Virus record (IMG/VR): IMGVR_UViG_3300027969_000039
Span: 124,001 to 188,000 of that record
Length of the DNA: 64,000 nucleotides
Direction: 5' to 3' (one strand)
Part shown: positions 1-64,000 of the stretch, piece by piece
How positions within the stretch are numbered: the first letter of the stretch is position 1
How the letters are laid out: each line of letters starts with the position of its first letter
The notes under the pieces: generated by a model
Databases searched by the model: none
What the model was told of the DNA's origin: nothing
The model's input: only the letters and a program-made list of their open reading frames with translations
Translations under genes and position numbers: made by a program

Positions 1-60
1 TGGCATCTTTGCTTCTGGTTCAGACTCAATTTCTTCTAATAATTCTCGTATACGCATCAT
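1..60 (-). CDS. Partial ORF (N-terminus MMRIRELLEEIESEPEAKMP...), possible head-associated protein
   Basis: Manual translation; ATG at 60 just downstream of a TAAATA late-type motif; runs off the window edge. Confidence 0.5.
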   Translation of the reverse strand, partial: MMRIRELLEEIESEPEAKMP

Positions 61-142
61 TATATTTATCTGTACAGTATAGGAACGATTTTATAGCTAA
101 ATACATAGTACAACAATAATAACAATAATAAGGAGTACAAAA

Positions 143-310
143 ATGGTAACAAAAAAAGTTACTACTAGGCGAAAAGTAGTCGAGCCGCCTCCCCCTCCAT
201 CAGTAAAGAGTTTCCCGACCGCTGCCTTAGGTGTAGGTATGGTTATCCTAACTAATTACCAAGCAGAAGTAAAGCAAGCACTAGGATTAATAATGAAAGC
301 ATTAACATGA
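143..310 (+). CDS. 55-aa hypothetical protein (MVTKKVTTRRKVVEPPPPP...), not in ORF track
   Basis: AGGAG RBS, ATG at 143, stop overlaps next start (ATGA). Confidence 0.7.
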   Translation: MVTKKVTTRRKVVEPPPPPSVKSFPTAALGVGMVILTNYQAEVKQALGLIMKALT

Positions 311-1050
311 AAATATTAGATAAAATTTTAGAATTTAAGAGAACTCCATATGTTATTGCAGGGGTTATATTTGTAAGCAGTTTGGCTGTTCTTAGTTGTT
401 TCAAAAGTGCAGAAACGCAACTAACCACACTAAATCATGCTGCTTCTCTCACTCGCACTATGGCTAAATCGTCAGATGATTTGACTAATTATGCTAGATT
501 TTTCGTGACGACCAAGAATGAACAATGGAGAACAGAATTCAATAATGTGCTTAAAATCCGAAACGGAGAAGTAGCGGATGATAAGGGTGTGACAAAATCA
601 TTCAAAGACAGAGTAAAAGAAGTACCGTTTTTACAGACCGAATTAGATCAGTTATTAAAAGCAGAACAACTAAGCAACAATCTCGCTAAACTAGAAGTTG
701 AAGCGTTCGCATGGATAGATAAGGGTAAGCCTGAATTGAATTTTGACATAATGATGCACCATTACACAGAAGCACAGATGTTGATGTTTGGAGATGATTA
801 CAAAAAATACAAGAAAGAGATCGTTGTCACTACGGATGAATTCTATGTGATGGTGGTAAGCAGATTACAATCAGAATATATGTTCTATATGACAGCAGCA
901 TGGACGATGATCATTGTCATAAATCTAAGTTTGATTTTATTAGTGATGGTTATCAAGCATAAAGAAGTAGTTGATAAAAAACCGGTTAGAAAAGTTATTA
1001 AAAAGATACCGGTAAAAAAGCCAGCAGTTAAAAAAATTATTAAGGAGTAA
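307..1050 (+). CDS. Two-TM membrane protein with chemoreceptor/histidine-kinase-like periplasmic sensor domain and no signalling domain
   Basis: SSDDLTNYARFFVTT...FNNVLKIRNG and LxKAEQLSNNLAKLExEAF resemble MCP/HK periplasmic domains; Lys-rich short C-tail. Confidence 0.55.
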   Translation: MKILDKILEFKRTPYVIAGVIFVSSLAVLSCFKSAETQLTTLNHAASLTRTMAKSSDDLTNYARFFVTTKNEQWRTEFNNVLKIRNGEVADDKGVTKSFKDRVKEVPFLQTELDQLLKAEQLSNNLAKLEVEAFAWIDKGKPELNFDIMMHHYTEAQMLMFGDDYKKYKKEIVVTTDEFYVMVVSRLQSEYMFYMTAAWTMIIVINLSLILLVMVIKHKEVVDKKPVRKVIKKIPVKKPAVKKIIKE

Positions 1051-1053
1051 AAA

Positions 1054-1575
1054 ATGGCAGAATCACGCAGCGAGAGAGAGGCACACATCAAAGATAGAGC
1101 CGGATGGACTATCACAGTAATAGCAGCATTATTAGCAGTTAACACATATATTGCTAATGGAATCAGTGGTAGTGTATTGACTAACACTATCAAAGCTAAC
1201 GATACTTGGAACTTTTATCAAGCAAAAAGCATCAAACAGACTATAGCAGAAAATGCTAGAGATGATGCTATCGCCCGCAAAGATACTAAGAAAGTTGAAC
1301 AATTGACTGCTAAGATCGACCGTTATGAGAGCGATCCAGTCAAGAATGAAGGTAAGAAAGAACTCATGGAAAAAGCTAGAAAGTTAGAAGCTGAAAGAGA
1401 TGAGGCAAAACAACATAGTCCATGGTTAACATTTGCTGGATCAACATTACAACTTAGTATCGTATTATTATCTGCTAGTATTTTAGCAGTTAGTATGGGA
1501 ATGTTTTACTCTAGCATTGGTGTAGGATTGATTGGTGCAATATTGATGAGCCAAGGCATTTGGATGTGGATGTAA
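1054..1575 (+). CDS. DUF4337-like membrane protein
   Basis: ANDTWNFYQAKSIKQ motif, N- and C-terminal TM helices, AGGAG RBS. Confidence 0.65.
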   Translation: MAESRSEREAHIKDRAGWTITVIAALLAVNTYIANGISGSVLTNTIKANDTWNFYQAKSIKQTIAENARDDAIARKDTKKVEQLTAKIDRYESDPVKNEGKKELMEKARKLEAERDEAKQHSPWLTFAGSTLQLSIVLLSASILAVSMGMFYSSIGVGLIGAILMSQGIWMWM

Positions 1576-1585
1576 GGCCATACTT

Positions 1586-1828
1586 ATGGCTAACATGGTA
1601 TGGTCTATCGCAATAATCAGTGCAGGGATTGTATCGCCGGTTATACAGCAGATTGGATATTTTCAAGATGAGGCTACTTGTCAAAGAAGCCTAACCGACC
1701 TTAAATCACAGATACCTGTACAACATAAAATGGTATGTGTACAATACCCAGAACCTCCGCCACCTCCACCGCCTCCTCCACCAACCCCTAAGTCACAATC
1801 ACTTAATTCTAAGGATGCACGAAAATGA
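1586..1828 (+). CDS. Small secreted/membrane protein with poly-Pro tract
   Basis: Hydrophobic N-terminus, two Cys, PEPPPPPPPPPPTP; in-operon overlap. Confidence 0.6.
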   Translation: MANMVWSIAIISAGIVSPVIQQIGYFQDEATCQRSLTDLKSQIPVQHKMVCVQYPEPPPPPPPPPPTPKSQSLNSKDARK

Positions 1829-2316
1829 TCGATCCGTTCACCGCATTTGCGATAGCACAAGCAACAGTGGCCGGAATAAAGAAAGCAGTTGCATTGGGAA
1901 AAGATATAAACGGCCTCATAAACGAATTTAGCAAATTCTATAATTCTGCTGATGAGGTACATAATGCTAGTGTCAAATTAAAAGTACAAAGCATCAGGAT
2001 GAGTGATGCTCAAATTAATTCCCAAGCGTTACAAATGGCTATGCACTCCCGAGCATTGAGGCAATATGAGAAAGAACTGAAAGATATACTATTCTGGTCT
2101 GGCAACGCAGAAGTCTATTATGAGATGCAAGCTGAACGCAGGAGATTGATGGAAGAACGCCAAGCAGAAGATAGACGCATAGAAGAACAGAAGCAAAAAG
2201 ACCGTGAAGCCAAAGCAAGAGCCATCATGGGAACATTATGGATCATGGGTTCTCTATGCATCATCGCACCACTAATAACTATTACATTCCAAGTGATAAC
2301 TAATAAAGGTTTTTAA
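1825..2316 (+). CDS. Phage hypothetical protein, coiled coil with C-terminal TM
   Basis: MIDPFTAFAIAQATVAGIKK N-terminus of a type common in aquatic phages. Confidence 0.65.
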   Translation: MIDPFTAFAIAQATVAGIKKAVALGKDINGLINEFSKFYNSADEVHNASVKLKVQSIRMSDAQINSQALQMAMHSRALRQYEKELKDILFWSGNAEVYYEMQAERRRLMEERQAEDRRIEEQKQKDREAKARAIMGTLWIMGSLCIIAPLITITFQVITNKGF

Positions 2317-2353
2317 CTTAACATAAATATTAGAGTATTAAAGAGGAATAATA

Positions 2354-5300
2354 ATGGCAAATAGATTTTGGGTAGGAGGGTCAGGAACTTGGAGTACAAC
2401 TGCTACTACTAACTGGTCAGCAACTTCGGGCGGAACGGCTGGCGCAAGCGTTCCGACAGCCGCAGATAGTGTTTTCTTTGACCAAGCTGCTACTTATAAT
2501 GTCACAATGACAGGTGCATTAACATGCTTAGATATTACCATTAGTGCCGGTGTGGTTTTACTTATTACTGGTACTGCGCCCACATTGACAGTATCCGGTT
2601 CTATGACATTATCTAACACTACTGCTTGGTCTATCACTGGTCTTCTAACATTTAACTCTACAAGTGCAGGTAGAACAATAACTACCAATAACACAACGAT
2701 ATCTTCCCCAATAACATTTTCTGGTGTAGGTGGTGTATGGAGTTTAGGCGGTAATTTAACTACTACTAGTACTATTACCACAACATTGACTAACGGTACA
2801 ATAAACTTAAATGGGTTTGATTTAACTACTGGTATATTTAATAGTCAAAATGCTAACACTCGTGCAATAACATTTGGTAGTAATTTTATTTACCTAGTAC
2901 ATCCTACCGCAGCAACAACTGTATTAAATATAGGAAATACTGGTATTACTTATACAGGAACTGGTGGTTTTAGCACAGCAATGACAGTTACCAGGACATT
3001 TACTGCTACAACTACCCCGACTGTTACGGGAGGTGTTCCACTTTATATTACATCTGGCACCTCAGCAGTTACATTTACAGCGAGTTCTTGGTTTACACTT
3101 TTAAATTTTAATGGCTATACTGGTACTGCCTCAGGAACGATATTTGCTAAAGACCTTACATTAAGTTCTGGCGGAACTTACACAGGTATCGTATTAACTA
3201 CGTACGGTACAGGATCATTAAATGCTAACGGAAGCACAACTGGTATAGGTGCCCTAACACTTGGCGTAGCTACTCCTAACCCAACTGTAACTACACTGGC
3301 AACTAATTTTAATTGCTCTACTTATACCCAATCAGTAGCGACTGCAACATTTAATATAAATGGATTTACTTTAACTTGTTCAACTACAGCTAATTATAAT
3401 GCTGGTACTTTATCAATAAATGCAGGTACTATAAATTGCACAACATTCCAAACTGGTGATAGTTTTACTCTTAACAGTGGTACTATAAATCCATCTGTTT
3501 CTTTTGTTGCGAACTTTGGTGCACCTAGTGCAACATTCACTTATTCACCAGGCGGCACTTTAACAGCAGTTCCTACTTTTACTCAGCAAAATGGTACTGT
3601 TGTTTTAAATCAAAATCTTACATTGGCTCAAAATGGAACTTATACTTTTTCTCTAGTCGCTGCAAGTGGTGTACTAACACTAAACAATAACACATTATCA
3701 ACCGGTGGATTTGTTCGTACAGTATCTGGTGCAAATACTATAAATTTTGGAACTAGTGGACAAATATTGTTAACCGGAAACAACATGACTGTTTGGGGAG
3801 TTACTGGTGCGTTGATAACCACAACAGGTACGGTGTCCATAAACAGCACATACACTGGTAGTGTTGGCACTAGAACTTTTAGTTTTTACCTAGTTTCGCA
3901 GTTCAACGTTGCTATAGGGTCTGGAACTGGCAATACCATGTATTTAGCGTCTGGTGCAACAGATACGGTAACATTACTTGGCGGCATGAACTCAGTTGAT
4001 TTAACTGGAATGACCTTTACACTATCTCAATCCAGTGCATGTACAATAGCGGGACCTTCTTTTATTATACCTGCAACAGGGGGTACAGTAAGTCCAGGCA
4101 CAGGTCTGATTGAATTTAATGGCGCTGCTGTTGGTATATCTGTAAACAGAGCAATTGATAATCCTTTGTCTTTTACTAGTGGTTCTGTATGCACATTACT
4201 TGCTAACTTAACAACTGGTAGTACTAGATCATCAACGATGAACAGTGCCACATTACGTCTTAACGGGTATCAATTGACAACTGGCACATTTGCAGCCACA
4301 ATTGCTAGTACAAGAACAATAGCGTTTGGTACCACTGGAGTAATCAATGTAACTGGTACTGGTACTGTTTGGAACACAGGAACTATTACTCTTTTAACTA
4401 TTACTGGTATTCCCGTTGTCAATGTGACTAGTACTGGTAGCACTGCAATTACTGTTGCATCTGGGGCATTGCCAGAAGCACAAGCAATAAGTTTCAACTT
4501 TACTGGTGGAACATATGCATTAACTTTCTTAGGTACAGCAGGTTATACTGCAAAAAATGTAGACTTTACCGGGTTTGCAGGATCATGGACCTTAAGTACA
4601 GACAACACCATATATGGAAATTGGAAATATTCTACTGGAATGACCGTTACAACTGCACCAAATAGTTTAGTATTTGGCGCTACAATTGGTAATACACAAA
4701 TAATGACCAGTAATGGCAAAACAACAAATACAATAAAACTTACAGGTGGCGGGATTGTTGGTTTGGCAGACCCATTGACATTAAGTTCTGACATACTAGT
4801 AGAAGCTGGTACATTTAATTCAAACAATTATGATATATCTACTGTTAGAATTAGTTCGTATACTACTACTACAACTAGAGCAATAAATTTAGGTAGTTCT
4901 ATAGTTACAATGAGTGGTTTATTTCGTGTAAACACAATTGGATTAACATTTAATGCCGGTACAAGTACAATAGCTTATACAGGCACAAATAGTTTGACTG
5001 TAGAAAATGGATCAGTCATTGGTTTAACTTTTTACAATTTTACTAATACTACTATGGGTCCTAGTAACATTGGTATTACAGGAAAAAATACATTTAATAA
5101 TTTAACATTACCTACATCTACTTCTACTTCTGCTATATATACATTTGCTAATGATATAATAGTCAATGGTAATTTGACTATCCCTACTCCACAATCTAAT
5201 GTAAATGATGATAATAAATTAGTCGTAGCATCTGCTACCATTGGAAATCAAGTTAAAATAACTGTTAATGGTCAAATATCATCACTTACTAAAATCTTTT

Positions 5301-8300
5301 TTAGAGACATTAATGCACAAGGCAAATGGTTACCATGGGTTGGTGATCGCTTAGGCAATATAAGCAATAATAATAATATTTCATTTACTCCCGGTAGAAA
5401 TAAGTATTGGAGTTTAGCTGGTGGTGGTAATGCCACACAAGTTGCTTGGGCATTAACTTCAGGCGGAACACCGGCTGCTGCTAATTATCCTTTACCACAA
5501 GATACTATTATCATAGATAATAATGGGTTGAATACAAGTGCATCAATAACTTTTAATTCGGCTATATATTTTACTAGTATAAACATGGCAAGTAGAACCA
5601 ATGCTTTTACACTTGGTATTACTAATGGCGAGAATGTCTATGTTTCAGGAGATTGGACAAATGGTTCAGGGTTAACAAGTGTAACTAATGTGGGCGGAAA
5701 AATAAATTTTAATAACAGTCTACCGGGTTATGTTCAAAGTATAACAAGTGCAGGTAAATTGTTTAGTTCACAAATTTATATTAACACAGTTGGAATAGTT
5801 CGACTACTAGACAATTTTGATCAAGACTCGTTAGTTGGAGTTCAAGGATTTGAACTTACGAAAGGCACACTTACTCTTAACGGGTTTAGTTTAAATACTG
5901 CACAATTTAACTCAAGTTTTACAAATGTCCGTACTATTAATTTTGGTTCAACTTTTATAAATGTTACTCATCCTACAGCAGGAACTTCCGTAATAGCTAT
6001 GTCCAATGCCACTAACTTTAGTGCAACTGGTACCGGTGGCTTTAGAGCAAACATGTCAGTAACTAGAACATTTAATTGTGGCACAGGTGGTGCACCTACA
6101 GTAGCACCAAACTTGTTTATATTTACTGGTGCAAGTATACCTACTATTAGTAGTGGTAGTTATTTTAATACAATAGACTTCACCGGTAGTACTTGCTCAC
6201 CAGCAACATCAACAGTTAATGTTGTCAATGCAACATTAGCAACTGGAGTTGGAGTTTTTACTGGACTAACATTGAATTGTAGCAGTAGTGGAACAATAAC
6301 AACTAATGCAAAAACAATAGCAGCAGTTACTTTATTGTCAGGAAGTCCACAAATATCTGGAACATGTACTTGTACGACATTCACAGTTAATGGTGGAACG
6401 CTTACTGCTTGGGGCGGTACAATTGTACCAACTGGTAGTTTTATTGTTACTACTGGTAATGTATACTTAAGCAATGGCGGTACATTAACCGTGACTACGA
6501 TTACTCAAAACGGTGGTGGTGTATATCTAACTGCAAGTTTTACGATGACTGCTGGAACTAGTACATACACATTCAATGCAGGTACATTAAGTATATACAA
6601 TACACAAAGTAATCAAACATTATCAGTTGGTAGATTTATTTCTAACGGCACTGGCGTTCGTTTTTTACAAATTTATGGATATATAAGATTAACAAACACA
6701 ACGGCAGCAGCAACAGCAGTTGATATGGCAAATACAACTAACTTGATAGTTGATTATGGTACATTCTATAGTCCATCTGCTGGATTCTTAACATCTGGTA
6801 CAGTAGCACAAACATATACAATAGGAACGACTGGCGGTAACGTAAACAATGCAATAAGTATACAATGGGATAGTGGTGGAACAGCAGTACCTACGATAAC
6901 GACTGGTAGCTGGTTCGCTAACTTTAATCCAAGCGCAGCAGGCGCATTCACGATACTTGCTACTACTATTAACATAGCAAACTCAGTGACATTAAGTAGT
7001 GCTGGAACTTGGACAAACTGTTCGTTCAACTTGCGCGGCACTGGGACTTTCAATAGTAATACTAAAAGCTGTGCTACACTAACTCTTAATAGTGTTGGAG
7101 CATATAGTTTAGCTGGTTCAGGTCTACTATGTGTAACCTATCAACAGACAGCAGGTTCATTCTTCTGTGGTAATAATTTGACTTGTAGTGGCACTGCTAC
7201 TTTCAGTGGTGGTAGTTTTGGTATATCAAATGGCACATTAGCCTGTACAACATTTACAGTTAACGGTGGAACTCATGTTTGGGCAGGTGGTAATGGAACA
7301 TTAACAGCGTCGGTTGGTATTGTTGTGTCAGCAGGTTCATTCACATACAGTACCGGTACGATAACTGCGACACCAGCGTGGACTATATCGGGTACTGGTT
7401 CAGTAACATTTAACAATAGTTACTCGTTGACTGCGACTGGTACCTTCACTTTAACAGCTGGTACTTTAATACTTGCCCCAGGAGTAACTTTAACAGTTGG
7501 TATTTTTACTAGTAATGCTTCTGGTACACGTAATATTCAATTTGGTGATTCATTCACCGCAGGTAATATCTCACTAGCACATACGACAGCAGGACAAACT
7601 TGCATAGGTATGACCAATCTTACTGGTTTTACTTGGTCTGGAGCAGGTGGATTTGTTTCTGCGATGACTGTCGCTAGAACTTTTGGTGCAGGTGGAACGG
7701 GTGGAGCTACCGCAACTAATGCTCCCCCATTAACTATTACGGGAGGTTCGGCTGTAATAACATTTAATTTTCCTAGTTATTGGTCAAGACTCAATTTAAC
7801 TGGTTTTGCCGGCGTGGGTGCCGCTTCACTTCAAGGTGGCGCGCAAAACGTGACCGGTGATGTCGTTGTTGGAGCCAGTGGAAGTTATGTTCCAGGTTTT
7901 GAGTTTTTTGGAGGAAATAATACACTTACCACAAATGGTAAAATAATGGGTTCCTTGACAATATCGGGCGGTAATACTACATTGAAGGATGCATACACAG
8001 GTAATGCAACTTCAGGTTTGAGTCTCACCGGTGGAAATCTGTATACGCAGGGATTTCCTATAACAACGAATACATTTGGTGGTACCGGGGCAAATGTTAG
8101 AGGTATATTTGGAACTGGTCAAATATTTAATATTACCGGATCAGGTCTTAATCAACCTAGTCAATTTAGTGGTTCAAATTTAACAGTAAGTGGATTGATT
8201 CTTAATTATAGTAATGCTAGTGCAAAATTTGTTTCAGTTGGAAACGTCGGAAACCTTACTTTTGACTCAACAATTAATATAGGTGCAGGTCAATTGACTA

Positions 8301-8704
8301 TTACTGGTAACAGTACCGCTACTTTTAATAACATAACAAATTCAGTTCAACCATGCACTCTTACAATTGCTACCGGTCTCGGAACCCCAACATTTATTAA
8401 TTTCAATTTGCGTGGCACAGCAGGAAATTTAGTAACTATCAACTCAAATGTTGCGGGCACTCGTGCAACAATTCGTAAAGCTAGCGGCACAGTATATGGA
8501 GATTATCTATCTATCCAAGATATAAATGCGACCGGTGTAACCGGTCAGACCAATAGTGCTCCTACTTGGTATGCAGGACCCACTTCAACCAATGTAAGTA
8601 ACAATACAGGTTGGATATTCACGCGACTACCCATCATCTCAATGGGTAATGTATCCATCGATGCAAGCAATGGCGGCATTACTTTTGGCGACCAACCCGT
8701 TTAA
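2354..8704 (+). CDS. 2116-aa Gly/Thr/Ser/Asn-rich beta-solenoid-like fibre or adhesin, probably virion-associated
   Basis: NRFWVGGSGTW...NWSATSGG...VPTAADSVFFD start, internal repeats, very few charged residues, TAAATA motif and GAGG RBS upstream. Confidence 0.7.
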   Translation: MANRFWVGGSGTWSTTATTNWSATSGGTAGASVPTAADSVFFDQAATYNVTMTGALTCLDITISAGVVLLITGTAPTLTVSGSMTLSNTTAWSITGLLTFNSTSAGRTITTNNTTISSPITFSGVGGVWSLGGNLTTTSTITTTLTNGTINLNGFDLTTGIFNSQNANTRAITFGSNFIYLVHPTAATTVLNIGNTGITYTGTGGFSTAMTVTRTFTATTTPTVTGGVPLYITSGTSAVTFTASSWFTLLNFNGYTGTASGTIFAKDLTLSSGGTYTGIVLTTYGTGSLNANGSTTGIGALTLGVATPNPTVTTLATNFNCSTYTQSVATATFNINGFTLTCSTTANYNAGTLSINAGTINCTTFQTGDSFTLNSGTINPSVSFVANFGAPSATFTYSPGGTLTAVPTFTQQNGTVVLNQNLTLAQNGTYTFSLVAASGVLTLNNNTLSTGGFVRTVSGANTINFGTSGQILLTGNNMTVWGVTGALITTTGTVSINSTYTGSVGTRTFSFYLVSQFNVAIGSGTGNTMYLASGATDTVTLLGGMNSVDLTGMTFTLSQSSACTIAGPSFIIPATGGTVSPGTGLIEFNGAAVGISVNRAIDNPLSFTSGSVCTLLANLTTGSTRSSTMNSATLRLNGYQLTTGTFAATIASTRTIAFGTTGVINVTGTGTVWNTGTITLLTITGIPVVNVTSTGSTAITVASGALPEAQAISFNFTGGTYALTFLGTAGYTAKNVDFTGFAGSWTLSTDNTIYGNWKYSTGMTVTTAPNSLVFGATIGNTQIMTSNGKTTNTIKLTGGGIVGLADPLTLSSDILVEAGTFNSNNYDISTVRISSYTTTTTRAINLGSSIVTMSGLFRVNTIGLTFNAGTSTIAYTGTNSLTVENGSVIGLTFYNFTNTTMGPSNIGITGKNTFNNLTLPTSTSTSAIYTFANDIIVNGNLTIPTPQSNVNDDNKLVVASATIGNQVKITVNGQISSLTKIFFRDINAQGKWLPWVGDRLGNISNNNNISFTPGRNKYWSLAGGGNATQVAWALTSGGTPAAANYPLPQDTIIIDNNGLNTSASITFNSAIYFTSINMASRTNAFTLGITNGENVYVSGDWTNGSGLTSVTNVGGKINFNNSLPGYVQSITSAGKLFSSQIYINTVGIVRLLDNFDQDSLVGVQGFELTKGTLTLNGFSLNTAQFNSSFTNVRTINFGSTFINVTHPTAGTSVIAMSNATNFSATGTGGFRANMSVTRTFNCGTGGAPTVAPNLFIFTGASIPTISSGSYFNTIDFTGSTCSPATSTVNVVNATLATGVGVFTGLTLNCSSSGTITTNAKTIAAVTLLSGSPQISGTCTCTTFTVNGGTLTAWGGTIVPTGSFIVTTGNVYLSNGGTLTVTTITQNGGGVYLTASFTMTAGTSTYTFNAGTLSIYNTQSNQTLSVGRFISNGTGVRFLQIYGYIRLTNTTAAATAVDMANTTNLIVDYGTFYSPSAGFLTSGTVAQTYTIGTTGGNVNNAISIQWDSGGTAVPTITTGSWFANFNPSAAGAFTILATTINIANSVTLSSAGTWTNCSFNLRGTGTFNSNTKSCATLTLNSVGAYSLAGSGLLCVTYQQTAGSFFCGNNLTCSGTATFSGGSFGISNGTLACTTFTVNGGTHVWAGGNGTLTASVGIVVSAGSFTYSTGTITATPAWTISGTGSVTFNNSYSLTATGTFTLTAGTLILAPGVTLTVGIFTSNASGTRNIQFGDSFTAGNISLAHTTAGQTCIGMTNLTGFTWSGAGGFVSAMTVARTFGAGGTGGATATNAPPLTITGGSAVITFNFPSYWSRLNLTGFAGVGAASLQGGAQNVTGDVVVGASGSYVPGFEFFGGNNTLTTNGKIMGSLTISGGNTTLKDAYTGNATSGLSLTGGNLYTQGFPITTNTFGGTGANVRGIFGTGQIFNITGSGLNQPSQFSGSNLTVSGLILNYSNASAKFVSVGNVGNLTFDSTINIGAGQLTITGNSTATFNNITNSVQPCTLTIATGLGTPTFINFNLRGTAGNLVTINSNVAGTRATIRKASGTVYGDYLSIQDINATGVTGQTNSAPTWYAGPTSTNVSNNTGWIFTRLPIISMGNVSIDASNGGITFGDQPV

Positions 8705-8716
8705 CATAAATAAAAT

Positions 8717-9043
8717 ATGAAATACTTAACCATCACCTTACTATGCCTGTCCTTCCTACCCGTTTATGCACAAGATAAACCCGATGAAGTTGTAAATGTC
8801 AAAATAGAATGTTACAATACTATGAAGATATTCACAGAGTTACAGAAAACTTATAAAGAAATTCCTGTTATCCTAGGTAAGACTAGTGATGAAGCAGGTT
8901 CTACTATGACATTATGGATGAGTCCAAAAGAGAAAACTTGGACAATCATAGCAACTAAAGATAAACTTAGTTGTATTGTTGGAGCCGGCACTGAAGCTGA
9001 GTTCTCTCCTATCTTTATGAAAAAGAAAGATTTATTTAATTGA
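8717..9043 (+). CDS. Secreted hypothetical protein (paralog of 33749-34045)
   Basis: Signal peptide; C...KE...G...TWT...C pattern shared with 33749-34045. Confidence 0.65.
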   Translation: MKYLTITLLCLSFLPVYAQDKPDEVVNVKIECYNTMKIFTELQKTYKEIPVILGKTSDEAGSTMTLWMSPKEKTWTIIATKDKLSCIVGAGTEAEFSPIFMKKKDLFN

Positions 9044-9774
9044 AAAAATGTATCACAGCCTTACTGCTATGTGCTTCTTTTTGTGCTAATGCTTACCCCG
9101 CATTGACTGCACAAGCATGGTTAGTTGCTGATGACAATGGACTTATATTAGATGGTTCACACACTAAAGACGTTCGTTCTATTGCTAGCATAACTAAACT
9201 GATGACTAGCATAGTTGTATTGGATAGTGGACAATCATTAACTGAAACAATACCAAAGAAACTATACAATAGAACATTCACTCGACAAGAGTTACTCAAT
9301 CTAGCCATTATCAAATCAGATAACAATGCTGCTAGAATGCTTTGCGAATACTATCCGGGCGGTATGTTTAGATGCATTCAAGCAATGAATAATAAAGCTA
9401 CTGAATTAAAAATGCACAGTAGCAATTTCACTGACCCAACCGGGTTGCTTACTACCAATGTAAGCACCGCAGAAGATTTAGTTAAGTTGGTAATGGCAGC
9501 AAAGAATTACCCAACTATTACTAACGCAAGCAATACCTCAACCATTCAATGGCAAATTAACAAAAAGACTCGTGCTATCTTTCACAATACCAATGACCTA
9601 GTTGGCAAAGGCGTTGACTTTATAGTAAGTAAAACAGGATGGATAACCGCTAGCGGTGGCTGCATTGTTATGATGCTACACGGAGAGCAGGGAGTTAGGA
9701 CAGTTGTATTACTAGGTAGTAAGAATACAAAGACCCGTATACCAGAAGCGTATATGGTATCTAAATTACATTAA
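9040..9774 (+). CDS. D-Ala-D-Ala endopeptidase/carboxypeptidase (peptidase S11, PBP7/PbpG-like)
   Basis: SxxK (ASITK), SxN (SDN) and KTG motifs; signal peptide. Confidence 0.9.
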   Translation: MKKCITALLLCASFCANAYPALTAQAWLVADDNGLILDGSHTKDVRSIASITKLMTSIVVLDSGQSLTETIPKKLYNRTFTRQELLNLAIIKSDNNAARMLCEYYPGGMFRCIQAMNNKATELKMHSSNFTDPTGLLTTNVSTAEDLVKLVMAAKNYPTITNASNTSTIQWQINKKTRAIFHNTNDLVGKGVDFIVSKTGWITASGGCIVMMLHGEQGVRTVVLLGSKNTKTRIPEAYMVSKLH

Positions 9775-10025
9775 CGCTTTTTAGGCATGTAATCTACTCC
9801 TGCAATGGGAGTAAAGTCTTTGGTAAGATTGTTAATCATATCTTCACCGTACTTTAGTGTAATGAGGCTGAAATTTTGCTCATTACCTTCTTTGTGTATA
9901 CCGATCATTAAATGTCGATGCCATTTAATTTTTGTGGCAATGATTTTTTTGACAGAATTATCATTTAAGATATCATCAAAGTTATTATTTTCACGGAAAA
10001 AAGTATAGTATTTCATTGTTTCCAC
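9771..10025 (-). CDS. Hypothetical protein
   Basis: ORF in tightly packed minus-strand operon. Confidence 0.6.
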   Translation of the reverse strand: METMKYYTFFRENNNFDDILNDNSVKKIIATKIKWHRHLMIGIHKEGNEQNFSLITLKYGEDMINNLTKDFTPIAGVDYMPKKR

Positions 10026-10213
10026 AACACAAAGGCTGTATAGTCTCGTTCTTCTTCAAAGTAAAATTCGTACATGCCACCATCACTACCAGCTGGTACT
10101 ACACAATTGTAACCCCATTCGCCAATACAGTTTCTCTCTAACCAGCCTATCATTGGTCTTAGTTTGCCATAATCAATAATGATTTCAGCTTTGAGTTTCG
10201 TATTTAGTGACAA
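10013..10213 (-). CDS. Hypothetical protein
   Basis: C-terminal FYFEEERDYTAFVLW pattern typical of small jumbo-phage proteins. Confidence 0.6.
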   Translation of the reverse strand: MSLNTKLKAEIIIDYGKLRPMIGWLERNCIGEWGYNCVVPAGSDGGMYEFYFEEERDYTAFVLWKQ

Positions 10214-10634
10214 CTAACCCACTACTTTCTAGGAATTGTATTCCTGACGTATCTCTATATGTATCTCGGTAGTATAAGCTATTGATACCACTCTGATATA
10301 TTAGTTTAGCACAATTGATGCATGGCGCATGTGTGCAGAACATAGTCGCACCCTCGCTAGATTCTGTGCTTGCGGACACTTTAGCAATTGCGTTTGTTTC
10401 TGCATGTAATACTTCTTGCTTGGTTACAAGCCGCTTTACAAACTTCTCATCCAATTCAACTACCTCAACTGTCTCACAAGTATTATCCCATCCACTTGGC
10501 ATACCATTGTAACCTGTAGCAAGTATCTTGTTACCCTTGACAATGACAGAACCAACTTGCAATCGTTTAGCATAACTCAATGTGCTAGTGAGTTCTGCTA
10601 CCTTCATGTAATAATCAATAAATTTTTGTTTCAT
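10185..10634 (-). CDS. dCMP deaminase (cytidine/deoxycytidylate deaminase family)
   Basis: TGYNG, HAE and PCxxC zinc motifs. Confidence 0.9.
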   Translation of the reverse strand: MKQKFIDYYMKVAELTSTLSYAKRLQVGSVIVKGNKILATGYNGMPSGWDNTCETVEVVELDEKFVKRLVTKQEVLHAETNAIAKVSASTESSEGATMFCTHAPCINCAKLIYQSGINSLYYRDTYRDTSGIQFLESSGLVVTKYETQS

Positions 10635-11095
10635 TCTGATTCAACCTCAATCCAAGTATGATCTCCTAACCATTTAACAGCAGCAATATATTCATAACTT
10701 TCTGGAGCACTAGCACTCCAACCATTTGGTCCTGTTTTAGCTAATATCGTTTTCTTCTTTTCTCTTTCAAATACTAACCAATATGTTTGCCCATGGTAAG
10801 TTTGGAACTGATATTCAGCAGCGTGTACTGCGTCGGTTATTTCTAATCTGCGTTTAATCTGTCGTGCTTGTTTTTCTAATACACTAACCAATTCCATAAT
10901 ACGATTGTATTCTTGCTCGGCATGCATTCTGCCAACGTTGAGCATTATATCTTTTTGTTTTTCAACCGGGACTAAATCAAATTTAACACCGCCTGCTTCA
11001 GTTGGGTATGGGGTAATGTTTCTATTAAAGAAGGGCACAAGCGTATTGCCTGTGGTTATATCAAAACTATTTCTTCCTTTAAGTTTGTTACTCAT
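10631..11095 (-). CDS. DUF2452-like protein
   Basis: YP motif, coiled coil, G-x-TY-x-L and C-terminal D.TW pattern recalled for this family. Confidence 0.45.
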   Translation of the reverse strand: MSNKLKGRNSFDITTGNTLVPFFNRNITPYPTEAGGVKFDLVPVEKQKDIMLNVGRMHAEQEYNRIMELVSVLEKQARQIKRRLEITDAVHAAEYQFQTYHGQTYWLVFEREKKKTILAKTGPNGWSASAPESYEYIAAVKWLGDHTWIEVESE

Positions 11096-11328
11096 TTTAC
11101 ATAGAATGTTTTGATATGTTCTCTAGCTGACCTGTTGTTTAATATACTTAGTACATAATTTGTCTGATTATATTTTTCACAAAATGCTTCACCTAATTTA
11201 GTATTACCTTTGAGTTCTTCAAATAGAAAATTCTTACAAAAATCATCAAATTCTTCTTGGGTGATATAGAAGCCTTCAGCTTTGCCCGGAAAATACGATA
11301 CTAATTCTTTTGCCATCTGTTCAAACAT
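11092..11328 (-). CDS. Hypothetical protein (likely start MFEQMAKE)
   Basis: Start chosen immediately after the upstream stop. Confidence 0.6.
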   Translation of the reverse strand: MFEQMAKELVSYFPGKAEGFYITQEEFDDFCKNFLFEELKGNTKLGEAFCEKYNQTNYVLSILNNRSAREHIKTFYVK

Positions 11329-11329
11329 A

Positions 11330-11863
11330 TCAATCCCACATGCTACGAAAATACTTACCGAACAGTTCCAAACCTTCTTGTATCCGTTCATCGTGTTTCA
11401 TGTGCCCGACATGGTCATACCAGTGTGCATCAGGATTCTTATCTACCATTTTGTATGTTGCTTCCAACACACCAGTAACTGGATTAGGATATTGTTTATC
11501 GGTCTTTACCCAATCATATTTAGGTTCGCCATGATGATATTGATCATCATAATCAGCTTTGAGTAGTTGCTCAAAAGACCATATCATCTTGTCTAGTGTT
11601 TCATCCCATTTTTCTAGTCCTGCTTTCCAAGCATCATCGTATGACTCTTGGTAAAACTCAAAACTATCTTGACTGCTAGAGGATCCATCATCAGCAAATT
11701 CATTTGGTACACCTTGCTTAGTTGCTTTAAGTTGCAGTAATGCTGGGTATATGATTAGTGCTAGAGTATGGTCCAATCCCCAAGTATCGTATGTATCAAT
11801 TTGTACATCAATCTTTCTACGGGTCTTGTTATTCTTTGGATATTTGCCTATGTTTATTTTCAT
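11330..11863 (-). CDS. Conserved phage hypothetical protein
   Basis: DTWGLDHTLALII...GLELFGKYFRSMWD pattern common in large myoviruses. Confidence 0.7.
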   Translation of the reverse strand: MKINIGKYPKNNKTRRKIDVQIDTYDTWGLDHTLALIIYPALLQLKATKQGVPNEFADDGSSSSQDSFEFYQESYDDAWKAGLEKWDETLDKMIWSFEQLLKADYDDQYHHGEPKYDWVKTDKQYPNPVTGVLEATYKMVDKNPDAHWYDHVGHMKHDERIQEGLELFGKYFRSMWD

Positions 11864-11865
11864 GT

Positions 11866-12060
11866 TTAGCAGTCAATATCTACATTACGACCTTTTGGTA
11901 AACTCAATCTCTTATTGCGTTGGATGCGTGTTTCTTCCATAGCAGCAGTTTCAAGTGCTTTTAAATGATGCTTGTGATTTTCTTGTTGATATTGTTTGAT
12001 AGCCGCAAGGTGACGAACTTGAAAAGCCTTTTCTTGTTCCGTTACCTTGTTTACCTTCAT
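11866..12060 (-). CDS. Hypothetical protein
   Basis: Start overlaps upstream stop; ends KGRNVDIDC. Confidence 0.55.
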   Translation of the reverse strand: MKVNKVTEQEKAFQVRHLAAIKQYQQENHKHHLKALETAAMEETRIQRNKRLSLPKGRNVDIDC

Positions 12061-12407
12061 AATGTTGTTTTTACTTCCCCGTCGACAAACCAAACTATTT
12101 CTTCATCATAAGTAACACCTGCAATCTCTGTTTTGCCTTTTGCAATTAATGCAAGTTCTTCCAATGATTTACCTTGACCAATAAATTGATTACTGGTATG
12201 CTCATATAGATAAAGTAATTCATTAATATTTTCAATGAAATATTTCTTAACTTGGATTACTTCAACCTTTTCCTCTTCCTCAAAATCTACCCCGGCTTCT
12301 TCTAATGCTTTCTGTAGACGATATAGTGTATATCTTGTACCAAAAAAAGCTCCTGCTAAAAATATAGACAATGACTGGAGTAGATAAATGATTGTAGAGT
12401 ATTCCAT
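12057..12407 (-). CDS. Membrane-anchored hypothetical protein
   Basis: N-terminal TM; FIGQGKSLEEL motif. Confidence 0.65.
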   Translation of the reverse strand: MEYSTIIYLLQSLSIFLAGAFFGTRYTLYRLQKALEEAGVDFEEEEKVEVIQVKKYFIENINELLYLYEHTSNQFIGQGKSLEELALIAKGKTEIAGVTYDEEIVWFVDGEVKTTL

Positions 12408-12411
12408 AGTA

Positions 12412-12693
12412 TTATTTATTAATAGTTAAATTAGACCATTTTTTCAACTTGTGAAACTTATTTAGTTTAGCTTCTTTAATTCCTTCAACAGTGACACCAA
12501 CATTCATATCTGTCAACAGTTCTACCATTGCAAACAAGTCACCAATTTCTTCTTCAAGCATATTTATGTTAGTTCTGTTTTTACCCGGTTTCATTTGATC
12601 GGGTCCAAAACGCATACACTTACTAACTGCTTGTGTGACCTCTGCACATTCCTCTTGTAATATTAGTAATAATTCTTTTGTTTGTTCGTTCAT
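12412..12693 (-). CDS. MazG-like NTP pyrophosphohydrolase
   Basis: LQEECAEV...KxxRFG...EEEIGDL. Confidence 0.8.
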   Translation of the reverse strand: MNEQTKELLLILQEECAEVTQAVSKCMRFGPDQMKPGKNRTNINMLEEEIGDLFAMVELLTDMNVGVTVEGIKEAKLNKFHKLKKWSNLTINK

Positions 12694-12911
12694 TACTTGT
12701 TCCATTGTGTATTCAGTATAGAAACAACATAATCAGTTGATTCAGATACTTCCCATGTTCCATGTGGTGGACAGAAAACAAAAGTAACATTCTCTGTTTC
12801 TCCAGTTTCTCTGAGTACAGGTGATGTATGAATTGATTGAATCAAATCACTATTAAGTGCTATCTGCGTTCCACGATAAGCTGGGTTTGCGTTTGTTAGT
12901 ATAATGTACAT
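12693..12911 (-). CDS. Small protein, weakly FlbD-like
   Basis: LNSDLIQSI...VSES pattern. Confidence 0.4.
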   Translation of the reverse strand: MYIILTNANPAYRGTQIALNSDLIQSIHTSPVLRETGETENVTFVFCPPHGTWEVSESTDYVVSILNTQWNK

Positions 12912-12920
12912 TTTGTTTCC

Positions 12921-13379
12921 TTAGTTTGTTTTTGCGTTTTTTAAATATGTCTCGTTATGTATCCATTTGTTATTCGTAAAGAATCCCCAATCTCGTTGCT
13001 GAGGTCCCATAAAGAATAACGTAGTAGCAGGTTTGTTGTTATCCAGTTCAAGCCAATGATATTCATTTGACTTACGCATGATAATGCTTCCCGGGCCGCG
13101 CCATCTAATAAATTCAGCGAATTGCTCACCTTTACTATTAAATTGAGGGGTATGCTCATAGTAACCGCCACTAAGAATGATTGTCATAAAAGACCATGGA
13201 TGATCATGCATAATTGGATCATCAGACCTTACAATCTTATGTAGTGTGACATTGAAGGGGAACCATTTGCGGTCTTTGAGAAAGACATAGTAACGGTGCA
13301 TATAGTCTGCGCCAGTTCTACGATCTGGAATTAACCTGTATCGACCTAGTTTGTTCATAACCTTATGAAATATGTTCAT
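12921..13379 (-). CDS. Cupin-like protein
   Basis: HDHPW...GGYYE...H...TLF...WGF. Confidence 0.7.
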   Translation of the reverse strand: MNIFHKVMNKLGRYRLIPDRRTGADYMHRYYVFLKDRKWFPFNVTLHKIVRSDDPIMHDHPWSFMTIILSGGYYEHTPQFNSKGEQFAEFIRWRGPGSIIMRKSNEYHWLELDNNKPATTLFFMGPQQRDWGFFTNNKWIHNETYLKNAKTN

Positions 13380-13402
13380 GTAACTCCTAGTATAAAATAA
13401 TT

Positions 13403-13423
13403 AACGGGCTTGAGGTGCCCGTT
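13403..13423 (-). terminator. Hairpin, likely intrinsic terminator
   Basis: aacgggc/gcccgtt stem followed by a T-rich tract on the minus strand. Confidence 0.5.
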
Positions 13424-13441
13424 GAACCTAGCTAGTCAATA

Positions 13442-13699
13442 TTAGACTAGACCAAGAGCCAAAGCCTTGTAACCAGCAGCTACAACTTCACGGCTAGGAC
13501 GACCCAAACGGTACTTAGTAGAAGTACGACCTTTAGTGTCGGTGTGCTTGTTAGCATATACAGCAAAACCTGCATAACGCAAATCGCTAACAGTAGCGGT
13601 TGGGTTCTTCACGCCAAAACGTGCAGCAATTTGTTTTGCGGTGAGTTGCTCACCTTTTTGTAGTGCCTCTAAGACACGGGCTTGTTTAGTTAAAGTCAT
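13442..13699 (-). CDS. Winged-HTH DNA-binding protein
   Basis: VLEALQKGEQLTAKQIAARFGV...VSDLR; likely start MTLTKQ with AAGG RBS. Confidence 0.7.
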   Translation of the reverse strand: MTLTKQARVLEALQKGEQLTAKQIAARFGVKNPTATVSDLRYAGFAVYANKHTDTKGRTSTKYRLGRPSREVVAAGYKALALGLV

Positions 13700-13800
13700 T
13701 TTGTTTTCCTTATTAAATGATTCATCGTTGTTACGATGTACTACAATTATACGATAATATCTATTCTTATACAAGAAGTATTGGACATATTGTTGCATAT

Positions 13801-14643
13801 TTAAATGTCCAAAAACAATGTCTGAAACACATCGGCTTGACTATCATGTCCTGCATAACCTCGAGGATTGCAAACCACGCGGGTCGTACCAACCATGTAG
13901 TCACTAGGATCATGCATATGACCGTGAGTCCAAAGAACAATCTGTGGATGATCCAAGATAAATTCGCTCAAGTCGCTAGCATATCCACCGTTCATCAATT
14001 GATCATTGCGATAGCGTTCATGTATGCTATTCAATGTAGGTGCATGATGCCCTACAACAACAACTTTGTTATCTTTTCTATCAGCCAATACTGTTTTAAA
14101 ATAAGCTACTGTTCTTTGATGGCGATGCATTGCGTGAGCAGGACGCAACTTAGTAAAGCCGAGTTCATCATTACGAATGATTCTAAAGTCATTCATCATA
14201 TCACCCAATGCATGTAATGTAAGAGGATCACCTTTGTTACAGTCAGTCCACAATGTTGCACCAATGAATGTTACATCATCAATGACCTTAAGTTCTTGCT
14301 CAAGGAAATAGATGTTTGGAAACTTACTATATTCATCACGCAGGTACTGGATACTGGCTTTCCAATTACCATGATAAAATTCGTGATTGCCTGCAATTAC
14401 CACAACATGCGGGAATTGAAAACTACAACGTTTCATAAAGTCACGGAATCGTTGTGCTGATGCTTGTCTGCGACCTAAGTTAGGGATGTTCACCGGGTCC
14501 ATTGGATGCACCTCAGGATGGTTGTGCAGGTCCTCAGCGACAAGAATATCGCCGGACAATATCAATACATCAGCATTCTCTGTATTCTGAATGTTGATAT
14601 CTTGGAACTCTAAGTGCAGGTCACTGCACAATGCTATTTTCAT
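13801..14643 (-). CDS. Calcineurin-like metallophosphoesterase
   Basis: SDLH, GDI, GNHE, HGHxH motifs. Confidence 0.9.
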   Translation of the reverse strand: MKIALCSDLHLEFQDINIQNTENADVLILSGDILVAEDLHNHPEVHPMDPVNIPNLGRRQASAQRFRDFMKRCSFQFPHVVVIAGNHEFYHGNWKASIQYLRDEYSKFPNIYFLEQELKVIDDVTFIGATLWTDCNKGDPLTLHALGDMMNDFRIIRNDELGFTKLRPAHAMHRHQRTVAYFKTVLADRKDNKVVVVGHHAPTLNSIHERYRNDQLMNGGYASDLSEFILDHPQIVLWTHGHMHDPSDYMVGTTRVVCNPRGYAGHDSQADVFQTLFLDI

Positions 14644-15008
14644 TTTAATGCTTTTTTCATTTGTTTATCGTTCATATAAACATCATATGTGTTTGGCCCA
14701 GTTTGATGTAATGCTAACAAGTCTGATTGACTTATTGATGTTCCCACAACGCTAGCCTTTTTCCCTACGGGAACATTTTCATTTTCCTCGTGTGTAATAT
14801 TTAGTTCCATAGGCTCACCTGTTTCATCTACTGCCATAGAATTCAGTAGATAGTCATCTTCATCTAGTTCCATGATTAACCCACTCATGTACTTTTTATC
14901 ATGCGGGTTATGAACATCAAAAATTTCTAGCCCGTAGTATTCTGGGAAGCGAGAAATCAATGTTGCGCCATTCCGTTTCAATTCTAGTATGCGATCAAAT
15001 CCGTTCAT
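14640..15008 (-). CDS. Hypothetical protein
   Basis: ORF downstream of a sigma70-type promoter. Confidence 0.6.
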   Translation of the reverse strand: MNGFDRILELKRNGATLISRFPEYYGLEIFDVHNPHDKKYMSGLIMELDEDDYLLNSMAVDETGEPMELNITHEENENVPVGKKASVVGTSISQSDLLALHQTGPNTYDVYMNDKQMKKALK

Positions 15009-15035
15009 AATCTATTCCTAAGTAATTAAAATAGT

Positions 15036-15064
15036 AGTATACACTAAGTTTGATTTATAGTCAA
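15036..15064 (-). promoter_or_regulatory. Sigma70-type early promoter TTGACT-17-TATACT
   Basis: Hexamers at 15059-15064 and 15036-15041, 17-nt spacer. Confidence 0.7.
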
Positions 15065-15066
15065 TC

Positions 15067-15333
15067 TTATTTTGTTAACAATTCTATTAATTTCTTTTGG
15101 GTGATAACCTCGTGAACACCCTTTACTTCTTTTACTATCATTTCCATCTCAACGATTTCCCAATCAGATATTTTGTGACTCTGATGTTGGTTTGACATAA
15201 CAACTGTCAGGAATGATCGTAAGCCTCCAATCTTTTGAAAGATTCGTCCAATATTATCATAGTGATTATGATATGGAGTACCACTTACAAACATCGCTGG
15301 GTTGTCTTTACTTCTAATCTTGTAATAAATCAT
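15067..15333 (-). CDS. Hypothetical protein
   Basis: Likely start MIYYKIRS. Confidence 0.6.
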   Translation of the reverse strand: MIYYKIRSKDNPAMFVSGTPYHNHYDNIGRIFQKIGGLRSFLTVVMSNQHQSHKISDWEIVEMEMIVKEVKGVHEVITQKKLIELLTK

Positions 15334-15338
15334 TACAT

Positions 15339-15584
15339 TTAACCGTGTTTTAAAACAAACCATACCTCATCACTATTAGTATTAATTCGTATTTCAGTCA
15401 AAGTACGGTATTCACCACTAAATATGAATTCTGTATCGTAATTAAATTTGCTCTTTAAAAATTTTTTGATATTGGTATGATACTCAACTGTACTTTCAGG
15501 GTTTGTTACTGGTCCGATTAATTTATAAAATGCATTTGTAACATTTTCATTTTTGGTAGGCCTAACCATGTCAATTATAATCAT
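15339..15584 (-). CDS. Hypothetical protein
   Basis: Start overlaps upstream stop; ends WFVLKHG. Confidence 0.55.
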   Translation of the reverse strand: MIIIDMVRPTKNENVTNAFYKLIGPVTNPESTVEYHTNIKKFLKSKFNYDTEFIFSGEYRTLTEIRINTNSDEVWFVLKHG

Positions 15585-15913
15585 ACTAATTCTGCTATAT
15601 GTTTGCAAGTGCCACGGAATGTATATCCAGGGCAGGTGCATGACTTTTCTTCTGTGTCAATAGAGTACACCTGACCCTTGCTACCGGACACTTTGATAAT
15701 TGTACTCTTTTCTTTAACCTTTTTAAAGGGATTTGGGTTAAGTGCTACAAACTTACGACCACGCTTGTCAATAGTCAGTGGTGTTTTGAAATAGAGTGGC
15801 GTAGTAGAACCCTGCTTGATGTATGCAAGCACCTTGGTACCATCAAGCAAATATTTATGATTGGGCTGAACATCTCCCGACCATACTGTTGTTTCTACTA
15901 CTGCTTCCATCAT
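15581..15913 (-). CDS. SWIM zinc-finger protein
   Basis: CTCPGYTFRGTCKH. Confidence 0.8.
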   Translation of the reverse strand: MMEAVVETTVWSGDVQPNHKYLLDGTKVLAYIKQGSTTPLYFKTPLTIDKRGRKFVALNPNPFKKVKEKSTIIKVSGSKGQVYSIDTEEKSCTCPGYTFRGTCKHIAELV

Positions 15914-16116
15914 TAAACCTTAAACAAATCGTTGAGTGAAGTCCACGGAACAGTGGAATAGTTACTATCATAACTATCATTCACCAGTCGATACTTACGG
16001 CCCATGGATTTTATATACTCGCCCTGACCGTCAGTATAAACCCGTCGCATTTCTGTATAGGTGTTTTTCACAACTCCGTCCAGTAGCGCACGACAGGTAA
16101 TTTTACGCTTGTTCAT
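15913..16116 (-). CDS. Hypothetical protein
   Basis: GGAG RBS, operon context. Confidence 0.6.
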   Translation of the reverse strand: MNKRKITCRALLDGVVKNTYTEMRRVYTDGQGEYIKSMGRKYRLVNDSYDSNYSTVPWTSLNDLFKV

Positions 16117-16262
16117 TTTTCAACTCCGTACTTGGCAAGTTCCTCGAAGGTGTTGATGGTGCCATCTTCAATCAATGCAATCAAACAATCAAACTCGTCA
16201 CGATCACTAGAGCCAAACTCGTCTTCCTGCTCGTAAGCTAGGGCTAGTAGTTGTTCTTTCAT
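16113..16262 (-). CDS. 49-aa acidic protein (MKEQLLALAYEQEDEFG...), not in ORF track
   Basis: Manual translation; fills the gap with TAATG/ATGA overlaps on both sides. Confidence 0.7.
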   Translation of the reverse strand: MKEQLLALAYEQEDEFGSSDRDEFDCLIALIEDGTINTFEELAKYGVEK

Positions 16263-16729
16263 TATGCAGTCACCTTAGCCAATTGCTCAGCCAATACATA
16301 CAATTGTCCAGGCACCATTGAATCATGGCTACGATTAACACCAACATACCACACACCATCACACATAATGTAATAGTATTCGCAATCATATTCCTTGCTC
16401 AAAAATTCGGCATACGATTGGTCCACTGTGAATTCAACATTTTTATCGCCGCGATCACGACCATAGAATGTAGTCATCTTGCCGTACAATTCGGCATACT
16501 TTTCATGGGAGATGTTAGGGATAACATCGCAACCGCTGAAGGGATGTTTTTCACCGATTTCTTCTTTAAGACTAGAGATAAAACCAAGAGCAACCAGATG
16601 ATTTGCCTTAGCACTATCATAGTGGTCCTGCAGGATACGACCATTGTGTTCCAGATAACCATCCCAGTGACAGTAAACGCTTTTCAGTTTCTCACCATGC
16701 ATGACACCGATTCGTGAACGTGTACCCAT
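16262..16729 (-). CDS. Conserved early phage protein
   Basis: MGTRSRIG...VYCHWDGY pattern; AGGAG RBS. Confidence 0.75.
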   Translation of the reverse strand: MGTRSRIGVMHGEKLKSVYCHWDGYLEHNGRILQDHYDSAKANHLVALGFISSLKEEIGEKHPFSGCDVIPNISHEKYAELYGKMTTFYGRDRGDKNVEFTVDQSYAEFLSKEYDCEYYYIMCDGVWYVGVNRSHDSMVPGQLYVLAEQLAKVTA

Positions 16730-16762
16730 TTGAAACTCCTGTTGTTAACTGATTAAGACTCT

Positions 16763-16791
16763 ATTATATACCCGAATCCATTTATTGTCAA
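16763..16791 (-). promoter_or_regulatory. Early promoter TTGACA-17-TATAAT (repeat copy)
   Basis: Perfect consensus hexamers and spacing. Confidence 0.9.
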
Positions 16792-16794
16792 CTA

Positions 16795-17112
16795 TTAAGA
16801 TCCAGTGTGCAACATTAGGACTTCAGGGTTAGCAGTATTTTGCTCAAAAGCCTCGATAAAATTGTGATGTGTTTTGGACCGATTGAGCACCGCATTTGCT
16901 GCAACAAACAAAGCCGCATAAGTAAGACCATTAATTTCCACAGTAATATCTTTGCCAAAGAAGTCTTTGTATGTCAAGAATTTGACACCTTCGTAGGGAT
17001 GACGGTCGCTAAGATTGTCAATCTCATAGATGGACCAAATAGCACTCAATCCCAACTCCTCACGAACGGTCTCGTAGTAGTCAAATTTAGTGTCAAATTC
17101 TGTATCTGTCAT
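16795..17112 (-). CDS. Early hypothetical protein
   Basis: Own promoter cassette, AAGGA RBS. Confidence 0.7.
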   Translation of the reverse strand: MTDTEFDTKFDYYETVREELGLSAIWSIYEIDNLSDRHPYEGVKFLTYKDFFGKDITVEINGLTYAALFVAANAVLNRSKTHHNFIEAFEQNTANPEVLMLHTGS

Positions 17113-17145
17113 TTTCAAGTCCTTTAATTAACTGTCTAAGTATGT

Positions 17146-17174
17146 ATTATATACCCAAAACCATTTAATGTCAA
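17146..17174 (-). promoter_or_regulatory. Early promoter TTGACA-17-TATAAT (repeat copy)
   Basis: Perfect consensus; about 55 bp nearly identical to 17457-17513. Confidence 0.9.
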
Positions 17175-17176
17175 CC

Positions 17177-17449
17177 TTAAACTAGGTCCACTTGAATCTG
17201 TTTACCGCGGATAGTAGTGCCAAGTCCAGTTGGGATAGCTTTGCGGTGTGCTTTAGCCAAGTATCGCTCAGCCGCTAGCATTTCCATCGCATCCCAGCAC
17301 AATACGCGGGCGTTAGTGGTAGCAAACATTTCGGTCATTTGCTGGACTGTCATGTACATGCCAATGTCGTTCTCGGAGCCATCGCCCTTGAAAATCACAC
17401 GGAATTTTTGAGAATTTTTCAAACCTTCAATGATAGTCTTTGTACGCAT
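17177..17449 (-). CDS. Early hypothetical protein
   Basis: Own promoter cassette, AAGGA RBS. Confidence 0.7.
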   Translation of the reverse strand: MRTKTIIEGLKNSQKFRVIFKGDGSENDIGMYMTVQQMTEMFATTNARVLCWDAMEMLAAERYLAKAHRKAIPTGLGTTIRGKQIQVDLV

Positions 17450-17482
17450 TTTCTTGTCCTTTAATTAACTGTCTAAGTATGT

Positions 17483-17511
17483 ATTATATACCCAAAACCA
17501 TTTGTTGTCAA
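17483..17511 (-). promoter_or_regulatory. Early promoter TTGACA-17-TATAAT (repeat copy)
   Basis: Perfect consensus. Confidence 0.9.
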
Positions 17512-17514
17512 CCT

Positions 17515-17610
17515 TTAGGGTTTCATCATAAACGCAAAGTAATAGAAAAACGGGCCAAACATCACCGAAGTGATGATGGCCGCTTGAAGTAGTTCAATTA
17601 AGTATTTCAT
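17515..17610 (-). CDS. 31-aa hydrophobic peptide MKYLIELLQAAIITSVMFGPFFYYFAFMMKP, not in ORF track
   Basis: Fills the gap between two promoters; ATG 6 nt downstream of the -10 box. Confidence 0.6.
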   Translation of the reverse strand: MKYLIELLQAAIITSVMFGPFFYYFAFMMKP

Positions 17611-17616
17611 GTTGTA

Positions 17617-17645
17617 AGTATAGCACAAAACCCATTTATTGTCAA
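17617..17645 (-). promoter_or_regulatory. Early promoter TTGACA-17-TATACT
   Basis: Variant of the repeated cassette. Confidence 0.8.
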
Positions 17646-18685
17646 CCGTAAGTTATATAGTCTCTTATATTGATTTTTCTTAAGGAATCTTGTTTTTTGA
17701 CAAAATTATCAAAATCAGTTTGATTGTCATTCCCACTAGCAATTAAGTTAGAGTAATGATTCAAAGTTGAATTTTCTTCTTTGGTAAATTTTTCTCTAGC
17801 TGCCAAAGTAAATGAATTTACACTAGTTATCAAAAGTTCTTTTTTGTCAGCTATGTTATTGAAACTATGACCTATATTATGTTCTTTCACAAAGTTTATA
17901 ATATTATCAAAATCATAAATATTCAATGCAGTAAGTGTGGTATATAAATTGATACTAACTGCTTCATAATTGCTTGCAAATTTTTTATATTTTTCTAATA
18001 CATCACAAAAAATATTCCACTTAGTGGGCCATCTCATATATTCTTGAACTTTTCCTACTCCATCTAGACTTATAGTAATTTGTATGGAGATACCTGTTTC
18101 AGCGATAGGAATTAACTCATCCATAAATGAGGTACAATTAGTATTAACTCTAATTGATTTTATATTTGGTGGCAAACTTTTTAATACTTCTTTTATATTT
18201 TTGCTATTGCTTGGTTCGCCACCAGTTAAGTCTAGTTGAGTTATTCTATCAATGGGCAATACTTTACTATTATAATAAGGAGTAGCATCTCTTATTTCAT
18301 AATTAGAAGATATTAAAGATGCTATCTTAGTACTAACATGCGGACTACAAAATTGACATGCAGTATTACAAATATTATCTAACATTAAATCTACTGTTAG
18401 ATAATCAATATCAGATTGCATTTTCATATCTTCGTTATAATACATCCTATCACTTTTTTGATTAATTTCTTCTTTTTCTTGGCACCGAACGCATTCTTTG
18501 GGAAATTTATTTTCTTTAAAAGTATTTTTTATATTTTTCATCCAGTTACTGTTTATCATTTCGCTATAACTAGAAAAAAAAGGTATATCGTTCATAACGC
18601 AACACCCACTGATCACTGCATTTGATCCAAACTCAACATAAGGTGGTGTAAGTTTAGCATAGTGATCAAGTCTAGCACAGTACAT
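17642..18685 (-). CDS. Radical SAM protein with N-terminal Cys-rich (twitch/SPASM-like) segment
   Basis: CNTACQFC, TGGEP, N-terminal C...CC...CxxC. Confidence 0.85.
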   Translation of the reverse strand: MYCARLDHYAKLTPPYVEFGSNAVISGCCVMNDIPFFSSYSEMINSNWMKNIKNTFKENKFPKECVRCQEKEEINQKSDRMYYNEDMKMQSDIDYLTVDLMLDNICNTACQFCSPHVSTKIASLISSNYEIRDATPYYNSKVLPIDRITQLDLTGGEPSNSKNIKEVLKSLPPNIKSIRVNTNCTSFMDELIPIAETGISIQITISLDGVGKVQEYMRWPTKWNIFCDVLEKYKKFASNYEAVSINLYTTLTALNIYDFDNIINFVKEHNIGHSFNNIADKKELLITSVNSFTLAAREKFTKEENSTLNHYSNLIASGNDNQTDFDNFVKKQDSLRKINIRDYITYG

Positions 18686-19272
18686 TACGGACGCTTTTTC
18701 AGTACAGAATCAGCTAATCCGTATGCTACTGCTTCGGTAGCACTCATAAAAAAGTCTCGTTCCATATCTTTAGCTAGTTCCTCGTATGTCTTACCAACAC
18801 TATTGTGGTCAACATAGATTTGTGTAAGACATTTTTTCATAGTTATAATTTCTCTGACTTGAATTTCCATGTCGGTAGCTTGACCTCGTGCGCCACCACT
18901 GGGCTGATGAATCATATGCCTTGCGTTGGGCAACATATAACGCTTACCTTTTGCTCCCGCTTGTGCAAGCAAACTACCCATACTACATGCTTGACCCATG
19001 ACGATGGTCATAACATCAGGCTTAATGAATTGCATACAATCGTAGATTGCCATACCAGCAGTTACACTACCACCTGGGCTATTGATGTAAACACTAATAT
19101 CCTTCTCGCCTTCGCTTTCTAAGTAAAGCAATTGGGCAACGACTAGATTTGCCATTTGATCGTGTACTTCGCCCTCAAGCAAAATAACACGGTCACGCAA
19201 CATGCGGCTGTATATATCATAACTACGCTCACCTTTGCTTGTTTGTTCTAAAACCATTGGGACTAAACTCAT
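18685..19272 (-). CDS. clpP: ATP-dependent Clp protease proteolytic subunit
   Basis: [31 protein letters not shown] (catalytic Ser), MIHQP, GQATD, ERDFFM. Confidence 0.97.
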
Positions 19273-19329
19273 ATACTTCCTTAAAATTAAAAGTATAACA
19301 GAAAGATTAGCTAGTTGCAACTATATTGG

Positions 19330-20859
19330 TTACCGTTTGCGTTTTTCTCTTGTACCTACTTCTTTGGGTTTTGATACTGGGTTGACGATATTTTTAGATG
19401 CAGTTGCTAATTGATCAATGCCTGCACTTTTTTCTCGTTTGGCTCTAGGTGTAGTTGTTGTCTGTTCATCATCTTTTGGCGCACCAGAACCTTTGTCAAT
19501 TTTAAATGTGTAATTACCTTTTATACCAGTACTATAATATGTTTTACCTGCTGATAGATAAACGCCTTTGATGCTTGTACCTGGATAAATTGTATTGAAT
19601 TCTTGCAGTGTCCATTTACCTTTGCCTTCACTTGCTTTGGTATACATCTGTACTAATGCACCATTGTTTAATATATCAGCAGCAGCTTTACTAAAATTTG
19701 TTTTTTCATTTACTTCTTGTGCTGCTTTATGCGCTACTGCTGCCATCAAGTGATAATACAAATTAACATTATCTGGGTCATCTGTGTTACGTTCTTCTGC
19801 TAACTTTGTTAAATTATCACTAAGTCCAAGTTGTCCAAGATTATCTAAACTAACAGGACCTATTTTCTTAAATGCTCTGATCATTTCAACATCGTCTGGA
19901 CTAATGATACCATAACGTACACCCAGCATCAATGGAGAACCTGCTTGTCCTGCATCTTGTATCTCACGTAATATATCAACTACTTCTTTATGTTTGTTTA
20001 AGAATTTTCCACCATCCGGGGTTTCTGCTATCTTATCAATCTGATCAATCAAATTACTTGCGCTAGCTGTAGCACCTTTGCCACCTTTTGTACTAACTAA
20101 TACGCTACCACCTTGACTATTAGTTATAACGCTATCACTAAGTCCTGCTGTTTTACTATCATCAAAACTAATCAATGTCTTTTGAAATGTTCCACCTAAA
20201 AACTTATTTGCAGCTTCACCGGCATTACCGGTGTATTGACCTTTTTGCAATGCTATTGGTTGTAGTATCTCACAGAAGTAATCACGAAAAGCCGAAAAGC
20301 TAACTCCCTCAGGTGCTTCAAATGATATTGGTAATGGTTGTCCTATTGCGATATTATGTGCTAGTGCATACAATGGACTATCTGTTCCTAAACTGCTAGC
20401 AAGTTGATTCATTATCTTTGAGATAGTTAAATCAAGTTTGTCAGTTAATAAATCTTGTGGACTTAAGCCAGCATCTGCTTTTGCTGCTGCTTTACCGCCA
20501 AACTTATATGTTGAACCATCTACTGTGAATGTGTTTGATACTTTGTTATCAGTAAGTGAGGGCTTAACTTCTTGTAGATATTGTCCAATAACAAAAGTAC
20601 CAAATGAGATTATTGCAAACCCACCTGTACGTCCAGAACGACTATTTTGCCATTGAATATCTGGAACTTGTTGTTCAATTTGAATTAATGCTTGATCTAA
20701 TTCTTCGGGTGTAAATTTGCCACCACCTTCCGGGAAGAATTTAATATCGTTAAATATTGCTTCATCACCGTTTTCATTTTTGAAAACGTCGCCTGGTTTG
20801 CGACCTGCTAATCCTGTACTTTCGTTCAGTTGGTCTAATAATGTTATAAATTCACGCAT
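19330..20859 (-). CDS. 509-aa late protein, possible PD-(D/E)xK-like nuclease fold
   Basis: MREFITLLDQLNE N-terminus, late TAAATA motif; YFCEIL...LSDS...VSTK pattern. Confidence 0.5.
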   Translation of the reverse strand: MREFITLLDQLNESTGLAGRKPGDVFKNENGDEAIFNDIKFFPEGGGKFTPEELDQALIQIEQQVPDIQWQNSRSGRTGGFAIISFGTFVIGQYLQEVKPSLTDNKVSNTFTVDGSTYKFGGKAAAKADAGLSPQDLLTDKLDLTISKIMNQLASSLGTDSPLYALAHNIAIGQPLPISFEAPEGVSFSAFRDYFCEILQPIALQKGQYTGNAGEAANKFLGGTFQKTLISFDDSKTAGLSDSVITNSQGGSVLVSTKGGKGATASASNLIDQIDKIAETPDGGKFLNKHKEVVDILREIQDAGQAGSPLMLGVRYGIISPDDVEMIRAFKKIGPVSLDNLGQLGLSDNLTKLAEERNTDDPDNVNLYYHLMAAVAHKAAQEVNEKTNFSKAAADILNNGALVQMYTKASEGKGKWTLQEFNTIYPGTSIKGVYLSAGKTYYSTGIKGNYTFKIDKGSGAPKDDEQTTTTPRAKREKSAGIDQLATASKNIVNPVSKPKEVGTREKRKR

Positions 20860-20930
20860 AGTTTAGTATTTATCTATAGGAAAAATTATAAATTTATTGC
20901 CCGATAGTAAATACAATGAAGGAGAAAATT

Positions 20931-21248
20931 ATGTTAAAATTTCTAAAAAGTCTGTTTGGTATGGGACCATATAGCGAGAGTCGCCCGATTGATGCAGTTG
21001 CACCTGGTGCAGCACCTTATAAGGTACCAGAACCCGCTGCAACTACGCCGATTCCGTATGTTCCCGAATCACCACTTGTGAAGTTAGGTCCTGAGCCTAC
21101 CGCAGTGCCGGTCGTTGAAACTACACCTAAGCCAAAAGCAGTAGCTAAACCGAAAGCAACAAAGCCAGCTGTAAAGCCAGCAGCTAAAGCACCAGCTAAG
21201 CCAAAAGCACCAGCAACAAAAAAGCCTAAGATTAGCATTGCTAAGTAA
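20931..21248 (+). CDS. Pro/Ala/Lys-rich protein
   Basis: AAGGAG RBS; histone H1-like KPAAK tail. Confidence 0.65.
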   Translation: MLKFLKSLFGMGPYSESRPIDAVAPGAAPYKVPEPAATTPIPYVPESPLVKLGPEPTAVPVVETTPKPKAVAKPKATKPAVKPAAKAPAKPKAPATKKPKISIAK

Positions 21249-21953
21249 ATGAATACGATAGGGTTTGACTTAATAAGTGACTTGAATCTAATCCCTGAGG
21301 ATAGTTTCAATTGGGAAGGTAAAGCAACTAGTTTATACTGTATAATAGCAGGAAACATTAGTCAAGATTTACGCACTATTAAGCAAACCTTATCTCATTT
21401 ATCTAAATTCTATCAAGGTGTATTCTATACGTTAGGTTCACTAGAATATCATAACACTGATGTTGTAGCTAAACGCACAGACGAAATACACAAAGCCTGC
21501 AAAAGTATACGCAATTTAGCAATCATGCATCATCATGTAGTAGTGATTGATGGCATTGCTATCATAGGTGCTAATGGTTGGTATGGAAACACAGTAGAAA
21601 CTGATGATGTTGTAGTCAATGCTATAGTTGAAGTACATCGCAATGAAGATTTGATCTATCTAAAGAGTACCATTGAACGCTTACAAAAACATTTAGATGT
21701 TAAAAAAATTGTAGTAGTCTCTAACTCTGCGCCCAATGAAGAATTGTATTTTGGGGAACATCCAAAGCATTTAGAAAATCAATTACACATGAGTATGAGT
21801 TTAATATCCGATACTGAAAACAAAGTATCGCACTGGTTATACGGCACATATGGAAAAGTAGTTGACACCAATATCAATGGCATCAACTACATAAACAACG
21901 GGTGTTTTAAAAGAAACCCTTATTGGGCTAAAAGAATAGAAATTACTCTTTAA
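21249..21953 (+). CDS. Degenerate metallophosphoesterase-fold protein
   Basis: Motif positions kept but ligands altered (SDLN, AGNI, GSLE, YGT). Confidence 0.65.
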   Translation: MNTIGFDLISDLNLIPEDSFNWEGKATSLYCIIAGNISQDLRTIKQTLSHLSKFYQGVFYTLGSLEYHNTDVVAKRTDEIHKACKSIRNLAIMHHHVVVIDGIAIIGANGWYGNTVETDDVVVNAIVEVHRNEDLIYLKSTIERLQKHLDVKKIVVVSNSAPNEELYFGEHPKHLENQLHMSMSLISDTENKVSHWLYGTYGKVVDTNINGINYINNGCFKRNPYWAKRIEITL

Positions 21954-22255
21954 GCCTCTGCTTCAACTTTAATTTGAAGTGGATAACCTTGACTACGTGC
22001 TTCTAACGTAACCTCAATACCTTTTTGTTCTGCAATTTCATAAGGCAGTACAGCAACTACAGCACTACCTTCTTCATGGATATTGTGTGTAATTGTACTA
22101 GCAGTATCTTGATTATAATTAAAGTAATCAATTAAACTACCTACGACAAACTCTATACTAGTTACATTATCATTGATGTAAATGATTTTGTACAATGGAG
22201 GCTCAGCCAATGCTAGATTAGGTTTGATTTTGATTTTTGTTTCCGTTTTAGACAT
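21950..22255 (-). CDS. clpS: ClpS N-degron adaptor
   Basis: PPLYKIIYINDNVT..EFVV..L...F...IH.EG.AVV....EIAE.K...YPL. Confidence 0.9.
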   Translation of the reverse strand: MSKTETKIKIKPNLALAEPPLYKIIYINDNVTSIEFVVGSLIDYFNYNQDTASTITHNIHEEGSAVVAVLPYEIAEQKGIEVTLEARSQGYPLQIKVEAEA

Positions 22256-22280
22256 AGTTAGTTTATATGTGTTAGTTATA

Positions 22281-22311
22281 AAAAGTGTGTAGTCACCATA
22301 ACTACACACTT
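22281..22311 (-). terminator. Intrinsic terminator after hsp20
   Basis: aagtgtgtagt/actacacactt stem with U-tract on the minus strand. Confidence 0.65.
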
Positions 22312-22322
22312 ATGCTATTATA

Positions 22323-22787
22323 CTATTTAGTATAGGTAATAGCAATAGACTTGGGCTTTTTCTCTTCAGGAATTTCACGTTTTAAGTGAACATTAAGAAT
22401 ACCCAATTCTAAATGAGCATTAGAAATTTCTACATAATCAGCAAGTTGAAATTCACGACGGAAGTTTCGTTCGCTGATTCCTTTGTGTAGATAATTAACC
22501 TCATTTGTCTCAACTGTATCCGCAGCATGATTACCTTCAATTATTAAGAAATTTTTGTCTTTTGTAACTGACAGGTTATCGTGACCAAATCCCGCAACAG
22601 CAATACTAATCATATACTCGTCCTCATTTATTTGGATTACATTATACGGGGGATAGTGTGAATTGGAATTTAGATGTTGAGAATGCATTCTGTTCAACTC
22701 GTCAAACATAGTATCAAAACCGATACCAAATTTGTGTAGTTGTGGAATGTCAATGGTGCGAAGGTGTAAAGTTTTTGTGTTTGTCAT
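22323..22787 (-). CDS. Small heat-shock protein (Hsp20, IbpA-like)
   Basis: IGFD, YPPYN, AVAGF, YLHKGIS.R.F.R.F.LAD, GIL...L.REIPEEKKP..IAI. Confidence 0.95.
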   Translation of the reverse strand: MTNTKTLHLRTIDIPQLHKFGIGFDTMFDELNRMHSQHLNSNSHYPPYNVIQINEDEYMISIAVAGFGHDNLSVTKDKNFLIIEGNHAADTVETNEVNYLHKGISERNFRREFQLADYVEISNAHLELGILNVHLKREIPEEKKPKSIAITYTK

Positions 22788-22846
22788 TTGTTTTCTCCTT
22801 TATAAGCAAGATGACTATTAAGTAGACCCGATTATCGGCATCTACA
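22783..22846 (-). promoter_or_regulatory. ROSE-like RNA thermometer in the hsp20 5' UTR
   Basis: UCUU-G-CUU AUA AAG-GAGA hairpin hides the SD with a bulged G (U(U/C)GCU motif); a second hairpin lies upstream. Confidence 0.7.
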
Positions 22847-22894
22847 ATGAGTATTTATTATACTAAAAATACGCAAAAAATTCTACTATTTAGG

Positions 22895-23116
22895 TCAAAA
22901 TAGTTTTTTGGGAAGACTTTGGTCACGTAAGTATTTTTGCCATCTGCGTTTGGCTAGACCTTTATCTACTTTACGCTGTATACTAGGCTTGACATATTGT
23001 TCCCGATCACGCAATTCCTGCAATAGGTTTTGGTCTGTAATCTTCTTTTTAAACTTCCGTAATGCTTTTTCAACATTTCCATCTGTTACAATAACTCGTC
23101 TTCCTTTAATACTCAT
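22895..23116 (-). CDS. rpsU: Ribosomal protein bS21
   Basis: [11 protein letters not shown]...ELR.RE.YVKPS..RK; LPKKLF C-terminus resembles betaproteobacterial S21. Confidence 0.92.
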
Positions 23117-24321
23117 AAAATTGATTTTGGTTCTAAAACTTGCTCCCTTGTTATATTTATCTCAGTTACGTTATTTTCTCTGTACTTTTTGGTGTTGAAC
23201 ATATGCGGCATGAGTACTTTTTCAATTTCCGTGTGTAATCCACGTGCCCCAGTCTTTAATTTCAAGCAATTTTCAACAATTTGTTCTAGTGCCCCGGCAT
23301 CAAATTCTAATTTGATATTGTCAATACTCAATAGATACTTGTACTGGTCAATATAGTTGTTTTTTACTTCCGTAAGTACACGCAGCAATTCTTGCTTATT
23401 TAATTCCCCGATGCTAACCGTAGTAGTAAAACGGCCGATAAATTCAGGAATCATCCCGTACTTAGTTAAGTCATCCGGAGAAACTTGTCCTAAATCACCT
23501 TCTTTTTTGTGGTCTTTGATCTCTGCACCAAATCCAATACTAGTTCCGTTCATGCGGTTATTGATTATATCTTTCAATCCAACAAAGGCTCCGCCTGATA
23601 TGAATAATATATTTTTCGTATCAATCTCCAGCATTTCTCCACCAGGATGCTTTCTGCCACCTGCTGCTGGAATACGACAAACTGTACCTTCAACCAACTT
23701 AAGCAATGCTTGTTGCACACCTTCACCTGATACATCGCGTGTAATGTTTACGCTTTCTCCTTTACGTGCAATCTTGTCAATTTCATCAACGAACACAATG
23801 CCACGCTCTGCTAGTCTAGGATCACCTCCAGCAGCATTCACCAACATGCTAATCATTGATTCAACATCATCACCAACATATCCTGCCTCAGTTAAACTTG
23901 TAGCATCAGCAACGACAAAGGGCACTTTGAGATATTTGGCTACAGTCTTAGCAAGCAAGGTTTTACCTGAACCAGTTGGTCCAATCAACAATACATTACC
24001 TTTTTGAATGTCTAAATCTTTAGGAGGATGTGTGATGCGCTTATAGTGATTAGCGATAGCCACACTCAGTACCTCCTTGGCACTATCTTGACCAATAACA
24101 TGCTGGTCTAGATAATCTTTAATTGAAGAAGGATCGTTGTATGGTTCTTCTTCTTTGGGTTTAGGAGTTTCTGCTACTAGATTTTCATCTTCAATAAGTT
24201 GGGTACATAGTTCAATACATTCACTACATATAGCAACATCATCTCCAACGATTAGTTTTTTAACTTTATCTTTATGTGTATTACAAAAAGAACAATATGT
24301 CAATTTTGATTCAGTGGTCAT
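23113..24321 (-). CDS. clpX: ATP-dependent Clp protease ATP-binding subunit
   Basis: C4 zinc domain, [12 protein letters not shown] pore loop, DEIDK, RKH loop, IGF loop, GARGL. Confidence 0.97.
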
Positions 24322-24360
24322 ATATTAATTTATCTTTTTGTCACGGTATTCATATTTTAC

Positions 24361-25347
24361 TTAAGTGCAACCACTAACACTTACAACAGACAATTCAATC
24401 TTACTTGTTTGTTGTAGTACTGGATTGTATCCAGGTGAAATTTTTAGTTGTAGGAACCCAGACTCTATTCCATTACCAAATATAAAAATACCACGACGGT
24501 CATTCATATTATAGAATACTGGCTTTCTGTTTGCAATAGCATCCGGAGTATAGCATGTTTTATATAATGATTTACCATTACCATCAAGCATATCTAATGC
24601 AATTCGTACTTCTTTTCTACCAGAGATTTCAGTTTTAACATTTTGTAAGGTAGGCATGTCATTAAACTTAAACCAATTTCTATCACCTTGCGTATTATTC
24701 TTATCAGTAATGATAATGTTTGCGGGAGCCATTGCACCTGTTTTATAAGTGTTGTCCTCTAACAATCCCATAGCCTCACGCATTGCAATAATAAAATCAT
24801 TGTTCCATTGAATACTATACGGAATCTTTAAGATAGTATTACGATAGCTATCCACAGATAATACATAAGGCTGTTGATTGATTACAAAAGCATTCTTTGG
24901 ATAACTACCCATTACAGTTTGTAGTAGTTGATCACCTTTTTGCTTTTGATTCAAAAATGAATTAAGAGTAGTAGCTACCTTCTCACCATCAAAGGACTTT
25001 TTATCTTTACCCTGTGATAGTTTTTGATTCATCAACTTACTATCAGCAACTAGTACATCTACTGTAACTTCTACATTAGAGTTTTTTGGTACAATTGAGA
25101 TTATTTTAAAATCATCAACATATCCAGCACTATAGACAGAAACATTGTCCTTTAATGTATTCTCAAAACTTGATTCACGCTCACTAAGAACAATTGTACC
25201 TACTCGTATTTGAATGGCTTCACGAAAAGCAAGTTCTTTTGCTTGTTCAAGTGTGGGTGCTGTGCTAACTACACGAATGTATTTGTTTTCAGCAACTGCA
25301 CTACCAACAAACAATAAACATGCCACTAAACTTAGTAGCTTGTTCAT
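24361..25347 (-). CDS. Secreted/periplasmic hypothetical protein
   Basis: Signal peptide; LPP20/FlgT-N-like N-terminal pattern (weak). Confidence 0.6.
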   Translation of the reverse strand: MNKLLSLVACLLFVGSAVAENKYIRVVSTAPTLEQAKELAFREAIQIRVGTIVLSERESSFENTLKDNVSVYSAGYVDDFKIISIVPKNSNVEVTVDVLVADSKLMNQKLSQGKDKKSFDGEKVATTLNSFLNQKQKGDQLLQTVMGSYPKNAFVINQQPYVLSVDSYRNTILKIPYSIQWNNDFIIAMREAMGLLEDNTYKTGAMAPANIIITDKNNTQGDRNWFKFNDMPTLQNVKTEISGRKEVRIALDMLDGNGKSLYKTCYTPDAIANRKPVFYNMNDRRGIFIFGNGIESGFLQLKISPGYNPVLQQTSKIELSVVSVSGCT

Positions 25348-25349
25348 GT

Positions 25350-26030
25350 TTATTTTCCGTCGAATTTTTTACGCAACATAGTTGCGGCAACATCGCTTTC
25401 AGTATCCCAGCGCAAAGTAACTGCTACTTCTTGTGGGCCAATCTTTTCTTGCTTGACCACACGGAAACCACGCAAGATACCTTGTGCATTTACTGCAATG
25501 TTATCAGTAAGATTGTGTGCAGTGTCGTTGTAGTTGTTACGTTCCATGAAGTTGGTAGACTTATCGGCTGCATCTTCTTGCTTAGCCTTCAACACTTCTT
25601 CATCACTCAGTGCTACAGTATCGCCGCTAGGAGCACGTTGTTTCATCTTGTCCATTGCTTGCTCAATGTTCTTAGCAATAGTACGATTTACACGGCTGCT
25701 GCTAACATCTTCATTGATGAAGTGCCGAACATTAGCACGGGCTTTGTCGCCTGCACGAATCAATGCTACACGGACATTGTTCTCAGTATTACCATTGGTA
25801 GCAGCAGTACCTACAGCCTCGATAGCCGTAATGTCACAATTTTTCTTGCTAGTGAACCAGCTGCATTCAGATTCAATTGTAATTGCCTCTGCTTTAAAAC
25901 TAGTAGCCAATTTCTGAGAACGAATCGGCTCAATTTTATTATCAGCGGCCTCATCTTTTTTACCAGATGATGCACATCCGACAAGGGCCACAGCAAATGC
26001 TAACGCAGTAAGTTTAAGTTTCATTTTCAT
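25350..26030 (-). CDS. Lipoprotein (LPP20-like)
   Basis: LVGC lipobox; GILRGFRVV...V.VTLRW. Confidence 0.65.
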   Translation of the reverse strand: MKMKLKLTALAFAVALVGCASSGKKDEAADNKIEPIRSQKLATSFKAEAITIESECSWFTSKKNCDITAIEAVGTAATNGNTENNVRVALIRAGDKARANVRHFINEDVSSSRVNRTIAKNIEQAMDKMKQRAPSGDTVALSDEEVLKAKQEDAADKSTNFMERNNYNDTAHNLTDNIAVNAQGILRGFRVVKQEKIGPQEVAVTLRWDTESDVAATMLRKKFDGK

Positions 26031-26085
26031 TGGATTTCTCCAGTAGTTAAAGATATATGTATTGTATACTAGAATGGATTAAAGT

Positions 26086-27609
26086 TCAAGAGTTTTTGGT
26101 CAAATAATCTTCAATTTGTTGTTTCTCTATTTCGGACAACAATTCAATGTCATATTCACCTTCTTCAATCTTTTGAACCAAATACTTAATGTATTCTTGG
26201 TCGTGTAGATAGGTATTGGATTGGTCCTTGTTGACCATAATCCATCTTGCGCCGTCAAATTTGTAAACCTTATTTGGTAAGGAATCTACCCGAACAAAGG
26301 TGTCACCTTTGCCAGCTATAGTTGGAAACGATGTTCCAAAATTTGTTTTAGTTTGTTTACCCGAATCTGCAACTAATTTTAATATATCTGGGCGCATGCC
26401 AGTCAATACATCTTTGTGCATATGCTTGTTGTCAAACATTACATAACCACCATCTAATTCTTGGTATGGAATAGTATTAGATTCTATCACTTCTGGCAAT
26501 TCAACTATCTTGATAGGTTCTTCAATTACAACCGGCTCTATATCTTGCAGATAAGGACTATCAAAAACATCACACTCTTTATTTGGGCAGAATGGACCGA
26601 TGCCAGGAGCATCAACTAATGGGGTGCCACACTTATAGCAAGGCTCTAATATAGGGTCACTTGGTTCACTCTTGTAGACTTGGATAGGTACGGGTTCTAT
26701 TCCAGGTGGTGTTTGACTACCAGCCGGTGTAAACAAGTATGGATGGTCATTGATATCAAATTCTTCTATAGGTTCTTCTTCTATAGGTTCTTCTATAGGT
26801 TCTTCTATGACTTCTTCTATGACTTCTTCTATGGGTTCTTCATCGTCCCAGTCTTTACTCTGATTAGCAGCTAATACTAACATCAACGCTAATGGATCAA
26901 ACACGATAACAAGCAAGATGATGACCCAGCGTACTGCTTTTTCTAAGATGTTTTGATCAGGGTTATCTCCATATATCAGTGCAGCGATATACTTGATAGG
27001 ACCTACTTCAGCCTCTACTTTACGCAATTGACTAGCAATAGGTGCCCGTTCTTCATTGAATGTTTTAATTGCAGACTGTGACGCAGCGATATCACGCTGT
27101 AATGCTACTCTTTCCTTTGCTTGATTACGGCGAATCTGTACTGCTTTCTCAGCACCTTTATCCGTATCAGTACGACTCAACATCTGGTCTACTTGAGCAT
27201 CCATCTGTTGTAATGCTTTTTTACTTGTCTCTATGTTATCACGTTCGGTCTTTATTTTCTCATCAAGCAATGATACTTGGGCACCGATATCACCTGTGCC
27301 GATACCTTGATCAATGTGTGCTTTGCTTAAGAAACCAAAGATACCCATGCTTGTAATCAATGCAATAGCCATTACAGCAGGCACTAAGTATAGTTTGAGT
27401 AGTAATCCAGCACGATGCCAATACTTACGCAACCAAACAGTTGTGGTAATCTTAGCGAGTTCAAGTACTGAACCCATGATGATAACTGGAACTACTGCTC
27501 CAGCAAAGATAGTAGTCAACCCGATAATACTATACCATGCGGCGATAGTACTAACTGTTAATGCTACTAATAAGGTGAAATTGGAAAAACTGAAAATTCT
27601 TTTGAGCAT
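26086..27609 (-). CDS. Multi-TM coiled-coil phage membrane protein
   Basis: Three N-terminal TMs, coiled coil, EVGPIKYIA, TM ending VFDPLA, acidic tail with Cys cluster. Confidence 0.75.
   Translation of the reverse strand: MLKRIFSFSNFTLLVALTVSTIAAWYSIIGLTTIFAGAVVPVIIMGSVLELAKITTTVWLRKYWHRAGLLLKLYLVPAVMAIALITSMGIFGFLSKAHIDQGIGTGDIGAQVSLLDEKIKTERDNIETSKKALQQMDAQVDQMLSRTDTDKGAEKAVQIRRNQAKERVALQRDIAASQSAIKTFNEERAPIASQLRKVEAEVGPIKYIAALIYGDNPDQNILEKAVRWVIILLVIVFDPLALMLVLAANQSKDWDDEEPIEEVIEEVIEEPIEEPIEEEPIEEFDINDHPYLFTPAGSQTPPGIEPVPIQVYKSEPSDPILEPCYKCGTPLVDAPGIGPFCPNKECDVFDSPYLQDIEPVVIEEPIKIVELPEVIESNTIPYQELDGGYVMFDNKHMHKDVLTGMRPDILKLVADSGKQTKTNFGTSFPTIAGKGDTFVRVDSLPNKVYKFDGARWIMVNKDQSNTYLHDQEYIKYLVQKIEEGEYDIELLSEIEKQQIEDYLTKNS
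26761..26841. repeat. In-frame approx. 12-nt tandem repeat encoding (E)EPIE/EVIE
   Basis: ttcttctat(a/g)(gg/ac) units repeated about 6 times. Confidence 0.85.
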
Positions 27610-27643
27610 TGTTTATTTAGTCTGAAACAGACTACCTAAATAG

Positions 27644-27841
27644 TCATTCAAATAGCTGACCGTAGATATCAATGAATTGTTCTAAATTTAATACTAACTT
27701 TTGTGGAATGCCTGGACCTTGATAAGCCAAGTAAGTAACACTAGCACCACCGCGGTGTTCATCTTGTTCTCTTACTTGTATTATCTCCATGCGATTGCCA
27801 TCCTCAAAGGTATATGATCTACCTACTAATGGATGTGTCAT
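27644..27841 (-). CDS. Hypothetical protein
   Basis: Operon context. Confidence 0.6.
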   Translation of the reverse strand: MTHPLVGRSYTFEDGNRMEIIQVREQDEHRGGASVTYLAYQGPGIPQKLVLNLEQFIDIYGQLFE

Positions 27842-28065
27842 ATTATATGACCAGTAACTTGATAGATTAGTTGATCCAATTCTGTTTGATAATCGTGATT
27901 ACCTTGTCTACGCTTCAACCAGATTTTTTCTAACAATTCTTTACCTTGAAAATCTTCTTCCATTGGCAACGAACTGCGACTGGCTAATTCGTCAAGTAAA
28001 TCTTCGGTTTCAAAGTCACTCAAATCAACATCAACTTCTACTTCGGTATAAACTGTTTTGTACAT
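27838..28065 (-). CDS. Hypothetical protein
   Basis: VEVDVDLSDF.TEDLLDEL phage pattern. Confidence 0.65.
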   Translation of the reverse strand: MYKTVYTEVEVDVDLSDFETEDLLDELASRSSLPMEEDFQGKELLEKIWLKRRQGNHDYQTELDQLIYQVTGHII

Positions 28066-28067
28066 GA

Positions 28068-28601
28068 TTATGCCTCAGTTGATTCTTCATCTTCTGCACT
28101 AGTCCATGGCCATCGCGCTTTAGTTTCAGCATCTTTCTTTTCTTGTTCGACTCCAACTTCGGTCAATTCAGTAGCACTATCACACATTGGACAAATCTTA
28201 ATGGCTTCATCTAACTCAACACCATTATCATCTTCCCATTTCCATTCTGCATCAAATTTTGAACCAGTCCATTTGCATTTAGTACATTTGTGGGTGATAG
28301 GTGATACATAATCTTCATGCACTTCCCATTCTTCTAAACTATAGGTAACTTCATATCCGCCCTTGCGGTCAGTCCACCAATCATCTTCATTGAGATAATC
28401 CCAATCAATATCTACATCATTGTCATAGGCATCACCTAGAATAGTATCAATATCTTCTTCACCTGATTCTAGTTCAGCAAGTTTTGCCTCAATCTCATCT
28501 TCATCCAATTCAGGATAAATCTCACTCAATAGATCGGTGTCTATCTCTAGACCATATCGTTTCTCTACTTGATGCCATTCGCTCTTAACAACTGATACCA
28601 T
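28068..28601 (-). CDS. Acidic protein with C-terminal zinc ribbon
   Basis: CTKC...CPMC; GGAG RBS. Confidence 0.7.
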   Translation of the reverse strand: MVSVVKSEWHQVEKRYGLEIDTDLLSEIYPELDEDEIEAKLAELESGEEDIDTILGDAYDNDVDIDWDYLNEDDWWTDRKGGYEVTYSLEEWEVHEDYVSPITHKCTKCKWTGSKFDAEWKWEDDNGVELDEAIKICPMCDSATELTEVGVEQEKKDAETKARWPWTSAEDEESTEA

Positions 28602-28604
28602 GAT

Positions 28605-28781
28605 TTACTCCACAGAACGTAAAATTTTCTCACTATAAACATGCAACACGCCGCGGTCATCTTCAACGACCAAACGAATTGCGCCACTTAGTTTAGCAAA
28701 GACTGCTACAACATGACCTACAAAGGTATAGTCACCGCCGACCTTTTCTACCTTATCACCTACTTTAAATTGTGCTTCCAT
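28605..28781 (-). CDS. 58-aa SH3-like protein resembling type II DHFR (R67/DfrB) fold, not in ORF track
   Basis: MEAQFKVGDKVEKVGGDYTFVGHVVAVF...VVEDDRGVLHVYSEKIL; AGGAG RBS. Confidence 0.6.
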   Translation of the reverse strand: MEAQFKVGDKVEKVGGDYTFVGHVVAVFAKLSGAIRLVVEDDRGVLHVYSEKILRSVE

Positions 28782-28810
28782 ATCTTAACTCCTGGTTAAG
28801 ATATATTATA

Positions 28811-30145
28811 TCACTTATCGTCTCGGAAGCGAAGGAATCTGGGAAAACGTAAACTGTAAGTTCCGTCTTTATTTTGTGTTATGGTATCACACAAGATTTC
28901 AGCAGTACGACCAATGACCATATCACTATTATCCCAATAGTCAGTTCTATCACTGTCAGTAAACCCGCTACCAACATTGACTGAAATATCGAACCCAAGG
29001 TCGACGCCGGCGCAAACAAGAGCTCCAAGTCGTCCTTTATTCTTACCAGTGCCTTCTTCAACATCAATAACCTCCAAGTCTACAGTAACGGTGGGTTTCC
29101 ATTTCATCCAAGCGGTAGTACGCTTGCATTCATAGAATGCGTCTAGGTCTTTAATCATAATACCTTCGAACCCATCTGCTACATTCTCTCTAGCATAGCG
29201 TTCAAGTTGATTGCGGCCTGCAGCAGTATCTAAATTGACTTTGATATGAGGCAAGTAATCAACATTGGGCATGAGTTCAATTACTTCTTTCATCTTATCT
29301 AATACTTTAAGTCTCTTAGTAAGAGGTTCTTCCCAACGACCTTTAAAGAATTCTTCTAATGGAATAATATCAAAGATATTAAATATGCTATCATCTGCTT
29401 TTACATCAGATTTTCTACGTGCTTGGCGCATTAGTTCTTGGAATGATGCTCCAATTACTTCTCCATCGAGTACAAAACCTTTCTTCAATAGCCTAGAATT
29501 TGTTTTCAACAATAAAGAATAATTAGTAGTAATCTGTTCTTCAATCAGTTTGAAATTTTCAAACTCTTTGCCATTGCGACTATAACATATAACTGCACAT
29601 CCACCTGTATCATTTGGTGTTACTGTCATCAATACACGTACACCATCTAATTTAGGTTCAAGCCGTTTGATACCTTGCATCTCGGGTCTATCTTCACTAG
29701 TGGTTGCTAGTTGACAACCAAATATTGGTATCTCAAATTCAGTACCTTTGCATATTTTGTTAATTGTTTTTTCACTTATACCTGCACGAAGGTCTCTACG
29801 AATGATAGGTGCAACAAATCCATTCCATTCTTCACTATCAAATTTCCATGCCATTTGATGTACTGCTGTAATTGCTGCATTACCTGACAATTCACGCAAA
29901 CTTAATTTGTACAACAAATCGCCAAATTCATCCCAAGGATTAGGGCAATGATTAACCCCTTTAGATTCTGGTACATCACGTACACCGAATGTTACATACG
30001 GATTATAACAGGCCTTTGCAAAGGTAAGGAAATTAATAGCACTTTCATTGCCTAGGACACTTGCGTCTAACGCTTCTTTGATGACCTCTTCCTTATGAAT
30101 TCGGCTATCACTTTCATTCAACTTAGATATCCAACTAACTGACAT
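28811..30145 (-). CDS. ATP-dependent DNA ligase
   Basis: EPKLDGVR (KxDG), SRNGK, LDGE, FDI, EGIMIK, WMKWK, VGSG, SLRFPRF. Confidence 0.95.
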   Translation of the reverse strand: MSVSWISKLNESDSRIHKEEVIKEALDASVLGNESAINFLTFAKACYNPYVTFGVRDVPESKGVNHCPNPWDEFGDLLYKLSLRELSGNAAITAVHQMAWKFDSEEWNGFVAPIIRRDLRAGISEKTINKICKGTEFEIPIFGCQLATTSEDRPEMQGIKRLEPKLDGVRVLMTVTPNDTGGCAVICYSRNGKEFENFKLIEEQITTNYSLLLKTNSRLLKKGFVLDGEVIGASFQELMRQARRKSDVKADDSIFNIFDIIPLEEFFKGRWEEPLTKRLKVLDKMKEVIELMPNVDYLPHIKVNLDTAAGRNQLERYARENVADGFEGIMIKDLDAFYECKRTTAWMKWKPTVTVDLEVIDVEEGTGKNKGRLGALVCAGVDLGFDISVNVGSGFTDSDRTDYWDNSDMVIGRTAEILCDTITQNKDGTYSLRFPRFLRFRDDK

Positions 30146-30191
30146 GGTTTCTCCTATATATACTCACATTATATTTATTCAGAAATTGTTT

Positions 30192-30401
30192 CTACGATTT
30201 TTTGTTAGTGACTGTTTCGGCTTTAATGCGACATTCATCTACTACTTCCTCAGGAATATCCTCATATTCATCTAGTTCAGAACATTTATATTCAATTATC
30301 ACACTGTCTGGATCCTCAGGCGCCATGCATTCTGGATCAACTTTGATCCAGCACATTATTACTGCTACTCCTAGCACACCTATGATAACATTTTTAATCA
30401 T
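30192..30401 (-). CDS. Small membrane-anchored protein
   Basis: N-terminal TM, Cys residues. Confidence 0.6.
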   Translation of the reverse strand: MIKNVIIGVLGVAVIMCWIKVDPECMAPEDPDSVIIEYKCSELDEYEDIPEEVVDECRIKAETVTNKKS

Positions 30402-30747
30402 TTGGCACCAAACTTAGTTTTTCTTCTTTTAAGATTCTGACCATTTGAATATTGCGTTCATCTTGTTCTTTGCGTTCACGCTTTTTGTCAAGGTTCCTAT
30501 CAGTGTTCATGCGGTCGTATTCTCGTGCCCACAATACACCTTGCATCCACTGACCAGCCCCTTCAAGTGAACCAGCAAACAATACTGCATCACGGGTATA
30601 GATGGGCAATGCGTCATTGTCTTTTGGGATTAATGCCACATTGTCACCGTAACGGGCATCATGCTTATAGGGAGCCAACTTCATGCCCAGCAAGTCCGCC
30701 CGTTGTTCAATTGAACGAATTTGTGTGATTATGTTCCATCCACTCAT
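30394..30747 (-). CDS. Hypothetical protein
   Basis: Operon context. Confidence 0.65.
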   Translation of the reverse strand: MSGWNIITQIRSIEQRADLLGMKLAPYKHDARYGDNVALIPKDNDALPIYTRDAVLFAGSLEGAGQWMQGVLWAREYDRMNTDRNLDKKRERKEQDERNIQMVRILKEEKLSLVPND

Positions 30748-30748
30748 A

Positions 30749-31108
30749 TTATGCCTTTAATTCTTCCCAGATTAATAGTTTTTCCATCATGTCAACAAAC
30801 TTGGTTCTGCGGTTGTCAACATCATGCAACCAACATTCTACTAGTTTTTCATGTCCCCAACTATTTTTAGGAACTATTGGTTCAAGAGTCAACCATTGTA
30901 CAATCTCATAGATAACATGCTTGTTAGCATAGTCTGCACTTCTAACTGCACCGTATAGTTCGTTAGTAAGAATGCTCGTAAGGAACCCGCCCGGTTCCCA
31001 ACCTCTGAGGAAATAATTATCCAATGCTTCCACAGTATGTTGAGGAATAGACAATTCGCCTAATAGGCGCTTAGTTTCTTCCCCGGGAAACAATGTTAGT
31101 TTAGCCAT
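30749..31108 (-). CDS. Conserved phage hypothetical protein
   Basis: G..PGGFL.S.L.N.L..AV..AD..N motif; likely start MAKLTLF. Confidence 0.7.
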   Translation of the reverse strand: MAKLTLFPGEETKRLLGELSIPQHTVEALDNYFLRGWEPGGFLTSILTNELYGAVRSADYANKHVIYEIVQWLTLEPIVPKNSWGHEKLVECWLHDVDNRRTKFVDMMEKLLIWEELKA

Positions 31109-31121
31109 GCTTACCAAAACA

Positions 31122-31253
31122 TTACTGATTAGCCTGCTCGTGTGCAACAGCTTTTATTTGATTCACACCACTATCTAGCATTCTAGCTATAGGTGCTACA
31201 CCTGTAGTAGATACTACGATACCAACTACCGCGCCTAAAAGAAAATTCATCAT
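31122..31253 (-). CDS. 43-aa membrane peptide (MMNFLLGAVVGIVV...), not in ORF track
   Basis: Manual translation; GGAG RBS. Confidence 0.65.
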   Translation of the reverse strand: MMNFLLGAVVGIVVSTTGVAPIARMLDSGVNQIKAVAHEQANQ

Positions 31254-31254
31254 G

Positions 31255-31377
31255 TTATTTGCTCCGAATCCATTCGCCTGCTTTAGTCAAGTCTGACCCA
31301 GCACCACTGACTGCACCACCAACAGTACCACATGCGGTAAGCATACTTAACAAGAATGCAATAACAATAACTTTCAT
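31255..31377 (-). CDS. 40-aa entericidin EcnA/B-like lipoprotein, not in ORF track
   Basis: MKVIVIAFLLSMLTAC-GTVGGAVSGAGSDLTKAGEWIRSK; LTAC lipobox; GGAG RBS. Confidence 0.7.
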   Translation of the reverse strand: MKVIVIAFLLSMLTACGTVGGAVSGAGSDLTKAGEWIRSK

Positions 31378-31407
31378 ATTAACTCCAAAATGATTTGAAT
31401 GCGAACA

Positions 31408-32052
31408 TTATACTACAGAAAGGACTTTTACCCTATTTAATTGGGTAACATTGTCACGGTGAACTTTGACAGTACCATAAAGGTCATACATCTTGCCCAC
31501 TTCTAATGGTTGTTTGAATGCAAAGAATAGAACCTGATCATCACTAGTGATACCAGTGATGTAGTTTGTGTTCCAATTTTGCGAATAGAAAGATTTGAGT
31601 ACCTCAATCGTAGGGGATACTTTGTTACCCACAACGCTAATGTACCCGCCCTTAGCGAAACTGATACGCTGATCCACAGTCTGGCGTTTCATGCCGCGCT
31701 CGTAGCCTGAGGGCAAACTAGTGATTACTGCAAGGTCGTAATTGGTATCAATGATTTCACGATTGGCAAGTAGCATTGCAGTGTTGTCAAATTCAGACAA
31801 CTTAATACCTTTAAGAATTTTGAATGTAAATCCTTGATAGAATTTGCGAACCAATTTACCTTGTTCACGATCCTCGTCGGTGATTTGAGTAGTGTCGGCA
31901 AGAAATTTTGTTACCAAATTGCGGTTTGTTTGCCCTGCAGGAGCATCTTCACTAACCTTGATGTAGCCTTGATTCAATCGTTGTGCCTGGCAAGCAGCGG
32001 CCCAAACATCATCGGCAGCAAGATTGAGGGGTACAGGTTTTTTATAAGCCAT
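31408..32052 (-). CDS. Hypothetical protein with probable C-terminal OB fold
   Basis: GTVKVH...TQLNRVK pattern. Confidence 0.65.
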   Translation of the reverse strand: MAYKKPVPLNLAADDVWAAACQAQRLNQGYIKVSEDAPAGQTNRNLVTKFLADTTQITDEDREQGKLVRKFYQGFTFKILKGIKLSEFDNTAMLLANREIIDTNYDLAVITSLPSGYERGMKRQTVDQRISFAKGGYISVVGNKVSPTIEVLKSFYSQNWNTNYITGITSDDQVLFFAFKQPLEVGKMYDLYGTVKVHRDNVTQLNRVKVLSVV

Positions 32053-32071
32053 TTTTATTCCTTAAACAGTT

Positions 32072-32407
32072 TTATACTTTACGAAACAGACGATAAGTAA
32101 CACCCTGTGCAGTCTTGCACTTTTCAAAATCTTCGTTTGCATAGCAAGTTTCTAGCATTGTTAGGCCCTTGCGATCACGCACGGTGGGCTTCTCTACTTT
32201 GACGCTGATAAATGTTTTGCGAAATTCAATATAAACTCTATCAGCACTATAGACCATTTCTAGGCCCAATTTGACTTGTTCAGCACGAATTTTTTGGATT
32301 TCAGTAAACAAAGAACTGTTCACTATACTACGCATTCTTGCATCACGTTCAGCAAACCACGCAAAATTGCCAGCAGATTTGTGTTTAGTTTCTTTTTCAA
32401 TCATCAT
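32072..32407 (-). CDS. Early hypothetical protein
   Basis: Own promoter cassette, GGAG RBS. Confidence 0.7.
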   Translation of the reverse strand: MMIEKETKHKSAGNFAWFAERDARMRSIVNSSLFTEIQKIRAEQVKLGLEMVYSADRVYIEFRKTFISVKVEKPTVRDRKGLTMLETCYANEDFEKCKTAQGVTYRLFRKV

Positions 32408-32439
32408 ATAAACTCCGTTTGTTGACTGTCTAAGATTGT

Positions 32440-32468
32440 ATTATATACCCAAAACCATTTAATGTCAA
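32440..32468 (-). promoter_or_regulatory. Early promoter TTGACA-17-TATAAT (repeat copy)
   Basis: Perfect consensus; spacer identical to the copy at 17146-17174. Confidence 0.9.
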
Positions 32469-32716
32469 CCGGGAAGATTCTCTCCAGTATCAGTGTCGAT
32501 CTGTCCAGTGACAAAGGCAAAGCCTGTAGGAGTATCTGGGTAGTTGTAGAAGTGCTCACGGTTGTAAACTGCCGCATATCCATATGCCTCATCTTGGGCT
32601 GCTCCTAGATATACTTCACCTTCAACCGCGAACTCTCGCTCGCTTAGGACCTTGTAGAAATCGGGTCGGGCAGTCTCGGGATTGACCCGGTATACTTGAA
32701 CATTCCAAACGATCAT
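32465..32716 (-). CDS. Early hypothetical protein
   Basis: Own promoter cassette, GGAG RBS. Confidence 0.65.
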   Translation of the reverse strand: MIVWNVQVYRVNPETARPDFYKVLSEREFAVEGEVYLGAAQDEAYGYAAVYNREHFYNYPDTPTGFAFVTGQIDTDTGENLPG

Positions 32717-32749
32717 AATTAACTCCAATAATTGACTGTCTAAGATTGT

Positions 32750-32778
32750 ATTATATACCCAAAACCATTTATTGTCAA
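32750..32778 (-). promoter_or_regulatory. Early promoter TTGACA-17-TATAAT (repeat copy)
   Basis: Perfect consensus. Confidence 0.9.
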
Positions 32779-32782
32779 CCGT

Positions 32783-33037
32783 TTATTTCATTAGTAGGCC
32801 CATCAGAATTAGCTTTTCCAAGTGGTCTATCGCTTTATTAATGTTGTCAACTTGAGTTTGGGTATAATCTGTACTGCGAATTCTACGACCATTTACTTCA
32901 AGTTTGCTTAGTTCGGTCACCATAACTTGAATATTATCATACATCTTTTTCAAGTCTGGATTGTAACCCATGCGGTGTAGATCAGTCTTTAGTCTATCTG
33001 ATACTTCTTGCCAATCTAGTGCTGTTTGGATTTTCAT
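32783..33037 (-). CDS. Hypothetical protein (likely start MKIQTALDW)
   Basis: ATG 6 nt downstream of a perfect -10 box. Confidence 0.65.
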   Translation of the reverse strand: MKIQTALDWQEVSDRLKTDLHRMGYNPDLKKMYDNIQVMVTELSKLEVNGRRIRSTDYTQTQVDNINKAIDHLEKLILMGLLMK

Positions 33038-33043
33038 ATTGTT

Positions 33044-33072
33044 ATTATAATACCTTTTGGTATTTATGTCAA
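33044..33072 (-). promoter_or_regulatory. Promoter TTGACA-17-TATAAT
   Basis: Perfect hexamers; spacer differs from the repeated cassette. Confidence 0.8.
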
Positions 33073-33099
33073 GGATGTTGTACAAACATAAATAAGATT

Positions 33100-33744
33100 G
33101 TGAAACCCACAATCGCATTATTCTTGTACGACCCGAAATGCTCCGTCCAATCAGGAAACGGGATGATGAAGGCTTTAAGTGAGTATTATAACTTCAAAAT
33201 CTTTAGTAAAAATAAGTTAGAATACGATTTCTTTGACGGGGTAGATATGATTGCTGTTCCGGGAGGGATCGGGGATAGTGATACATTCAAACAACTTTTC
33301 AAAAACAACGGAAAACGAGTAAAAGATTTCATCCATGGTGGCGGTAGATACTTAGGTATCTGTATGGGTGCATATTGGGCAGGTAGTCATTACTTGAATG
33401 TACTAGATGATGTTGATGCGGTACAGTATATCAAACAACCTGGTACTGATACACGTAGACCACATGCTAAAAACTTAGCAATAACATGGAAAGACGAACC
33501 CATGAACATGTTCTTCTATGATGGGTGTTCGCTAGTTGGCAATAGACACAAATTCAGAACGGTCGCTACATACGCAAATGGTGATGCGATGGCTATCTAT
33601 CAAAAACGCATAGGACTGATTGGTTGTCATCCTGAAAGTGAACAGTTTTGGTATGATAGCTACAGCTACATGAAGGGCAAGTGGCACGGCGGCGAGCAGC
33701 ACGAATTGTTGTTAGATTTCACTAACGATTTAATGAATAGGTAA
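33100..33744 (+). CDS. Class I glutamine amidotransferase-like (BPL_N-type) protein
   Basis: VPGG, GGRYLGICMGAY nucleophile elbow, HPE; GTG start after ATAAATA. Confidence 0.8.
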   Translation: MKPTIALFLYDPKCSVQSGNGMMKALSEYYNFKIFSKNKLEYDFFDGVDMIAVPGGIGDSDTFKQLFKNNGKRVKDFIHGGGRYLGICMGAYWAGSHYLNVLDDVDAVQYIKQPGTDTRRPHAKNLAITWKDEPMNMFFYDGCSLVGNRHKFRTVATYANGDAMAIYQKRIGLIGCHPESEQFWYDSYSYMKGKWHGGEQHELLLDFTNDLMNR

Positions 33745-33748
33745 TACC

Positions 33749-34045
33749 CTATTCTAGATCCTTGTCTCTGATCTTAAATCCTTCACCATTGTTCAATACA
33801 CACGCCATAGTCTTGTCATATTGAACTACAGTCCAAGTGAGGGTCTCAGTATTGATCATCACAACGGTTTGAGTATCAGAGTATTTGCTATCTCCAACCC
33901 AGATTATTTTCTCTTTGGCCATCTTGGTTAGTGCCTCAAGAACAAATTTAGTTTTTCCGCAAGTTAATTTTCTGTCATACTCTGCTAGTTGGGCAAATGA
34001 AATAGTGGTTGTTAGGCATAACAATGCCAATATTAGGTGACGCAT
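33749..34045 (-). CDS. Secreted hypothetical protein (paralog of 8717-9043)
   Basis: Signal peptide; shared C...KE...TWT...C pattern. Confidence 0.65.
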   Translation of the reverse strand: MRHLILALLCLTTTISFAQLAEYDRKLTCGKTKFVLEALTKMAKEKIIWVGDSKYSDTQTVVMINTETLTWTVVQYDKTMACVLNNGEGFKIRDKDLE

Positions 34046-34124
34046 GGATTCCCCCTTTGTTGTCTGTATTTATTGTCATAATAGTGAAATAAAAATTTCA
34101 CTAAATAGTAAAATGGGGTAAACT

Positions 34125-34736
34125 ATGAAAGAAATACTAGAGACATTAAGAGTGCAACGCTGGGACGATCATCGCTATTATCATCACAGCAGGATAAATC
34201 AATTTTTGCATTTAATTAGTGCATTATCATTCATAGTAGCATATGCTTATCTATTCATTGATCCCGTAATTAGTGCTTACATCGCGTGGTTTATCTCAAT
34301 GACTACAAGACAAGCAGGACATTTCTTCTTTGAACCCAAAGATTACGACACATACAATCAGGCCACACAAGATCATAAAGAGGCTATCAAGATTGGATAC
34401 AATCTCAAACGCAAACGAGTATTGATCGCTTGCTGGTTGGCTGTGCCGTTGCTGGCATACTTTGATGCGGCATTGTTTAACTTTGTGATGCCAGACGCTG
34501 CACCAGACACACTAATAGATAGGATTGGTTGGGGTTGGTTATGGTTAGGATTAGCAGCAGTTGTGTTTAGAATGATACAACTTACTGCTATTCAAAGCCG
34601 CAAAGTAGCACTAGTATGGTGCTTAAAGATAATGACAGATCCATTCCATGATGCTGTCATCTATCGCAAGAGTCCATTATATCTGATGCGTGGGCAGTTG
34701 ATTGATCCTGACTTGCGTCAAGATTATGAAGATTAA
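34125..34736 (+). CDS. His-motif integral membrane protein (DUF962/Mpo1-like)
   Basis: YHHSRINQFLH and QAGHFFFE motifs, several TMs. Confidence 0.55.
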   Translation: MKEILETLRVQRWDDHRYYHHSRINQFLHLISALSFIVAYAYLFIDPVISAYIAWFISMTTRQAGHFFFEPKDYDTYNQATQDHKEAIKIGYNLKRKRVLIACWLAVPLLAYFDAALFNFVMPDAAPDTLIDRIGWGWLWLGLAAVVFRMIQLTAIQSRKVALVWCLKIMTDPFHDAVIYRKSPLYLMRGQLIDPDLRQDYED

Positions 34737-35731
34737 AGCGGAGTAAGATTGTCGCGGAATATCTTCCAGGCTCTCTCCCAACTCCAACGCTGGCTACCTT
34801 CTAATACTCTATCTCTATCTAATTGTAGGCAACCAGTTATAGCATCAGCTAGGTTCTCATTCACAAATCCAGTGACACCTTGCTCAACAACATCTAATGG
34901 TCCTAGCACAGGGTATGCTGCTACAGGAGTGCCGCAGGCCATGGCTTCAATCATCACAATGCCAAATGTTTCCCACCGTGAAGGAAACACAAACACATCA
35001 GCATCAGCATAGCATTGTGCTAGAGCGAAGCCGGTCTTGAATCCTTTGAACTCCACATCAGGATATAGTTTTTCCAGTCTAGCACGATCCGGCCCGTCAC
35101 CTACTAATACTTTGCGAGCACCAGGATAATCCAAACTGCAAAACGCATCCAGATTCTTTTCTATGCTGAGTCTGCACACACACAACAGCACAGGACCGGT
35201 GCCTCTGCTGCCGCGATAACCGGGATTAAATATGCTTCGGTCAACGCCGCGGGTCCATGAGTTGATCTCGCCCCAGAAGCCATGTTCTTTCAGTTCCTTC
35301 ACCATACTATCTGTAGTAGTCAATACACGACCACTATGTTTGTGAAACCATCTCACATATTTCCAAGTTATAGATTGTGGTATCCTTAGATACTTATGTA
35401 AGGCTTCAGGATACTTTGTATGATAAGCAGTATTATACCTACGATAGTGCCGGTCAAGATAAAATCTAGCGTAGAGACCAAGAGGACCCTCTGTGGCGAT
35501 GTGTATATAATCCGGAGCCACCGCCCTAATCTTCTCCCCAATCTTCCAGGGAATCGAAATTTTAACTTCACTGTAGCCTGGGCAATCAAAAAATAGGAAC
35601 TCCATGGGAGTAAGGAAAACAACACGATAGTCGTCCAGAACCGCACACGCCTCAATATTCTTATATGTAGTGACAACGCCATTTATTTGCTCTGGTAAGT
35701 TATCCGTTATTATCAGTATCGTCTTGATCAT
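34733..35731 (-). CDS. GT4 glycosyltransferase, Agt-like glycolipid synthase
   Basis: TD...Q.NGVV.T, IHIATEGPLG, YHT.YPE, RGVD, ETFGIV..EAMACGTPV. Confidence 0.85.
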   Translation of the reverse strand: MIKTILIITDNLPEQINGVVTTYKNIEACAVLDDYRVVFLTPMEFLFFDCPGYSEVKISIPWKIGEKIRAVAPDYIHIATEGPLGLYARFYLDRHYRRYNTAYHTKYPEALHKYLRIPQSITWKYVRWFHKHSGRVLTTTDSMVKELKEHGFWGEINSWTRGVDRSIFNPGYRGSRGTGPVLLCVCRLSIEKNLDAFCSLDYPGARKVLVGDGPDRARLEKLYPDVEFKGFKTGFALAQCYADADVFVFPSRWETFGIVMIEAMACGTPVAAYPVLGPLDVVEQGVTGFVNENLADAITGCLQLDRDRVLEGSQRWSWERAWKIFRDNLTPL

Positions 35732-36473
35732 TTTCTCTAGTCCATGTAACTATTTCCCACTTACCATCATGATGCTCTACCAATGCTGTGCATGACTCTA
35801 CCCAGTCACCGTCGTTCATGTAAGTGATTCCATCTATATCTTTGATTTCAGCATGGTGAATATGTCCACATATAACCCCATCAAAGCCTCGCTTCTTACA
35901 GTACTTAGCGAGGTTGTGTTCAAAGTGAAAAATAAAATCAACAGCTTTTTTCACACGCTGTTTCAAATACTGACTAAGACTCCAATAACCAAATCCCATC
36001 TTATGTCTTATCCAATTGAATCTGCTATTCCATGCTAGGATAGTATCGTATGCATAATCTCCTAAGAAACTTATCCAAGGTGCTAGTCTAGTTATACCAT
36101 CAAACAAATCTCCATGCACTACAAGATAATGCTTGCCATCTGCACCTATATGTTCTATCTGATTGTGTATCTCAACGAGTCCAAAACTGAATCCATATGG
36201 AATCATCGGGCGTAGAAATTCATCGTGATTACCAGCAACATATATAACTCTTGTTCCACGTTTAGCGTGACCAAGAACACGACGGACTACATTAGTGTGA
36301 CTCTGCTTCCAACGCCATTTATTTTGTTGGATACGCCATGCATCAATTATATCCCCTACTAGATATAGTGTATCGCATGAGTTATGCTTTAGAAAGTTGT
36401 TGAGTTTGTCAGCTTGACAATCTTTGGTTCCTAAATGCACATCAGAGATAAAAATTGATCTATATGTTTTCAT
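35700..36473 (-). CDS. PlcP-like metallophosphoesterase (phospholipase C; commonly labelled UDP-2,3-diacylglucosamine diphosphatase)
   Basis: SDVHLG, GDIID, GNHD, HGD, GYWSLS, CGHIH, GDWVESCTA; directly upstream of GT4. Confidence 0.8.
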   Translation of the reverse strand: MKTYRSIFISDVHLGTKDCQADKLNNFLKHNSCDTLYLVGDIIDAWRIQQNKWRWKQSHTNVVRRVLGHAKRGTRVIYVAGNHDEFLRPMIPYGFSFGLVEIHNQIEHIGADGKHYLVVHGDLFDGITRLAPWISFLGDYAYDTILAWNSRFNWIRHKMGFGYWSLSQYLKQRVKKAVDFIFHFEHNLAKYCKKRGFDGVICGHIHHAEIKDIDGITYMNDGDWVESCTALVEHHDGKWEIVTWTRENDQDDTDNNG

Positions 36474-36487
36474 TATTATTATTCTAA

Positions 36488-36510
36488 TAAAAAAGAGCCT
36501 TTCGGCTCTT
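36488..36510 (-). terminator. Intrinsic terminator after pstS
   Basis: aagagcc-GAAA-ggctctt followed by a U-run. Confidence 0.8.
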
Positions 36511-36555
36511 AGTGCTGGTTACGAGTTCCAGCCTCCTCTCTATCTTGAGGTCGGT

Positions 36556-37551
36556 TTAAAATAATCCTAGTTGTTTCCAATCAGAACGAATCTTAGCTTT
36601 GACTGCTGCCGGTAATGCAACATAGTCTAACTCATCTGCGGCTTTGTCGCCATTATTGAAAGCCCAATCAAAGAATGTTAGAGCAGTTTTAGATGCAGCA
36701 ACATCACCTGGCTTTACATAAACAAGAATGAATGTAGCACCACTGATAGGCCATGCTTCTTTGCCTGCTTGATTAGTCAATATCTGATAGTAACTCTTGT
36801 TCCAGTCAGCGTTAGCAGCGGCTGCTTTGAATGCATCTTCTGTAGGTGCTACCCAATTGCCTGCTGCATTCTGCACATTGACCCAGTTCATCTTGGCTTG
36901 TTTTACATAAGCATATTCAACATAGCCCAATGCCCCCGGAAGTTGGCGAACCATAGCAGAAACGCCTTCGTTACCCTTACCACCTGCTCCTGTTTTCCAA
37001 CTAACAGCAGTGCCTTCACCGATTGTATCTTTGAACTCTTTGCTGACTTTGCTCAAGTAGTTGGTCCAGATGAATGTTGTGCCACTTCCATCTGCACGGC
37101 GAACCACTGTGATAGCTTGATCGGGCAATGCTAGTGACGGGTTCAATGATTTGATAGCAGCATCATCCCAACGGGTGATCTTGCCCAAGAAGATATCAGC
37201 CATGACTGCACCTGTCAAGCGTAGTTGTCCGGGCTCAATTCCTTTGAGGTTGATTACCGGAACAACTCCACCAATTGCTGTAGGAAACTGAAACAAGCCT
37301 GATGCTTGAAGTTTGTCATCGGTGAGTGGCATGTCACTTGCACCGAACGTGACGGTCTTTGCTTCAATCTGCTTGATGCCTGCGCCTGAACCAACTGATT
37401 GATAGTTGATCTTGATGTTGGTAGACTTGTTATATTCACTCGCCCACTTTGCATATAACGGAGCCGGGAATGTTGCCCCGGCTCCTGTAATCTCTTGTGC
37501 TGATGCAGCGAATGCTATCACTGCCAATAATGTTGTAAACAGTTTTTTCAT
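36556..37551 (-). CDS. pstS: Phosphate ABC transporter substrate-binding protein
   Basis: GAGATFPAPLY, YQSVGSGAG, FGASD, RRADGSGTT, GKGNEGV, GYVEY, WPI; signal peptide. Confidence 0.97.
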   Translation of the reverse strand: MKKLFTTLLAVIAFAASAQEITGAGATFPAPLYAKWASEYNKSTNIKINYQSVGSGAGIKQIEAKTVTFGASDMPLTDDKLQASGLFQFPTAIGGVVPVINLKGIEPGQLRLTGAVMADIFLGKITRWDDAAIKSLNPSLALPDQAITVVRRADGSGTTFIWTNYLSKVSKEFKDTIGEGTAVSWKTGAGGKGNEGVSAMVRQLPGALGYVEYAYVKQAKMNWVNVQNAAGNWVAPTEDAFKAAAANADWNKSYYQILTNQAGKEAWPISGATFILVYVKPGDVAASKTALTFFDWAFNNGDKAADELDYVALPAAVKAKIRSDWKQLGLF

Positions 37552-37582
37552 GTAATCTCCTTGTGTGTTACACAAATATTTA

Positions 37583-37611
37583 GTGACATAATTGTGACAG
37601 TAATATTACAT
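37583..37611 (-). promoter_or_regulatory. Pho box (three 11-bp-phased half sites) abutting a TAAATA motif
   Basis: ATGTAAT-atta-CTGTCAC-aatt-ATGTCAC-TAAATA upstream of pstS. Confidence 0.8.
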
Positions 37612-37616
37612 CCATA

Positions 37617-37640
37617 AGAAAAGGGCAACTAGTGCCCTTT
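37617..37640 (-). terminator. Intrinsic terminator after porin
   Basis: aaagggca/tgcccttt stem with U-rich tail. Confidence 0.7.
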
Positions 37641-37658
37641 GTTCTAATTTGAGTTAGA

Positions 37659-38558
37659 TTAGAAATTGAATTCTACGCCTACACCGTATTGATTAATATC
37701 AGTAGCAGCATCTAGGTAACTCCAACGAGCATTGAATGTCAATGCTTTGTTCATCGCATAGCTTACACCCAAACCACGACCGGTCACGCTAGTGTTAGTC
37801 TGACCATATGTACCTTGAACTGCAAAACGATCACCGATTGCTTGGCTGATACCAACGCTAGAACCTGTGGTGCTTACATTAGATACCTTGTCATCGCTAT
37901 ACATTCCGAACACTGTAGTTCCAGTACTAACCAATTTGTATTTCACACCAACGATAGTGCTGAGACTGGTGCTGCTGTCATCATAACGAGCGACTGTAGC
38001 AGACATAGGTCCCAAAGTGTAGCTGATGCTACCAGTCTGAACATTAGTAGTTCCAGCAGTTTCGCTATTAGCCATCACATATTGTCCTGTGAAGCCAGCG
38101 ATACTTGCTGTGTTCACGAACAAACCATTTTGCAAACGACTGCCTTGTGCAGAGTGAATGGTAGCGGCAATAGTGCCATACGCATTGTCAAATGCGTCAT
38201 AGTTATCCAACACACGAACTACACTGTGCTTGTCACGACCCATGCCTAAAGAACCTAAATTATTGCTCAAGCTAAAGAGTGAAGTACGATCACCTAAAGT
38301 GGTAGCACTTGGTGCGTCCATTGCTACGCCAGTTTCGATGATAACGGCAGCGGTGATTCCATCACCAACATCACTAGAGGCTTTTACACCTAAGCGGCTT
38401 GAGTCATTGGTCAACCGAGTGAGGGCACTAGCGGTACCAGCTGTGTATGATTCTTGATACTCACGTACTTTGCCATAGACGCTGACTTGGGGAGCGGTTT
38501 GTGCTAGCACAAAACCTGAGGCCAATGCTAGGGCCAAGAGTAAAGCATATTTCTTCAT
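37659..38558 (-). CDS. Gram-negative general porin (betaproteobacterial type)
   Basis: Signal peptide, VSVYG, SRLG.K, G.L.MGR, alternating beta strands, C-terminal Phe. Confidence 0.85.
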   Translation of the reverse strand: MKKYALLLALALASGFVLAQTAPQVSVYGKVREYQESYTAGTASALTRLTNDSSRLGVKASSDVGDGITAAVIIETGVAMDAPSATTLGDRTSLFSLSNNLGSLGMGRDKHSVVRVLDNYDAFDNAYGTIAATIHSAQGSRLQNGLFVNTASIAGFTGQYVMANSETAGTTNVQTGSISYTLGPMSATVARYDDSSTSLSTIVGVKYKLVSTGTTVFGMYSDDKVSNVSTTGSSVGISQAIGDRFAVQGTYGQTNTSVTGRGLGVSYAMNKALTFNARWSYLDAATDINQYGVGVEFNF

Positions 38559-38690
38559 ATTATATTTCCTTTAGTTTATAATAACCCTTCTGGGGTTAGA
38601 ATAATATTTAGTCCGACAAATCCTGTCAAATAAATTATGTATTCAAGCAAAGAGTATACACTGATTACGCAATGTATTCTACTTAATATG

Positions 38691-38716
38691 GAAAAAGACA
38701 CCTAAGTGTCTTTTTT
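38691..38716. terminator. Bidirectional intrinsic terminator after pqqA
   Basis: aaaaagacac-ctaa-gtgtctttttt. Confidence 0.75.
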
Positions 38717-38730
38717 GGTTAATATGTGAA

Positions 38731-38805
38731 TTAACGATTAGCAATATACATGGTAATTTCAAAACCGAAACGCATATCGCTTGCTTGAGGGGTAGTCCAT
38801 TTCAT
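38731..38805 (-). CDS. pqqA: PQQ precursor peptide PqqA (MKWTTPQASDMRFGFEITMYIANR), not in ORF track
   Basis: 24 aa, W-x-x-P leader, GFE-x-x-x-Y core, ANR end; AGGAG RBS; own terminator. Confidence 0.93.
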   Translation of the reverse strand: MKWTTPQASDMRFGFEITMYIANR

Positions 38806-38911
38806 AATTGTTCTCCTATATCAAATTGACATTGTATATATCGTTTATATGTGTTGCCATAACCTAAATAACATAGTGAAAAGTATGAATCTTTATTAGT
38901 GTTACTACTAA

Positions 38912-38934
38912 TAAGAAACCCGCCGAAGCGGGTT
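38912..38934 (-). terminator. Terminator of the tmRNA gene
   Basis: aacccgc-UUCG-gcgggtt followed by U-rich tail. Confidence 0.8.
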
Positions 38935-38939
38935 CTGGT

Positions 38940-39232
38940 TGTTTCTTTTATACAGTAAGTCCTACTGCACCTTAGCTTAAGCAGCTAAAGAATATAACTC
39001 ATCGTTTGCAGTTATGAAATTTGCTTGATTAACGGTCATCGCCTACCGTGTTGCCGTCTCTACTATCTACCTCTGTCGAAACCAGGGCAGGCCCGTCAGA
39101 AGCATACTCCTACAGATCGAAACTGATAAAGATAAGTGCGTACACCTATCCGAGTGAGTATGCTTATGGTGGACCTGGCGGGAGTCGAACCCGCGTCCAG
39201 AAGTCCTTCGCTTTGAAGGGATTACAACAATA
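38940..39232 (-). ncRNA. ssrA: Circularly permuted (two-piece) tmRNA, tag (A)ANDELYSLAA
   Basis: Acceptor piece with T-arm and CAGGUCC-ACCA ends at 39167 and precedes the coding piece starting GGGCCUG at 39094; G3.U70 pair; tag ORF 38977-39009; ends approximate. Confidence 0.92.
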
Positions 39233-39243
39233 ACTTCTATTTA

Positions 39244-39387
39244 TCACCAAGTTTTCTTAGCGATCCAATGTTGGATTTCTTGCACCCGCCATGCTAGTCC
39301 CCAAGGCAGTGTGAAAAATATCTTCTCACCACTAGGAGTATACATGGTCCGACCATCACTGTCAACCCCCATCAATCCTATAAACAT
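39244..39387 (-). CDS. 47-aa hypothetical protein (likely start MFIGLMG)
   Basis: GAGGAG RBS. Confidence 0.55.
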   Translation of the reverse strand: MFIGLMGVDSDGRTMYTPSGEKIFFTLPWGLAWRVQEIQHWIAKKTW

Positions 39388-39524
39388 ACGTTCTCCTCTG
39401 ATAATTTGCCACAATGTGGACAATATAACTTCTTTGGTTTCCACGCTTCCATAGTAGCGATACTAAACCACCCTTTACACTCAGCACAAGTGAAATGATA
39501 GATGGTTTCTTTTTCTACATTCAT
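39378..39524 (-). CDS. 48-aa zinc-ribbon protein, not in ORF track
   Basis: MNVEKETIYHFTCAECKGWF...LYCPHCGK; start overlaps upstream stop. Confidence 0.7.
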   Translation of the reverse strand: MNVEKETIYHFTCAECKGWFSIATMEAWKPKKLYCPHCGKLSEENVCL

Positions 39525-39715
39525 CAAACAAAACTTAGATGTCCAGTAGCATATAACACTGCCATCACTGGCCCTGCAATATGTTCACCAATCTCATACA
39601 ATGCCCAGACAGTCAATGCGACCGCCCACCATGGATTAGTTTCGGCTTTGTGTCCTAACCACATGAAAAACTTTCCATGTAATTGTCCTATCTTGTTTGC
39701 GAATTTGACTATCAT
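39524..39715 (-). CDS. Small membrane protein
   Basis: Hydrophobic WWAVALTVWALYEI..H segment. Confidence 0.6.
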   Translation of the reverse strand: MIVKFANKIGQLHGKFFMWLGHKAETNPWWAVALTVWALYEIGEHIAGPVMAVLYATGHLSFV

Positions 39716-39722
39716 GTATTTA

Positions 39723-41930
39723 TTATACACTTTTAAATTCTAGTTTGTCAAATTTAATGGGTGTATAATGTTTTGGAGATGTAGTATGTGAATTAGGAAC
39801 AGCTACGTTATATCTTTCAGGATTTGCCCATGAACCAGTATCTTGCCATTTATGTTTAAATGAGAAATCAATTGTACTATTTAAATGTCTTTCTTCTGCA
39901 ATTAACTCCATGAATTCTTCGTGATTTCTGCCACCGTCTCCCCACTTTGGTTTAGCTAGTTTTCTAGCACGAATGGATGCATTAGATTGTTGTCTAGAAT
40001 AATCTTGTGCAAAAAACGGAGATTTTGCCGATAAAGGATCTACTGGATCGATAATAGTGACCGGTTGTTGATAGTAATAATCAAAATCTGCTTCCCAATT
40101 ACCTTCATCATCTATTGTAAAATTATGATTAGCCCAATAAGGGCCGGCATTTCTTTCACCAAATTCTATCATATCTAAATCTTGATCAAATTTAATTGTA
40201 GCAGTAAATCCTCCTCGTGTACGCCATAGTATTCTAAACAATGTAAATATTTCATTTACTAAACTATCAGCAAAGGGATTGATGTCAGGATGTATTATAT
40301 TGTAATCAAAGTTTTCATATTCAATTTCTTTTTGCATTGTAGGATCATCAAACACAATTTTATAATGATGCATTGGCAAATTACCACGCTGCGGGATTGA
40401 AACTGATTTTTCAGTTAACAAATGCTGCAAGAATACTGCAAATACTTTCATCCTAACCATGACATGAAATTTAGAAAGTTTGAAATCTTTAGTTATCCAT
40501 CCACCTGCATACTTGTGTGCTAGTAAATTAAACTTATCAGGATTTTGTCCAACAATAGTATCCATACCTAAACCAAATCCAAATCCAGCAGCAATATTAG
40601 CTATGTTGTTATTTCTATTACGCCATAAAAAAGTCATTGTATCTGCAAAATTTTGATATGATTCTGTTGGGAACCCTACTATCCAATTGGTAAAAGCATT
40701 TACTCCAGTTTTCTTCCCATCTATAAAGTTTTGTTCCATTTCAGCAATAGTAACACCTTTGTCAATATCATCTAGTACAGGCTGACTTCCAGACTCTATG
40801 CCATAGTTTAACATATGACAACCTGAATCAGCTAAATCTTGATAGAATGCTAAATCCATTCGTCCATCACATCTTGCATATCCAGTCCAATGAATTTTCA
40901 TACCTTTAGCAATGACTCCTTTGCAGAAGGCTCTAAGTTCATTTAGATTTCCATTTACCAAACTATCAATAAACCAAACTATGTCAGTTCCTTTTTCATA
41001 GTATAATGTTTCTATTTCTTTTAGAATATCAGTAGCCATGCGTTGACGATATTTCCAAAAATGTGTTTCTTCACAAAAGGTGCATTTTGCAGTACAACCT
41101 CTACTCAGTTCACTATTAACTCCATTTGGAAATTCATATTCATTGAAATCAAAATTAGAATAATCAGGCATAGGCAAGTCATTCAAATTTAATCTTTGTT
41201 CTTCAGGTTGTGCTAGCTTTTGAACCTTGTCGTGAATTATTCCGTTTTCAATTTCTTCTAAAATTTCTAAAAGAAGTAATTCACCTTCCCCATTGATAAC
41301 ATAATCAAACATATTATCATCTTCTCCACTCCAAGCATGTGGTTCTTGGCAAGGTCTAATATTAGGACCACCTACTAGTATTTTAATATTTGGCAATCTT
41401 TCTCTTAATTTTTTCACCATATACTTAACTGGTTCTGCATTTGTATAGTACATAGTAAATCCTATAACGTCAGGAGGATTTTTAACAATCTGTTCTATGT
41501 ATTTGTTTAATAAAATGCTCAGATGCGGATGTATATCACTATGGTAGTCTTTTGCTAACCATTTCCAATCTCTTGCGCCGTCCCACGGGTCGAAATCAAT
41601 AAGTCCATCATTTCGCCATTTGTGAGATAAGTTATATGCCTTTACATTCAAATCAATACAATTAGATTCATATCCAGCGCCTTTTGCAACCGCAGACAGT
41701 CTTGCAAGATTGAACGGTGGAAACATTGGTGCCCATTCTGGACAAAGTATTAATAATAACTTTGTTTTTCTATACGCATAGTTGATATCAATAGTAGTTA
41801 CATTTTTTTGAACTTTAGTTTTTGCATAAGGTGCAATAGCTTGCAACATAGCCAGATGCTTAATATCAGCGTCAGGCTCTAGTGGTCTTGATTCCACTAT
41901 CTTTTTTTTATATTGATATAATTCACTCAT
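39723..41930 (-). CDS. Cobalamin-binding radical SAM enzyme
   Basis: PPFNLARL, VGGP, GEGE, SRGCTAKCTFC, GIESGS, IVGFPTE. Confidence 0.9.
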   Translation of the reverse strand: MSELYQYKKKIVESRPLEPDADIKHLAMLQAIAPYAKTKVQKNVTTIDINYAYRKTKLLLILCPEWAPMFPPFNLARLSAVAKGAGYESNCIDLNVKAYNLSHKWRNDGLIDFDPWDGARDWKWLAKDYHSDIHPHLSILLNKYIEQIVKNPPDVIGFTMYYTNAEPVKYMVKKLRERLPNIKILVGGPNIRPCQEPHAWSGEDDNMFDYVINGEGELLLLEILEEIENGIIHDKVQKLAQPEEQRLNLNDLPMPDYSNFDFNEYEFPNGVNSELSRGCTAKCTFCEETHFWKYRQRMATDILKEIETLYYEKGTDIVWFIDSLVNGNLNELRAFCKGVIAKGMKIHWTGYARCDGRMDLAFYQDLADSGCHMLNYGIESGSQPVLDDIDKGVTIAEMEQNFIDGKKTGVNAFTNWIVGFPTESYQNFADTMTFLWRNRNNNIANIAAGFGFGLGMDTIVGQNPDKFNLLAHKYAGGWITKDFKLSKFHVMVRMKVFAVFLQHLLTEKSVSIPQRGNLPMHHYKIVFDDPTMQKEIEYENFDYNIIHPDINPFADSLVNEIFTLFRILWRTRGGFTATIKFDQDLDMIEFGERNAGPYWANHNFTIDDEGNWEADFDYYYQQPVTIIDPVDPLSAKSPFFAQDYSRQQSNASIRARKLAKPKWGDGGRNHEEFMELIAEERHLNSTIDFSFKHKWQDTGSWANPERYNVAVPNSHTTSPKHYTPIKFDKLEFKSV

Positions 41931-44900
41931 ATATATTTTTAAATTTTTCTTTTAACCAAACCCAATCATAGCTTAGTCGTAATTGTGTTAAGTCACCGTT
42001 GACTTGTTCATAATATTGTACAGCATGTTGGGCACCTTGTAAACTATATTCGGCAAAGTCACCAATTGCTGTTGTTAGCCATGTATTTAATCGTATTTCA
42101 TTTTCTTCCGTTTTGGATGCTTTTAACTTAATACATTCACGGAAAGCTGTACGCCATGCATCCCACTCACTACTGTTATACATACCAATACCACAATTAA
42201 CAGGAACAACTTCATGCTCACTATCCATTGTAAAGTCTAACCCAGTACCAAAGTTCTCTAATGTAAGTTTTTTGTTGTTAGCAACGATAGCTTGATGACC
42301 ATATACTAACCCGTTCACTGGATTGGTAGCATGAAATATATAGTGCTTAGGTATCTGTAATCTGTCCGGTTGCCAGTTAAAATCAAACTTTGCTGATACT
42401 TTTAATTTAGCGTTTACTAAAAAATACCATGGTGTATTGCTACTATTTGCCGCAGCGTGTTGACTTTTTACACGACCATTTATACCGTCTATTCTAGTAA
42501 TTTTGTTTGGTAATCCTTGTGTTATCTTTAATAGATGTTCGTAATTTCTATCAGCACTAGTTTCACCGTTACTAAAGAACACAATGTCCAATGGGTTAGA
42601 TTCTATAAGTTTATTATTCTTAATAATGTATGGATAATCGTATAACTCTTTCTTTACATACTGTTTAGCTTCTTTTGGAACTATAATTCTTGTTCCACCT
42701 GTACTAGTAATAGTAATATTTTTAGTTTCATTGCTCCATAGATTCATTGGTTCAACATCAACGGCATTGATGTTTTTATTATCTTCAGTCACAAACACAG
42801 CGTATGGAAAATTAAAATCAGTATTTACGCTAGAAGCATGTGTATCATTTTCTGTAATAATGATTGGAGCCGGCAATCGGTTTACTCTTTGATGTTGATT
42901 ATAGTTAATCTTCCCATACTCTTCCAAAGAGTTCATATTATCAATCAATGTTCTAAGTTTATTAACATCAATTAAAAATGTGTCACCAAACTTTTGCCTA
43001 TCGCTAGGAAATACATGTAAGTGTTCTTTAGCAAATGGGTCGCAAATATAAGTAAAATCAAAATCTTTATAATCACATACTGTACTAGCTACCCACACAT
43101 AATGTTCTTTTTTTACTGGGAGTTTATCTAGCATACTCTTAAAAGTATTCAAATAACTAGTTTCATACTTAATAATTAAGTTATTGATATTAGACAAGTC
43201 TTTATTGTCATGGTCGATATAAACTATATCATACAATACATTAGACGCTTTGGCTTTTATAGTTTTAACAAAATTCAAGTTAGAAAGATGTTCAATAATT
43301 TTTATATATTTGGTATCTTGCGGGAATGTTTCTTTATTAACTAAGTAAGTGGTACCCCAATGACTCCACTGAGTGCCGAACACATGCACCATCTTCATTT
43401 GCCATGGGTTAGGATAATATTCAAAATCAAAATCAGTGTAATCTAATTCACTATTGAGTATCCAACATAAATTACTGGTAGCACGATTGATGCAGCGATT
43501 TATTGTATCGACCCAACTGTTTAAATATCTTGTCTTTATTATATTTGGGAATCTAATCTTAAGTTTTTCAAATCTAGTTTGTGATTCAATATTACTTCTA
43601 TCAACAAAGAACATATCAATTTTATTTTTTATTTGTTCTTCTACCCAATTAAACTCAGTATTTCCTCTGAGCCACATTACAGAGTTTACTAAAAAAGTTT
43701 GTGTTTTTGTGTTTTCACTTGAACCAAACACTTGAATATACTGTGACTGCTCAATACTAGGTTTCCAATCAAAATTAAAATTAGTATAATCTATGTGAGG
43801 ATTTAATGCCCAAAATATTTCGTCAGGATGTTGTTTAATCAAATCTTCTAATGAAGTGGTCAACAAATATTTAGGATAAGATTTTTCAATTTCAATTGGC
43901 TTTTCTAAAACTATTCTTTCCATATACACTGATTCACCAGTGTTATCAGGGGTCAAATATCTAGGACCGTCATCCCTATCTAATATTGTACCAAATCTAT
44001 AAACAAACGGTGGGCTGGTATCATCGGGATGCCAGCTGAAATCAAAGTTACTAACATCTATACCATCAGATACTTTCCAATTAACCATTGTAGCTAATCG
44101 CACAGATTTTATATCATCTATATATTTTATTTCAGTTGCATCTTCAACTACATATCTTGGGCCATTTGTTTTTTGATGTTGTGTTCCAAATTGGTATATG
44201 TATGGTTTTTCATTAGTGTTGGGGTGCCAGCTAAAATCAAACTGACTAATATCAATAGTATTTGGAATGATCCAATTTGGTGATATTTCTGTGGTAACCA
44301 CTGTTGCCCTTAAGGTGTCTATATATTTAATTTCAGATGCGCCTTCAACTTCATATCTCAATCCACCTGTACTTTGATGCTGTGTTCCAAATTCATATAT
44401 TAATGGAGGGTCAGTATCATCAGGGTGCCATGAGTAATCAAAATTATCAATAGGAAGAAGTTCTTTCCAGTTTTTTTTATTAGGCAATCTTTTTGCTTTT
44501 TGAACGCTTACATATTTTATTTCAGTGGCATTTTCAACTATATATTTTGGTCCACCTGTCTTTTGATGTTGTGTACCAAATTGATATATGTATGGGGGTG
44601 CATCTGGGTGGGGAACCCATGTAAAATCAAAATTTTCTGTGTCTATGTCAGACGGTATGCTCCAGTTATTTTTATTTGCTTTGGTACATGCTTTGATATC
44701 TTCTACGTAACTAAATTGTGTAGCATCTTTAACTACATATTTTGGACCACCGCGGTTATTCCATATAGTAGCAAATTCGTAAATATATGGTGGACTAGTT
44801 GGATTAGGTCTCCAACTGAAATCAAACTTAGTAGCATCAATATTATCAGGTATTTCCCAATTAGTTTGATCAGGCAATAATTCAACTTCATCGAACATAT

Positions 44901-45984
44901 ATTTTCGTTTAGTTGCCCCTGGACAATAATAAGCTAATACAGGTTCAACCGCTGCTTCATTCCACTTGCTGCCCCATACATACACAAACGGAGGTTCGGT
45001 ATCATCTGGGTGCCATGAGTAATCAAAATTAGTTACTGGTAGTATTTCTTTCCAGTTTTCCCTATTAGGCAATCTTTTTGCTTTTTGAATATCTATATAT
45101 TTTATGTCTGTGGCATCTTTAACTATATACCTTGGCCCACCTGTCTTTTGCCATTGAGTACCAAATTCGTATATATATAGAGGACTAGTTGGATTAGGTC
45201 TCCAACTAAAATCAAATTCAGCAGTGTCAATGTTATCAGGTATTTCCCAATTAATTTTATTAGGCATCAAGTCTAATAAAGTATCAAGATATTTTCTGTT
45301 AGTTGCGTTAGGACAATAATAAGCTAATACAGGTTCAACCGCTGCTTCATTCCACTTGCTACCCCATACATACACAAACGGAGGTTCTCTCGGGTCAGGT
45401 CTCCATGACAAATCAAACTTAGACTTATCAATAGGTATTATTTCTTTAAAATTTTTGCTGGGTAATAATTCAACTACTTGATCCATATACTTACGATCAA
45501 TATCATGCGAATAAGGAGCATGATATTCTAGTACTGGTTGTAATTCTACCGGATTCCATTTATTACCCCATACATATACATATGGAGGGCTAGATGGATC
45601 TGGATGCCAACTGAAATCAAATTTAGTTTCATCAACTAAATCTAGCAATACCCAATTGTCGTTTTTTTCGTTTTTTCTTTTTAGTGGATCAACATCAGCA
45701 CGATATATAATTATTTCACTATATTGTTTAGGGCATAACCATGTGCCACTATCTTTTTGATGAAAGCTAGGCCATACATTGTTATGTTCTTCTGCCCAAA
45801 CATCCTCATCGGGCAAGAATTCAAAGTCAAAATCCCAATCAAAATTACGATAATCACAATGTTCGTTGATTATCCAAAAATGTTCCGTGGTACATTGATT
45901 TCTAGCATCTTCTATTGAAGTTGCAAATCTTTCTCTTGGGTGAATATTGGGTTTAGAGCCGTAATAAAAGACATCTCGTAGCAT
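41923..45984 (-). CDS. 1353-aa repeat protein with C-terminal glycosyltransferase-like domain
   Basis: About 10-12 FDFSW(H/R)P...PYIY.FG modules; C-terminus (RIDGING...H.AAA...AWRTAFREC.K) resembles 57610-58563. Confidence 0.7.
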   Translation of the reverse strand: MLRDVFYYGSKPNIHPRERFATSIEDARNQCTTEHFWIINEHCDYRNFDWDFDFEFLPDEDVWAEEHNNVWPSFHQKDSGTWLCPKQYSEIIIYRADVDPLKRKNEKNDNWVLLDLVDETKFDFSWHPDPSSPPYVYVWGNKWNPVELQPVLEYHAPYSHDIDRKYMDQVVELLPSKNFKEIIPIDKSKFDLSWRPDPREPPFVYVWGSKWNEAAVEPVLAYYCPNATNRKYLDTLLDLMPNKINWEIPDNIDTAEFDFSWRPNPTSPLYIYEFGTQWQKTGGPRYIVKDATDIKYIDIQKAKRLPNRENWKEILPVTNFDYSWHPDDTEPPFVYVWGSKWNEAAVEPVLAYYCPGATKRKYMFDEVELLPDQTNWEIPDNIDATKFDFSWRPNPTSPPYIYEFATIWNNRGGPKYVVKDATQFSYVEDIKACTKANKNNWSIPSDIDTENFDFTWVPHPDAPPYIYQFGTQHQKTGGPKYIVENATEIKYVSVQKAKRLPNKKNWKELLPIDNFDYSWHPDDTDPPLIYEFGTQHQSTGGLRYEVEGASEIKYIDTLRATVVTTEISPNWIIPNTIDISQFDFSWHPNTNEKPYIYQFGTQHQKTNGPRYVVEDATEIKYIDDIKSVRLATMVNWKVSDGIDVSNFDFSWHPDDTSPPFVYRFGTILDRDDGPRYLTPDNTGESVYMERIVLEKPIEIEKSYPKYLLTTSLEDLIKQHPDEIFWALNPHIDYTNFNFDWKPSIEQSQYIQVFGSSENTKTQTFLVNSVMWLRGNTEFNWVEEQIKNKIDMFFVDRSNIESQTRFEKLKIRFPNIIKTRYLNSWVDTINRCINRATSNLCWILNSELDYTDFDFEYYPNPWQMKMVHVFGTQWSHWGTTYLVNKETFPQDTKYIKIIEHLSNLNFVKTIKAKASNVLYDIVYIDHDNKDLSNINNLIIKYETSYLNTFKSMLDKLPVKKEHYVWVASTVCDYKDFDFTYICDPFAKEHLHVFPSDRQKFGDTFLIDVNKLRTLIDNMNSLEEYGKINYNQHQRVNRLPAPIIITENDTHASSVNTDFNFPYAVFVTEDNKNINAVDVEPMNLWSNETKNITITSTGGTRIIVPKEAKQYVKKELYDYPYIIKNNKLIESNPLDIVFFSNGETSADRNYEHLLKITQGLPNKITRIDGINGRVKSQHAAANSSNTPWYFLVNAKLKVSAKFDFNWQPDRLQIPKHYIFHATNPVNGLVYGHQAIVANNKKLTLENFGTGLDFTMDSEHEVVPVNCGIGMYNSSEWDAWRTAFRECIKLKASKTEENEIRLNTWLTTAIGDFAEYSLQGAQHAVQYYEQVNGDLTQLRLSYDWVWLKEKFKNIYE
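44788..45387. repeat. Near-identical internal DNA repeats at 390-bp (130-codon) offset
   Basis: 44921-44997 vs 45311-45387 differ at one base; about 44791-44862 matches about 45181-45252. Confidence 0.85.
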
Positions 45985-46006
45985 CTTATATTTAAACAGT
46001 TACTGT

Positions 46007-47074
46007 TTATGTGAAATATTTTTCAATGTTTTTAGTTGTGCTATAATCAGTTGACGAATGGAAATGCTGTTTGTTATGTTCTACAATTTCTTTTATATTA
46101 GTTTGCCATTCTATCCATTCTTCAGCTGGTTTAGAAATTAATCTTTGTATTTCTTTAAAGACTGCTATCAATCTTTCTTCATTATTTTCAATAGAATCAT
46201 ATGATTCATTAATGAATGGACTAAATGTTTTGTACCCTATTTTTCTCAGAACTTTTAATGTGTGGGGTCTACCTAACATAACAAAGGGATGCATACAACC
46301 TAAACATTTGAATGTTTTTTCAGTTATAAAAGTTGAATCAACTCCATAATTTGGTTCAGTATAAAACAATGTCTCAGTTATTATACTGAAATAACTATCA
46401 TCAAAATATTTTATGTCATCAGGTATAATATCAATTGGATTACTTCTATCTGTAGTGATATTAAGCCTTAAAGGAAATTTATTACGATTCTTTTTTATAT
46501 TAACATATTCATCAGATAATATATCCCAATTGAGTCCTGGCCCTTCAAATGAATAATATCCTTTGTCTATGTAGGAATACATCAATTCTAATAAATCTAG
46601 TCTATGCTTTCTAGGCATTTTATTAAAACATAGAAATACTTTTTCTTTTTCTTTTATATTATATTCAACTGGCAAAGAACTTAATATTGAATAATTTAAA
46701 CTAAACCAATGTGCGTTAACACATATTACTGAAATTTTGTTTTTCCAATTGTATTGTTTATATATTTTTTCATACACTTCTAGCCCATCTGATGCACCAC
46801 ATACATAAATTAAATCTTTAGAATCTATATTATTTTTTAGTAAACTAGCAATATCTTGAATTTTTTGAAGCATCTGCAATACTATTCCTTCACCTATCAG
46901 ATAAAATAAAAACTTAGTTTTTCCTTCTTTTTTTGCTTGTAGTATGTCTTTTACAATTATTTCATTGCTAGTAGTAGGAAATGCGGTATGTAAGTGCGAA
47001 TCAATAATATGTATATTATCTATATGATTTTGTAATTCTGGCCATATTTTTAGTAATAGCGTAGTAGGGGTCAT
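46007..47074 (-). CDS. Putative glycosyltransferase-like protein (ET...TEK family)
   Basis: FLCFN..PR.HR, YFSIITET...FITEKTFK...HPF...GYKTF...I.ESYD. Confidence 0.55.
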   Translation of the reverse strand: MTPTTLLLKIWPELQNHIDNIHIIDSHLHTAFPTTSNEIIVKDILQAKKEGKTKFLFYLIGEGIVLQMLQKIQDIASLLKNNIDSKDLIYVCGASDGLEVYEKIYKQYNWKNKISVICVNAHWFSLNYSILSSLPVEYNIKEKEKVFLCFNKMPRKHRLDLLELMYSYIDKGYYSFEGPGLNWDILSDEYVNIKKNRNKFPLRLNITTDRSNPIDIIPDDIKYFDDSYFSIITETLFYTEPNYGVDSTFITEKTFKCLGCMHPFVMLGRPHTLKVLRKIGYKTFSPFINESYDSIENNEERLIAVFKEIQRLISKPAEEWIEWQTNIKEIVEHNKQHFHSSTDYSTTKNIEKYFT

Positions 47075-48267
47075 TTAAATTTCCTAGTATTACCATAATG
47101 CTTAACTACATGTCCTAACGTTGGAAGCATTTCGCGCCATGGATCAATAAAAGTATAAATTCGTTTTGTTTCTTTTTCCCAATCAATATCTCTTACCCAT
47201 TGCTCCCAGTAACCAATTAAGTACACCTCTGTACTATCTGTTTTTAAATCTAGATCACCGGTATTAACATCATAGTAGTTAACTATTCCGCCGTACTGTT
47301 CTATATAATGTCCTACTAACATACTACCACTTCCGTTAGTATACGGCACACTAGGCTTATATGCTTTTCCTATAATAGTAACATTCTTGCCGTACTGTAA
47401 ACATTTTTTAGCCATGCGATCTGCTTGTACTTCTCGTGCTTTCATTATAGCATCAAATAAGTCATACCCTAAATCTAATCTATCGGCTAGATAACGCAAT
47501 GCAATATTATCCCTTGGATGACATGCACCACCATCTCCCATGCCAGCTTTCATGTATGCAGGCCCAGTGATTCTATGTGTACTTTTTGATAATGCGTTAG
47601 TTACAACATCTACATTAATATTGCCATTTGTTTCAGCAACATCTTGTATCATATTAACTAATGCAACTTTTGTAGATATAAACGTATTATAGAAAATTTT
47701 AATAGACTCGGCTTCATCCCATGTTCCTACTTCATACCTAGGATCATTCTCTATAAACACTTTGTAGAACTCAATCAATTCTTTTGCGTCTCCAGTAATA
47801 CTACCATCATCAGTGCCAATAATAACCATTTCAGGATTTACCATATCCCACTTAGTAGTACCCATAGCTATAAGATATGGGTTGTAAATAAATCTAGCAT
47901 TAGTGATACAAGGTTCTAATATATTACGAACTGTCCCCGGTAACACTGTACTAATCAATACAACTAATTGGTTTTTATTTACATACTTATTAACTTCCAA
48001 TAAGATGTTAGTAACTATAGAATAGTCAAAATCTTTATTAGGCAAATGACTAGTTGGAGTCTCGCCGCCATATATGGGGTCATGCGCGGTGGGTGCTGCA
48101 ATAAAGATAATATCTCTACCTTGTACTGCTTCTTCAATTGTTTTTTTCATAGGAAAAGCAGGATTTCTGTTCTCTACATCATAACCTACTACATCATAAT
48201 GTTGTGCCATAACTTCAGCACACTCTTGCCCTAATTTACCTACCCCAATCATTGATACTGTTGTCAC
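47071..48267 (-). CDS. UDP-glucose/GDP-mannose dehydrogenase family protein
   Basis: GVGKLG Rossmann motif, STV.PGT, YNP, AE..K..YN, GGACHPRD, AYKP. Confidence 0.9.
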   Translation of the reverse strand: MTTVSMIGVGKLGQECAEVMAQHYDVVGYDVENRNPAFPMKKTIEEAVQGRDIIFIAAPTAHDPIYGGETPTSHLPNKDFDYSIVTNILLEVNKYVNKNQLVVLISTVLPGTVRNILEPCITNARFIYNPYLIAMGTTKWDMVNPEMVIIGTDDGSITGDAKELIEFYKVFIENDPRYEVGTWDEAESIKIFYNTFISTKVALVNMIQDVAETNGNINVDVVTNALSKSTHRITGPAYMKAGMGDGGACHPRDNIALRYLADRLDLGYDLFDAIMKAREVQADRMAKKCLQYGKNVTIIGKAYKPSVPYTNGSGSMLVGHYIEQYGGIVNYYDVNTGDLDLKTDSTEVYLIGYWEQWVRDIDWEKETKRIYTFIDPWREMLPTLGHVVKHYGNTRKFK

Positions 48268-48299
48268 AAAATTTCCTTATTTAATATAATGGTTAAAAT

Positions 48300-48312
48300 T
48301 ATTTAGTAAATA
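48300..48312. promoter_or_regulatory. Back-to-back TAAATA late-type promoters
   Basis: tatttag-taaata between divergent genes. Confidence 0.55.
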
Positions 48313-48316
48313 ATAG

Positions 48317-50239
48317 ATGAAGAAAAAGAAAATTAGTTTCGTACAACCCAATTTTCAGCAAGGACCCAAAGAGTTTAATGCTTATTATTTGCCATATTCA
48401 GCCGGGGTGATTTTAAGTTACGCATTGAATGATGAAAAAATCAAAGAATCTTGGAAATTACATCACTTAGTATGGCGCAGGGAACCTATTGATGAATTAG
48501 CATTAAAACTCAGCACCAGTGACCTAGTAGCATTCTCGACTTATGTCTGGAACCATCGTTACAATTATAAATTAGCACATATGATAAAGGTGCTTAATTC
48601 AAAGTGTTTAATTGTTTTTGGTGGACCAGAACCTGCTATTGAAGATACTAAACTGTTTGAGAAAGAACCGTTTATGGATTTAGTAATCAAGATGGAAGGA
48701 GAAGTGACATTCAAGCGTATATTAGAAGATTTTGATTCGGACTATACGCACATACCTGGATTGTTAATTAACTCTCCTAATGGAATGATTAATACCGGAG
48801 ATCCTAACCGCATAAATGAGTTAGATGAGATTCCTAGTCCATACTTGACAGGTATATTTGATAAAATAATTTCAGAAAATCCTAACATAATATGGAACGC
48901 TACACTAGAAACAAATCGCGGTTGTCCCTATGCATGTACATTTTGTGACTGGGGAAGTCTTACCTATAACAAAGTAAAGAAGTTTGATATGCAAAGGGTA
49001 TATGATGAATTAGATTGGATTGGAGAACATTGTGGATTCGTCACTATCACCGATGCTAACTTTGGAATGTTTGTAGAGCGTGACAATGCTATTGTAGATA
49101 AATTAATTGAAGTGCAAAAGAAGTGGGACAATTTAAAAAGTTTCTCAATGACATGGGCAAAAAATCAAAAGAATGAAGTAGTTGATATTGTCAAAAAACT
49201 AATAACTGAATCTCCTAATTTTGGGCAAGGACTTACCGTTAGCGTACAGAGCATGGATCAAGATGTACTAGAAAACATAAAACGCAGGAATCTTGACCAA
49301 CACAAGATTGACGAAATCTTTGCACTATGTGATAAGAATAATATACCAGTATATACAGAATTGATATTAGGTTTACCCGGTGAGACAGTAGAATCATGGA
49401 AAAATGCTTTCTGGAAAATATTCCGTGCGGGCAATCATAATGGAATTAACATTCTACAATGTCAATTACTAGAAAATGCTGAGATGAATTTATTGCAGAA
49501 AAAACTATACAAGTTAGAATCAGTTGCTGTATATGATTATATGAGTGGTAGTTACGGTGACAAAGATTTAAATGAAAGCATTGATGTAGTAGTATCAACA
49601 AAAACTATACCGCATGAATTAATGTTAGATACTCTAGTATGGTCTAGTTTTATACAAACATTTCATATCAATGGGTTGACAACGTACATAGCTAGATACT
49701 TAGCTAAACAAGATATAGACTATTCTGTGTTCTATGAAAATTTATATGAATGGATTAAAAAAGATTCATGGTTTAGATTACAATTCGCAGATACACGCAG
49801 TTATTTTGCTAACTGGATGACCAATGGTAGAATCGATCACCCTAAGATTGGTAACATTGAAGTATTTGGGTGGAACCTTATGCACAGAACTACTCTGTAC
49901 ATGGTCAAAGACAAAATGATTAATTATGTATTTGAATCATTAGATGAATTTTTGCGAGAAACTTATAATATTGAATCTCCTGTTAGAGAACAACTATTAC
50001 AATTCCAAAGAAACTATGTTATTGATTACAGAGACCTAGGTGCTCTGCCACGATATCAAAGTTTTGATTATGATTTTTTAGGATATATTCAAGACAACAG
50101 TAATATAAAAAATAGTGCAATTTATAAATTTGACACTACTGAAGATAAAGATATGAGCCAAGACCGTTTCTTAGAAAATATGTATTTTGGTAGAAAAAGA
50201 AACTTTGGAAAAACTATTATTTCTCGTGCATCAGTTTAG
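48317..50239 (+). CDS. Cobalamin-binding radical SAM enzyme
   Basis: LPYSAG, STYVWN, GGPE, EGE, ETNRGCPYACTFCDW, DANFG, ELILGLPGET. Confidence 0.9.
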   Translation: MKKKKISFVQPNFQQGPKEFNAYYLPYSAGVILSYALNDEKIKESWKLHHLVWRREPIDELALKLSTSDLVAFSTYVWNHRYNYKLAHMIKVLNSKCLIVFGGPEPAIEDTKLFEKEPFMDLVIKMEGEVTFKRILEDFDSDYTHIPGLLINSPNGMINTGDPNRINELDEIPSPYLTGIFDKIISENPNIIWNATLETNRGCPYACTFCDWGSLTYNKVKKFDMQRVYDELDWIGEHCGFVTITDANFGMFVERDNAIVDKLIEVQKKWDNLKSFSMTWAKNQKNEVVDIVKKLITESPNFGQGLTVSVQSMDQDVLENIKRRNLDQHKIDEIFALCDKNNIPVYTELILGLPGETVESWKNAFWKIFRAGNHNGINILQCQLLENAEMNLLQKKLYKLESVAVYDYMSGSYGDKDLNESIDVVVSTKTIPHELMLDTLVWSSFIQTFHINGLTTYIARYLAKQDIDYSVFYENLYEWIKKDSWFRLQFADTRSYFANWMTNGRIDHPKIGNIEVFGWNLMHRTTLYMVKDKMINYVFESLDEFLRETYNIESPVREQLLQFQRNYVIDYRDLGALPRYQSFDYDFLGYIQDNSNIKNSAIYKFDTTEDKDMSQDRFLENMYFGRKRNFGKTIISRASV

Positions 50240-51424
50240 TTGAGTTAAGAATGTAGTTTGATTTAATAACACTTTTTGATTATATTCACAGATTGGTTTA
50301 ACGTTATTTAAGAATTCTGATAACTCATTGGGTTTCAATTCGCACAATCTTTTAATTTCTGCTACTACCTTTAACATCCTTTTAGAGTCATTTAATTCTA
50401 AATCATAACTTTCGTCTATCCATGGGGAGAATGTTTTGTATCCTAACTCTCTTAATTTAATCAAAGAATGGGGAGGAGATACTAACAATGCCGGGTGTTT
50501 ATTTGCTATAGTTTTAAAAACTTTTTCAGTTAAATGCCTACCAAACCCATGGTAACTAACACTTGGTGATCCATCTTCAAACGTATCACTGGTATAATAA
50601 TTAGTCTCAGACACTACACTAAAATAAGTATTTTCATATAGGTAATCAGTAGAGGAATCTAGTATTGCTCGATTTGTAACTAAATCGTTTGTATCGATAT
50701 ACAAATTTGGCATGTTTAATATCTGTTGTTCGTTATTCTTCAAAAGATTAACTATCTCAGGAGTATTTGCGTGACAGCTTAACATACTACTCCAAACAGT
50801 TTGCCATGATCTGTTGTCATCACTTGATGCCATGCTAACATACCCTTTGTCTAGCAAGTTATTAGCATACAATAAACTAACCAGCACTGGGCGATGCAAT
50901 CTCCATCTTCTATTAAAGTTGATAAATTTTTTATTGTATACTTTATCTTTTAGTGTGTTTAGTTCAGTATATCCATCTACAGACATTATCAATTGTTTGT
51001 TAGATTTTATGTCAAACTCCATTATGCGTGTCCATACACATTTCATTTCTTCTACATTATACAATTTGCTAAATTTTCTAATTTCAAATAATATATCTGC
51101 GGACTCTGACATTAAAATAATTTGACTAGGTGGTAGTTTAGCTGTTACAATCAATCCTTCATATACACCTTGAACAACATTGTGAAATGATTCATGGCTA
51201 TTATTTACAACTAATTTAATTTCTCTATTTCTTATTCGTTGTATGTCTCTTGCAGGAATTAAATCTTCAATCGGAAACATTTGAAAAACTGACATATGTT
51301 TAAATTCATAGTAGTAGTAATCACTATCTACAAAATTCAAGTGCTGCCACCATACTGACCCACTACGCAATTCTTTAATACTATCAAGATAGTAAAATGC
51401 ATTGGTGTTTAACATCATTCCCAT
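50231..51424 (-). CDS. Putative glycosyltransferase-like protein (paralog of 46007-47074)
   Basis: FINFNRRWR.HR, YFSVVSET...LTEKVFK...HP...GYKTF. Confidence 0.55.
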   Translation of the reverse strand: MGMMLNTNAFYYLDSIKELRSGSVWWQHLNFVDSDYYYYEFKHMSVFQMFPIEDLIPARDIQRIRNREIKLVVNNSHESFHNVVQGVYEGLIVTAKLPPSQIILMSESADILFEIRKFSKLYNVEEMKCVWTRIMEFDIKSNKQLIMSVDGYTELNTLKDKVYNKKFINFNRRWRLHRPVLVSLLYANNLLDKGYVSMASSDDNRSWQTVWSSMLSCHANTPEIVNLLKNNEQQILNMPNLYIDTNDLVTNRAILDSSTDYLYENTYFSVVSETNYYTSDTFEDGSPSVSYHGFGRHLTEKVFKTIANKHPALLVSPPHSLIKLRELGYKTFSPWIDESYDLELNDSKRMLKVVAEIKRLCELKPNELSEFLNNVKPICEYNQKVLLNQTTFLTQLN

Positions 51425-51425
51425 A

Positions 51426-52670
51426 TTATATCCAATAATCTTTCATATACGGTATATAATCAAATATATTTCTATTACGATGCTTATCTAATGACGTAAC
51501 AAATTTTTGCATTTCTAACCACTTATTGATTCGCAACTCGCTATCAACTTGTTTGTTTATTACAGTATTAAGTATGTTATTAATTGCCGAAGTGTACTTA
51601 TCTCCTAAATTGCGTTCAGCAGATAATTGAATTACTCGTTGTAGAGTATCTTTAGCTTTCTCTTTCATCTCATTTGGCATGTATATAGGATCAAAATAGT
51701 CAGGGTTATTAACACATTGTATGTGCGGGAGACTTTTTAATATGCTTGAATTAGTTTCAATCTGAGTTTCCCACCAATCAATTAAAGTATCCAATGTGAG
51801 CAGGTTCAATGAGATTACAGTATGACTTAATCCAATATGGTAATTGCCATGCTGTTTAGCAATTTCTTTTAAATTATCTAACTGTGATGTTACCTTATTC
51901 CAACTGAAGGGGTATCTAATATATTCATTAATAGGACCTACTCCATCTACACTAATAGTAATATGCTTAGTACTAAAGTGACTCCACAACTCTAACAATT
52001 CATCTGAGACTCCAGTCAAATTAGTTACATATCCTAATGTTATATTTTTTGCTCTACCTTGGTCAATCAATCGTTTTAATAAAAATATATGTGGTTCATT
52101 GATTGTAGGTTCGCCGCCTAAAAACTGTATAGCACTAAGGTTAGGTAAGTTATCAATCAAGTTAGGTATATTTTCTTCAGTAAACCAGTTTGGAGTAATC
52201 CAATCCATTTTTTCACCAGTGATAATCTCTTGTTCTTTTTTCCAAAGTGAACTAGCAGATTCATTACACATTAAACATGCACTATTACATTTATTACCCA
52301 CTGTTATATCTAATAAAAATATATTAGATAAGTCAGGTATAGTAGCAGTAGCAGTATGAAGATTTTTATTTAATCTAGATTCCACACTATCTAACGTATT
52401 ATTGAATATTTGTCTGGTACTAGCTTGTCCATGCTGTTCTCTAGTACGACACATGTTACATATAGGATCCCATTTACCATCTAGTAGTTTTGTTCTTAGC
52501 GATACTAACTCATCATTGTTAAACCATTTTACTACATTATTATCATAGTTCTTTAGTTGATGCCGTGTTTGCCCGGGCCAAAAATAAGTATCTACTGCAC
52601 AACAAGGTCTTATGGTTCCGTCGTATCCAAAACTTATAGAATTTGATGCTAGCGCACAATACAGTGACAT
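51426..52670 (-). CDS. Radical SAM protein, N-terminal twitch/SPASM-like
   Basis: PCC...CxxC; GNKCNSACLMC; LGGEP. Confidence 0.88.
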   Translation of the reverse strand: MSLYCALASNSISFGYDGTIRPCCAVDTYFWPGQTRHQLKNYDNNVVKWFNNDELVSLRTKLLDGKWDPICNMCRTREQHGQASTRQIFNNTLDSVESRLNKNLHTATATIPDLSNIFLLDITVGNKCNSACLMCNESASSLWKKEQEIITGEKMDWITPNWFTEENIPNLIDNLPNLSAIQFLGGEPTINEPHIFLLKRLIDQGRAKNITLGYVTNLTGVSDELLELWSHFSTKHITISVDGVGPINEYIRYPFSWNKVTSQLDNLKEIAKQHGNYHIGLSHTVISLNLLTLDTLIDWWETQIETNSSILKSLPHIQCVNNPDYFDPIYMPNEMKEKAKDTLQRVIQLSAERNLGDKYTSAINNILNTVINKQVDSELRINKWLEMQKFVTSLDKHRNRNIFDYIPYMKDYWI

Positions 52671-53642
52671 TTAAATTTCCTTTGTAATAAGTATATCGGT
52701 TCCGCATGTACATTGCTGCTTTTTACATATCACTGGTTCTGCTACTGTAGTAACAGTATCATATATATTACCCAATGAAGGGCCTTGCCCACAACTTGCA
52801 GCAGTTATATGTCCAGTACTATTTATAAACAAACTTTCATCAACATAGCATTTCCATCCTGAAAAGAAATTTTTACGTTCTGCCACCAGTCTATTACCGT
52901 TCAACGGTTGCTCTGTTTCAGACTCATATACTTCTTTGCTTGCAGTTCGCCATTTACTTCCATTTGGCTTACTAATTTTAGTTTGTGATTCAAATGTATG
53001 TGTCTCAAAGAATTCATACATTCTAGGTTCACTGTATTTCCATGGACCCACATTGACACTAATGTCATCAAACAATGGCACCCATTCTAAATTATAATTT
53101 TGTAAAATAGATTTTACTCTTTCCCCAAACTCAACAACTTCATCAAATCTATTTTCTTGCATCATCATTCTACAGCATAGATAATTTACCTTATCTTGTA
53201 AAAAAATCAAGTTGTCTAAGTACCTAGGAGTATTTGCAAAATCAATATGATAGCTAGCTACAACGTCATGGAACAAGTGATAATTCTCTTTCCACCAGTT
53301 AGTGCTAGTACTCAAATTAGTATTGATTGCAATTTGCGGGTCATCTAGTCGTTCTTTTAACCATTTAATCAATGGTAATAAATGAGGCCAAACAGTAGGC
53401 TCTCCCCCACTAAAGAAGAATTTAAATCCTTTATATCCCCTAGCTTCTTGTGCAGTTAAAATTATGTTTAAATTGTCTACTATCTTATCAAAATCTTTTG
53501 GCTCATTCTTCTTAGGATTTTTGCCTGCCCAGTTACCAGGATTGCAATAACTACATTTAAAATTACAGAAGTCACTTACTTGCCAGGTTATATTGATATA
53601 CGGAGTTTCTACCGGTCTTATCGCTATCAATTTATCATTCAT
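52671..53642 (-). CDS. Radical SAM protein with C-terminal Cys cluster
   Basis: CNFKCSYC; SGGEPT; WKC...SC...C...CTC. Confidence 0.88.
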   Translation of the reverse strand: MNDKLIAIRPVETPYINITWQVSDFCNFKCSYCNPGNWAGKNPKKNEPKDFDKIVDNLNIILTAQEARGYKGFKFFFSGGEPTVWPHLLPLIKWLKERLDDPQIAINTNLSTSTNWWKENYHLFHDVVASYHIDFANTPRYLDNLIFLQDKVNYLCCRMMMQENRFDEVVEFGERVKSILQNYNLEWVPLFDDISVNVGPWKYSEPRMYEFFETHTFESQTKISKPNGSKWRTASKEVYESETEQPLNGNRLVAERKNFFSGWKCYVDESLFINSTGHITAASCGQGPSLGNIYDTVTTVAEPVICKKQQCTCGTDILITKEI

Positions 53643-55000
53643 ATGATATCCTTAAACAATTCAGTACCTTTCAAATTACGATGCTTGTCATTAAACTCAA
53701 TAAAATGTTTTAATCTGTCACTCAACTCGCTATTGTATGGAGAATTTAATACTGAATCTTTATACGCATTAAAAGTATGGTCATCAACTACAAATCTATT
53801 TGGGGCGTCATTGTAATATTTTCTATAATTCATTGATTGTTTGGTAACTATTTCAATATATTCTTCTCTAATGTTTTTAGGAATAGCGTTCAATGAAAGA
53901 AATTCAGGTGCAGATAAAGTTATAGGCCACCACGTTATGTGTTTATCATGTTTAGAAGATAGCAAATACAACATACTCCAAATTGACATAACATGCTTAA
54001 AATTCATAGCTTGTAGTACAGTATAGCATTTTATCTTCCAACCTGGTCGAGTTGATGCTAACTCAACTGCTTTATCTACGTTTTCTCTAACTTTGGCAAA
54101 GTCACTAGGATACCTAATATATTCACCTACTTCACCAACCCCGTCAATACTCATCTGTATTTCAACGTTTTTAAATTTTTCTAACTTACTATAGAATGAT
54201 TGATTCCAAGTTGTCATATTACTAGTAAATTCTATTTGGCAGTCTGTGTTATTTGCTTCCAATAACATTTCAAACATTTTGTAATTAGCTTTAATTAAGG
54301 TAGGTTCACCGCCGGTAGTATATAATCTACGCAAAGTAGGAGCCATCTTTTTAAAATTGTTGTAAAATATTTCAGTTTCAAACCAATCACGAACATCAGT
54401 CTCATTAACTATTTGTTGTTCTGTTTTCCACTTTGACTTTAACCAACTTAATTTTGGATTATCTAAATAATTTTTATCTAAATATTCTGTTCTTTCTTGA
54501 TGTATCAAAGAACTACTCATGCCCCAACAACTAACACATTGTAAGTTACATTGATTGCCTAATCTAAGTTCCAGGCTAACAGGTAATTGTGGTACTGATT
54601 GTTTTTCTAAATTTGCATCTAAATAATTAGATAACAATTTATCTTTTTGTATATATGACAACCACATTGCATTTTGACCCATTCTAGGACTATGTCCTGA
54701 TAGTTTTTCTATTTTGTAGCAATCTTGACAATCAGGAGCACCTTCTCCTTTTATTTTTCTTTCTCTAACATATTGCATATAAATGCTGTCCCATATTTCA
54801 TCAATGTCATGGTATCCTAAATTGTAAGATTTAGCATTTTTATCTGAGACAAAGGTATCTAAAGGAATACTACAGCATAGTTTTATATTACCGTTTGGGT
54901 TAGTGTTTAAATTTAACCATGGCAAAGTACAAAATTTATCTACACTTTTAATAGCCCAATCAAGTTTTTTAGTAACTGGTGCAGTTTCTAATTCATTCAT
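53639..55000 (-). CDS. Radical SAM protein, N-terminal twitch/SPASM-like
   Basis: FCTLPW...LCC...CQDC; GNQCNLQCVSC; TGGEP. Confidence 0.88.
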   Translation of the reverse strand: MNELETAPVTKKLDWAIKSVDKFCTLPWLNLNTNPNGNIKLCCSIPLDTFVSDKNAKSYNLGYHDIDEIWDSIYMQYVRERKIKGEGAPDCQDCYKIEKLSGHSPRMGQNAMWLSYIQKDKLLSNYLDANLEKQSVPQLPVSLELRLGNQCNLQCVSCWGMSSSLIHQERTEYLDKNYLDNPKLSWLKSKWKTEQQIVNETDVRDWFETEIFYNNFKKMAPTLRRLYTTGGEPTLIKANYKMFEMLLEANNTDCQIEFTSNMTTWNQSFYSKLEKFKNVEIQMSIDGVGEVGEYIRYPSDFAKVRENVDKAVELASTRPGWKIKCYTVLQAMNFKHVMSIWSMLYLLSSKHDKHITWWPITLSAPEFLSLNAIPKNIREEYIEIVTKQSMNYRKYYNDAPNRFVVDDHTFNAYKDSVLNSPYNSELSDRLKHFIEFNDKHRNLKGTELFKDII

Positions 55001-55034
55001 AATATTTTTAATTCATTCATAATATTTTTAATTC
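54990..55034. repeat. Exact 20-bp tandem duplication at a gene junction
   Basis: attcattcataatattttta twice plus a partial copy. Confidence 0.9.
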
Positions 55035-56219
55035 CGGATAAATTTCTATAAATTTTTCATTTCTAACTTCATCAATGACTGTTATTTGTTTTTTAAATTC
55101 AGATAACAGATTAGTATGATCTACACTATCCATATAACTTACTATTCCTTTTACATCATGTATGATGTTGTCTTTTGCATTATTCTTAACTAACCAATCA
55201 CAATATTCTTCATACAGTTGTCTAATTTTTTCTTTCTCATCTTCTGGTAAAATAGTAATTGAAAAGTATCTTGGATGTGTCAAAATATTTATTCGTATGT
55301 TATTGATGTCCAATAATCCTTCTTCTACCCATGATTTATGAAACTCAAACAAACTATGCACACTAAAGATACCTACAGTAGGGGTGATTTCGAAATAAAC
55401 ATCTGGACAAAGCATTATCATTTGTTGTCTGTTTAGTACTATGTCATCCCAGTTAGTTCCTTTCCTAGCATATTCAGCTATCTTGCCGTGCGTATCTAAA
55501 CTAGCAGCGACACGAACATCTTTGAACTTTTTCCAATAATCAAGTATAGACTTGTCCTTGTAACGGAAATTACTAAAGTTAGTTGTATATCTTAACTTGA
55601 TATGTGTAAGACCTTTTGACAACCAGTAATCTAGTATCTCATAATGTTGGGGAGTTATCAATGCTTCGCCTCCGGCAAAATACACTTCTTCTATCGTATC
55701 TAAATGCGGCATTAAATCATTCATAAAGTTAGGATTAGATTTTAAATCAATGAATTTCTTTGTTACTGATTCTGGGTGCAATTTTACTTGATCATCATAC
55801 CAACTGCTACTCAAGCTAGGACCGCATGTCCTGCATTTCATGTTGCATAAATTACTGAATCTAATATCTAAGTATCTCATTTTAAAGTCATCAATGCTAC
55901 CATCTTCTTTAGTTTCAGTTAAGTAAGGTAAATGATTTTTAAAACTTTGTAAACTGTTTTTACGCAACGTCCAACTGTCTGCGGTATCTTCTAACTCATA
56001 ACACCGTGAACATGCTGTAGGTTTTTCTCCATTAAGCATTTGTTTTCGTATGGTTTTATAGTTGGTATTGTTCATCAAATCATTAAGAGATTCTTTATGA
56101 ACATTCCCAAATACTTCTTTAGTATCACTCATGCAACATGGAAACGCATCGCCGTTAGGCCATATGTGTGTATGTATCCATGGCATCAAACAAATAACAT
56201 TTTGATCAATATTTTTCAT
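55017..56219 (-). CDS. Radical SAM protein, N-terminal twitch/SPASM-like
   Basis: CLMPW...PCC...CSRC; SNLCNMKCRTC; AGGE. Confidence 0.9.
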   Translation of the reverse strand: MKNIDQNVICLMPWIHTHIWPNGDAFPCCMSDTKEVFGNVHKESLNDLMNNTNYKTIRKQMLNGEKPTACSRCYELEDTADSWTLRKNSLQSFKNHLPYLTETKEDGSIDDFKMRYLDIRFSNLCNMKCRTCGPSLSSSWYDDQVKLHPESVTKKFIDLKSNPNFMNDLMPHLDTIEEVYFAGGEALITPQHYEILDYWLSKGLTHIKLRYTTNFSNFRYKDKSILDYWKKFKDVRVAASLDTHGKIAEYARKGTNWDDIVLNRQQMIMLCPDVYFEITPTVGIFSVHSLFEFHKSWVEEGLLDINNIRINILTHPRYFSITILPEDEKEKIRQLYEEYCDWLVKNNAKDNIIHDVKGIVSYMDSVDHTNLLSEFKKQITVIDEVRNEKFIEIYPELKIL

Positions 56220-57610
56220 AATGGATTAAGTTGGTTGGTAGATTGGCACAATCTATAAAAATCTAACATTTCAGGAAATATAGCTAACATATCAGTCTCC
56301 CTGCGTTCATCTAATTCGTTGAACCAATTATAGAAATCTCTACGTCCTTCTATTAATTTGTTTTCTGGATAAACTGTCTCTGCCATATAATCTACTACAC
56401 GTTTAAACTTTTCATATTCAACCGTAGTAAATTTATTGCTAGCATTATCATCTACGTTTTCTTCCATGAACTTCAATGCATCGTGCATATAAGGCATAAA
56501 TTTATCTTTAGGCAATATGTTCATATCGTATTGAATTGGTTCACGCAGATATGGGGTATCAAATCTAATACGATGACTTTTTGTATCTTCATACCAATTA
56601 TATTGCTGACGCCATTCTAAGAATTTAGCCAAATACTCTTTAAACGTAGTTACACTAAAGATATTAAACGTAATCATAAATGTGATTGGGCTATCTGTGC
56701 GTTGTAAGTATGCGTGAAAATTCTTTTCCCACAATTCTAAGTCTAGTCCAGTACGAATATATTCGGCACGAGGTCCCCAGGTGTCTAGACTAGTGAACAA
56801 CTTAAATGCACGGATTTTTCCATCGTCACACAACTGTTTAACATTGTCACTTAGTTTCTCAACCAGACTTGTTTTAGTACCTAGGTTACTGTTGATATTT
56901 AACTCTAACCATGGCATAGGTTGATTGTCAATCTCTTTCAATAACTTCCATGTACTAGTGTGCATTGTAGGTTCGCCACCTGTTACACGCATGATATTCA
57001 ATGTCTTACGTAATTCAGGCCACCATTTCCAAAATGCGTCAACGTATGGATTTTCTTCTTCACGCTGATATAGTTTCATCCAATCAATATCGCAACGATG
57101 ATTCTTAACTGTAGTAACAGGACCGTTATTTTTTATTTCATTGTAAAAACTAGTAGAGTACTTCGGATGACAATATCCGCATTTGAAATTACACTCATTA
57201 CCAAAATTAATCTCTATGTATTCCGGGTTAATGTTTTGATCCCATGGACCTTCTACTGTTTGTTTATAGCGTTCTTCGTTGAATATTGAAGCATTACGAA
57301 TGTGCCTGTCACTAATATAGTCAGGGCCCATTGCTTCAATGTTCCAGCAATATTGACATCCAGTTGGCTTACTACCTTCAAGCATTTCTTTACGCTCAAG
57401 TTTCTTATGCATTGTATTATGCAATGCTGATGGGTTATCAGCTAATTCACTTAAGGGAATTTTGTGTGGTTTGGGATGATAGCAACTATGTGTCTCACCT
57501 GATTGCAAGTACATAGTTACATGGTGCCACTTAGCTAAACAAAAAGAAGGGGTGGTTTCATTCGCAATCTTAATCTTAATGTCTTGAATTCTTTGGTGTT
57601 CACTACTCAT
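56216..57610 (-). CDS. Radical SAM protein, N-terminal Cys/His-rich
   Basis: FCLAKW...HSCYHP...CQYC; GNECNFKCGYC; TGGEP. Confidence 0.88.
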   Translation of the reverse strand: MSSEHQRIQDIKIKIANETTPSFCLAKWHHVTMYLQSGETHSCYHPKPHKIPLSELADNPSALHNTMHKKLERKEMLEGSKPTGCQYCWNIEAMGPDYISDRHIRNASIFNEERYKQTVEGPWDQNINPEYIEINFGNECNFKCGYCHPKYSTSFYNEIKNNGPVTTVKNHRCDIDWMKLYQREEENPYVDAFWKWWPELRKTLNIMRVTGGEPTMHTSTWKLLKEIDNQPMPWLELNINSNLGTKTSLVEKLSDNVKQLCDDGKIRAFKLFTSLDTWGPRAEYIRTGLDLELWEKNFHAYLQRTDSPITFMITFNIFSVTTFKEYLAKFLEWRQQYNWYEDTKSHRIRFDTPYLREPIQYDMNILPKDKFMPYMHDALKFMEENVDDNASNKFTTVEYEKFKRVVDYMAETVYPENKLIEGRRDFYNWFNELDERRETDMLAIFPEMLDFYRLCQSTNQLNPL

Positions 57611-58563
57611 CACCATCCTTCAATCTTGCGAATAACATCCATTTCAGTTACTAATGGCCCCAGATTACGAAAATCTGCTTTATAATGTCTCTTAAAGAAT
57701 TTGCTTTGTCCTCTATCTAGTGTACACATTGGCAATCCAAGTTTGTCATGTAATCCTGCACCTAATAGTGTTGCTTCACGCTCTGGATCTCTATTATATT
57801 CTTGTTCTTCCCACATTGTTATATAGTTGTCAAACCATTGAACACTGGTGTGGTCCCAATCAGTTAACATGGTCATGTATGTTCCAAGTCTTGCCCCGTA
57901 AATAGCCCACATCCCATTCTCAACATCAGCACCTACATTGTGCCATATGGTTAAGTTGTTTAGATTGCGACTAGCAACTGTTTCTTTGAAAGTATTAATA
58001 TCAGGCTTTGCTCCTTTGTCTAAACACATCTTGACTCCTTCACGGAATCCAGCACGCCATGCTTGAAATGGTGTATAGTTAGGGTAAGTAGTAGAGTAAC
58101 AATCATACATTGCCCAGTATAGGTTATCTTTGCTGTCTAAACAAAAGTCAGCAATACGTGATACATCACCGTCAGTTTGATGCTCATGTGTTTTCATTTC
58201 ACGCACATAAGTTTTTGTCCAGCTACTCATACCGCCATTGCCGTAACGTAATCCATTTATACTATTAACTGCTTTCCAACGGAACTGTGCTTTCTGAAAC
58301 TTTTCATCTTTGCTAGTGAAGTCTAATTGAATGTTGAAGAAACTTTCTTCTGGCATGTTGTCACCATCAATCAATATGAATCGTTCAGTATCACTAGCCT
58401 CACCTGCTGCTTTGTGTGCGGCATCACTACCTTTGACTCCGTCAACTCTTTTAGCCCATGGGACCATATTCTTAATCTTAAGCCAAAATTCTTCTTTCTG
58501 TGGTTCATCATAGCTTAAGTAGATACAATCTAAATCAGCTACATCAACAATATCATAACTCAT
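57610..58563 (-). CDS. Putative GT-A glycosyltransferase-like protein
   Basis: LSYDEP, RVDGVKG...AH.AA, IDGD (DxD), NGL.YGNGG, AWRAGFREGVK. Confidence 0.65.
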   Translation of the reverse strand: MSYDIVDVADLDCIYLSYDEPQKEEFWLKIKNMVPWAKRVDGVKGSDAAHKAAGEASDTERFILIDGDNMPEESFFNIQLDFTSKDEKFQKAQFRWKAVNSINGLRYGNGGMSSWTKTYVREMKTHEHQTDGDVSRIADFCLDSKDNLYWAMYDCYSTTYPNYTPFQAWRAGFREGVKMCLDKGAKPDINTFKETVASRNLNNLTIWHNVGADVENGMWAIYGARLGTYMTMLTDWDHTSVQWFDNYITMWEEQEYNRDPEREATLLGAGLHDKLGLPMCTLDRGQSKFFKRHYKADFRNLGPLVTEMDVIRKIEGW

Positions 58564-58894
58564 ATGTTTTTAATTTCCATTTAGTATGAGGATCAGTTGA
58601 TTCAACTATAATGCTTACATCATCAATACTACAAGCAATGCCTTCTAATTCATTTGGCATCAGTTTATGAACCACTGCTTCTGCTTTGAATCTTGAAACT
58701 TTACCATCAATTACTCTAACATCAGGTCTGGCTTCAACAAAGGTCATTGCATCTATAACAATATAGTTACCTTCTACTGACTTGTCTCCAGTATAGCATA
58801 TTACTTTACCATGCTCATCATAATATAATCTAAACTCAGGTGGTTCCAATTTAGGCGCTTCCCAAATTATTACATAGTCTTTTTCTTCATTCAT
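58553..58894 (-). CDS. Hypothetical protein
   Basis: Operon context. Confidence 0.65.
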   Translation of the reverse strand: MNEEKDYVIIWEAPKLEPPEFRLYYDEHGKVICYTGDKSVEGNYIVIDAMTFVEARPDVRVIDGKVSRFKAEAVVHKLMPNELEGIACSIDDVSIIVESTDPHTKWKLKTYEL

Positions 58895-59631
58895 AGTACT
58901 ATCTTATCACAAAAATTCTTCACATGATAGTGAAATGGATACTGCTGTGGCACAGTCTGTACTCTAATTTGATTAGGTAAGCATTCATATATAAAAGTAT
59001 CTGTCCAATTTTCAGTTGGAGTTCCATTGATATATTGTTTCATGTGAACCATACTCATTTCAGTAAATGTAGGCAATGTAGTTTTTTCTACTCCCATGAT
59101 ATGACATGCTAATGCATAAACCCAATCAGTACTTGCTAATTCATCTGGATTACACTTCAATATTTTTTTATATTCTTCCCAGTTATTGAATATTTCTTTT
59201 ACTAAATCAAAGAATTTACTTGCTGTATCTGATTTCTTGAAATAAGTTATAGCATTATATACGTCTGGCAATTTATTATCATCGATGAATCTACGATAGA
59301 ATCGGATATCTGATATTTCTTGTTTAAAGTTTCTGATTGTATTTGACACTACAATATCTCTGTCTTTTAGTACATCCCACCAGTGTTCAATGTTGCGTGG
59401 GATGTACATATCAGCTTCTAATTTGATTGTATAGACATACGGGCTTGCTTCATACACTTGCCAATCATTTGCAAAGCCACCCAAATTACCGTGAGGTAAC
59501 ATATCAGTTGTAATAATAGTTACATTGGCATCGGGCATTACTCTGAGTATGCTTTTCTGTAGTGTTTTGGCACAATTAGTATAGCTAATTTTCTCAGTAT
59601 CCTGTGCCATTATTACAAAACCTTTATTCAC
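58891..59631 (-). CDS. Putative GT-A nucleotide-diphospho-sugar transferase
   Basis: ASPY..TIKLEAD, YF.KS, HMK. Confidence 0.65.
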   Translation of the reverse strand: MNKGFVIMAQDTEKISYTNCAKTLQKSILRVMPDANVTIITTDMLPHGNLGGFANDWQVYEASPYVYTIKLEADMYIPRNIEHWWDVLKDRDIVVSNTIRNFKQEISDIRFYRRFIDDNKLPDVYNAITYFKKSDTASKFFDLVKEIFNNWEEYKKILKCNPDELASTDWVYALACHIMGVEKTTLPTFTEMSMVHMKQYINGTPTENWTDTFIYECLPNQIRVQTVPQQYPFHYHVKNFCDKIVL

Positions 59632-60430
59632 TTATCAACTCCATAAAGTTTTCTTTGTTCATAACATGAAAGTCCATATCTTTTATGGTAATGTATTCTT
59701 TTCGAATCTTTCCTCTATTCCAACTGTCAAACATTATAGTATACTCAGTGTTAAATTCATTGTCATTGTTTTTATATACACTAGTATTTTTACCAACATG
59801 CATCAGATTCCATGGGATAACATCTTCGATTGGAGTAGTATGTCCATTGACAATTCTAGTAGCCAATGTTAATGCATAGTCATTGCGGAAAGTAACAGAT
59901 ATAAACCCGTGAATACTTGCATAATGTTCAAAGTTATTTTGAATCATTTCTAAACTATTGAATATTTGTTCTGCTCTTTTTGTTTTCTTAAAGGTAACTA
60001 CAGTAGCCCACAATGTATTAAAACTGTATACACTTAACATTTCTTGCACCGCGTTTGGATGCATCAAAAAACTTGTAGTGTCGTGGCAGCAAAAGTCAGT
60101 TGGTAATTCGAAGGTCTTTAGTAACTTATCTGAATTTACCATGTAATCAGTATCTAGCAAGATAGTTTCATCATATGGACTAAATTGATATGCACGGTAC
60201 CTGCCTTTATTGTACCATGGTCCCCAATCTCTTTTGTTGGATTTATCAGCAGGAGCCATAACAATGTTATCAAATTGATATGATTGTTTAACTGGCAGTG
60301 ATTCACTATCTGTTATTAAGGTAACAGGAATATCCAAAAAGTGATTTATGCGTTTAGCAGTTGACACTGCCATCTCATAGTAATTATATTTTGGACTGTT
60401 GAATGCAAATAATAATGCGCCTCTAGTCAT
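59624..60430 (-). CDS. Putative GT-A nucleotide-diphospho-sugar transferase
   Basis: SPYDETILLDTD (DxD), WATVV.F.K, RND, HVMNK. Confidence 0.7.
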   Translation of the reverse strand: MTRGALLFAFNSPKYNYYEMAVSTAKRINHFLDIPVTLITDSESLPVKQSYQFDNIVMAPADKSNKRDWGPWYNKGRYRAYQFSPYDETILLDTDYMVNSDKLLKTFELPTDFCCHDTTSFLMHPNAVQEMLSVYSFNTLWATVVTFKKTKRAEQIFNSLEMIQNNFEHYASIHGFISVTFRNDYALTLATRIVNGHTTPIEDVIPWNLMHVGKNTSVYKNNDNEFNTEYTIMFDSWNRGKIRKEYITIKDMDFHVMNKENFMELISE

Positions 60431-60732
60431 CTTTTCTTCTCAAGTTCAATCCATTCATTATACCAAATTTCCATAACGTTTGCATACGTGACAGAAAGTT
60501 TATGTAGCAAGTCAATTCTATTAACTTTGACTGGGTTATTGAAAGTATCAATTAAAATTATATAATTATCAGTGGATGAGTTTAAAAAGTTGATGGTTTC
60601 TAAATTGGCTCGCCAAAGTCCAGACTGATCAGCTACGATAAACTTACTATCGTACTTGTCTTTTAGATATGATTTGGCTGAATTATGATTGAAGCGGGCT
60701 TTAGCTTCACTTATTAATGTGGTTGTATCCAT
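60427..60732 (-). CDS. Hypothetical protein
   Basis: AGGAG RBS, CTAAATA upstream; ILID...NPV motif. Confidence 0.65.
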   Translation of the reverse strand: MDTTTLISEAKARFNHNSAKSYLKDKYDSKFIVADQSGLWRANLETINFLNSSTDNYIILIDTFNNPVKVNRIDLLHKLSVTYANVMEIWYNEWIELEKKR

Positions 60733-60779
60733 GTGTACTCCTAAGAGTATTTAGATAGATACAACTATGATGTGAAAAA

Positions 60780-61733
60780 TTATGCGCCAGTTACAGAACC
60801 GGCTATAGTAATAGTTCCCCAACTATTTGCCAAATATGTAGTTTCAGGTGCTACAGCGGTTACTGTGGTGCTAGAACCAGTTCCTACTGTCAATCCATCT
60901 GGAATTTCATCCCAAACTGTATAAATCGTAATTACACTTCCTGTATCTCCGTTGACACCTTGTGTTCCATTGCTTTTAGCAATAACACGTATAAAAGTAC
61001 TTAAATATCCTGCTGGGCCAGTTGATGCCAATTGTGTAAATACATTAGCGTTGCTTGTAGTTAACGCAAAATAACCGTTGTTTGGCAATGTAGTTGGTGC
61101 ATTTCCTCCGCCACCTATTTTAGTTATTCCGGTAAATGAAACACTGGATATAGTGATAGTACCAGTTGACGGTGCGCTTAATACGACCGTACCTATATTG
61201 CTAGCTAAATTATTAAACAACAAATTAATGCCGGCTGTGCTATTAGCATGAGCGCATGTTACTTTTAGTTGCCCACCGGAATTAAAGAAATATCTTGCGG
61301 CATTGCCATTTGCAAAAGTTACAGTATGAGTAAAAGTAGCTGCTGCTGTCCATGTAGTACCAAGAGTTGCTGTATTAGCAACAGTAGAACCTTGTGTAGC
61401 TGCATTTAATCTAGGTGCGTAAATAGTTGTCAAGTTTGTAGGTATAGCAGACAAGTAAGTTATTGTGTTACCGGCTGCCGGTGCAGTAACCGTAGTAATT
61501 GAAGTACCCTGATGTGATGCAGAATTTGCTGTTTTATTAACTAAATTAGCCCAATCTGCTGCGTAAACTTGAGTACCGACTGTTACATTTCCTAAAGCAG
61601 TTTGTCCGTACCCAGCAGTTGTTCCACCAGTGGCCCAAACTGTGTTTAGTGCTCCATTAGAAGTAACTGGATTGCCACCTACCAATGCATTATAATCCGC
61701 TGCTGCTATGTTTCCGTATTGTGCGTAAGCCAT
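60780..61733 (-). CDS. Virion structural protein (tail/baseplate-associated)
   Basis: MAY start, Gly/Thr/Ala-rich, ARYFFNSGG. Confidence 0.7.
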   Translation of the reverse strand: MAYAQYGNIAAADYNALVGGNPVTSNGALNTVWATGGTTAGYGQTALGNVTVGTQVYAADWANLVNKTANSASHQGTSITTVTAPAAGNTITYLSAIPTNLTTIYAPRLNAATQGSTVANTATLGTTWTAAATFTHTVTFANGNAARYFFNSGGQLKVTCAHANSTAGINLLFNNLASNIGTVVLSAPSTGTITISSVSFTGITKIGGGGNAPTTLPNNGYFALTTSNANVFTQLASTGPAGYLSTFIRVIAKSNGTQGVNGDTGSVITIYTVWDEIPDGLTVGTGSSTTVTAVAPETTYLANSWGTITIAGSVTGA

Positions 61734-61742
61734 TTTTATTCC

Positions 61743-62990
61743 TTATCTTGATACAGTAACAATTGCTAATACTGTTCCAATACTTGAATCAGTTTTGTTT
61801 TCTAATGAACGACCAATAACATTGAATGCAGTTGCTTCACCCAATTTAGCTGCTCGTGCAATGCCTTCACCTGCACTAACTAAACGATCATTCTTTTTAA
61901 CTATGCCTTTAACTTTAACCTGCACACGACCTGTCATTGCGACCGGCGGATGAGTAGTATCATCGCCTGCACCTGAATTCATCAAGTAAGCAGCAGTATT
62001 TGAGATTACTCCAAAGATATCTTCACTAAGTTCATACTTAACACTAGTAATTTCTTTTTCCCCGCCCAACTCCACTACCGTGCCTGCATCATAATACGCA
62101 TCAGCTTCAAATCGTTCTGCCAAGTCAGCGTATGTTGCTTGTAATCTACTACCGGTCGTCAATGTCCAGTTACCAGTTAGTTGTCCTGCTACTGTATTTC
62201 CACCAGTTGTTATGTTTGCTGTCGTTACGCTTGAAGGAGCAATAACTCCAGTGAATTGACTAACTGAGTTAGCTCCAGTTAGATAATCAGATACATTAGC
62301 GTTGTTATATGTACCTGCGAAACTAATTGCAACCCCATTCGCATACATGTATCTATCTGTCTTAATACCATATGTGTTGCCGTTGTTATTAATTACAATA
62401 TTGCCGGCATTTACATAAAGTCCAGTGCCTGCTATGGTATTAGCAGTACCCGTGCCGTTTAAAGTCCACGTTCCAGTAATATTACCACCAGTACCTGCTG
62501 CACCTGTTGTAATATTTGCCGTGTTTAGTGTACCAATGTTACCAGTAGTTACATTAGCATTAGCAATTGTTGCGTTTGCAGTTACAGTAGCTAACCTCAC
62601 TGTTATTGTGTCTCCAACTAATGCATTAGTTGCTGTAATATTATTTGCTACTATGTTTCCAGTGACCGTTACTGCACCAAAAGTAGTTGTTCCACCACTA
62701 GCAGTTGAAGTTAATGCTAACCAGCTACTAGCTGTAGTTGTTCCGTCTGCCGGGCAGACGTACATTGTGTTACTGTTCGTATTCCACCATAGTTGACCAG
62801 CCAATGGGTTAGCCGGCGGGCTAGCATTGGCATAATTTTCTAGTTGGTGAACAAAGTTTGTATCCACGTACTGACCGTACCCTGCATAGTTCCTGCCTGG
62901 TAATGACAATGAAGTACTGCTCGTATTGATAGTACCATCGGCGATGGTCGTCAGTACTTGACCATTACTCTTTACTATTGTATATGCCAT
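61743..62990 (-). CDS. Baseplate/tail-fibre protein with C-terminal peptidase G2/IMC-like domain
   Basis: L.GRNYAGYG...ENYA...P..GQLW; C-terminal YADLAERF...GTVV...GVIS...VAM.GRV.VKV. Confidence 0.75.
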   Translation of the reverse strand: MAYTIVKSNGQVLTTIADGTINTSSTSLSLPGRNYAGYGQYVDTNFVHQLENYANASPPANPLAGQLWWNTNSNTMYVCPADGTTTASSWLALTSTASGGTTTFGAVTVTGNIVANNITATNALVGDTITVRLATVTANATIANANVTTGNIGTLNTANITTGAAGTGGNITGTWTLNGTGTANTIAGTGLYVNAGNIVINNNGNTYGIKTDRYMYANGVAISFAGTYNNANVSDYLTGANSVSQFTGVIAPSSVTTANITTGGNTVAGQLTGNWTLTTGSRLQATYADLAERFEADAYYDAGTVVELGGEKEITSVKYELSEDIFGVISNTAAYLMNSGAGDDTTHPPVAMTGRVQVKVKGIVKKNDRLVSAGEGIARAAKLGEATAFNVIGRSLENKTDSSIGTVLAIVTVSR

Positions 62991-63021
62991 GCTGAAATTG
63001 CTCCGTTATCTGTTATTTATC

Positions 63022-63642
63022 TTAAATTGTTACCAAGTTTGTCAAACTTTGAATTCGTACTGTATAATCAATCTGAATCTGTCTGTTTAAACTCTTTTGC
63101 ACTGGGTGAAATATTACGTGTGTCAATAATCTAGTAAGAATATTTCCATTAACGTCAGTACCATTATTTCCAAGTAATCCCAATTCGTCAAAAACATAGG
63201 AACTATCAGTTTGGGTACTATTATCAAATGCAGCTTGCCCCGCAGGCTCGCCATAATCTAATAAACATTGTACTAATATATCAGTGTAAACTTTGCCCGT
63301 TGTGTGATTTACTGTCATTTTATTACGTGTAGGATCCAAGTTAAAAACGCTAGTATCATCTACGATTTTAGCGTAAGTTTGATTGTATAATGCAGCATTT
63401 TGACCAGTGACATTTGGCGGAAGATAGGTGATAATTCCAGTGTCTGAAACGCTAGCGCCGCCGTTACCAAACGCCATTTCATATATTTCTCCAAATCCAC
63501 GACTGCTTAAAGTATCAGCAATTGCTATAGACATGTTTTCGTAATTAATAGCATTTTTCTTATCTACGAATATTTCCCCGTTGTTTGGGTCATAGATTTT
63601 CAAAAATCCTTCTATTTTGTATGTTAGTGTTATTGCTGACAT
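63022..63642 (-). CDS. Tail/baseplate structural protein
   Basis: MAFGNGG, LDYGEP, FDELGL, LLTHVIFHPVQKS.NR.I.I.YT. Confidence 0.7.
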   Translation of the reverse strand: MSAITLTYKIEGFLKIYDPNNGEIFVDKKNAINYENMSIAIADTLSSRGFGEIYEMAFGNGGASVSDTGIITYLPPNVTGQNAALYNQTYAKIVDDTSVFNLDPTRNKMTVNHTTGKVYTDILVQCLLDYGEPAGQAAFDNSTQTDSSYVFDELGLLGNNGTDVNGNILTRLLTHVIFHPVQKSLNRQIQIDYTVRIQSLTNLVTI

Positions 63643-63797
63643 TAATTATCGCCTCTTATTTGTACTAATACTTCTTTAGTATTAGGATCCGTTATCTTTA
63701 CGCTGGAAGAAAAGTAAAATCCACCGTGTTCATTGGGTTTACTTTCCTGTCTTTCCGACGGTTGGTTTTCCTTATTTTCTTCTATTTTTTCGTTCAT
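63642..63797 (-). CDS. 51-aa protein (MNEKIEENKE...KITDPNTKEVLVQIRGDN), not in ORF track
   Basis: Manual translation; TAAATA upstream; TAATG overlap with next gene. Confidence 0.7.
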   Translation of the reverse strand: MNEKIEENKENQPSERQESKPNEHGGFYFSSSVKITDPNTKEVLVQIRGDN

Positions 63798-63810
63798 ATA
63801 TTATTTATCT

Positions 63811-64000
63811 TTAAGTTATATCCGTTCTTAAGAAATTTGCACCTTGGGTGTACGCAATCTGCAATGGGTCTCCATCTTCTGTATTATAGATTCCCGGGAT
63901 TGGATTCCATGTAGCGGAATACAATACATCTGACATTCTGTTATTAGGAATCAAGCCAAACGCTTCAGAATATACCGGAATGTATGCTTGCATTCCGGTT
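63811..64000 (-). CDS. C-terminal fragment of an upstream, probably structural, gene
   Basis: Frame open to the window edge; ends PLQIAYTQGANFLR. Confidence 0.6.
   Translation of the reverse strand, partial: TGMQAYIPVYSEAFGLIPNNRMSDVLYSATWNPIPGIYNTEDGDPLQIAYTQGANFLRTDIT

What the first reader, a model, noticed from the sequence alone, without database searches (positions are those of the whole stretch)
18685..24321. Phage proteostasis and translation toolkit: ClpX, ClpP, ClpS, Hsp20 and bS21, matched to its own tmRNA tag
Seen: intact clpX (zinc domain, GYVG, RKH, IGF), clpP, clpS, an IbpA-like sHSP and bS21 within 6 kb, plus a tmRNA whose tag ends LAA. Known: ClpXP recognises the C-terminal LAA of ssrA tags; ClpS serves ClpA, which is absent here. 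Inference: the phage encodes both the tagging RNA and the matching protease, and its ClpS (pocket NDNVTSI versus E. coli NDDYTPM) may redirect host ClpAP, for example against defence proteins or to rescue ribosomes stalled by anti-phage RNases.
Basis: partly seen in the sequence, partly recalled or inferred. Interest (0 to 1): 0.68.

Follow-up and report, generated by a model that had tools for sequence, protein, structure and literature searches.

The report
Huge-phage Clp protease and chaperone module
An uncultured phage of roughly 350 kb, by its complete relatives, carries its own protein-degradation and chaperone genes (ClpX, ClpP, ClpS, a small heat-shock protein, and ClpA further along the genome), ribosomal protein bS21 and a two-piece tmRNA; the genes are real and conserved, but similar sets are already known from other giant phages.

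Summary
Window 18685-24321 (minus strand) encodes intact ClpP, ClpS, an IbpA-like Hsp20, bS21 and ClpX. A tmRNA with tag ANDELYSLAA lies 14.6 kb away.

Three corrections:
- The tmRNA is the circularly permuted, two-piece, beta-proteobacterial type.
- ClpA is not absent. A 753-aa ClpA, translationally coupled to a J-domain protein, lies about 14 kb outside the window on the same 231-kb viral contig, so the phage has its own ClpAPS.
- No SmpB, SspB or AlaRS turned up in this phage or in four complete relatives, so tagging would depend on host factors.

The order clpX-rpsU-hsp20-clpS...clpP is conserved in most of the 80 related IMG/VR loci examined, and all catalytic motifs are invariant. In 23 loci dnaK sits inside the module.

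The tmRNA is not linked to the clp genes in relatives. One complete huge phage with a kindred tmRNA lacks ClpX. An LAA tag ending is generic. "Matched" therefore means ordinary compatibility, not a private pairing.

Terminase places the phage in the Rak2/PA5oct/Atu_ph07 supergroup, where Clp sets, Hsp20, DnaJ, bS21 and tmRNA have been published.

Verdict: a new member of a known kind, most likely a general proteostasis module. The anti-defence role is untested.

The parts
18685..19272 (-). [quoted passage not shown] It is 195 aa from the ATG at 19272; the ORF is open to the TTG at 19320.
   Evidence: Pfam CLP_protease 262.7 bits. NF001368 303.5 bits against a cut-off of 249. About 260 bits to solved bacterial ClpPs. 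The Ser113/His138/Asp189 triad and the N-terminal SLVPMV loop are conserved in 50 unique clade sequences. The AAGGAAG Shine-Dalgarno sequence precedes the ATG at 19272. It is the only CLP_protease gene found in each genome searched.
19330..20859 (-). 509-aa protein of unknown function in the variable slot between clpS and clpP.
   Evidence: No Pfam, PHROG or NCBIfam match. It belongs to a phage-only family in the ESM Atlas. It is detected in only 19 of 80 related loci, so it is not core to the module.
20916..21248 (+). 110-aa Pro/Ala/Lys-rich ORF of unknown function.
   Evidence: No family match. Detected in 17 of 80 loci.
21249..21953 (+). 234-aa viral calcineurin-like metallophosphoesterase. 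It is a conserved neighbour that converges on clpS.
   Evidence: Atlas feature and structure hits are to viral Metallophos families, with TM 0.82-0.93. There is a weak TIGR03729 match. Present next to clpS in 75 of 80 loci.
21950..22255 (-). clpS, N-degron adaptor of ClpA (101 aa).
   Evidence: Pfam ClpS 78 bits. PDB matches to ClpS of Caulobacter, Agrobacterium ClpS2 and E. coli. In E. coli numbering, N34, D35, T38, H66, E79 and E82 are invariant in 55 unique clade sequences. The modelled complex with the phage ClpA N-domain scores 0.85 against a best control of 0.01.
22323..22787 (-). IbpA-like small heat-shock protein (Hsp20/alpha-crystallin, 154 aa).
   Evidence: Pfam HSP20 58.6 bits. phrog_432 138.7 bits. 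NCBIfam IbpA 134.8 bits is the best family but is under its cut-off of 212. Present in 75 of 80 loci.
22895..23116 (-). rpsU, ribosomal protein bS21 (73 aa, no N-terminal extension). Its start overlaps the clpX stop codon.
   Evidence: Pfam Ribosomal_S21 49.4 bits. TIGR00030 53.8 bits against a cut-off of 28.95. The ATGA overlap with clpX is read. Present directly after clpX in 70 of 80 loci and found in all 5 relatives searched.
23113..24321 (-). clpX, AAA+ unfoldase with an N-terminal C4 zinc domain (402 aa).
   Evidence: zf-C4_ClpX plus AAA_2. NF003745 520.8 bits against a cut-off of 359. 397 bits to solved ClpX. The Zn cysteines, Walker A/B, GYVG, pore-2, RK(H), IGF and GARGL motifs are invariant or nearly so in 63 unique clade sequences.
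38912..39282 (-). ssrA, circularly permuted (two-piece) tmRNA gene with tag ANDELYSLAA.
   Evidence: ARAGORN calls a permuted tmRNA at 38886-39259. Rfam beta_tmRNA scores 155.6 bits against 84 over the full model 1-331, and tmRNA_permuted scores 148.4 bits against 47. The acceptor stem GGGCCUG/CAGGUCC-ACCA gives a G3:U70 pair (read). Permuted tmRNAs were found in all five large relatives.
39337..39365 (-). Sigma-70-like promoter upstream of the tmRNA (TTGACA-17-TATACT).
   Evidence: 11 of 12 consensus positions match. This is a consensus match only.
38916..38935 (-). Intrinsic-terminator-like hairpin at the 3' end of the tmRNA gene.
   Evidence: It is also the terminal helix of the Rfam beta_tmRNA match.

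Best explanation
This is a conserved proteostasis module of a widespread clade of uncultured huge phages. The four complete relatives are 349-364 kb, and the terminase is akin to the Rak2/PA5oct/Atu_ph07 jumbo myoviruses.

The phage makes its own ClpP peptidase and two unfoldases that dock on it through IGF loops. ClpX is in the window. ClpA lies about 14 kb beyond the window and is translationally coupled to a J-domain co-chaperone. Phage ClpS binds the phage ClpA N-domain and would feed N-degron substrates to ClpAP. An IbpA-like sHSP holds unfolded proteins, and some relatives add DnaK at the same spot.

bS21 is translated in tandem with ClpX and would join host 30S subunits. A separately transcribed two-piece tmRNA, working with host SmpB, AlaRS and EF-Tu, would release stalled ribosomes and append a tag ending in LAA. 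Both phage and host ClpXP or ClpAP can then degrade the tagged proteins.

The net effect I infer is that ribosomes stay free and the protein pool stays clean and recyclable during a long, protein-heavy infection.

Shown: the identity, intactness, conservation and gene order of the parts, and a ClpS-ClpA interface model that passes its controls. Inferred: every activity, the dependence on host SmpB, and the physiological purpose.
For: - Family assignments and motifs.
- ClpA plus a J-protein on the same contig and in all five relatives.
- The module order clpX-rpsU-hsp20-clpS-(phosphoesterase)-variable slot-clpP holds in nearly all of the 80 related loci with enough flank.
- Catalytic and docking motifs are invariant at 73-100% overall identity, which indicates purifying selection.
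- dnaK is inserted between rpsU and hsp20 in 23 of 80 loci, so the locus collects chaperones.
- ClpS with the ClpA N-domain scores 0.85 against a best control of 0.01. That mark was reached by 51 of 78 solved complexes and 2 of 108 mismatched pairs. The runs agree in at least 93% of contacts and the partner's pLDDT is at least 89. The interface lies on the patch equivalent to E. coli E79/E82/K84.
- tmRNA: full-length Rfam match, promoter, terminator and G3:U70. It was found in all five large relatives. The C-terminal LAA/AA is conserved in kindred phage tags while their middles vary.
- No match to SmpB, SspB, AlaRS or L/F-transferase in the phage genomes searched.
- Phage identity: TerL and a relative with direct terminal repeats.
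Against: - No expression or biochemical data could be obtained.
- The host is unknown, so the phage and host tags, and the phage and host Clp proteins, could not be compared.
- ClpS departs from E. coli at three pocket positions: D36N, M40I and M62T. Its N-degron range may therefore differ.
- ClpS, ClpA and IbpA score below NCBIfam equivalog cut-offs.
- ClpP and ClpX occur in the virion proteome of phage G (PMC12484599), so an assembly role is not excluded.
- A like ClpS-ClpA complex has been solved, so the complex score may reflect likeness rather than binding of this particular pair.
Confidence: 0.55

Rival explanations
1. The phage runs a private tag-and-destroy pathway: its tmRNA tag is matched specifically to its own ClpXP, and its ClpS hijacks host ClpAP. 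The purpose is to remove host defence proteins or to rescue ribosomes stalled by anti-phage RNases.
For: The tmRNA and ClpXP co-occur in this phage and in all five large relatives. The tag's C-terminus is conserved. The ClpA-binding patch of ClpS is conserved and could also fit a host ClpA. The exact tag ANDELYSLAA is found in none of 185,579 bacterial species genomes. Two relatives add an ArfB-like RF-1-domain ORF, which may be another rescue factor.
Against: ClpA is phage-encoded. The LAA ending and the ClpX tag-contacting loops are the generic ones, so nothing indicates that phage and host are orthogonal. No SmpB was found. The tmRNA is unlinked to the clp genes in relatives. One complete 383-kb phage with a kindred tmRNA has no ClpX. 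No evidence connects the module to any defence system.
Confidence: 0.15
2. Virion-assembly role. ClpP acts as, or alongside, the prohead maturation protease, and ClpX and ClpA act as assembly or translocation chaperones for the very large capsid rather than in general protein turnover.
For: ClpP also hits PHROG 'head maturation protease' families (phrog_94, 181 bits) and NCBIfam Clp_rel_HeadMat (109 bits). [quoted passage not shown] An assembly role was proposed for jumbo-phage ClpA and ClpX (PMC7824862).
Against: The match to cellular ClpP is far stronger: 303.5 bits, over its cut-off, against 109 bits, under the cut-off of 120. The N-terminal axial loop and triad are those of cellular ClpP. 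The gene sits among clpS, hsp20 and clpX, not beside the terminase. ClpS, the sHSP, the J-protein and DnaK fit protein quality control, not head maturation.
Confidence: 0.12
3. Developmental regulation. Phage ClpXP and ClpAPS mainly time the infection by degrading specific phage or host regulators, such as replication or transcription factors, as host ClpXP does for lambda O and Mu proteins.
For: There is precedent in lambda and Mu (cited in PMC6102473). In the related phages Phosso and Atu_ph07, clpX lies next to topoisomerase and IF-3 genes (PMC6102473).
Against: No candidate substrate or degron was identified here. In this clade clpX is embedded with chaperone genes rather than replication genes. 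This reading does not explain the sHSP, DnaK, the J-protein or the tmRNA.
Confidence: 0.1
4. The tmRNA is an integration-site remnant or a decoy rather than a working tagging RNA.
For: Temperate phages often carry ssrA fragments. A tmRNA without a coding sequence from mycobacteriophage DS6A inhibits host tmRNA (PMC11915505).
Against: The gene matches the full-length model 1-331 and has its own promoter and terminator, G3:U70, an encoded CCA end, an intact resume codon and a tag ORF. The tag C-terminus is conserved across dozens of phage copies.
Confidence: 0.05

Closest known systems
Clp, chaperone and translation gene sets of the Atu_ph07 / AP-J-162 / Phosso jumbo phages (PMC6102473, PMC11242549)
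   Same: These are jumbo myoviruses with a related terminase (50% identity to Phosso). They encode ClpX, ClpA, ClpP, ClpS, DnaJ, Hsp20 and bS21. AP-J-162 also has a tmRNA. ClpA is adjacent to DnaJ in Atu_ph07 (gp292/gp293), as it is here.
   Different: In those phages the genes are scattered and clpX is followed by IF-3. Here five of them form one conserved 5.6-kb module with clpX-rpsU overlap. There is no ClpB. The tmRNA is the two-piece type. The proteins are only 38-50% identical. This clade is uncultured and its genomes are about 350 kb.
Bacterial trans-translation with ClpXP/ClpAP degradation (ssrA-SmpB, SspB, ClpX, ClpA, ClpP)
   Same: A tmRNA with an alanine identity pair. A tag that begins AND and ends LAA. 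ClpX with the canonical pore-1, pore-2 and RKH loops that bind the ssrA C-terminus. ClpA and ClpP.
   Different: SmpB and SspB are missing from the phage, so the pathway is a hybrid of phage and host parts. The gene is circularly permuted.
Bacillus megaphage G ClpXP plus tmRNA (PMC12484599)
   Same: A huge phage that encodes adjacent ClpP and ClpX together with a tmRNA. Its ClpX is 50% identical.
   Different: The phage G tag (AKLNITNNELQVA) does not end in LAA. No ClpS, ClpA or sHSP module is reported there. ClpXP was found in its virions.
Two-piece tmRNAs of aquatic phages, e.g. OM43 phage Melnitz (PMC9004378)
   Same: A permuted ssrA in an aquatic phage without its own SmpB. That paper counts 53 two-piece forms among 133 unique phage tmRNAs, 50 of them from marine or aquatic phages.
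   Different: The Melnitz RNA is of the alpha-proteobacterial type and riboswitch-linked, in a 141-kb phage for which no Clp genes are mentioned. This one fits the beta-type model best and co-occurs with a full Clp set.
Translation genes of huge phages (bS21, tmRNA, SmpB) in Al-Shayeb et al. 2020 (PMC7162821)
   Same: bS21 and tmRNAs are reported as recurrent in phages over 200 kb and are read as means of taking over host translation.
   Different: Many bS21 proteins there have N-terminal extensions, whereas this one is 73 aa with none. Some of those phages carry SmpB and this clade does not. That paper's text does not mention proteases or chaperones.
Phage ClpS as a hijacker of host ClpAP (hypothesis in Iyer et al. 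2021, PMC7824862)
   Different: It was proposed for phages that encode ClpS alone. Here ClpA and ClpP are phage-encoded as well.

Membership tests
ClpX | N-terminal C4 zinc-binding domain | tested here: met
   Pfam zf-C4_ClpX 51.1 bits against 27. C10, C13, C32 and C35 are invariant in 63 unique clade sequences.
ClpX | Single AAA+ module with Walker A/B, the GYVG pore-1 loop, the pore-2 loop, the RKH loop and sensor-2 | tested here: met
   The alignment to E. coli ClpX scores 397 bits. The motifs are invariant in the clade, except that the H of RKH is present in 60 of 63. NF003745 scores 520.8 bits against 359.
ClpX | IGF loop for docking on ClpP | tested here: met
   SIGFG is at residues 261-265. 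I/M-G-F is conserved in 63 of 63 sequences.
ClpX | ATP-dependent unfolding and degradation of ssrA-tagged proteins together with ClpP | not testable with these tools
   This needs biochemistry.
ClpP | Ser-His-Asp triad, the N-terminal axial loop and a full-length ClpP fold | tested here: met
   S113, H138 and D189 are invariant in 50 unique sequences. Pfam covers 2-181 of 182 positions at 262.7 bits. NF001368 scores 303.5 bits against 249, while TIGR00493 scores 294.5 bits, just under its cut-off of 308.6.
ClpS | ClpS fold with the residues that bind the N-degron alpha-amino group (E. coli N34, D35, H66) and T38 | tested here: met
   Pfam 78 bits against 23. These residues are invariant in 55 unique clade sequences.
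ClpS | Canonical hydrophobic pocket and gatekeeper (E. coli D36, M40, M62) | tested here: inconclusive
   The window protein has N, I and T at these positions. In the clade, position 36 is E, N or D, position 40 is M in 51 of 55, and position 62 is T in 54 of 55. Specificity may differ. All NCBIfam ClpS equivalog scores are under their cut-offs, the best being 69.7 bits against 149.
ClpS | Binds the ClpA N-domain through the E79/E82/K84 patch | tested here: met
   E79 and E82 are invariant and position 84 is K or R. The complex model with the phage ClpA N-domain scores 0.85 against a best control of 0.01, with the interface on ClpS residues 70-77 and 80. This is a model only, and a like complex has been solved.
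ClpA (outside the window, G000:C1:192994-195255) | Clp_N domain, two AAA+ modules, no ClpB-type middle domain, and a ClpP-docking IG(L/F) loop in D2 | tested here: met
   Clp_N 52.2 bits and AAA_2 173.3 bits. The protein is 753 aa and aligns end to end with E. coli ClpA at 612 bits. NIGFG aligns to E. coli SIGLI. TIGR02639 at 794 bits is the best family but is under its cut-off of 993.
IbpA-type small heat-shock protein | Alpha-crystallin domain, with IbpA as the best-matching subfamily | tested here: inconclusive
   The alpha-crystallin domain is met: Pfam HSP20 58.6 bits against 20.8. IbpA equivalog status is not met: 134.8 bits against 212.
Ribosomal protein bS21 | Ribosomal_S21 domain at about the length of bacterial S21 | tested here: met
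   Pfam 49.4 bits against 27. TIGR00030 53.8 bits against 28.95. The protein is 73 aa. Incorporation into ribosomes cannot be tested here.
Two-piece (permuted) tmRNA, beta type | Permuted order (T-arm and CCA piece before the 5' acceptor and coding piece), G3:U70, a resume codon and a tag ORF ending in a stop | tested here: met
   ARAGORN calls a permuted tmRNA. RF01850 scores 155.6 bits against 84 over the full length, and RF04321 scores 148.4 bits against 47. The acceptor pairs GGGCCUG/CAGGUCC can be read.
Two-piece (permuted) tmRNA, beta type | Processing into two RNAs, and charging with alanine | not testable with these tools
   This needs RNA ends from infected cells.
   PF01668 was found in 0 of 6 records: G000, its 303-kb copy G001, and four genomes that CheckV rates 100% complete. 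The control detected SmpB in 10 bacterial genomes.

The most novel reading that the evidence does not exclude
The conserved pairing in this clade of a phage tmRNA with a complete phage ClpXP/ClpAPS set is a counter-defence or takeover device. The phage would raise trans-translation capacity to clear ribosomes stalled by host mRNA- or tRNA-cleaving abortive-infection systems, and would dispose of the tagged fragments with proteases the host cannot switch off. bS21, made in tandem with ClpX, would bias the freed 30S subunits towards phage mRNAs.
Probability: 0.12. Interest if true: 0.7.

Novelty: new member of a known kind. Interest (0 to 1): 0.35.

Why it matters
The finding shows that a full bacterial-type degradation system (ClpX, ClpA, ClpP, ClpS), an sHSP, a J-protein, sometimes DnaK, bS21 and a tmRNA are a stable, selected part of a widespread uncultured huge-phage lineage. 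At least 277 IMG/VR contigs carry the ClpX. These genes are therefore not a sporadic pick-up.

That makes the lineage a good system for asking why giant phages invest in their own protein quality control, and whether phage and host Clp parts are interchangeable. It does not open a new category. The same gene kinds, and the ClpS-hijack idea, are already published for Atu_ph07-like phages, and the tag-protease "match" is the generic one.

The compact module, the conserved clpX-rpsU overlap, and the clade-wide absence of SmpB beside a conserved tmRNA are modest new details.

Tried and rejected
- Near-identical DNA in GenBank phages: none.
- Host tag matching. A back-translated pattern for ANDELYSLAA* found nothing in 185,579 species genomes. 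The pattern for the relatives' tag ANDSQFALAA* hit only a 3-kb contig holding tRNAs and a permuted tmRNA (tag ANDTQFALAA) in a Lake Erken MAG. That MAG also has a separate standard tmRNA. I read the contig as a binned phage fragment, not a host, so the host remains unknown. ARAGORN did not call the MAG's standard tmRNA, and I left it there.
- The Sharkady & Williams 2004 paper on beta two-piece tmRNAs is not held. My idea that such tmRNAs belong to Comamonadaceae- or Rhodocyclales-type hosts is from memory only and is not used as evidence.
- Families sought and not found in the phage genomes: SmpB, SspB, GroEL, AlaRS and L/F-transferase. ClpB: AAA_2 matched only ClpA and ClpX in G000.
- A bacterial or plasmid origin for the contig was rejected on four grounds: the terminase, relatives with direct terminal repeats, the tRNA array, and gene content that is mostly of unknown function.
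- The large protein searches were not used, because the family scans left none of the five proteins open.

Full report
**What is there**

On the minus strand of window 18685-24321 lie, in transcription order, clpX, rpsU, an Hsp20 gene and clpS, then two or three unrelated genes, then clpP.

| Gene | Coordinates | Notes |
|---|---|---|
| clpX | 23113-24321 | |
| rpsU (bS21) | 22895-23116 | |
| Hsp20 | 22323-22787 | |
| clpS | 21950-22255 | |
| metallophosphoesterase-like gene | 21249-21953 (+) | conserved neighbour of clpS |
| 110-aa ORF | 20916-21248 (+) | |
| 509-aa phage-only protein | 19330-20859 | |
| clpP | 18685-19272 | the ORF is open to 19320 |

Pfam, PHROGs and NCBIfam agree on all five named genes.

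- ClpX passes its NCBIfam equivalog cut-off (520.8 bits against 359). It aligns over its whole length with solved ClpX at 397 bits. The four zinc cysteines, Walker A/B, GYVG, the pore-2 loop [16 protein letters not shown] and GARGL are all present.
- ClpP scores about 260 bits against solved bacterial ClpPs. It has the Ser-His-Asp triad and the LVPMV axial loop. Its real start is probably the ATG at 19272, which follows AAGGAAG.
- The clpX stop codon overlaps the rpsU start codon (ATGA).

**The tmRNA**

ARAGORN and Rfam find one tmRNA, at 38886-39282(-), 14.6 kb from clpX. Its tag is ANDELYSLAA. It is a circularly permuted, two-piece gene. Rfam beta_tmRNA matches the full model at 155.6 bits against a gathering score of 84, and tmRNA_permuted scores 148.4 bits. 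The acceptor stem GGGCCUG/CAGGUCC-ACCA contains the G3:U70 alanine identity pair, as read. A near-consensus promoter (TTGACA-17-TATACT) and a terminator hairpin bracket the gene. It looks like an intact, independently transcribed gene and not an attachment-site remnant.

**What kind of genome this is**

The window is part of a 230,993-bp IMG/VR virus record that CheckV rates 66% complete. It has 12 tRNAs at one end. A 303-kb copy of the same phage (G001) is identical in 15 of the 16 proteins compared and 99% identical in the other. That copy carries a terminase large subunit.

The nearest cultured relatives of the terminase are:
- Sinorhizobium phage Phosso, 50%.
- The Pseudomonas PA5oct group, 47-48%.
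- Vibrio phage 2.275.O, 43.5%.
- Cronobacter GAP32, 45%.

This is the Rak2/PA5oct/Atu_ph07 supergroup of jumbo myoviruses. ClpX at 74-100% identity occurs on 277 IMG/VR contigs. These include four genomes of 349-364 kb that CheckV rates complete, one of them with direct terminal repeats.

**ClpA is not absent**

Searching the whole contig found a 753-aa protein at G000:C1:192994-195255, about 14 kb beyond window position 1. It has a Clp_N domain and two AAA+ modules.

- Its best family is ClpA (TIGR02639, 794 bits, under the cut-off of 993).
- Its best solved match is E. coli ClpA, end to end, at 612 bits.
- It has no ClpB-type middle domain.
- It carries NIGFG where E. coli ClpA has the SIGLI ClpP-docking loop.
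- Its start codon overlaps the stop codon of a 267-aa J-domain protein with an HPD motif.

A ClpA-sized frame with a Clp_N domain, and the J-protein just upstream of it, occur in all five large relatives. In the four complete relatives the ClpA Walker, pore-loop, IGF and sensor motifs are intact. The phage therefore encodes a complete ClpAPS as well as ClpXP.

A model of phage ClpS with the phage ClpA N-domain (residues 1-148) scored 0.85 against a best control of 0.01. That mark was reached by 51 of 78 solved complexes and 2 of 108 mismatched pairs. The runs agree in at least 93% of contacts, and the partner's pLDDT is at least 89. The interface lies on ClpS residues 70-77 and 80, which correspond to the E. 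coli E79/E82/K84 patch. A like complex has been solved, so this result shows likeness and not proof of binding.

**Conservation**

In 80 related loci the order clpX-rpsU-hsp20-clpS-(phosphoesterase, opposite strand)-variable slot-clpP holds wherever the flank is long enough.

| Gene | Loci with the gene (of 80) |
|---|---|
| bS21 | 70 |
| Hsp20 | 75 |
| ClpS | 75 |
| ClpP | 62 |
| 509-aa protein | 19 |
| 110-aa ORF | 17 |

- Functional residues are invariant across 63 unique ClpX, 50 unique ClpP and 55 unique ClpS sequences, although overall identity falls to 73-74%.
- In ClpS, using E. coli numbering, N34, D35, T38, H66, E79 and E82 never vary. Position 36 is E, N or D. The gatekeeper position 40 is M in 51 of 55 sequences, and the I in this phage is a rare variant. 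Position 62 is T in 54 of 55.
- In 23 of 80 loci a DnaK gene sits between rpsU and hsp20, so this locus collects chaperones.
- Each of the five relatives searched has a single CLP_protease match and no GroEL. In G000, AAA_2 matches only ClpA and ClpX, so there is no ClpB.

**Is the tag matched to the phage protease?**

- Permuted tmRNAs occur in all five large relatives. Their tags are ANDSQFALAA in three, ANDSVFALAA in one, and the window's own tag in the 303-kb copy.
- A scan for the shared acceptor arm returned 80 more viral loci. Together with the relatives' loci and the Lake Erken contig, 72 of 86 loci carry a tmRNA, giving 73 tags of which 39 are unique. Of the 73, 57 end in LAA and 67 end in AA. 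The middles vary and some tags reach 23-32 residues. The C-terminal degron is therefore under selection, as it is in bacteria.
- Nothing makes the pairing private. The ClpX loops that contact the ssrA C-terminus are the canonical ones. LAA endings are generic among proteobacteria (my knowledge).
- The tmRNA lies 150-200 kb from the clp module in the complete relatives (coordinates).
- Of five other large contigs with a kindred tmRNA, only one has ClpX. One of those without it is a 383-kb genome rated complete.
- SmpB, the obligatory tmRNA partner, is absent from this contig, from its 303-kb copy and from four complete relatives. The same search detected SmpB in 10 control bacteria.
- SspB was not found in this contig. 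AlaRS and L/F-transferase were not found in the five relatives searched. Tagging must therefore use host factors.
- The exact tag ANDELYSLAA occurs in none of 185,579 bacterial species genomes. The host remains unidentified, so the phage and host tags could not be compared.

**Most likely mechanism**

I read this as a phage-borne proteostasis module.

- ClpXP and ClpAPS degrade incomplete, tagged, misfolded or N-degron proteins.
- The sHSP, the J-protein and, in some relatives, DnaK handle unfolded proteins.
- The tmRNA, working with host SmpB, frees stalled ribosomes and marks their products for either the phage or the host Clp proteases.
- bS21, made in tandem with ClpX, joins host 30S subunits.

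The parts and their conservation are shown. All activities and the purpose are inferred.

Rival readings are set out with their evidence in the Rival explanations section:
- A private anti-defence tag-and-destroy pathway.
- A virion-assembly role.
- Timed degradation of regulators.
- A decoy or remnant tmRNA.

None of them is excluded by experiment, and each is less well supported.

**Comparison with what is known**

- Atu_ph07 was reported with ClpX, ClpA, ClpB, ClpP, ClpS and DnaJ next to ClpA (PMC6102473).
- AP-J-162 was reported with six Clp proteins, Hsp20, DnaJ, bS21 and a tmRNA (PMC11242549).
- Phage G was reported with ClpXP and a tmRNA (PMC12484599).
- Huge phages in general carry bS21 and tmRNAs (PMC7162821).
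- Two-piece tmRNAs make up 53 of 133 unique phage tmRNAs and are mostly aquatic (PMC9004378).
- The idea that phage ClpS feeds the host ClpAP is already in print (PMC7824862).

Specific to this clade are:
- The compact conserved module.
- The clpX-rpsU overlap. In Phosso, clpX is followed by IF-3 instead.
- The beta-type two-piece tmRNA.
- The consistent lack of SmpB.

I therefore file this as a new member of a known kind and give it moderate-to-low interest.

**Limits**

- No expression data could be obtained.
- The host is unknown.
- The genome of this particular phage is incomplete.
- Every functional statement is an inference from sequence.

Noticed in passing
G000:C1:192194-195255 (outside the window; loci L001:653-1456 and L002:82-2343): A 267-aa J-domain protein with an HPD motif overlaps by 4 nt the start of the phage ClpA gene. 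The pair recurs in all five large relatives, and the same adjacency is reported in Atu_ph07 (gp293/gp292).
   Followed up: partly
L036, L044, L060 and 20 other loci, between rpsU and hsp20 (e.g. L060:11493-13406): A full-length DnaK (Hsp70, about 860 bits) is inserted inside the clp module in 23 of 80 related loci. Two further loci carry it upstream of clpX. It was not found in this phage's two partial assemblies (G000, and G001 at 86% complete).
   Followed up: partly
window 23113-23116; 70 of 80 related loci: The clpX stop codon overlaps the bS21 start codon (ATGA). In the distant relative Phosso, the gene after clpX is IF-3 instead. In both lineages an unfoldase gene is tied to a translation-initiation gene, and this is unexplained.
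   Followed up: partly
L100 (G005:C1:221203-221526) and L101 (G004:C1:312348-312635): Two complete relatives encode small (159-187 aa) RF-1-domain ORFs. These may be ArfB-like alternative ribosome-rescue factors. None was found in this phage.
   Followed up: no
L086:1934-2008 and L089:2950-3024: A tRNA with anticodon CTA, which ARAGORN labels Pyl and which looks like an amber suppressor, lies next to or near the tmRNA in two relatives. The window itself reads cleanly in code 11.
   Followed up: no
L102-L181 (viral loci that share the tmRNA acceptor arm): Several phage two-piece tmRNAs encode unusually long tags of 23-32 residues, such as ANADTYDFSAMSFTGNTV...FALAA. They keep the C-terminal ALAA.
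   Followed up: no
window 36556-37575 (-): A PstS-like periplasmic phosphate-binding protein (PBP_like_2, 131.6 bits) lies 1.3 kb from the tmRNA. This is a typical aquatic-phage auxiliary gene.
   Followed up: no
window 17642-18685, 39723-41930 and 51426-52670 (all -): There are three radical-SAM enzymes. One is of the twitch-domain type and abuts clpP. Another has a B12-binding domain and lies next to the tmRNA region. They sit alongside a GT4 glycosyltransferase (34733-35731) and a UDP-glucose dehydrogenase (47071-48267).
   Followed up: no
window 2354-8704 (+) and 41923-45984 (-): Two very large ORFs (2116 aa and 1353 aa) have no PHROG match. The 2116-aa ORF also has no Pfam match.
   Followed up: no
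window 9040-9774 (+): A D-alanyl-D-alanine carboxypeptidase (Peptidase_S11, 113.6 bits) is encoded by the phage.
   Followed up: no
L027 and L074 (both from IMGVR_UViG_3300027749_002876, 524,565 bp): One 524-kb viral contig carries two diverged copies of the whole clp module, with ClpX 78% and 74% identical to the window's. It is probably two related phages joined in assembly rather than one genome.
   Followed up: no
L095 (CAIMDH010000093.1, Lake Erken MAG bin-2863): A 3-kb contig holds tRNA-Cys, a permuted tmRNA (tag ANDTQFALAA), tRNA-Trp and tRNA-Ile inside a bacterial MAG that also has a standard tmRNA. It is likely a phage fragment that was binned into the MAG.
   Followed up: partly

Follow-up and report, generated by a model that had tools for sequence, protein, structure and literature searches.

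A phosphate-starvation gene block with a predicted lipid-remodelling enzyme pair in a large freshwater phage

Can a phage that encodes its own phosphate-binding protein also draw on the membrane phospholipids of its host as a phosphorus source? The question was raised by a 64-kb stretch of DNA, here called the window, which is part of a 211.6-kb IMG/VR viral contig. The initial annotation described four co-oriented genes for a porin, PstS, a metallophosphoesterase and a GT4 glycosyltransferase, with a three-repeat Pho box before pstS. It proposed that the phage imports phosphate and also mines phosphorus from the host membrane, replacing phospholipids with glycolipids, to supply genome replication. 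The described genes and the Pho box were confirmed. The proposed function was only partly supported by the follow-up analysis.

Gene content and promoters of the block

All four open reading frames were present on the minus strand (Table 1). The GT4 showed the Pfam domains Glycos_transf_1 (1.3e-24) and Glyco_transf_4 (1.2e-11). The esterase matched Pfam Metallophos at 4.7e-12, with the GNHD motif at G81-N82-H83-D84. PstS reached 427 bits with the NCBIfam equivalog NF008171, with a cut-off of 339, as well as 390 bits with TIGR00975 and 2e-70 with phrog_5385. It was about 55% identical to enterobacterial PstS and about 40% identical to cyanophage PstS. The porin had no direct Pfam or NCBIfam hit, but homologues at 63-92% identity carried PF13609 (Porin_4). 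Its AlphaFold model (pLDDT 69) was a 16-strand barrel, and the best Foldseek matches were OmpT, Omp32 and BpsOmp38, with E values of 1e-15 to 2e-16 and a TM of about 0.7. Local G+C was higher, at 42% against 30-39%.

Table 1. Features of the gene block and its neighbours, with positions in the window.
Position	Strand	Feature	Details
38601..38629	-	Sigma-70-type promoter of the porin gene	TTGACA-17-TATTAT, 11 of 12 matches
37659..38558	-	Outer-membrane general porin	299 aa, signal peptide, C-terminal Phe
37620..37640	-	Terminator-like hairpin	After the porin stop codon
37577..37611	-	Pho-box-type promoter	Three 7-bp direct repeats at 11-bp phasing (37611-37605, 37600-37594, 37589-37583), then TAAATA (37582-37577) as the likely -10
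36556..37551	-	pstS, periplasmic high-affinity phosphate-binding protein	331 aa from ATG 37551, AAGGAG 7 nt upstream, signal peptide
36509..36559	-	Conserved two-hairpin RNA motif	Directly after the pstS stop; hairpin 1 pairs 36550-36547 with 36538-36535, hairpin 2 pairs 36532-36528 with 36518-36514
36487..36510	-	Intrinsic-terminator-like hairpin	Hairpin 36510-36493, 7-bp stem, GAAA loop, T6; ends about 14 nt before the esterase ATG
35700..36473	-	PlcP-like, LpxH-fold metallophosphoesterase	257 aa, no signal peptide
34733..35731	-	Agt-like GT4 glycosyltransferase	332 aa; start overlaps the end of the esterase gene by 32 nt
34125..34736	+	Conserved membrane-type protein of unknown function	203 aa; convergent with the GT4, 4-nt tail overlap
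33019..33744	+	BPL_N / class-I amidotransferase-like protein	Frequent neighbour of the cassette in related phages

The repeats ATGTAAT-atta-CTGTCAC-aatt-ATGTCAC (37611-37583) formed the only Pho box in the window. A degenerate two-repeat pattern matched only there, with two overlapping hits against 0.06 expected, and none of 100 shuffled sequences reached two. The layout was conserved upstream of divergent viral pstS genes. All eight distinct upstream regions that were examined had 11-bp-phased TGTnAY repeats plus TAAATA. Three points of the gene arrangement were corrected. The pstS gene, listed as 36556-37575 from TTG 37575, most likely starts at the downstream ATG. The four genes are not one simple operon, as the porin has its own promoter without Pho-box repeats and a hairpin after its stop codon. 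This hairpin was read directly from the sequence. The hairpin search listed it on the plus strand only, and the minus-strand T tract fell just under the threshold of that search. Finally, a structured RNA motif and an intrinsic-terminator-like hairpin separate pstS from the esterase, for which neither a Pho box nor a sigma-70 match was found.

The RNA motif was covarying. A covariance model found 28 hits in viral loci, all on the coding strand, none in bacterial loci and one in the window. Pairing was kept in 99 of 100 cells in hairpin 1 and 125 of 125 in hairpin 2, with compensatory changes. No Rfam family matched. In sibling loci, the motif plus terminator also closed other genes of the cassette. 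Of the two plus-strand neighbours, the 203-aa protein travels with the GT4 form of the cassette. It was 92-96% identical and adjacent to the GT4 in the related viral loci L005-L008, L090, L092 and L112. Only a weak Mpo1-like hit was obtained, at 19.8 bits against a cut-off of 24, and none of its thousands of near-identical copies had a Pfam domain. The BPL_N-like protein matched PF09825 at 3.8e-10 and lay directly upstream of the esterase in L005-L008 and in at least 15 IMG/VR loci.

Affiliation and spread of the esterase and glycosyltransferase

Grouping of the esterase with LpxH had been named in advance as a result that would overturn the lipid-remodelling reading, and it was not observed. 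LpxH models scored 43.7 and 35.3 bits, far below the equivalog cut-offs of 134 and 190. Identity to E. coli LpxH was 22.5% over 120 aa, and E. coli LpxH sat on a branch of about 9.5 substitutions per site in the tree. The viral sequences formed one clade with an SH-aLRT of 100. The esterase grouped with PlcP-like proteins, inside a bacterial family whose alphaproteobacterial members lie directly upstream of canonical agt genes. It was 52-63% identical to alphaproteobacterial homologues. In 31 alphaproteobacterial loci, the homologue, at 52-59% identity, was directly followed by a GT4, and those GT4s carried the published Agt/GTcp motifs GRVAxEKN and FPSxTDTFG (PMC8231724). This is the 'type 2' plcP-agt arrangement of PMC4796936. 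The nearest bacterial relatives of the viral esterase, the Hyphomonadaceae, had no adjacent GT. The experimentally characterised PlcP proteins SMc00171, MED193_17359 and PA3219 were not included in the comparison, and the family assignment rests on the synteny-defined bacterial homologues. The metal-binding and catalytic residues were invariant.

The GT4 belongs to the Agt/GTcp clade by length, by 35-44% identity over full length to bacterial GT4s that follow plcP-like genes, and by His104 and Gly82/85. T160-R161 was also kept. The donor motifs read CRLSIEKN and FPSRWETFG. The catalytic Asp motif FPSxTDTFG has become FPSxWETFG, a change fixed once in the viral clade, where a WE clade of 27 sequences had 97% support. 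The D256E change cost GTcp more than 90% of its activity (PMC8231724), which makes the product of the viral enzyme uncertain. The dN/dS of the GT4 was about 0.13.

More than 600 viral contigs in IMG/VR carried the esterase at 84-93% identity under strong purifying selection, with a pS of about 0.82 (saturated) and a pN of about 0.10. A GT followed directly in 76 of 80 loci, and the other four loci ended just after the esterase gene. A GT2 was present in 48 loci and a GT4 in 28, so that about 60% of related phages pair the esterase with a GT2. The specificity of this GT2 is unknown and it only weakly resembled arsenosugar- and mycofactocin-type GTs. Unlike in the window, sibling phages carried Pho-box-like repeats directly upstream of the esterase. 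A strict repeat pair was found there in 26 of 67 distinct loci (39%), against 0.36% of background windows, together with a TAAATA -10. L090 is a natural variant without pstS, in which the same Pho-box promoter runs into the RNA motif, the terminator and then the esterase. L120 and L146 keep the motif between pstS and the esterase without a terminator, which implies co-transcription there.

Comparison with described systems

The arrangement was compared with the PlcP-Agt lipid renovation pathway of Sinorhizobium meliloti, Agrobacterium tumefaciens, SAR11 HTCC7211, Phaeobacter MED193 and Pseudomonas aeruginosa (PA3219/PA3218). An LpxH-like metallophosphoesterase directly followed by a GT4 of about 330 aa, Pho-box promoters and the EKN motif are shared. 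The cassette differs in being encoded by a virus, in the Glu that replaces the catalytic Asp, in the GT2 of most related phages and, in the window, in the pstS gene, RNA motif and terminator between the Pho box and the esterase. With LpxH itself, a UDP-2,3-diacylglucosamine diphosphatase, the esterase shares the calcineurin-like fold with a helical lipid-binding insertion and the metal-binding motifs. The top 11 PDB matches of its AlphaFold model (pLDDT 86) were LpxH structures, with E values of about 1e-10 and a TM of 0.55-0.6, but identity was only 16-22% and clade and genomic context were distinct.

Cyanophage pstS and phoA are auxiliary genes driven by the host PhoBR system (Zeng and Chisholm 2012; PMC10976474). 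The pstS gene described here likewise lies behind a host-type Pho box and is presumably induced in phosphate-starved hosts. However, its product is of the enterobacterial type and it is joined to a porin and to lipid-remodelling enzymes, which to our knowledge is not reported for cyanophages. The porin and pstS also resemble phage morons, which are promoter-gene-terminator units, and phage-borne porins such as the lambdoid Lc/NmpC porins. Each is a self-contained unit with its own promoter and terminator inserted in a phage genome, but here several such units of one physiological theme are clustered. The parallel with the Lc/NmpC porins was not tested in this analysis.

PlcP-like genes are already present in isolated phages. 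Pelagibacter phage Mosig EXVC030M (genes 119/120) and Synechococcus phage S-SRM01 carry PlcP-like esterases with 48% and 37% identity, respectively. In Mosig, the gene lies back to back with a divergent pstS gene and is preceded by TAAATA 5 nt before its ATG, as in the freshwater loci. No glycosyltransferase follows, and the esterases fell outside the freshwater viral clade, which fits separate acquisitions. Both are annotated as UDP-2,3-diacylglucosamine hydrolase or diphosphatase, and the Mosig and Melnitz papers do not mention them. AMG surveys list viral lpxH under LPS biosynthesis. In the searched literature, no description of a phage PlcP-glycosyltransferase pair was found, in agreement with the initial annotation, which knew of no phage-encoded PlcP-Agt pair.

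Interpretation of the block

Several alternative explanations were considered. The most plausible of them, though tentative, is that the lipid genes of this particular phage are uncoupled from phosphate sensing. Transcription from the Pho promoter would then stop at the terminator after pstS, and the esterase-GT4 pair would be expressed from an unrecognised phage promoter on the infection timetable. The T6 hairpin, the lack of a recognisable promoter for the esterase and the closing of other cassette genes by the motif plus terminator in sibling loci support this view, while the co-transcription implied in L120 and L146 and the promoter arrangement of L090 speak against it. The two-hairpin motif could be a cis-acting read-through element, which is speculation. 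It is less likely that the same chemistry mainly serves to change the host surface or membrane, for example to block superinfecting phages, to resist cationic peptides or to stabilise the envelope of a cell carrying a very large phage, with phosphorus gain being secondary. PlcP-dependent lipid remodelling has been linked to phage adsorption and polymyxin tolerance in bacteria (PMC9804370, PMC9938194, PMC8528852). The constitutive-type porin promoter and the position of the lipid genes behind a terminator would also fit. However, the repeats upstream of the esterase in sibling loci and the repeated linkage of the cassette to pstS both point to phosphate stress as the trigger.

It is similarly doubtful that the esterase acts on another pyrophosphate- or phosphodiester-linked lipid or nucleotide substrate instead of bulk phospholipid, with the following GT building a different glycoconjugate in envelope-glycan or lipid-intermediate metabolism. 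The interchangeable partner GT and the lost Asp motif would allow this, and the LpxH-like fold alone does not fix the substrate. Against it stand the Pho-type promoters and the full-length identity to homologues in canonical plcP-agt operons, and bacterial plcP also pairs with non-GT4 glycolipid GTs (types 3 and 5 in PMC4796936). A lipid A biosynthesis gene of the LpxH type that boosts LPS synthesis is very unlikely. It is suggested by the database names, including many homologues named LpxH by JGI, by the AMG surveys and by the PDB matches. The low model scores, the low identity, the long branch in the tree and the alphaproteobacterial relatives next to agt contradict it. Alphaproteobacteria use LpxI rather than LpxH.

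The explanation that we consider more likely than not is a block of host-derived auxiliary genes in a freshwater jumbo phage, acting when the infected Gram-negative cell is phosphate-starved. The sequence analysis itself demonstrates the consensus sigma-70 promoter of the porin, the host-type Pho-box promoter of pstS with repeats in the -35 position, a TAAATA -10 and a leader with a Shine-Dalgarno sequence, and the translational coupling of esterase and GT4. The functional steps are inferred. Phospholipase C activity, glycolipid synthesis and PhoB binding have not been shown, the enzyme activities are untested, no biochemical data exist for any viral member, and the host, with its PhoB and membrane lipids, is not known. 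In this model, phosphorylated host PhoB switches on phage pstS. The extra periplasmic PstS would feed the host PstCAB importer, and the porin may raise outer-membrane permeability for anions. In the window, Pho control of the lipid genes would be indirect and need read-through from the pstS promoter across the RNA motif and the terminator, whereas in many sibling phages the esterase has its own Pho-box-like promoter. The cytoplasmic PlcP-like esterase would cleave inner-membrane phospholipids to diacylglycerol and phospho-head groups, from which host phosphatases would free phosphate for phage DNA synthesis. One copy of the 211,612-bp contig alone holds about 0.42 million P atoms. The Agt-like GT4 would glycosylate the diacylglycerol to a P-free glycolipid, which would keep the membrane intact until lysis. 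Together with the recurrence of the enzyme pair in related phages, this suggests that phages probably turn host membrane phospholipid into a phosphorus source.

Gene content of the block

The initial annotation had described four co-oriented genes and a three-repeat Pho box before pstS, and these features were all confirmed. Four ORFs were located head to tail on the minus strand, and the start of the GT4 gene overlaps the esterase gene by 32 nt (see table). The upstream region of pstS showed an ATG at 37551 with AAGGAG 7 nt before it, which is a better start than the listed TTG at 37575. The repeats ATGTAAT-atta-CTGTCAC-aatt-ATGTCAC were followed at once by TAAATA. These three repeats at 11-bp phasing fit the layout of a PhoB binding site, which has at least two 7-bp CTGTCAT-like direct repeats with a 4-bp A/T-rich spacer, in the -35 position about 10 bp upstream of a -10 element. 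A degenerate two-repeat Pho-box pattern matched nowhere else in the 64 kb, giving 2 overlapping hits against 0.06 expected, and a looser pattern gave the same two hits. The G+C content was 42% here and 30-39% in the flanks. A DNA-level search of the block against isolated phages yielded only short matches, to jumbo phage XacN1 in the tmRNA and to the Melnitz phages in the pqqA-like ORF, and nothing in the module itself.

Coordinates of features in the window and in related loci
Sequence	Position	Strand	Feature
Window	2354-8704	+	ORF of 2116 aa without Pfam or PHROG match
Window	9040-9774	+	D-Ala-D-Ala carboxypeptidase (Peptidase_S11)
Window	17642-18685		Twitch-domain radical SAM gene, just below the NF033640 cut-off
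Window	23113-24321	-	ClpX-like ATPase shared with jumbo phages G, Atu_ph07 and Lak
Window	28811-30145	-	ATP-dependent DNA ligase, phage-type
Window	34733-35731	-	Agt-like GT4, 332 aa
Window	35700-36473	-	PlcP-like metallophosphoesterase, 257 aa
Window	36510-36487		Terminator-like hairpin with T6, ending about 14 nt before the esterase ATG
Window	36509-36559		Conserved two-hairpin RNA motif
Window	36556-37575	-	pstS as listed
Window	37611-37583		Three Pho-box repeats
Window	37659-38558	-	Porin candidate
Window	38731-38805	-	PqqA-like ORF, 24 aa
Window	38886-39282	-	Two-piece (permuted) tmRNA, tag ANDELYSLAA
Window	39723-41930		B12-binding radical SAM protein
Window	41923-45984	-	ORF of 1353 aa without Pfam or PHROG match
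Window	47071-48267	-	Nucleotide-sugar dehydrogenase
Window	48317-50239		B12-binding radical SAM protein
Window	51426-52670		Twitch-domain radical SAM paralogue, above the NF033640 cut-off
Window	52671-53642		Further radical SAM gene
Window	53639-55000		Twitch-domain radical SAM paralogue, above the NF033640 cut-off
Window	55017-56219		Twitch-domain radical SAM paralogue, above the NF033640 cut-off
Window	56216-57616		Twitch-domain radical SAM paralogue, above the NF033640 cut-off
Window	61743-62990	-	Protein with Peptidase_G2 tail-spike chaperone domain
Locus L001	8907-10203		Commoner viral form, esterase paired with a GT2
Locus L090	1190-1340		Pho-box promoter, RNA motif and terminator before the esterase, pstS missing
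Locus L134	7907-7957		RNA motif, first of two direct copies
Locus L134	9894-9944		RNA motif, second of two direct copies
Locus L170	4985-5003		TAAATA region upstream of the esterase ATG

PstS passed the NCBIfam equivalog cut-off of NF008171 with 427 bits against 339. Its N-terminus has a hydrophobic core followed by ASA-QE, as in a periplasmic signal peptide. The porin gave no direct family hit, including none in Pfam at E < 0.01, but homologues at 63-92% identity carry PF13609 (Porin_4). The AlphaFold model (pLDDT 69) was a barrel of about 16 strands with a helical segment at 112-134. The best PDB matches were V. cholerae OmpT, the anion-selective Omp32 and BpsOmp38, at TM about 0.7. The protein thus has the features of a general trimeric porin, i.e., a 16-strand beta-barrel with an internal L3 loop, a signal peptide and a C-terminal aromatic residue. 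It did not match the phosphate-selective PhoE/OprP type. Its gene has a consensus sigma-70 promoter and no Pho box, and OprP was not among the 50 best structural matches, although pore selectivity itself was not measured.

The tmRNA matched Rfam beta_tmRNA at 155.6 bits (gathering score 84) and tmRNA_permuted at 148 bits. Together with the Omp32/BpsOmp38-like porin, it is only a hint of a betaproteobacterial-type host, and no host was identified. The PqqA-like ORF passed the precursor-peptide equivalog TIGR02107 with 38.1 bits against a cut-off of 20. Its only DNA match to isolated phages was a 'hypothetical protein' of the Methylophilales phages Melnitz. No PqqB-E genes were recognised nearby. 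Radical SAM genes were unusually dense at 39723-57616, with a further one at 17642-18685. The five of the twitch-domain family had Pfam Radical_SAM or PHROG matches. Those near pqqA are twitch-domain and B12 types, not PqqE, and the function of the set is unknown. The nucleotide-sugar dehydrogenase was most like UDP-glucose 6-dehydrogenases but below the family cut-off, with 145.9 bits against 189.8. It could supply UDP-glucuronate, a donor used by bacterial Agt enzymes. There is no evidence of a link to the GT4, and this is only a lead.

Relationships of the esterase and the glycosyltransferase

The esterase matched Pfam Metallophos at 4.7e-12 and has all calcineurin-type metal-binding residues. 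D11, H13, D41, N82, H83, H120, H204 and H206 were invariant across 32 diverse homologues. PHROGs gave only generic labels for the esterase and the GT4. The initial annotation had stated in advance that its reading would fall if the phosphoesterase grouped with LpxH, and this was not observed. Several results show that the esterase is not LpxH. The LpxH equivalog cut-offs of NF003743 and TIGR01854 were not reached, with 43.7 bits against 134 and 35.3 bits against 190. Identity to E. coli LpxH was 22.5% over 120 residues. A sequence search of the PDB found only LpxH, at E 5e-5, and no PlcP structure exists there. In the esterase tree, all viral sequences formed one clade (SH-aLRT 100), nested in the bacterial PlcP-like family next to a Hyphomonadaceae group, and E. 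coli LpxH was about 9.5 substitutions per site away. The model (pLDDT 86) nevertheless has the LpxH fold, with helices 127-194 forming the insertion, and the top 11 Foldseek hits were LpxH. This fits a lipid substrate. A signal peptide is absent, so the enzyme should act from the cytoplasmic side.

A scan of one genome per species, of which the best 80 loci were examined, identified the closest cellular relatives in Alphaproteobacteria at 52-63% identity (E 1e-85 to 1e-104). In 31 of those loci, the esterase gene was directly followed by a GT4 with 35-44% identity to that of the window over about 330 aa. This is the 'type 2' plcP-agt arrangement described for marine bacteria (PMC4796936). None of the loci came from a characterised strain, and no characterised PlcP or Agt sequence was compared, including MED193_17359, for which BLASTP E < 1e-40 is the published measure (PMC4796936). 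The link to PlcP proper therefore rests on these synteny-defined homologues. For scale, characterised PlcPs are 46-47% identical to each other (PMC8528852). A search of the B. cenocepacia PlcP paper for terms related to structure or the active site found none. Release of diacylglycerol from phospholipids was not assayed.

The GT4 carries Pfam GT4 domains and is by descent a member of the Agt/GTcp clade. H104, G82 and G85, the catalytic and donor-site residues (PMC8231724), have identical numbering in the window protein and are conserved in all viral and bacterial members. The T160-R161-G162 segment (TRGVD), which corresponds to the diacylglycerol-binding Thr162/Arg163, aligned with RGVD in all members, whereas Trp320 was not mapped. 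The bacterial GT4s carry the two motifs published for the clade, GRVAxEKN and FPSxTDTFG (PMC8231724). For the first, a UDP-sugar motif, the window has CRLSIEKN and other viral members have [S/A/C]RVSxEKN. R, E, K and N are kept but the leading Gly is replaced, so that this motif speaks neither clearly for nor clearly against an Agt-type donor site. The second reads FPSRWETFG in the window, and the catalytic Asp is replaced by Glu. In GTcp, the D256E change removed more than 90% of activity (PMC8231724). All viral GT4s separated from the bacterial ones in a tree (99%). The 27 members with WE formed one clade (97%), while two basal viral members, from loci L134 and L011, have TD, as do all 31 bacterial ones, and branched in between. 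The change therefore arose once, after the gene entered phages. The protein lacks one defining catalytic feature of Agt, so its sugar donor and product were not assigned.

Distribution, promoters and a conserved RNA motif

The block is viral and widespread. The window was 100% identical to IMGVR_UViG_3300027969_002424, which is 211,612 bp. An identical copy of a neighbouring protein was found on a 363.7-kb contig. Close esterase homologues (84-93%) were detected on more than 600 IMG/VR contigs of up to 524 kb. They also occurred on 324-360-kb metagenome contigs full of ORFans, with a LysM-GH19 lysin, a dCMP deaminase and similar genes. The window also encodes the ClpX-like ATPase shared with jumbo phages, the phage-type DNA ligase and the tail-spike chaperone domain. 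No capsid or terminase gene was identified in the ORFs scanned. Four contigs, L009, L010, L011 and L012, were binned into Haliscomenobacter, Polynucleobacter, Fischerella and gammaproteobacterial MAGs. They carry the viral-type esterase (75-88% identity), some carry the RNA motif, and they are probably mis-binned phage DNA.

The conserved unit was esterase plus glycosyltransferase. In the lipid-renovation pathway, a gene for a P-free lipid synthase (agt, another GT or btaAB) lies immediately downstream of plcP, and the window shows this arrangement, with the GT4 gene overlapping the esterase gene. A glycosyltransferase followed the esterase on the same strand in 76 of 80 IMG/VR loci, and the other four loci ended within about 300 nt. 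Twenty-eight loci have the Agt-like GT4 and 48 have a 239-aa GT2, which matched Pfam GT2 families but only weakly NCBIfam models, and which is in some loci followed by an Fe/Mn superoxide dismutase. pstS, a porin, the BPL_N-like gene and the gene for a 203-aa protein come and go around this core. The viral GT2, the 203-aa protein, the BPL_N-like protein and the porin had no homologues in the bacterial plcP loci examined, and their origin was not assigned. Selection on the esterase was strongly purifying, with saturated synonymous sites (median pS 0.82) and a pN of 0.10. For close GT4 pairs, dN/dS was about 0.13.

All eight distinct viral pstS upstream regions, from genes only 50-92% identical, showed two or three TGTnAY repeats at 11-bp phasing, followed by TAAATA and a leader of about 25 nt with AAGGAG. 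This conservation across divergent genes supports a functional PhoB-type promoter, although binding of PhoB~P and induction by low phosphate were not measured. The first two repeats are the box proper, and the third fills the roughly 10-bp gap before the -10; in the window, TAAATA follows the first two repeats 11 bp later. Many sibling phages have the same kind of repeats directly upstream of the esterase. A strict pair occurred in 26 of 67 distinct upstream regions, compared to 0.36% of background windows. TAAATA lies only 4-7 nt before the ATG, in loci L091, L096, L103, L001 and many others as well as in Pelagibacter phage Mosig (for example TAAATAttggtATG and TAAATAttgatATG). This suggests leaderless mRNAs from Pho-type promoters and a promoter-plus-gene unit shared between marine and freshwater phages.

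The window differed from these loci. The porin has its own TTGACA-17-TATTAT promoter and a hairpin after its stop. The RNA motif and the terminator-like hairpin follow pstS, and no promoter is recognisable for the esterase. Whether the esterase operon has a Pho box, as bacterial plcP operons do, was thus left undecided for the window, where the only such site precedes pstS and a hairpin intervenes. Locus L090 is a natural variant, 93% identical in the esterase, in which pstS is missing and the same Pho-box promoter runs straight into the motif, the terminator and the esterase. In loci L120 and L146, the motif lies between pstS and the esterase without a terminator. Co-transcription from the Pho promoter is therefore plausible in the window, but it requires read-through and is not shown.

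A covariance model built from 19 copies of the RNA motif found 28 copies in 1.18 Mb of loci. All were on the coding strand of viral loci, none was in the bacterial loci searched and one was in the window. Each sits just after a stop codon, either upstream of the esterase or downstream of the GT or pstS. The two copies in L134 bracket the esterase-GT4 cassette, raising the possibility that the motif marks cassette borders, through recombination or shared 3' ends. Hairpin 1 paired in 99 of 100 cells and hairpin 2 in 125 of 125, with several compensatory changes that include one complete stem swap. Rfam, which returned only the tmRNA, has no family for the motif. A pseudoknot between the 5' CGR and the hairpin-2 loop YCG is only suggestive, with two invariant pairs and a third that pairs in 20 of 25 sequences, and is not claimed. 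The role of the motif is unknown, candidates being a 3'-end stability element, a processing site or a cis-acting read-through element in the manner of phage put RNAs.

Proposed mechanism and meaning of the viral cassette

The initial annotation had inferred that the phage imports phosphate and also mines phosphorus from the host membrane, replacing phospholipids with glycolipids. This interpretation was partly supported: its identifications and general logic held, but it was weakened by the indirect Pho control in this window and by the altered catalytic motif of the GT4. The analysis itself demonstrates the homologies, the intact catalytic sites apart from the changed GT4 motif, the conserved gene pairing, the purifying selection and the conserved Pho-type promoters. 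The steps that follow are inferred. Host PhoB~P would induce phage pstS and, by read-through here or directly in sibling phages, the lipid genes. The esterase would cleave PE and PG to diacylglycerol plus phospho-head groups, from which host phosphatases would release phosphate. The GT would turn diacylglycerol into glycolipid so that the membrane survives until lysis. The phosphorus demand is large, as one 211,612-bp genome copy holds by arithmetic about 0.42 million P atoms. Bacterial phospholipid amounts to millions of molecules per cell, although this was not computed for the host.

PlcP-like genes are already present in isolated phages. Pelagibacter phage Mosig has one at 48% identity, divergent from its pstS and with TAAATA 5 nt before the ATG, and Synechococcus phage S-SRM01 has one at 37% identity. 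Both are annotated as LpxH enzymes, and the Mosig and Melnitz papers do not mention them. These two esterases fell outside the freshwater viral clade, which fits more than one acquisition. AMG surveys list viral 'lpxH' under LPS biosynthesis. Full-text searches on plcP in phages and on phage-encoded lipid remodelling, which did not cover most subscription journals, found no description of a phage PlcP or of a PlcP-GT pair. The cassette is a new, viral version of a known bacterial pathway. It is far more widespread than one window suggests, with the GT2-paired form being the commoner one, and the derived GT4 and the GT2 partner are new enzymes.

In a broader reading, which is tentative but not excluded by the data, a large, globally spread group of freshwater jumbo phages, and separately some marine phages, carry their own PhoB-triggered lipid-renovation cassette. 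During infection of phosphate-starved cells, the virus would convert host phospholipid into glycolipid to pay for its very large genome. It would use a virus-specific Agt derivative (TD to WE at the catalytic site) or a GT2, which may make a glycolipid not seen in bacteria. The previously undescribed two-hairpin RNA motif would govern termination or read-through at the cassette borders. In this view, viral 'lpxH' counts in AMG surveys would be P-scavenging genes, not LPS genes; the viral 'lpxH' genes counted there are probably PlcP-like.

The cassette occurs in more than 600 IMG/VR contigs, is under strong purifying selection and often sits behind Pho-box-like promoters. It is therefore likely to matter ecologically. 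Phage genes for phosphate uptake (pstS, phoA) are a textbook case of viruses rewiring host nutrition. A virus that also strips phosphorus out of the host membrane would add a second, internal P source, and it would tie viral infection to membrane lipid composition in P-limited lakes.

What the first reader, a model, noticed from the sequence alone, without database searches (positions are those of the whole stretch)
38691..38817. Stand-alone pqqA (PQQ cofactor precursor peptide) in a phage genome
Seen: a 24-aa ORF missed by the ORF track, MKWTTPQASDMRFGFEITMYIANR, with AGGAG RBS and its own terminator, between the tmRNA and the porin. Known: PqqA carries the E-x-x-x-Y pair cross-linked by PqqE/PqqD, and each peptide yields one PQQ, so it is a consumed substrate. 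No pqqB/C/D/E is recognisable in the window. Inference: the phage supplies extra substrate to the host pathway to raise PQQ dehydrogenase activity (energy, or acid-mediated phosphate solubilisation, fitting the adjacent P module), or it acts as a decoy. A RiPP precursor as an auxiliary metabolic gene would be missed by ordinary gene callers.
Basis: partly seen in the sequence, partly recalled or inferred. Interest (0 to 1): 0.87.

Follow-up and report, generated by a model that had tools for sequence, protein, structure and literature searches.

The report
Phage-borne stand-alone PQQ precursor gene

Summary
Window 38731..38805 (-) is a 24-aa ORF with an AGGAG ribosome-binding site and a hairpin plus U-run terminator. 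It scores about twice the curated cut-offs of both PqqA models. It lies 106 nt downstream of a two-piece betaproteobacterial tmRNA and upstream of a porin-like gene and pstS.

The window is part of a 231-kb IMG/VR contig with phage genes and no PqqB/C/D/E.

The idea is not new: Coutinho et al. 2020 reported a viral PqqA in Lake Baikal methylotroph viruses. New here:
- PqqA ORFs occur, unannotated, in nine cultured Methylophilales phage records spanning myo-, sipho- and podoviruses.
None has pqqB-E nearby, and collection-wide scans found PqqC or PqqE on only 3 short contigs.
- The viral copies are under purifying selection, with W, P, E and Y invariant.
- In 34 loci, as here, pqqA follows a phage tmRNA on the same strand.

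Best explanation (confidence about 0.6): a consumable-substrate auxiliary gene that feeds the host PqqD/E/B/C pathway. The phosphate-solubilisation link is unsupported. No expression or biochemical data exist.

The parts
38731..38805 (-). pqqA coding sequence: 24 codons plus stop. Glu16 and Tyr20 are the cross-link pair; Trp3 and Pro6 are the conserved leader residues.
   Evidence: ORF list. PF08042 40.4 bits against 21.1. TIGR02107 38.1 bits against 20. Column conservation across 126 viral copies.
38813..38817 (-). Shine-Dalgarno AGGAG, 7 nt upstream of the ATG.
   Evidence: Sequence. An SD-like motif lies 3-18 nt upstream in 227 of 227 viral copies examined.
38692..38717 (-). Intrinsic-terminator-like hairpin (10 bp, 4-nt loop) running into a U-tract, 14 nt after the stop codon.
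   Evidence: RNA fold of the 71-nt stretch: -14.3 kcal/mol, z = -4.34, 0 of 200 shuffles fold as well.
38831..38860 (-). Weak sigma-70-like promoter candidate (ATGGCA-18-TACAAT, 9 of 12) between the tmRNA and pqqA. Read-through from the tmRNA gene is the alternative source of transcription.
   Evidence: Consensus scan only. In related loci a promoter-like site most often ends 41-50 nt before the ATG; 84 of 227 loci have one. Not evidence of function.
38912..39282 (-). Phage-encoded two-piece (permuted) betaproteobacterial-type tmRNA, tag ANDELYSLAA, ending in its own terminator hairpin at 38916-38935. It lies upstream of pqqA on the same strand.
   Evidence: Rfam RF01850 155.6 bits against 84, and RF04321 148.4 bits. 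ARAGORN 38886-39259. A tmRNA lies upstream on the same strand in 34 other viral pqqA loci.
37659..38558 (-). Downstream neighbour: a 299-aa secreted protein ending in Phe, weakly porin-like. Not a conserved partner of pqqA.
   Evidence: PDB PorB hit, E = 0.0038. No Pfam or NCBIfam hit. Found only on the two contigs identical to the window.
36556..37575 (-). pstS, the phosphate ABC transporter binding protein and a classical phage auxiliary gene. A neighbour, not functionally tied to pqqA by any evidence.
   Evidence: NF008171 427 bits against 339, TIGR00975 390 bits against 205. A homologue lies near pqqA in 5 other viral loci.

Best explanation
The ORF is a functional phage copy of pqqA, the ribosomal peptide that is destroyed stoichiometrically to make one molecule of pyrroloquinoline quinone (PQQ).

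Proposed mechanism:
1. During infection the phage transcribes pqqA, either from a weak promoter of its own or by read-through from the strongly expressed tmRNA gene just upstream. The strong AGGAG site drives translation.
2. The host's own enzymes process the 24-aa peptide. PqqD binds the leader (W3, P6). The radical-SAM enzyme PqqE cross-links Glu16 to Tyr20. A host peptidase trims the peptide. PqqB and PqqC finish the cofactor.
3. The PQQ loads periplasmic quinoprotein dehydrogenases (XoxF/MxaF methanol dehydrogenase, or alcohol or glucose dehydrogenases). This sustains or raises respiratory energy supply while host transcription is failing.

The logic resembles cyanophage psbA: the phage supplies the one component of the pathway that is consumed and needs continuous synthesis, and relies on the host for the reusable enzymes.

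Shown: identity, stand-alone status, phage residence, purifying selection, recurrence across unrelated phages.

Inferred: expression, processing by host enzymes, benefit to the phage, and host identity (probably a freshwater betaproteobacterium of the Comamonadaceae type).
For: Identity:
- Both curated PqqA models are passed about two-fold.

Phage residence:
- The window is 100% identical to parts of the 230,993-nt contig IMGVR_UViG_3300027733_001253.
- It carries phage-family genes: ligase phrog_114, dCMP deaminase, Hsp20, phrog_11543 and phrog_11259.
- Its proteins hit Pelagibacter phage Mosig, jumbo phages and Limnohabitans phage DC31.
- The pqqA GC of 0.37 matches the phage rather than the bacterial homologues.

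Recurrence:
- tblastn finds PqqA ORFs in Melnitz (4 records), P19250A, MEP301, MEP401, MEP402, Venkman and a Manatee Spring podovirus.
- The six of these that I put through the HMM all pass PF08042 at 37-43 bits.

Precursor only:
- 0 of 239 viral loci have PqqB-E in their flanks, against 96 of 120 bacterial loci tested the same way.
- The complete genomes of Venkman and MEP402 have no PqqB-E and no radical-SAM gene.
- IMG/VR-wide motif scans found PqqC on 1 contig and PqqE on 2 short contigs, none of them the window's contig.

Selection for a processable peptide:
- W at -9, P at -6 and a stop 4 codons after Tyr occur in 126 of 127 copies.
- Outside the search pattern, pS is 0.53 and pN is 0.17.
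- Identical peptides are encoded by up to 19 different DNAs.
- E-x3-Y is present in 120 of 120 copies found with a pattern that did not specify E or Y.
- An SD motif is present in 227 of 227 copies.

Plausibility:
- A methylotroph has five pqqA copies, three of them orphan. One orphan is among the most expressed and tracks PQQ synthesis (PMC9851590).
- Overexpressing pqqA alone raised PQQ in G. oxydans (cited in PMC7936290).
- xoxF is the most transcribed gene of OM43 (PMC5120137).
- The closest bacterial PqqA sequences (22 of 24 residues) belong to freshwater Comamonadaceae MAGs. Nine of those ten lie next to pqqB-E; the tenth sits at the edge of its locus.
Against: - There are no transcript, peptide or PQQ measurements for any phage copy.
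- PQQ is a recycled cofactor, so the gain from more precursor during a short infection is unproven.
- Raising pqqA alone gives only modest PQQ increases in engineered bacteria.
- The host of this phage is inferred only from a 24-aa peptide, the tmRNA type and one distant protein hit.
- The PqqC and PqqE scans need exact conserved motifs and could miss divergent viral versions.
- Only 64 kb of the 231-kb genome was read directly.
Confidence: 0.62

Rival explanations
1. Decoy or inhibitor. The phage peptide occupies host PqqD/PqqE, or is processed unproductively, in order to lower PQQ synthesis and redirect host metabolism or SAM.
For: The leader residues needed for recognition are conserved. 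No phage enzyme accompanies the peptide. Nothing measured distinguishes supply from blockade.
Against: - A decoy needs only the leader, yet Glu and Tyr, their spacing and the 4-residue tail are kept in 120 of 120 and 126 of 127 copies.
- The phage peptides are near-identical to host-type substrates (22 of 24 residues).
- Lowering the cofactor of the host's main energy enzyme would hurt a lytic phage.
Confidence: 0.07
2. Substrate for the phage's own radical-SAM enzymes. The window carries at least five N-terminal-twitch radical-SAM paralogues and two B12-binding radical-SAM proteins. One of them might cross-link or methylate PqqA into PQQ or into a different product, independently of host PqqE.
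For: At least 8 radical-SAM ORFs lie within 64 kb, and the nearest starts 900 nt upstream of pqqA. Some have weak similarity to RiPP maturases. Distant homologues of the B12 radical-SAM protein lie near pqqA in 5 other loci. The Baikal paper also linked viral radical-SAM genes to PQQ.
Against: - None matches PqqE (TIGR02109 is absent from all hit lists; tblastn is negative).
- No PqqD-like match was found.
- The cluster also holds a UDP-glucose dehydrogenase-like gene, which suggests sugar chemistry.
- pqqA occurs in complete 38-44 kb phages with no radical-SAM gene at all.
- Identity among the radical-SAM neighbours is only 24-30%.
Confidence: 0.06
3. Not a working phage gene. It could be a remnant of an integration site (attP overlapping host pqqA), freshly captured host DNA, or an assembly chimera.
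For: Small genes and tRNA or tmRNA genes are common integration targets, and pqqA often lies beside a tRNA or tmRNA. Some carriers encode recombinases.
Against: - The whole ORF with start codon, SD and stop is kept in 227 of 227 and 126 of 127 copies.
- Synonymous sites are diverged (pS 0.53) while the peptide is kept, which is the opposite of an att core.
- The carriers include the T4-like myovirus Melnitz, whose authors found no integrase. The complete Venkman and MEP402 records annotate no integrase.
- The GC content is ameliorated to the phage's.
- The same sequence is present on two IMG/VR loci, L293 and L344.
Confidence: 0.03
4. The peptide has a function unrelated to PQQ, for example regulatory, anti-defence or signalling, and only retains the PqqA sequence by descent.
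For: No functional data exist. One metagenome study saw PqqA-family peptides co-expressed with defence systems (PMC11118758).
Against: The pattern of conservation is exactly that required for PQQ biogenesis. The host-range association with methylotrophs and PQQ-operon-bearing Burkholderiales fits cofactor supply.
Confidence: 0.1

Closest known systems
Bacterial PqqA (PF08042 / TIGR02107), in particular the orphan extra pqqA copies of methylotrophs (pqqA3-5 of a Methylovorus/Hyphomicrobium-type producer, PMC9851590)
   Same: - Same length.
- Same W-x-x-P leader and the same E-x3-Y cross-link pair.
- Same short tail.
- 22 of 24 residues identical to Comamonadaceae PqqA.
- Orphan copies away from pqqBCDE also exist in bacteria: 24 of 120 loci, and the literature.
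   Different: - Encoded on a 231-kb phage genome.
- GC content adapted to the phage.
- No pqq enzyme anywhere on the element, as far as tested.
- Placed behind a phage tmRNA.
Viral PqqA of Lake Baikal virus population VP_266 (Coutinho et al. 2020, Microbiome, PMC7678222)
   Same: A freshwater virus predicted to infect a methylotroph that carries the PQQ precursor peptide. It was proposed as an auxiliary metabolic gene that boosts methanol oxidation.
   Different: - That report is a single annotated case, alongside a viral methanol dehydrogenase.
- No methanol dehydrogenase-sized quinoprotein was seen in this window.
- The peptide variant here (…ITMYIANR) is the general Burkholderiales type rather than the Methylophilaceae-phage type (…VTMYVMNK).
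Unannotated pqqA ORFs of cultured Methylophilales phages (Melnitz, Venkman, MEP301, MEP401/402, P19250A)
   Same: Stand-alone, SD-preceded PqqA ORFs of 23-24 codons that pass PF08042. In Melnitz the ORF lies 11 nt from a tRNA-Leu, much as the window's copy lies behind a tmRNA.
   Different: - 64-71% peptide identity.
- Different host clade (marine OM43, freshwater LD28).
- Different phage families.
- In the inspected GenBank records the ORF is either uncalled or overlain by a 'hypothetical protein' on the wrong strand.
- The three isolate papers I checked (Melnitz, MEP301 and the OM43-phage lineage paper) do not mention a PQQ gene.
Cyanophage psbA (D1) and similar auxiliary metabolic genes that replace a fast-turnover host component
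   Same: Works by the same logic: the phage encodes only the consumed or rapidly lost part of a host energy-producing system and uses the host's remaining machinery. This is an analogy from general knowledge.
   Different: psbA encodes a protein subunit, not a sacrificial peptide substrate of a cofactor pathway. There is no sequence relationship.

Membership tests
PqqA (PQQ precursor peptide; PF08042, TIGR02107) | Score above the curated cut-off of the family models. | tested here: met
   PF08042 40.4 bits against 21.1. TIGR02107, an equivalog model, 38.1 bits against 20.
PqqA (PQQ precursor peptide; PF08042, TIGR02107) | Conserved Glu-x-x-x-Tyr pair that is cross-linked to form the PQQ skeleton, in a peptide of about 20-40 residues. 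| tested here: met
   E16-I-T-M-Y20 in a 24-aa peptide. E and Y are kept in 120 of 120 viral copies found without specifying them.
PqqA (PQQ precursor peptide; PF08042, TIGR02107) | Conserved N-terminal leader (W-T-x-P…) used for recognition by PqqD/PqqE. | tested here: met
   W3, T4 and P6 are present. W and P are invariant in 126 viral copies, outside the search pattern. Binding itself was not tested.
PqqA (PQQ precursor peptide; PF08042, TIGR02107) | Genomic linkage to pqqBCDE. This is typical of the family, but not obligatory, since orphan copies exist. | tested here: not met
   No PqqB-E in the window or on the window's contig by IMG/VR motif scans. Bacterial control: 96 of 120 loci are linked and 24 of 120 are not. 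Orphan bacterial copies are documented.
PqqA (PQQ precursor peptide; PF08042, TIGR02107) | Conversion to PQQ by PqqE/D/B/C. | not testable with these tools
   Needs complementation of a pqqA-null strain or an in-vitro PqqE/PqqD assay.
Phage auxiliary metabolic gene | Located inside a bona fide viral genome, flanked by viral genes, and not at a host junction. | tested here: met
   231-kb IMG/VR contig. Phage-family genes lie on both sides. The nearest hits are to phages only. GC runs 0.30-0.42 throughout, with no jump to host-like values. No capsid or terminase gene was identified within the 64-kb window itself.
Phage auxiliary metabolic gene | Maintained by selection in phages: recurrent, intact and under purifying selection. 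| tested here: met
   239 IMG/VR loci and 10 GenBank phage records. pN/pS is 0.32 outside the search pattern, and many synonymous variants encode identical peptides.
Phage auxiliary metabolic gene | The host possesses the rest of the pathway and the gene is expressed during infection. | not testable with these tools
   The host is only inferred. The closest bacterial PqqA sequences sit next to pqqB-E. There are no expression data.
PqqE (radical-SAM/SPASM peptide cross-linking enzyme), considered for the window's radical-SAM ORFs | Match to the PqqE family model or to a bona fide PqqE sequence. | tested here: not met
   PqqE is absent from the NCBIfam hit lists of all seven radical-SAM ORFs scanned. 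Four are NF033640 N-terminal-twitch radical-SAM proteins at 269-396 bits. tblastn with PqqE is negative at E <= 0.01.

The most novel reading that the evidence does not exclude
Precursor-only pqqA may be a general, lineage-crossing phage strategy in two host groups: Methylophilaceae methylotrophs and freshwater Burkholderiales. It may often be wired behind the phage's own tmRNA or tRNA genes so that it is expressed at RNA-gene levels. If so, it would be the first widespread auxiliary gene that encodes a sacrificial RiPP substrate rather than an enzyme, and it would measurably control PQQ-dependent carbon oxidation in infected cells. A bolder variant, not excluded, is that in the jumbo phages the peptide is instead processed by the phage's own expanded set of twitch radical-SAM enzymes.
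Probability: 0.35. Interest if true: 0.75.

Novelty: new member of a known kind. Interest (0 to 1): 0.5.

Why it matters
PQQ-dependent dehydrogenases, above all XoxF methanol dehydrogenase, carry much of the methanol and alcohol oxidation in lakes and coastal seas. xoxF is the most transcribed gene of OM43.

If phages top up the one consumable input of PQQ synthesis, infected cells would be a distinct metabolic state for C1 cycling.

The case also shows a blind spot. A 24-codon gene was missed or mis-called in the cultured methylophage records inspected and, by extension, probably in most viromes. Surveys of auxiliary metabolic genes therefore under-count peptide-encoded functions.

Cultured phage-host pairs that carry the gene already exist (Venkman or Melnitz with OM43 strain H5P1; P19250A with LD28), so the hypothesis can be tested directly.

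Tried and rejected
- **megablast against phages:** the 6-kb neighbourhood gave no match, so there is no close cultured relative.
- **The search for related loci with the peptide:** I replaced it with degenerate DNA patterns.
- **'Acinetobacter phage MD-2021a' hits:** rejected as phage evidence. The record is a bacterial pqqABCDE region with fur and ppk. I used it as a positive control and as the source of the PqqB-E queries.
- **Chimera or host contamination:** rejected on GC, nucleotide divergence and two identical IMG/VR loci.
- **attP remnant:** rejected on synonymous divergence and on occurrence in phages without a found or annotated integrase.
- **PqqE or PqqD among the window's radical-SAM genes:** not found.
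- **A conserved protein-coding partner of pqqA:** none found. PstS, the GT4 glycosyltransferase, the metallophosphoesterase and the B12 radical-SAM protein each recur near pqqA in 10 loci or fewer, and the porin-like gene in none.
- **Conserved promoter upstream of pqqA:** only 84 of 227 loci have a sigma-70-like site, so this is inconclusive.
- **Host assignment from the genome scan:** limited.
- **True total in IMG/VR:** could not be counted, because every scan stopped at 120 rows.

Full report
**1. The observation**

The minus strand of the window carries a 24-codon ORF at 38731..38805 that encodes MKWTTPQASDMRFGFEITMYIANR.
- An AGGAG lies 7 nt before the ATG, at 38813-38817.
- Fourteen nt after the stop codon a 10-bp hairpin runs into a U-tract. 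The 71-nt stretch folds at -14.3 kcal/mol, z = -4.3, and none of 200 shuffles folds as well.
- The peptide scores 40.4 bits against Pfam PqqA (cut-off 21.1) and 38.1 bits against the NCBIfam equivalog TIGR02107 (cut-off 20).
- It contains the defining Glu16-x3-Tyr20 pair.

**2. Surroundings**

Upstream on the same strand, 106 nt away, is a full-length two-piece betaproteobacterial tmRNA. Rfam RF01850 gives 155.6 bits against a gathering score of 84, ARAGORN gives the tag ANDELYSLAA, and the gene has its own terminator hairpin.

Downstream lie:
- a 299-aa secreted protein that is only weakly porin-like (PorB, E = 0.004);
- a firm pstS (427 bits);
- a metallophosphoesterase and a GT4 glycosyltransferase.

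No PqqB, C, D or E is detectable in the window. tblastn with a bona fide Acinetobacter operon is negative at E <= 0.01.

The window holds at least eight radical-SAM ORFs, and none is PqqE-like. Four are NF033640 N-terminal-twitch radical-SAM paralogues (269-396 bits) and a fifth falls just below that model's cut-off. Two are B12-binding enzymes, and one has no specific family.

**3. Phage or bacterium?**

- The window is 100% identical to parts of IMG/VR contig IMGVR_UViG_3300027733_001253, which is 230,993 nt long, and to a second IMG/VR locus.
- It encodes phage-family proteins: ligase phrog_114, dCMP deaminase, Hsp20, phrog_11543 and phrog_11259.
- Its proteins find only phages: Pelagibacter phage Mosig, Xanthomonas, Stenotrophomonas and Ralstonia jumbo phages, and Limnohabitans phage DC31.
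- GC is 0.30-0.42 throughout, with no host-like jump.
- The pqqA ORF has GC 0.37. The closest bacterial copies have 0.44-0.47 in loci of 0.47-0.64 GC and share only 57-65 of 75 nt.

So the gene is a resident of the phage, not a chimeric junction. I did not identify a capsid or terminase gene within these 64 kb.

**4. Relatives**

*Cultured phages.* tblastn of the peptide against 50,697 phage records hit ten phage records: Methylophilales phages Melnitz (4 records, T4-like myovirus, 141 kb), Venkman, MEP301, MEP401 and MEP402 (Zobellviridae), Methylophilaceae phage P19250A, and a Manatee Spring podovirus.
- The six that I extracted and put through the HMM are each a 23-24-codon ORF with an SD site and pass PF08042 at 37-43 bits.
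- In the GenBank records I inspected the ORF is either not called or is overlain by a 'hypothetical protein' on the opposite strand.
- The Melnitz paper mentions PQQ only as a medium supplement. The MEP301 paper and the later OM43-phage lineage paper do not contain the term.
- Two further hits labelled 'Acinetobacter phage MD-2021a' are a bacterial pqqABCDE region. I used them as a control.

Together they gave 239 distinct loci, from contigs of 4 kb to 365 kb.

**5. Is it really precursor-only?**

- None of the 239 viral loci, which hold up to 14 kb each, contains a PqqB-E homologue.
- The same test finds them beside pqqA in 96 of 120 bacterial loci, at 33-76% identity.
- The complete genomes of Venkman and MEP402 have no PqqB-E and no radical-SAM gene.
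- Motif-seeded scans of all IMG/VR with alignments of PqqC and PqqE found one PqqC contig (a giant-virus MAG fragment) and two 5-kb PqqE contigs. None is the window's contig.

Phages thus collect the substrate gene and essentially never the enzymes. One caveat applies: those two scans require exact conserved motifs.

**6. Is it a working gene?**

Across 127 copies, 126 have Trp at -9, Pro at -6 and a stop exactly four codons after Tyr.
- In the codons outside the search pattern, pS is 0.53 and pN is 0.17.
- Identical peptides are encoded by up to 19 different DNA sequences.
- A second scan whose pattern specified only the leader and R-F-G-F returned 120 loci. All 120 continue with E-x-x-x-Y.
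- All 227 copies with enough flank have an SD-like motif, and 170 of them have AGGAG or AAGGAG.

This is protein-level purifying selection on exactly the features PQQ biogenesis needs. It argues against an att-site remnant and makes a pure decoy less likely.

**7. Conserved context**

No protein-coding neighbour is consistently linked. PstS recurs in 5 other loci, the B12 radical-SAM protein in 5 loci at 24-30% identity, and the porin-like gene in none.

The recurrent neighbour is an RNA gene. A tmRNA lies within 1 kb in 38 loci, in 34 of them upstream on the same strand as in the window. A tRNA is the nearest RNA gene within 1 kb in 29 more. In Melnitz a tRNA-Leu begins 11 nt downstream of the ORF. 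Co-transcription with highly expressed RNA genes is a reasonable but untested idea.

**8. Host**

The window's peptide core (RFGFEITMYIANR) is widespread in Burkholderiales genomes.
- The closest full peptides (22 of 24 residues) belong to freshwater Comamonadaceae MAGs (Rhodoferax, Albidiferax, 'Comamonas lk'). Nine of those ten lie next to pqqB-E; the tenth sits at the edge of its locus.
- The tmRNA is of the betaproteobacterial two-piece type.
- The only cultured-phage hit of the 2116-aa protein is a Limnohabitans phage.

A freshwater betaproteobacterial host, probably of the Comamonadaceae type, is the best guess. It is inferred, not shown.

The other large group of viral copies (…VTMYVMNK) matches the cultured OM43 and LD28 phages.

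**9. Mechanism**

The best-supported reading is a consumable-substrate auxiliary gene. The phage makes PqqA, the host PqqD/E/B/C and a peptidase turn it into PQQ, and the PQQ loads periplasmic quinoprotein dehydrogenases and sustains energy supply.

Support from the literature:
- Methylotrophs keep several orphan pqqA copies, and one is highly expressed and tracks PQQ synthesis (PMC9851590).
- pqqA overexpression alone raised PQQ in G. oxydans (cited in PMC7936290).
- xoxF is the top transcript of OM43 (PMC5120137).

The steps from transcription to benefit are all inferred. The rivals (decoy, substrate of the phage's own radical-SAM enzymes, non-PQQ function, non-functional remnant) are listed with their tests.

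The P genes are not conserved partners of pqqA.

**10. Novelty**

A viral PqqA was already reported and interpreted in this way for Lake Baikal virus population VP_266 (Coutinho et al. 2020, PMC7678222). In the searched library it is the only paper that combines PQQ, precursor peptide and auxiliary metabolic gene. So the finding is a new member of a known kind.

As far as I could find, the following are new:
- the scale (hundreds of viral contigs, including jumbo phages of 231-365 kb);
- its presence in all nine matching records of cultured Methylophilales phages, where it is unannotated in those inspected;
- the strict precursor-only pattern;
- the quantitative evidence for selection;
- the tmRNA-pqqA arrangement.

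I could not list the phage collection by name, so I cannot state that no Methylophilales phage lacks the gene.

**11. Verdict**

Interest is moderate (0.5): the hypothesis is directly testable in existing culture systems and exposes a systematic annotation gap.

Noticed in passing
window 51426-57616 (-), plus 17642-18685 (-), 39723-41930 (-), 48317-50239 (+): An unusual concentration of radical-SAM genes. Four tandem or near-tandem NF033640 'N-terminal twitch domain' radical-SAM paralogues score 269-396 bits against a cut-off of 170, and a fifth at 17.6 kb falls just below the cut-off. There is one more radical-SAM ORF and two B12-binding radical-SAM proteins, one of them KedN5-like at 242 bits. 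They sit in a low-GC (0.30-0.36) minus-strand cluster with a UDP-glucose dehydrogenase-like gene and several ORFs with no family match. The product is unknown; sugar or peptide chemistry is possible.
   Followed up: partly
window 18685-19320 (-), 23113-24321 (-), 38912-39282 (-): The phage encodes ClpP (PF00574, 263 bits), a ClpX-like ATPase with the ClpX zinc finger, and a tmRNA whose tag ends in …LAA, the ending that ClpXP recognises (from general knowledge). That amounts to a complete tag-and-degrade system on one phage genome.
   Followed up: no
239 IMG/VR loci; e.g. L078 2811-3285, L072 4042-5044, L317, L292: A tmRNA lies within 1 kb of pqqA in 38 viral loci, in 34 of them upstream on the same strand. 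A tRNA is the nearest RNA gene within 1 kb in 29 more, often tRNA-Leu. In Melnitz a tRNA-Leu begins 11 nt downstream of pqqA. This suggests pqqA sits in the RNA-gene region of these phages and may be co-transcribed with it.
   Followed up: partly
L001 5967-6062 (Melnitz MZ577097.1 76100-76195); L006 2067-2195 (MW202481.1): In these GenBank records a 'hypothetical protein' is annotated on the strand opposite the PqqA ORF and overlapping it. This is probably a mis-call. In P19250A, MEP301, MEP402 and Venkman nothing is annotated at the site.
   Followed up: yes
L007 (CAKLQF020000010.1 102204-114275): A record labelled 'Acinetobacter phage MD-2021a' carries a chromosomal-looking region (entB, fur, ppk, pqqABCDE and a dipeptidase). 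The 144-kb contig looks bacterial rather than phage.
   Followed up: partly
L369 (IMGVR_UViG_GVMAG-S-1026894-104_000001), L370, L371: These are the only PqqC and PqqE homologues that the motif scans found in IMG/VR. They lie on a 10.7-kb giant-virus MAG fragment and on two 5-kb contigs, and may be cellular contamination. I did not examine them.
   Followed up: no
Genome-contig loci L134, L195, L207: MAGs labelled 'uncultured Bifidobacterium sp.' carry a Burkholderiales-type pqqA. These are probably mis-binned contigs.
   Followed up: no
window 12921-13379 (-), 13801-14643 (-), 33019-33744 (+): Other apparent auxiliary genes: a cysteine dioxygenase-like protein (phrog_4786), a second metallophosphoesterase (phrog_1649), and a protein resembling the biotin-protein-ligase N-terminal domain or a glutamine amidotransferase. 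The last one is 68% identical to a gene in the related locus L107.
   Followed up: no
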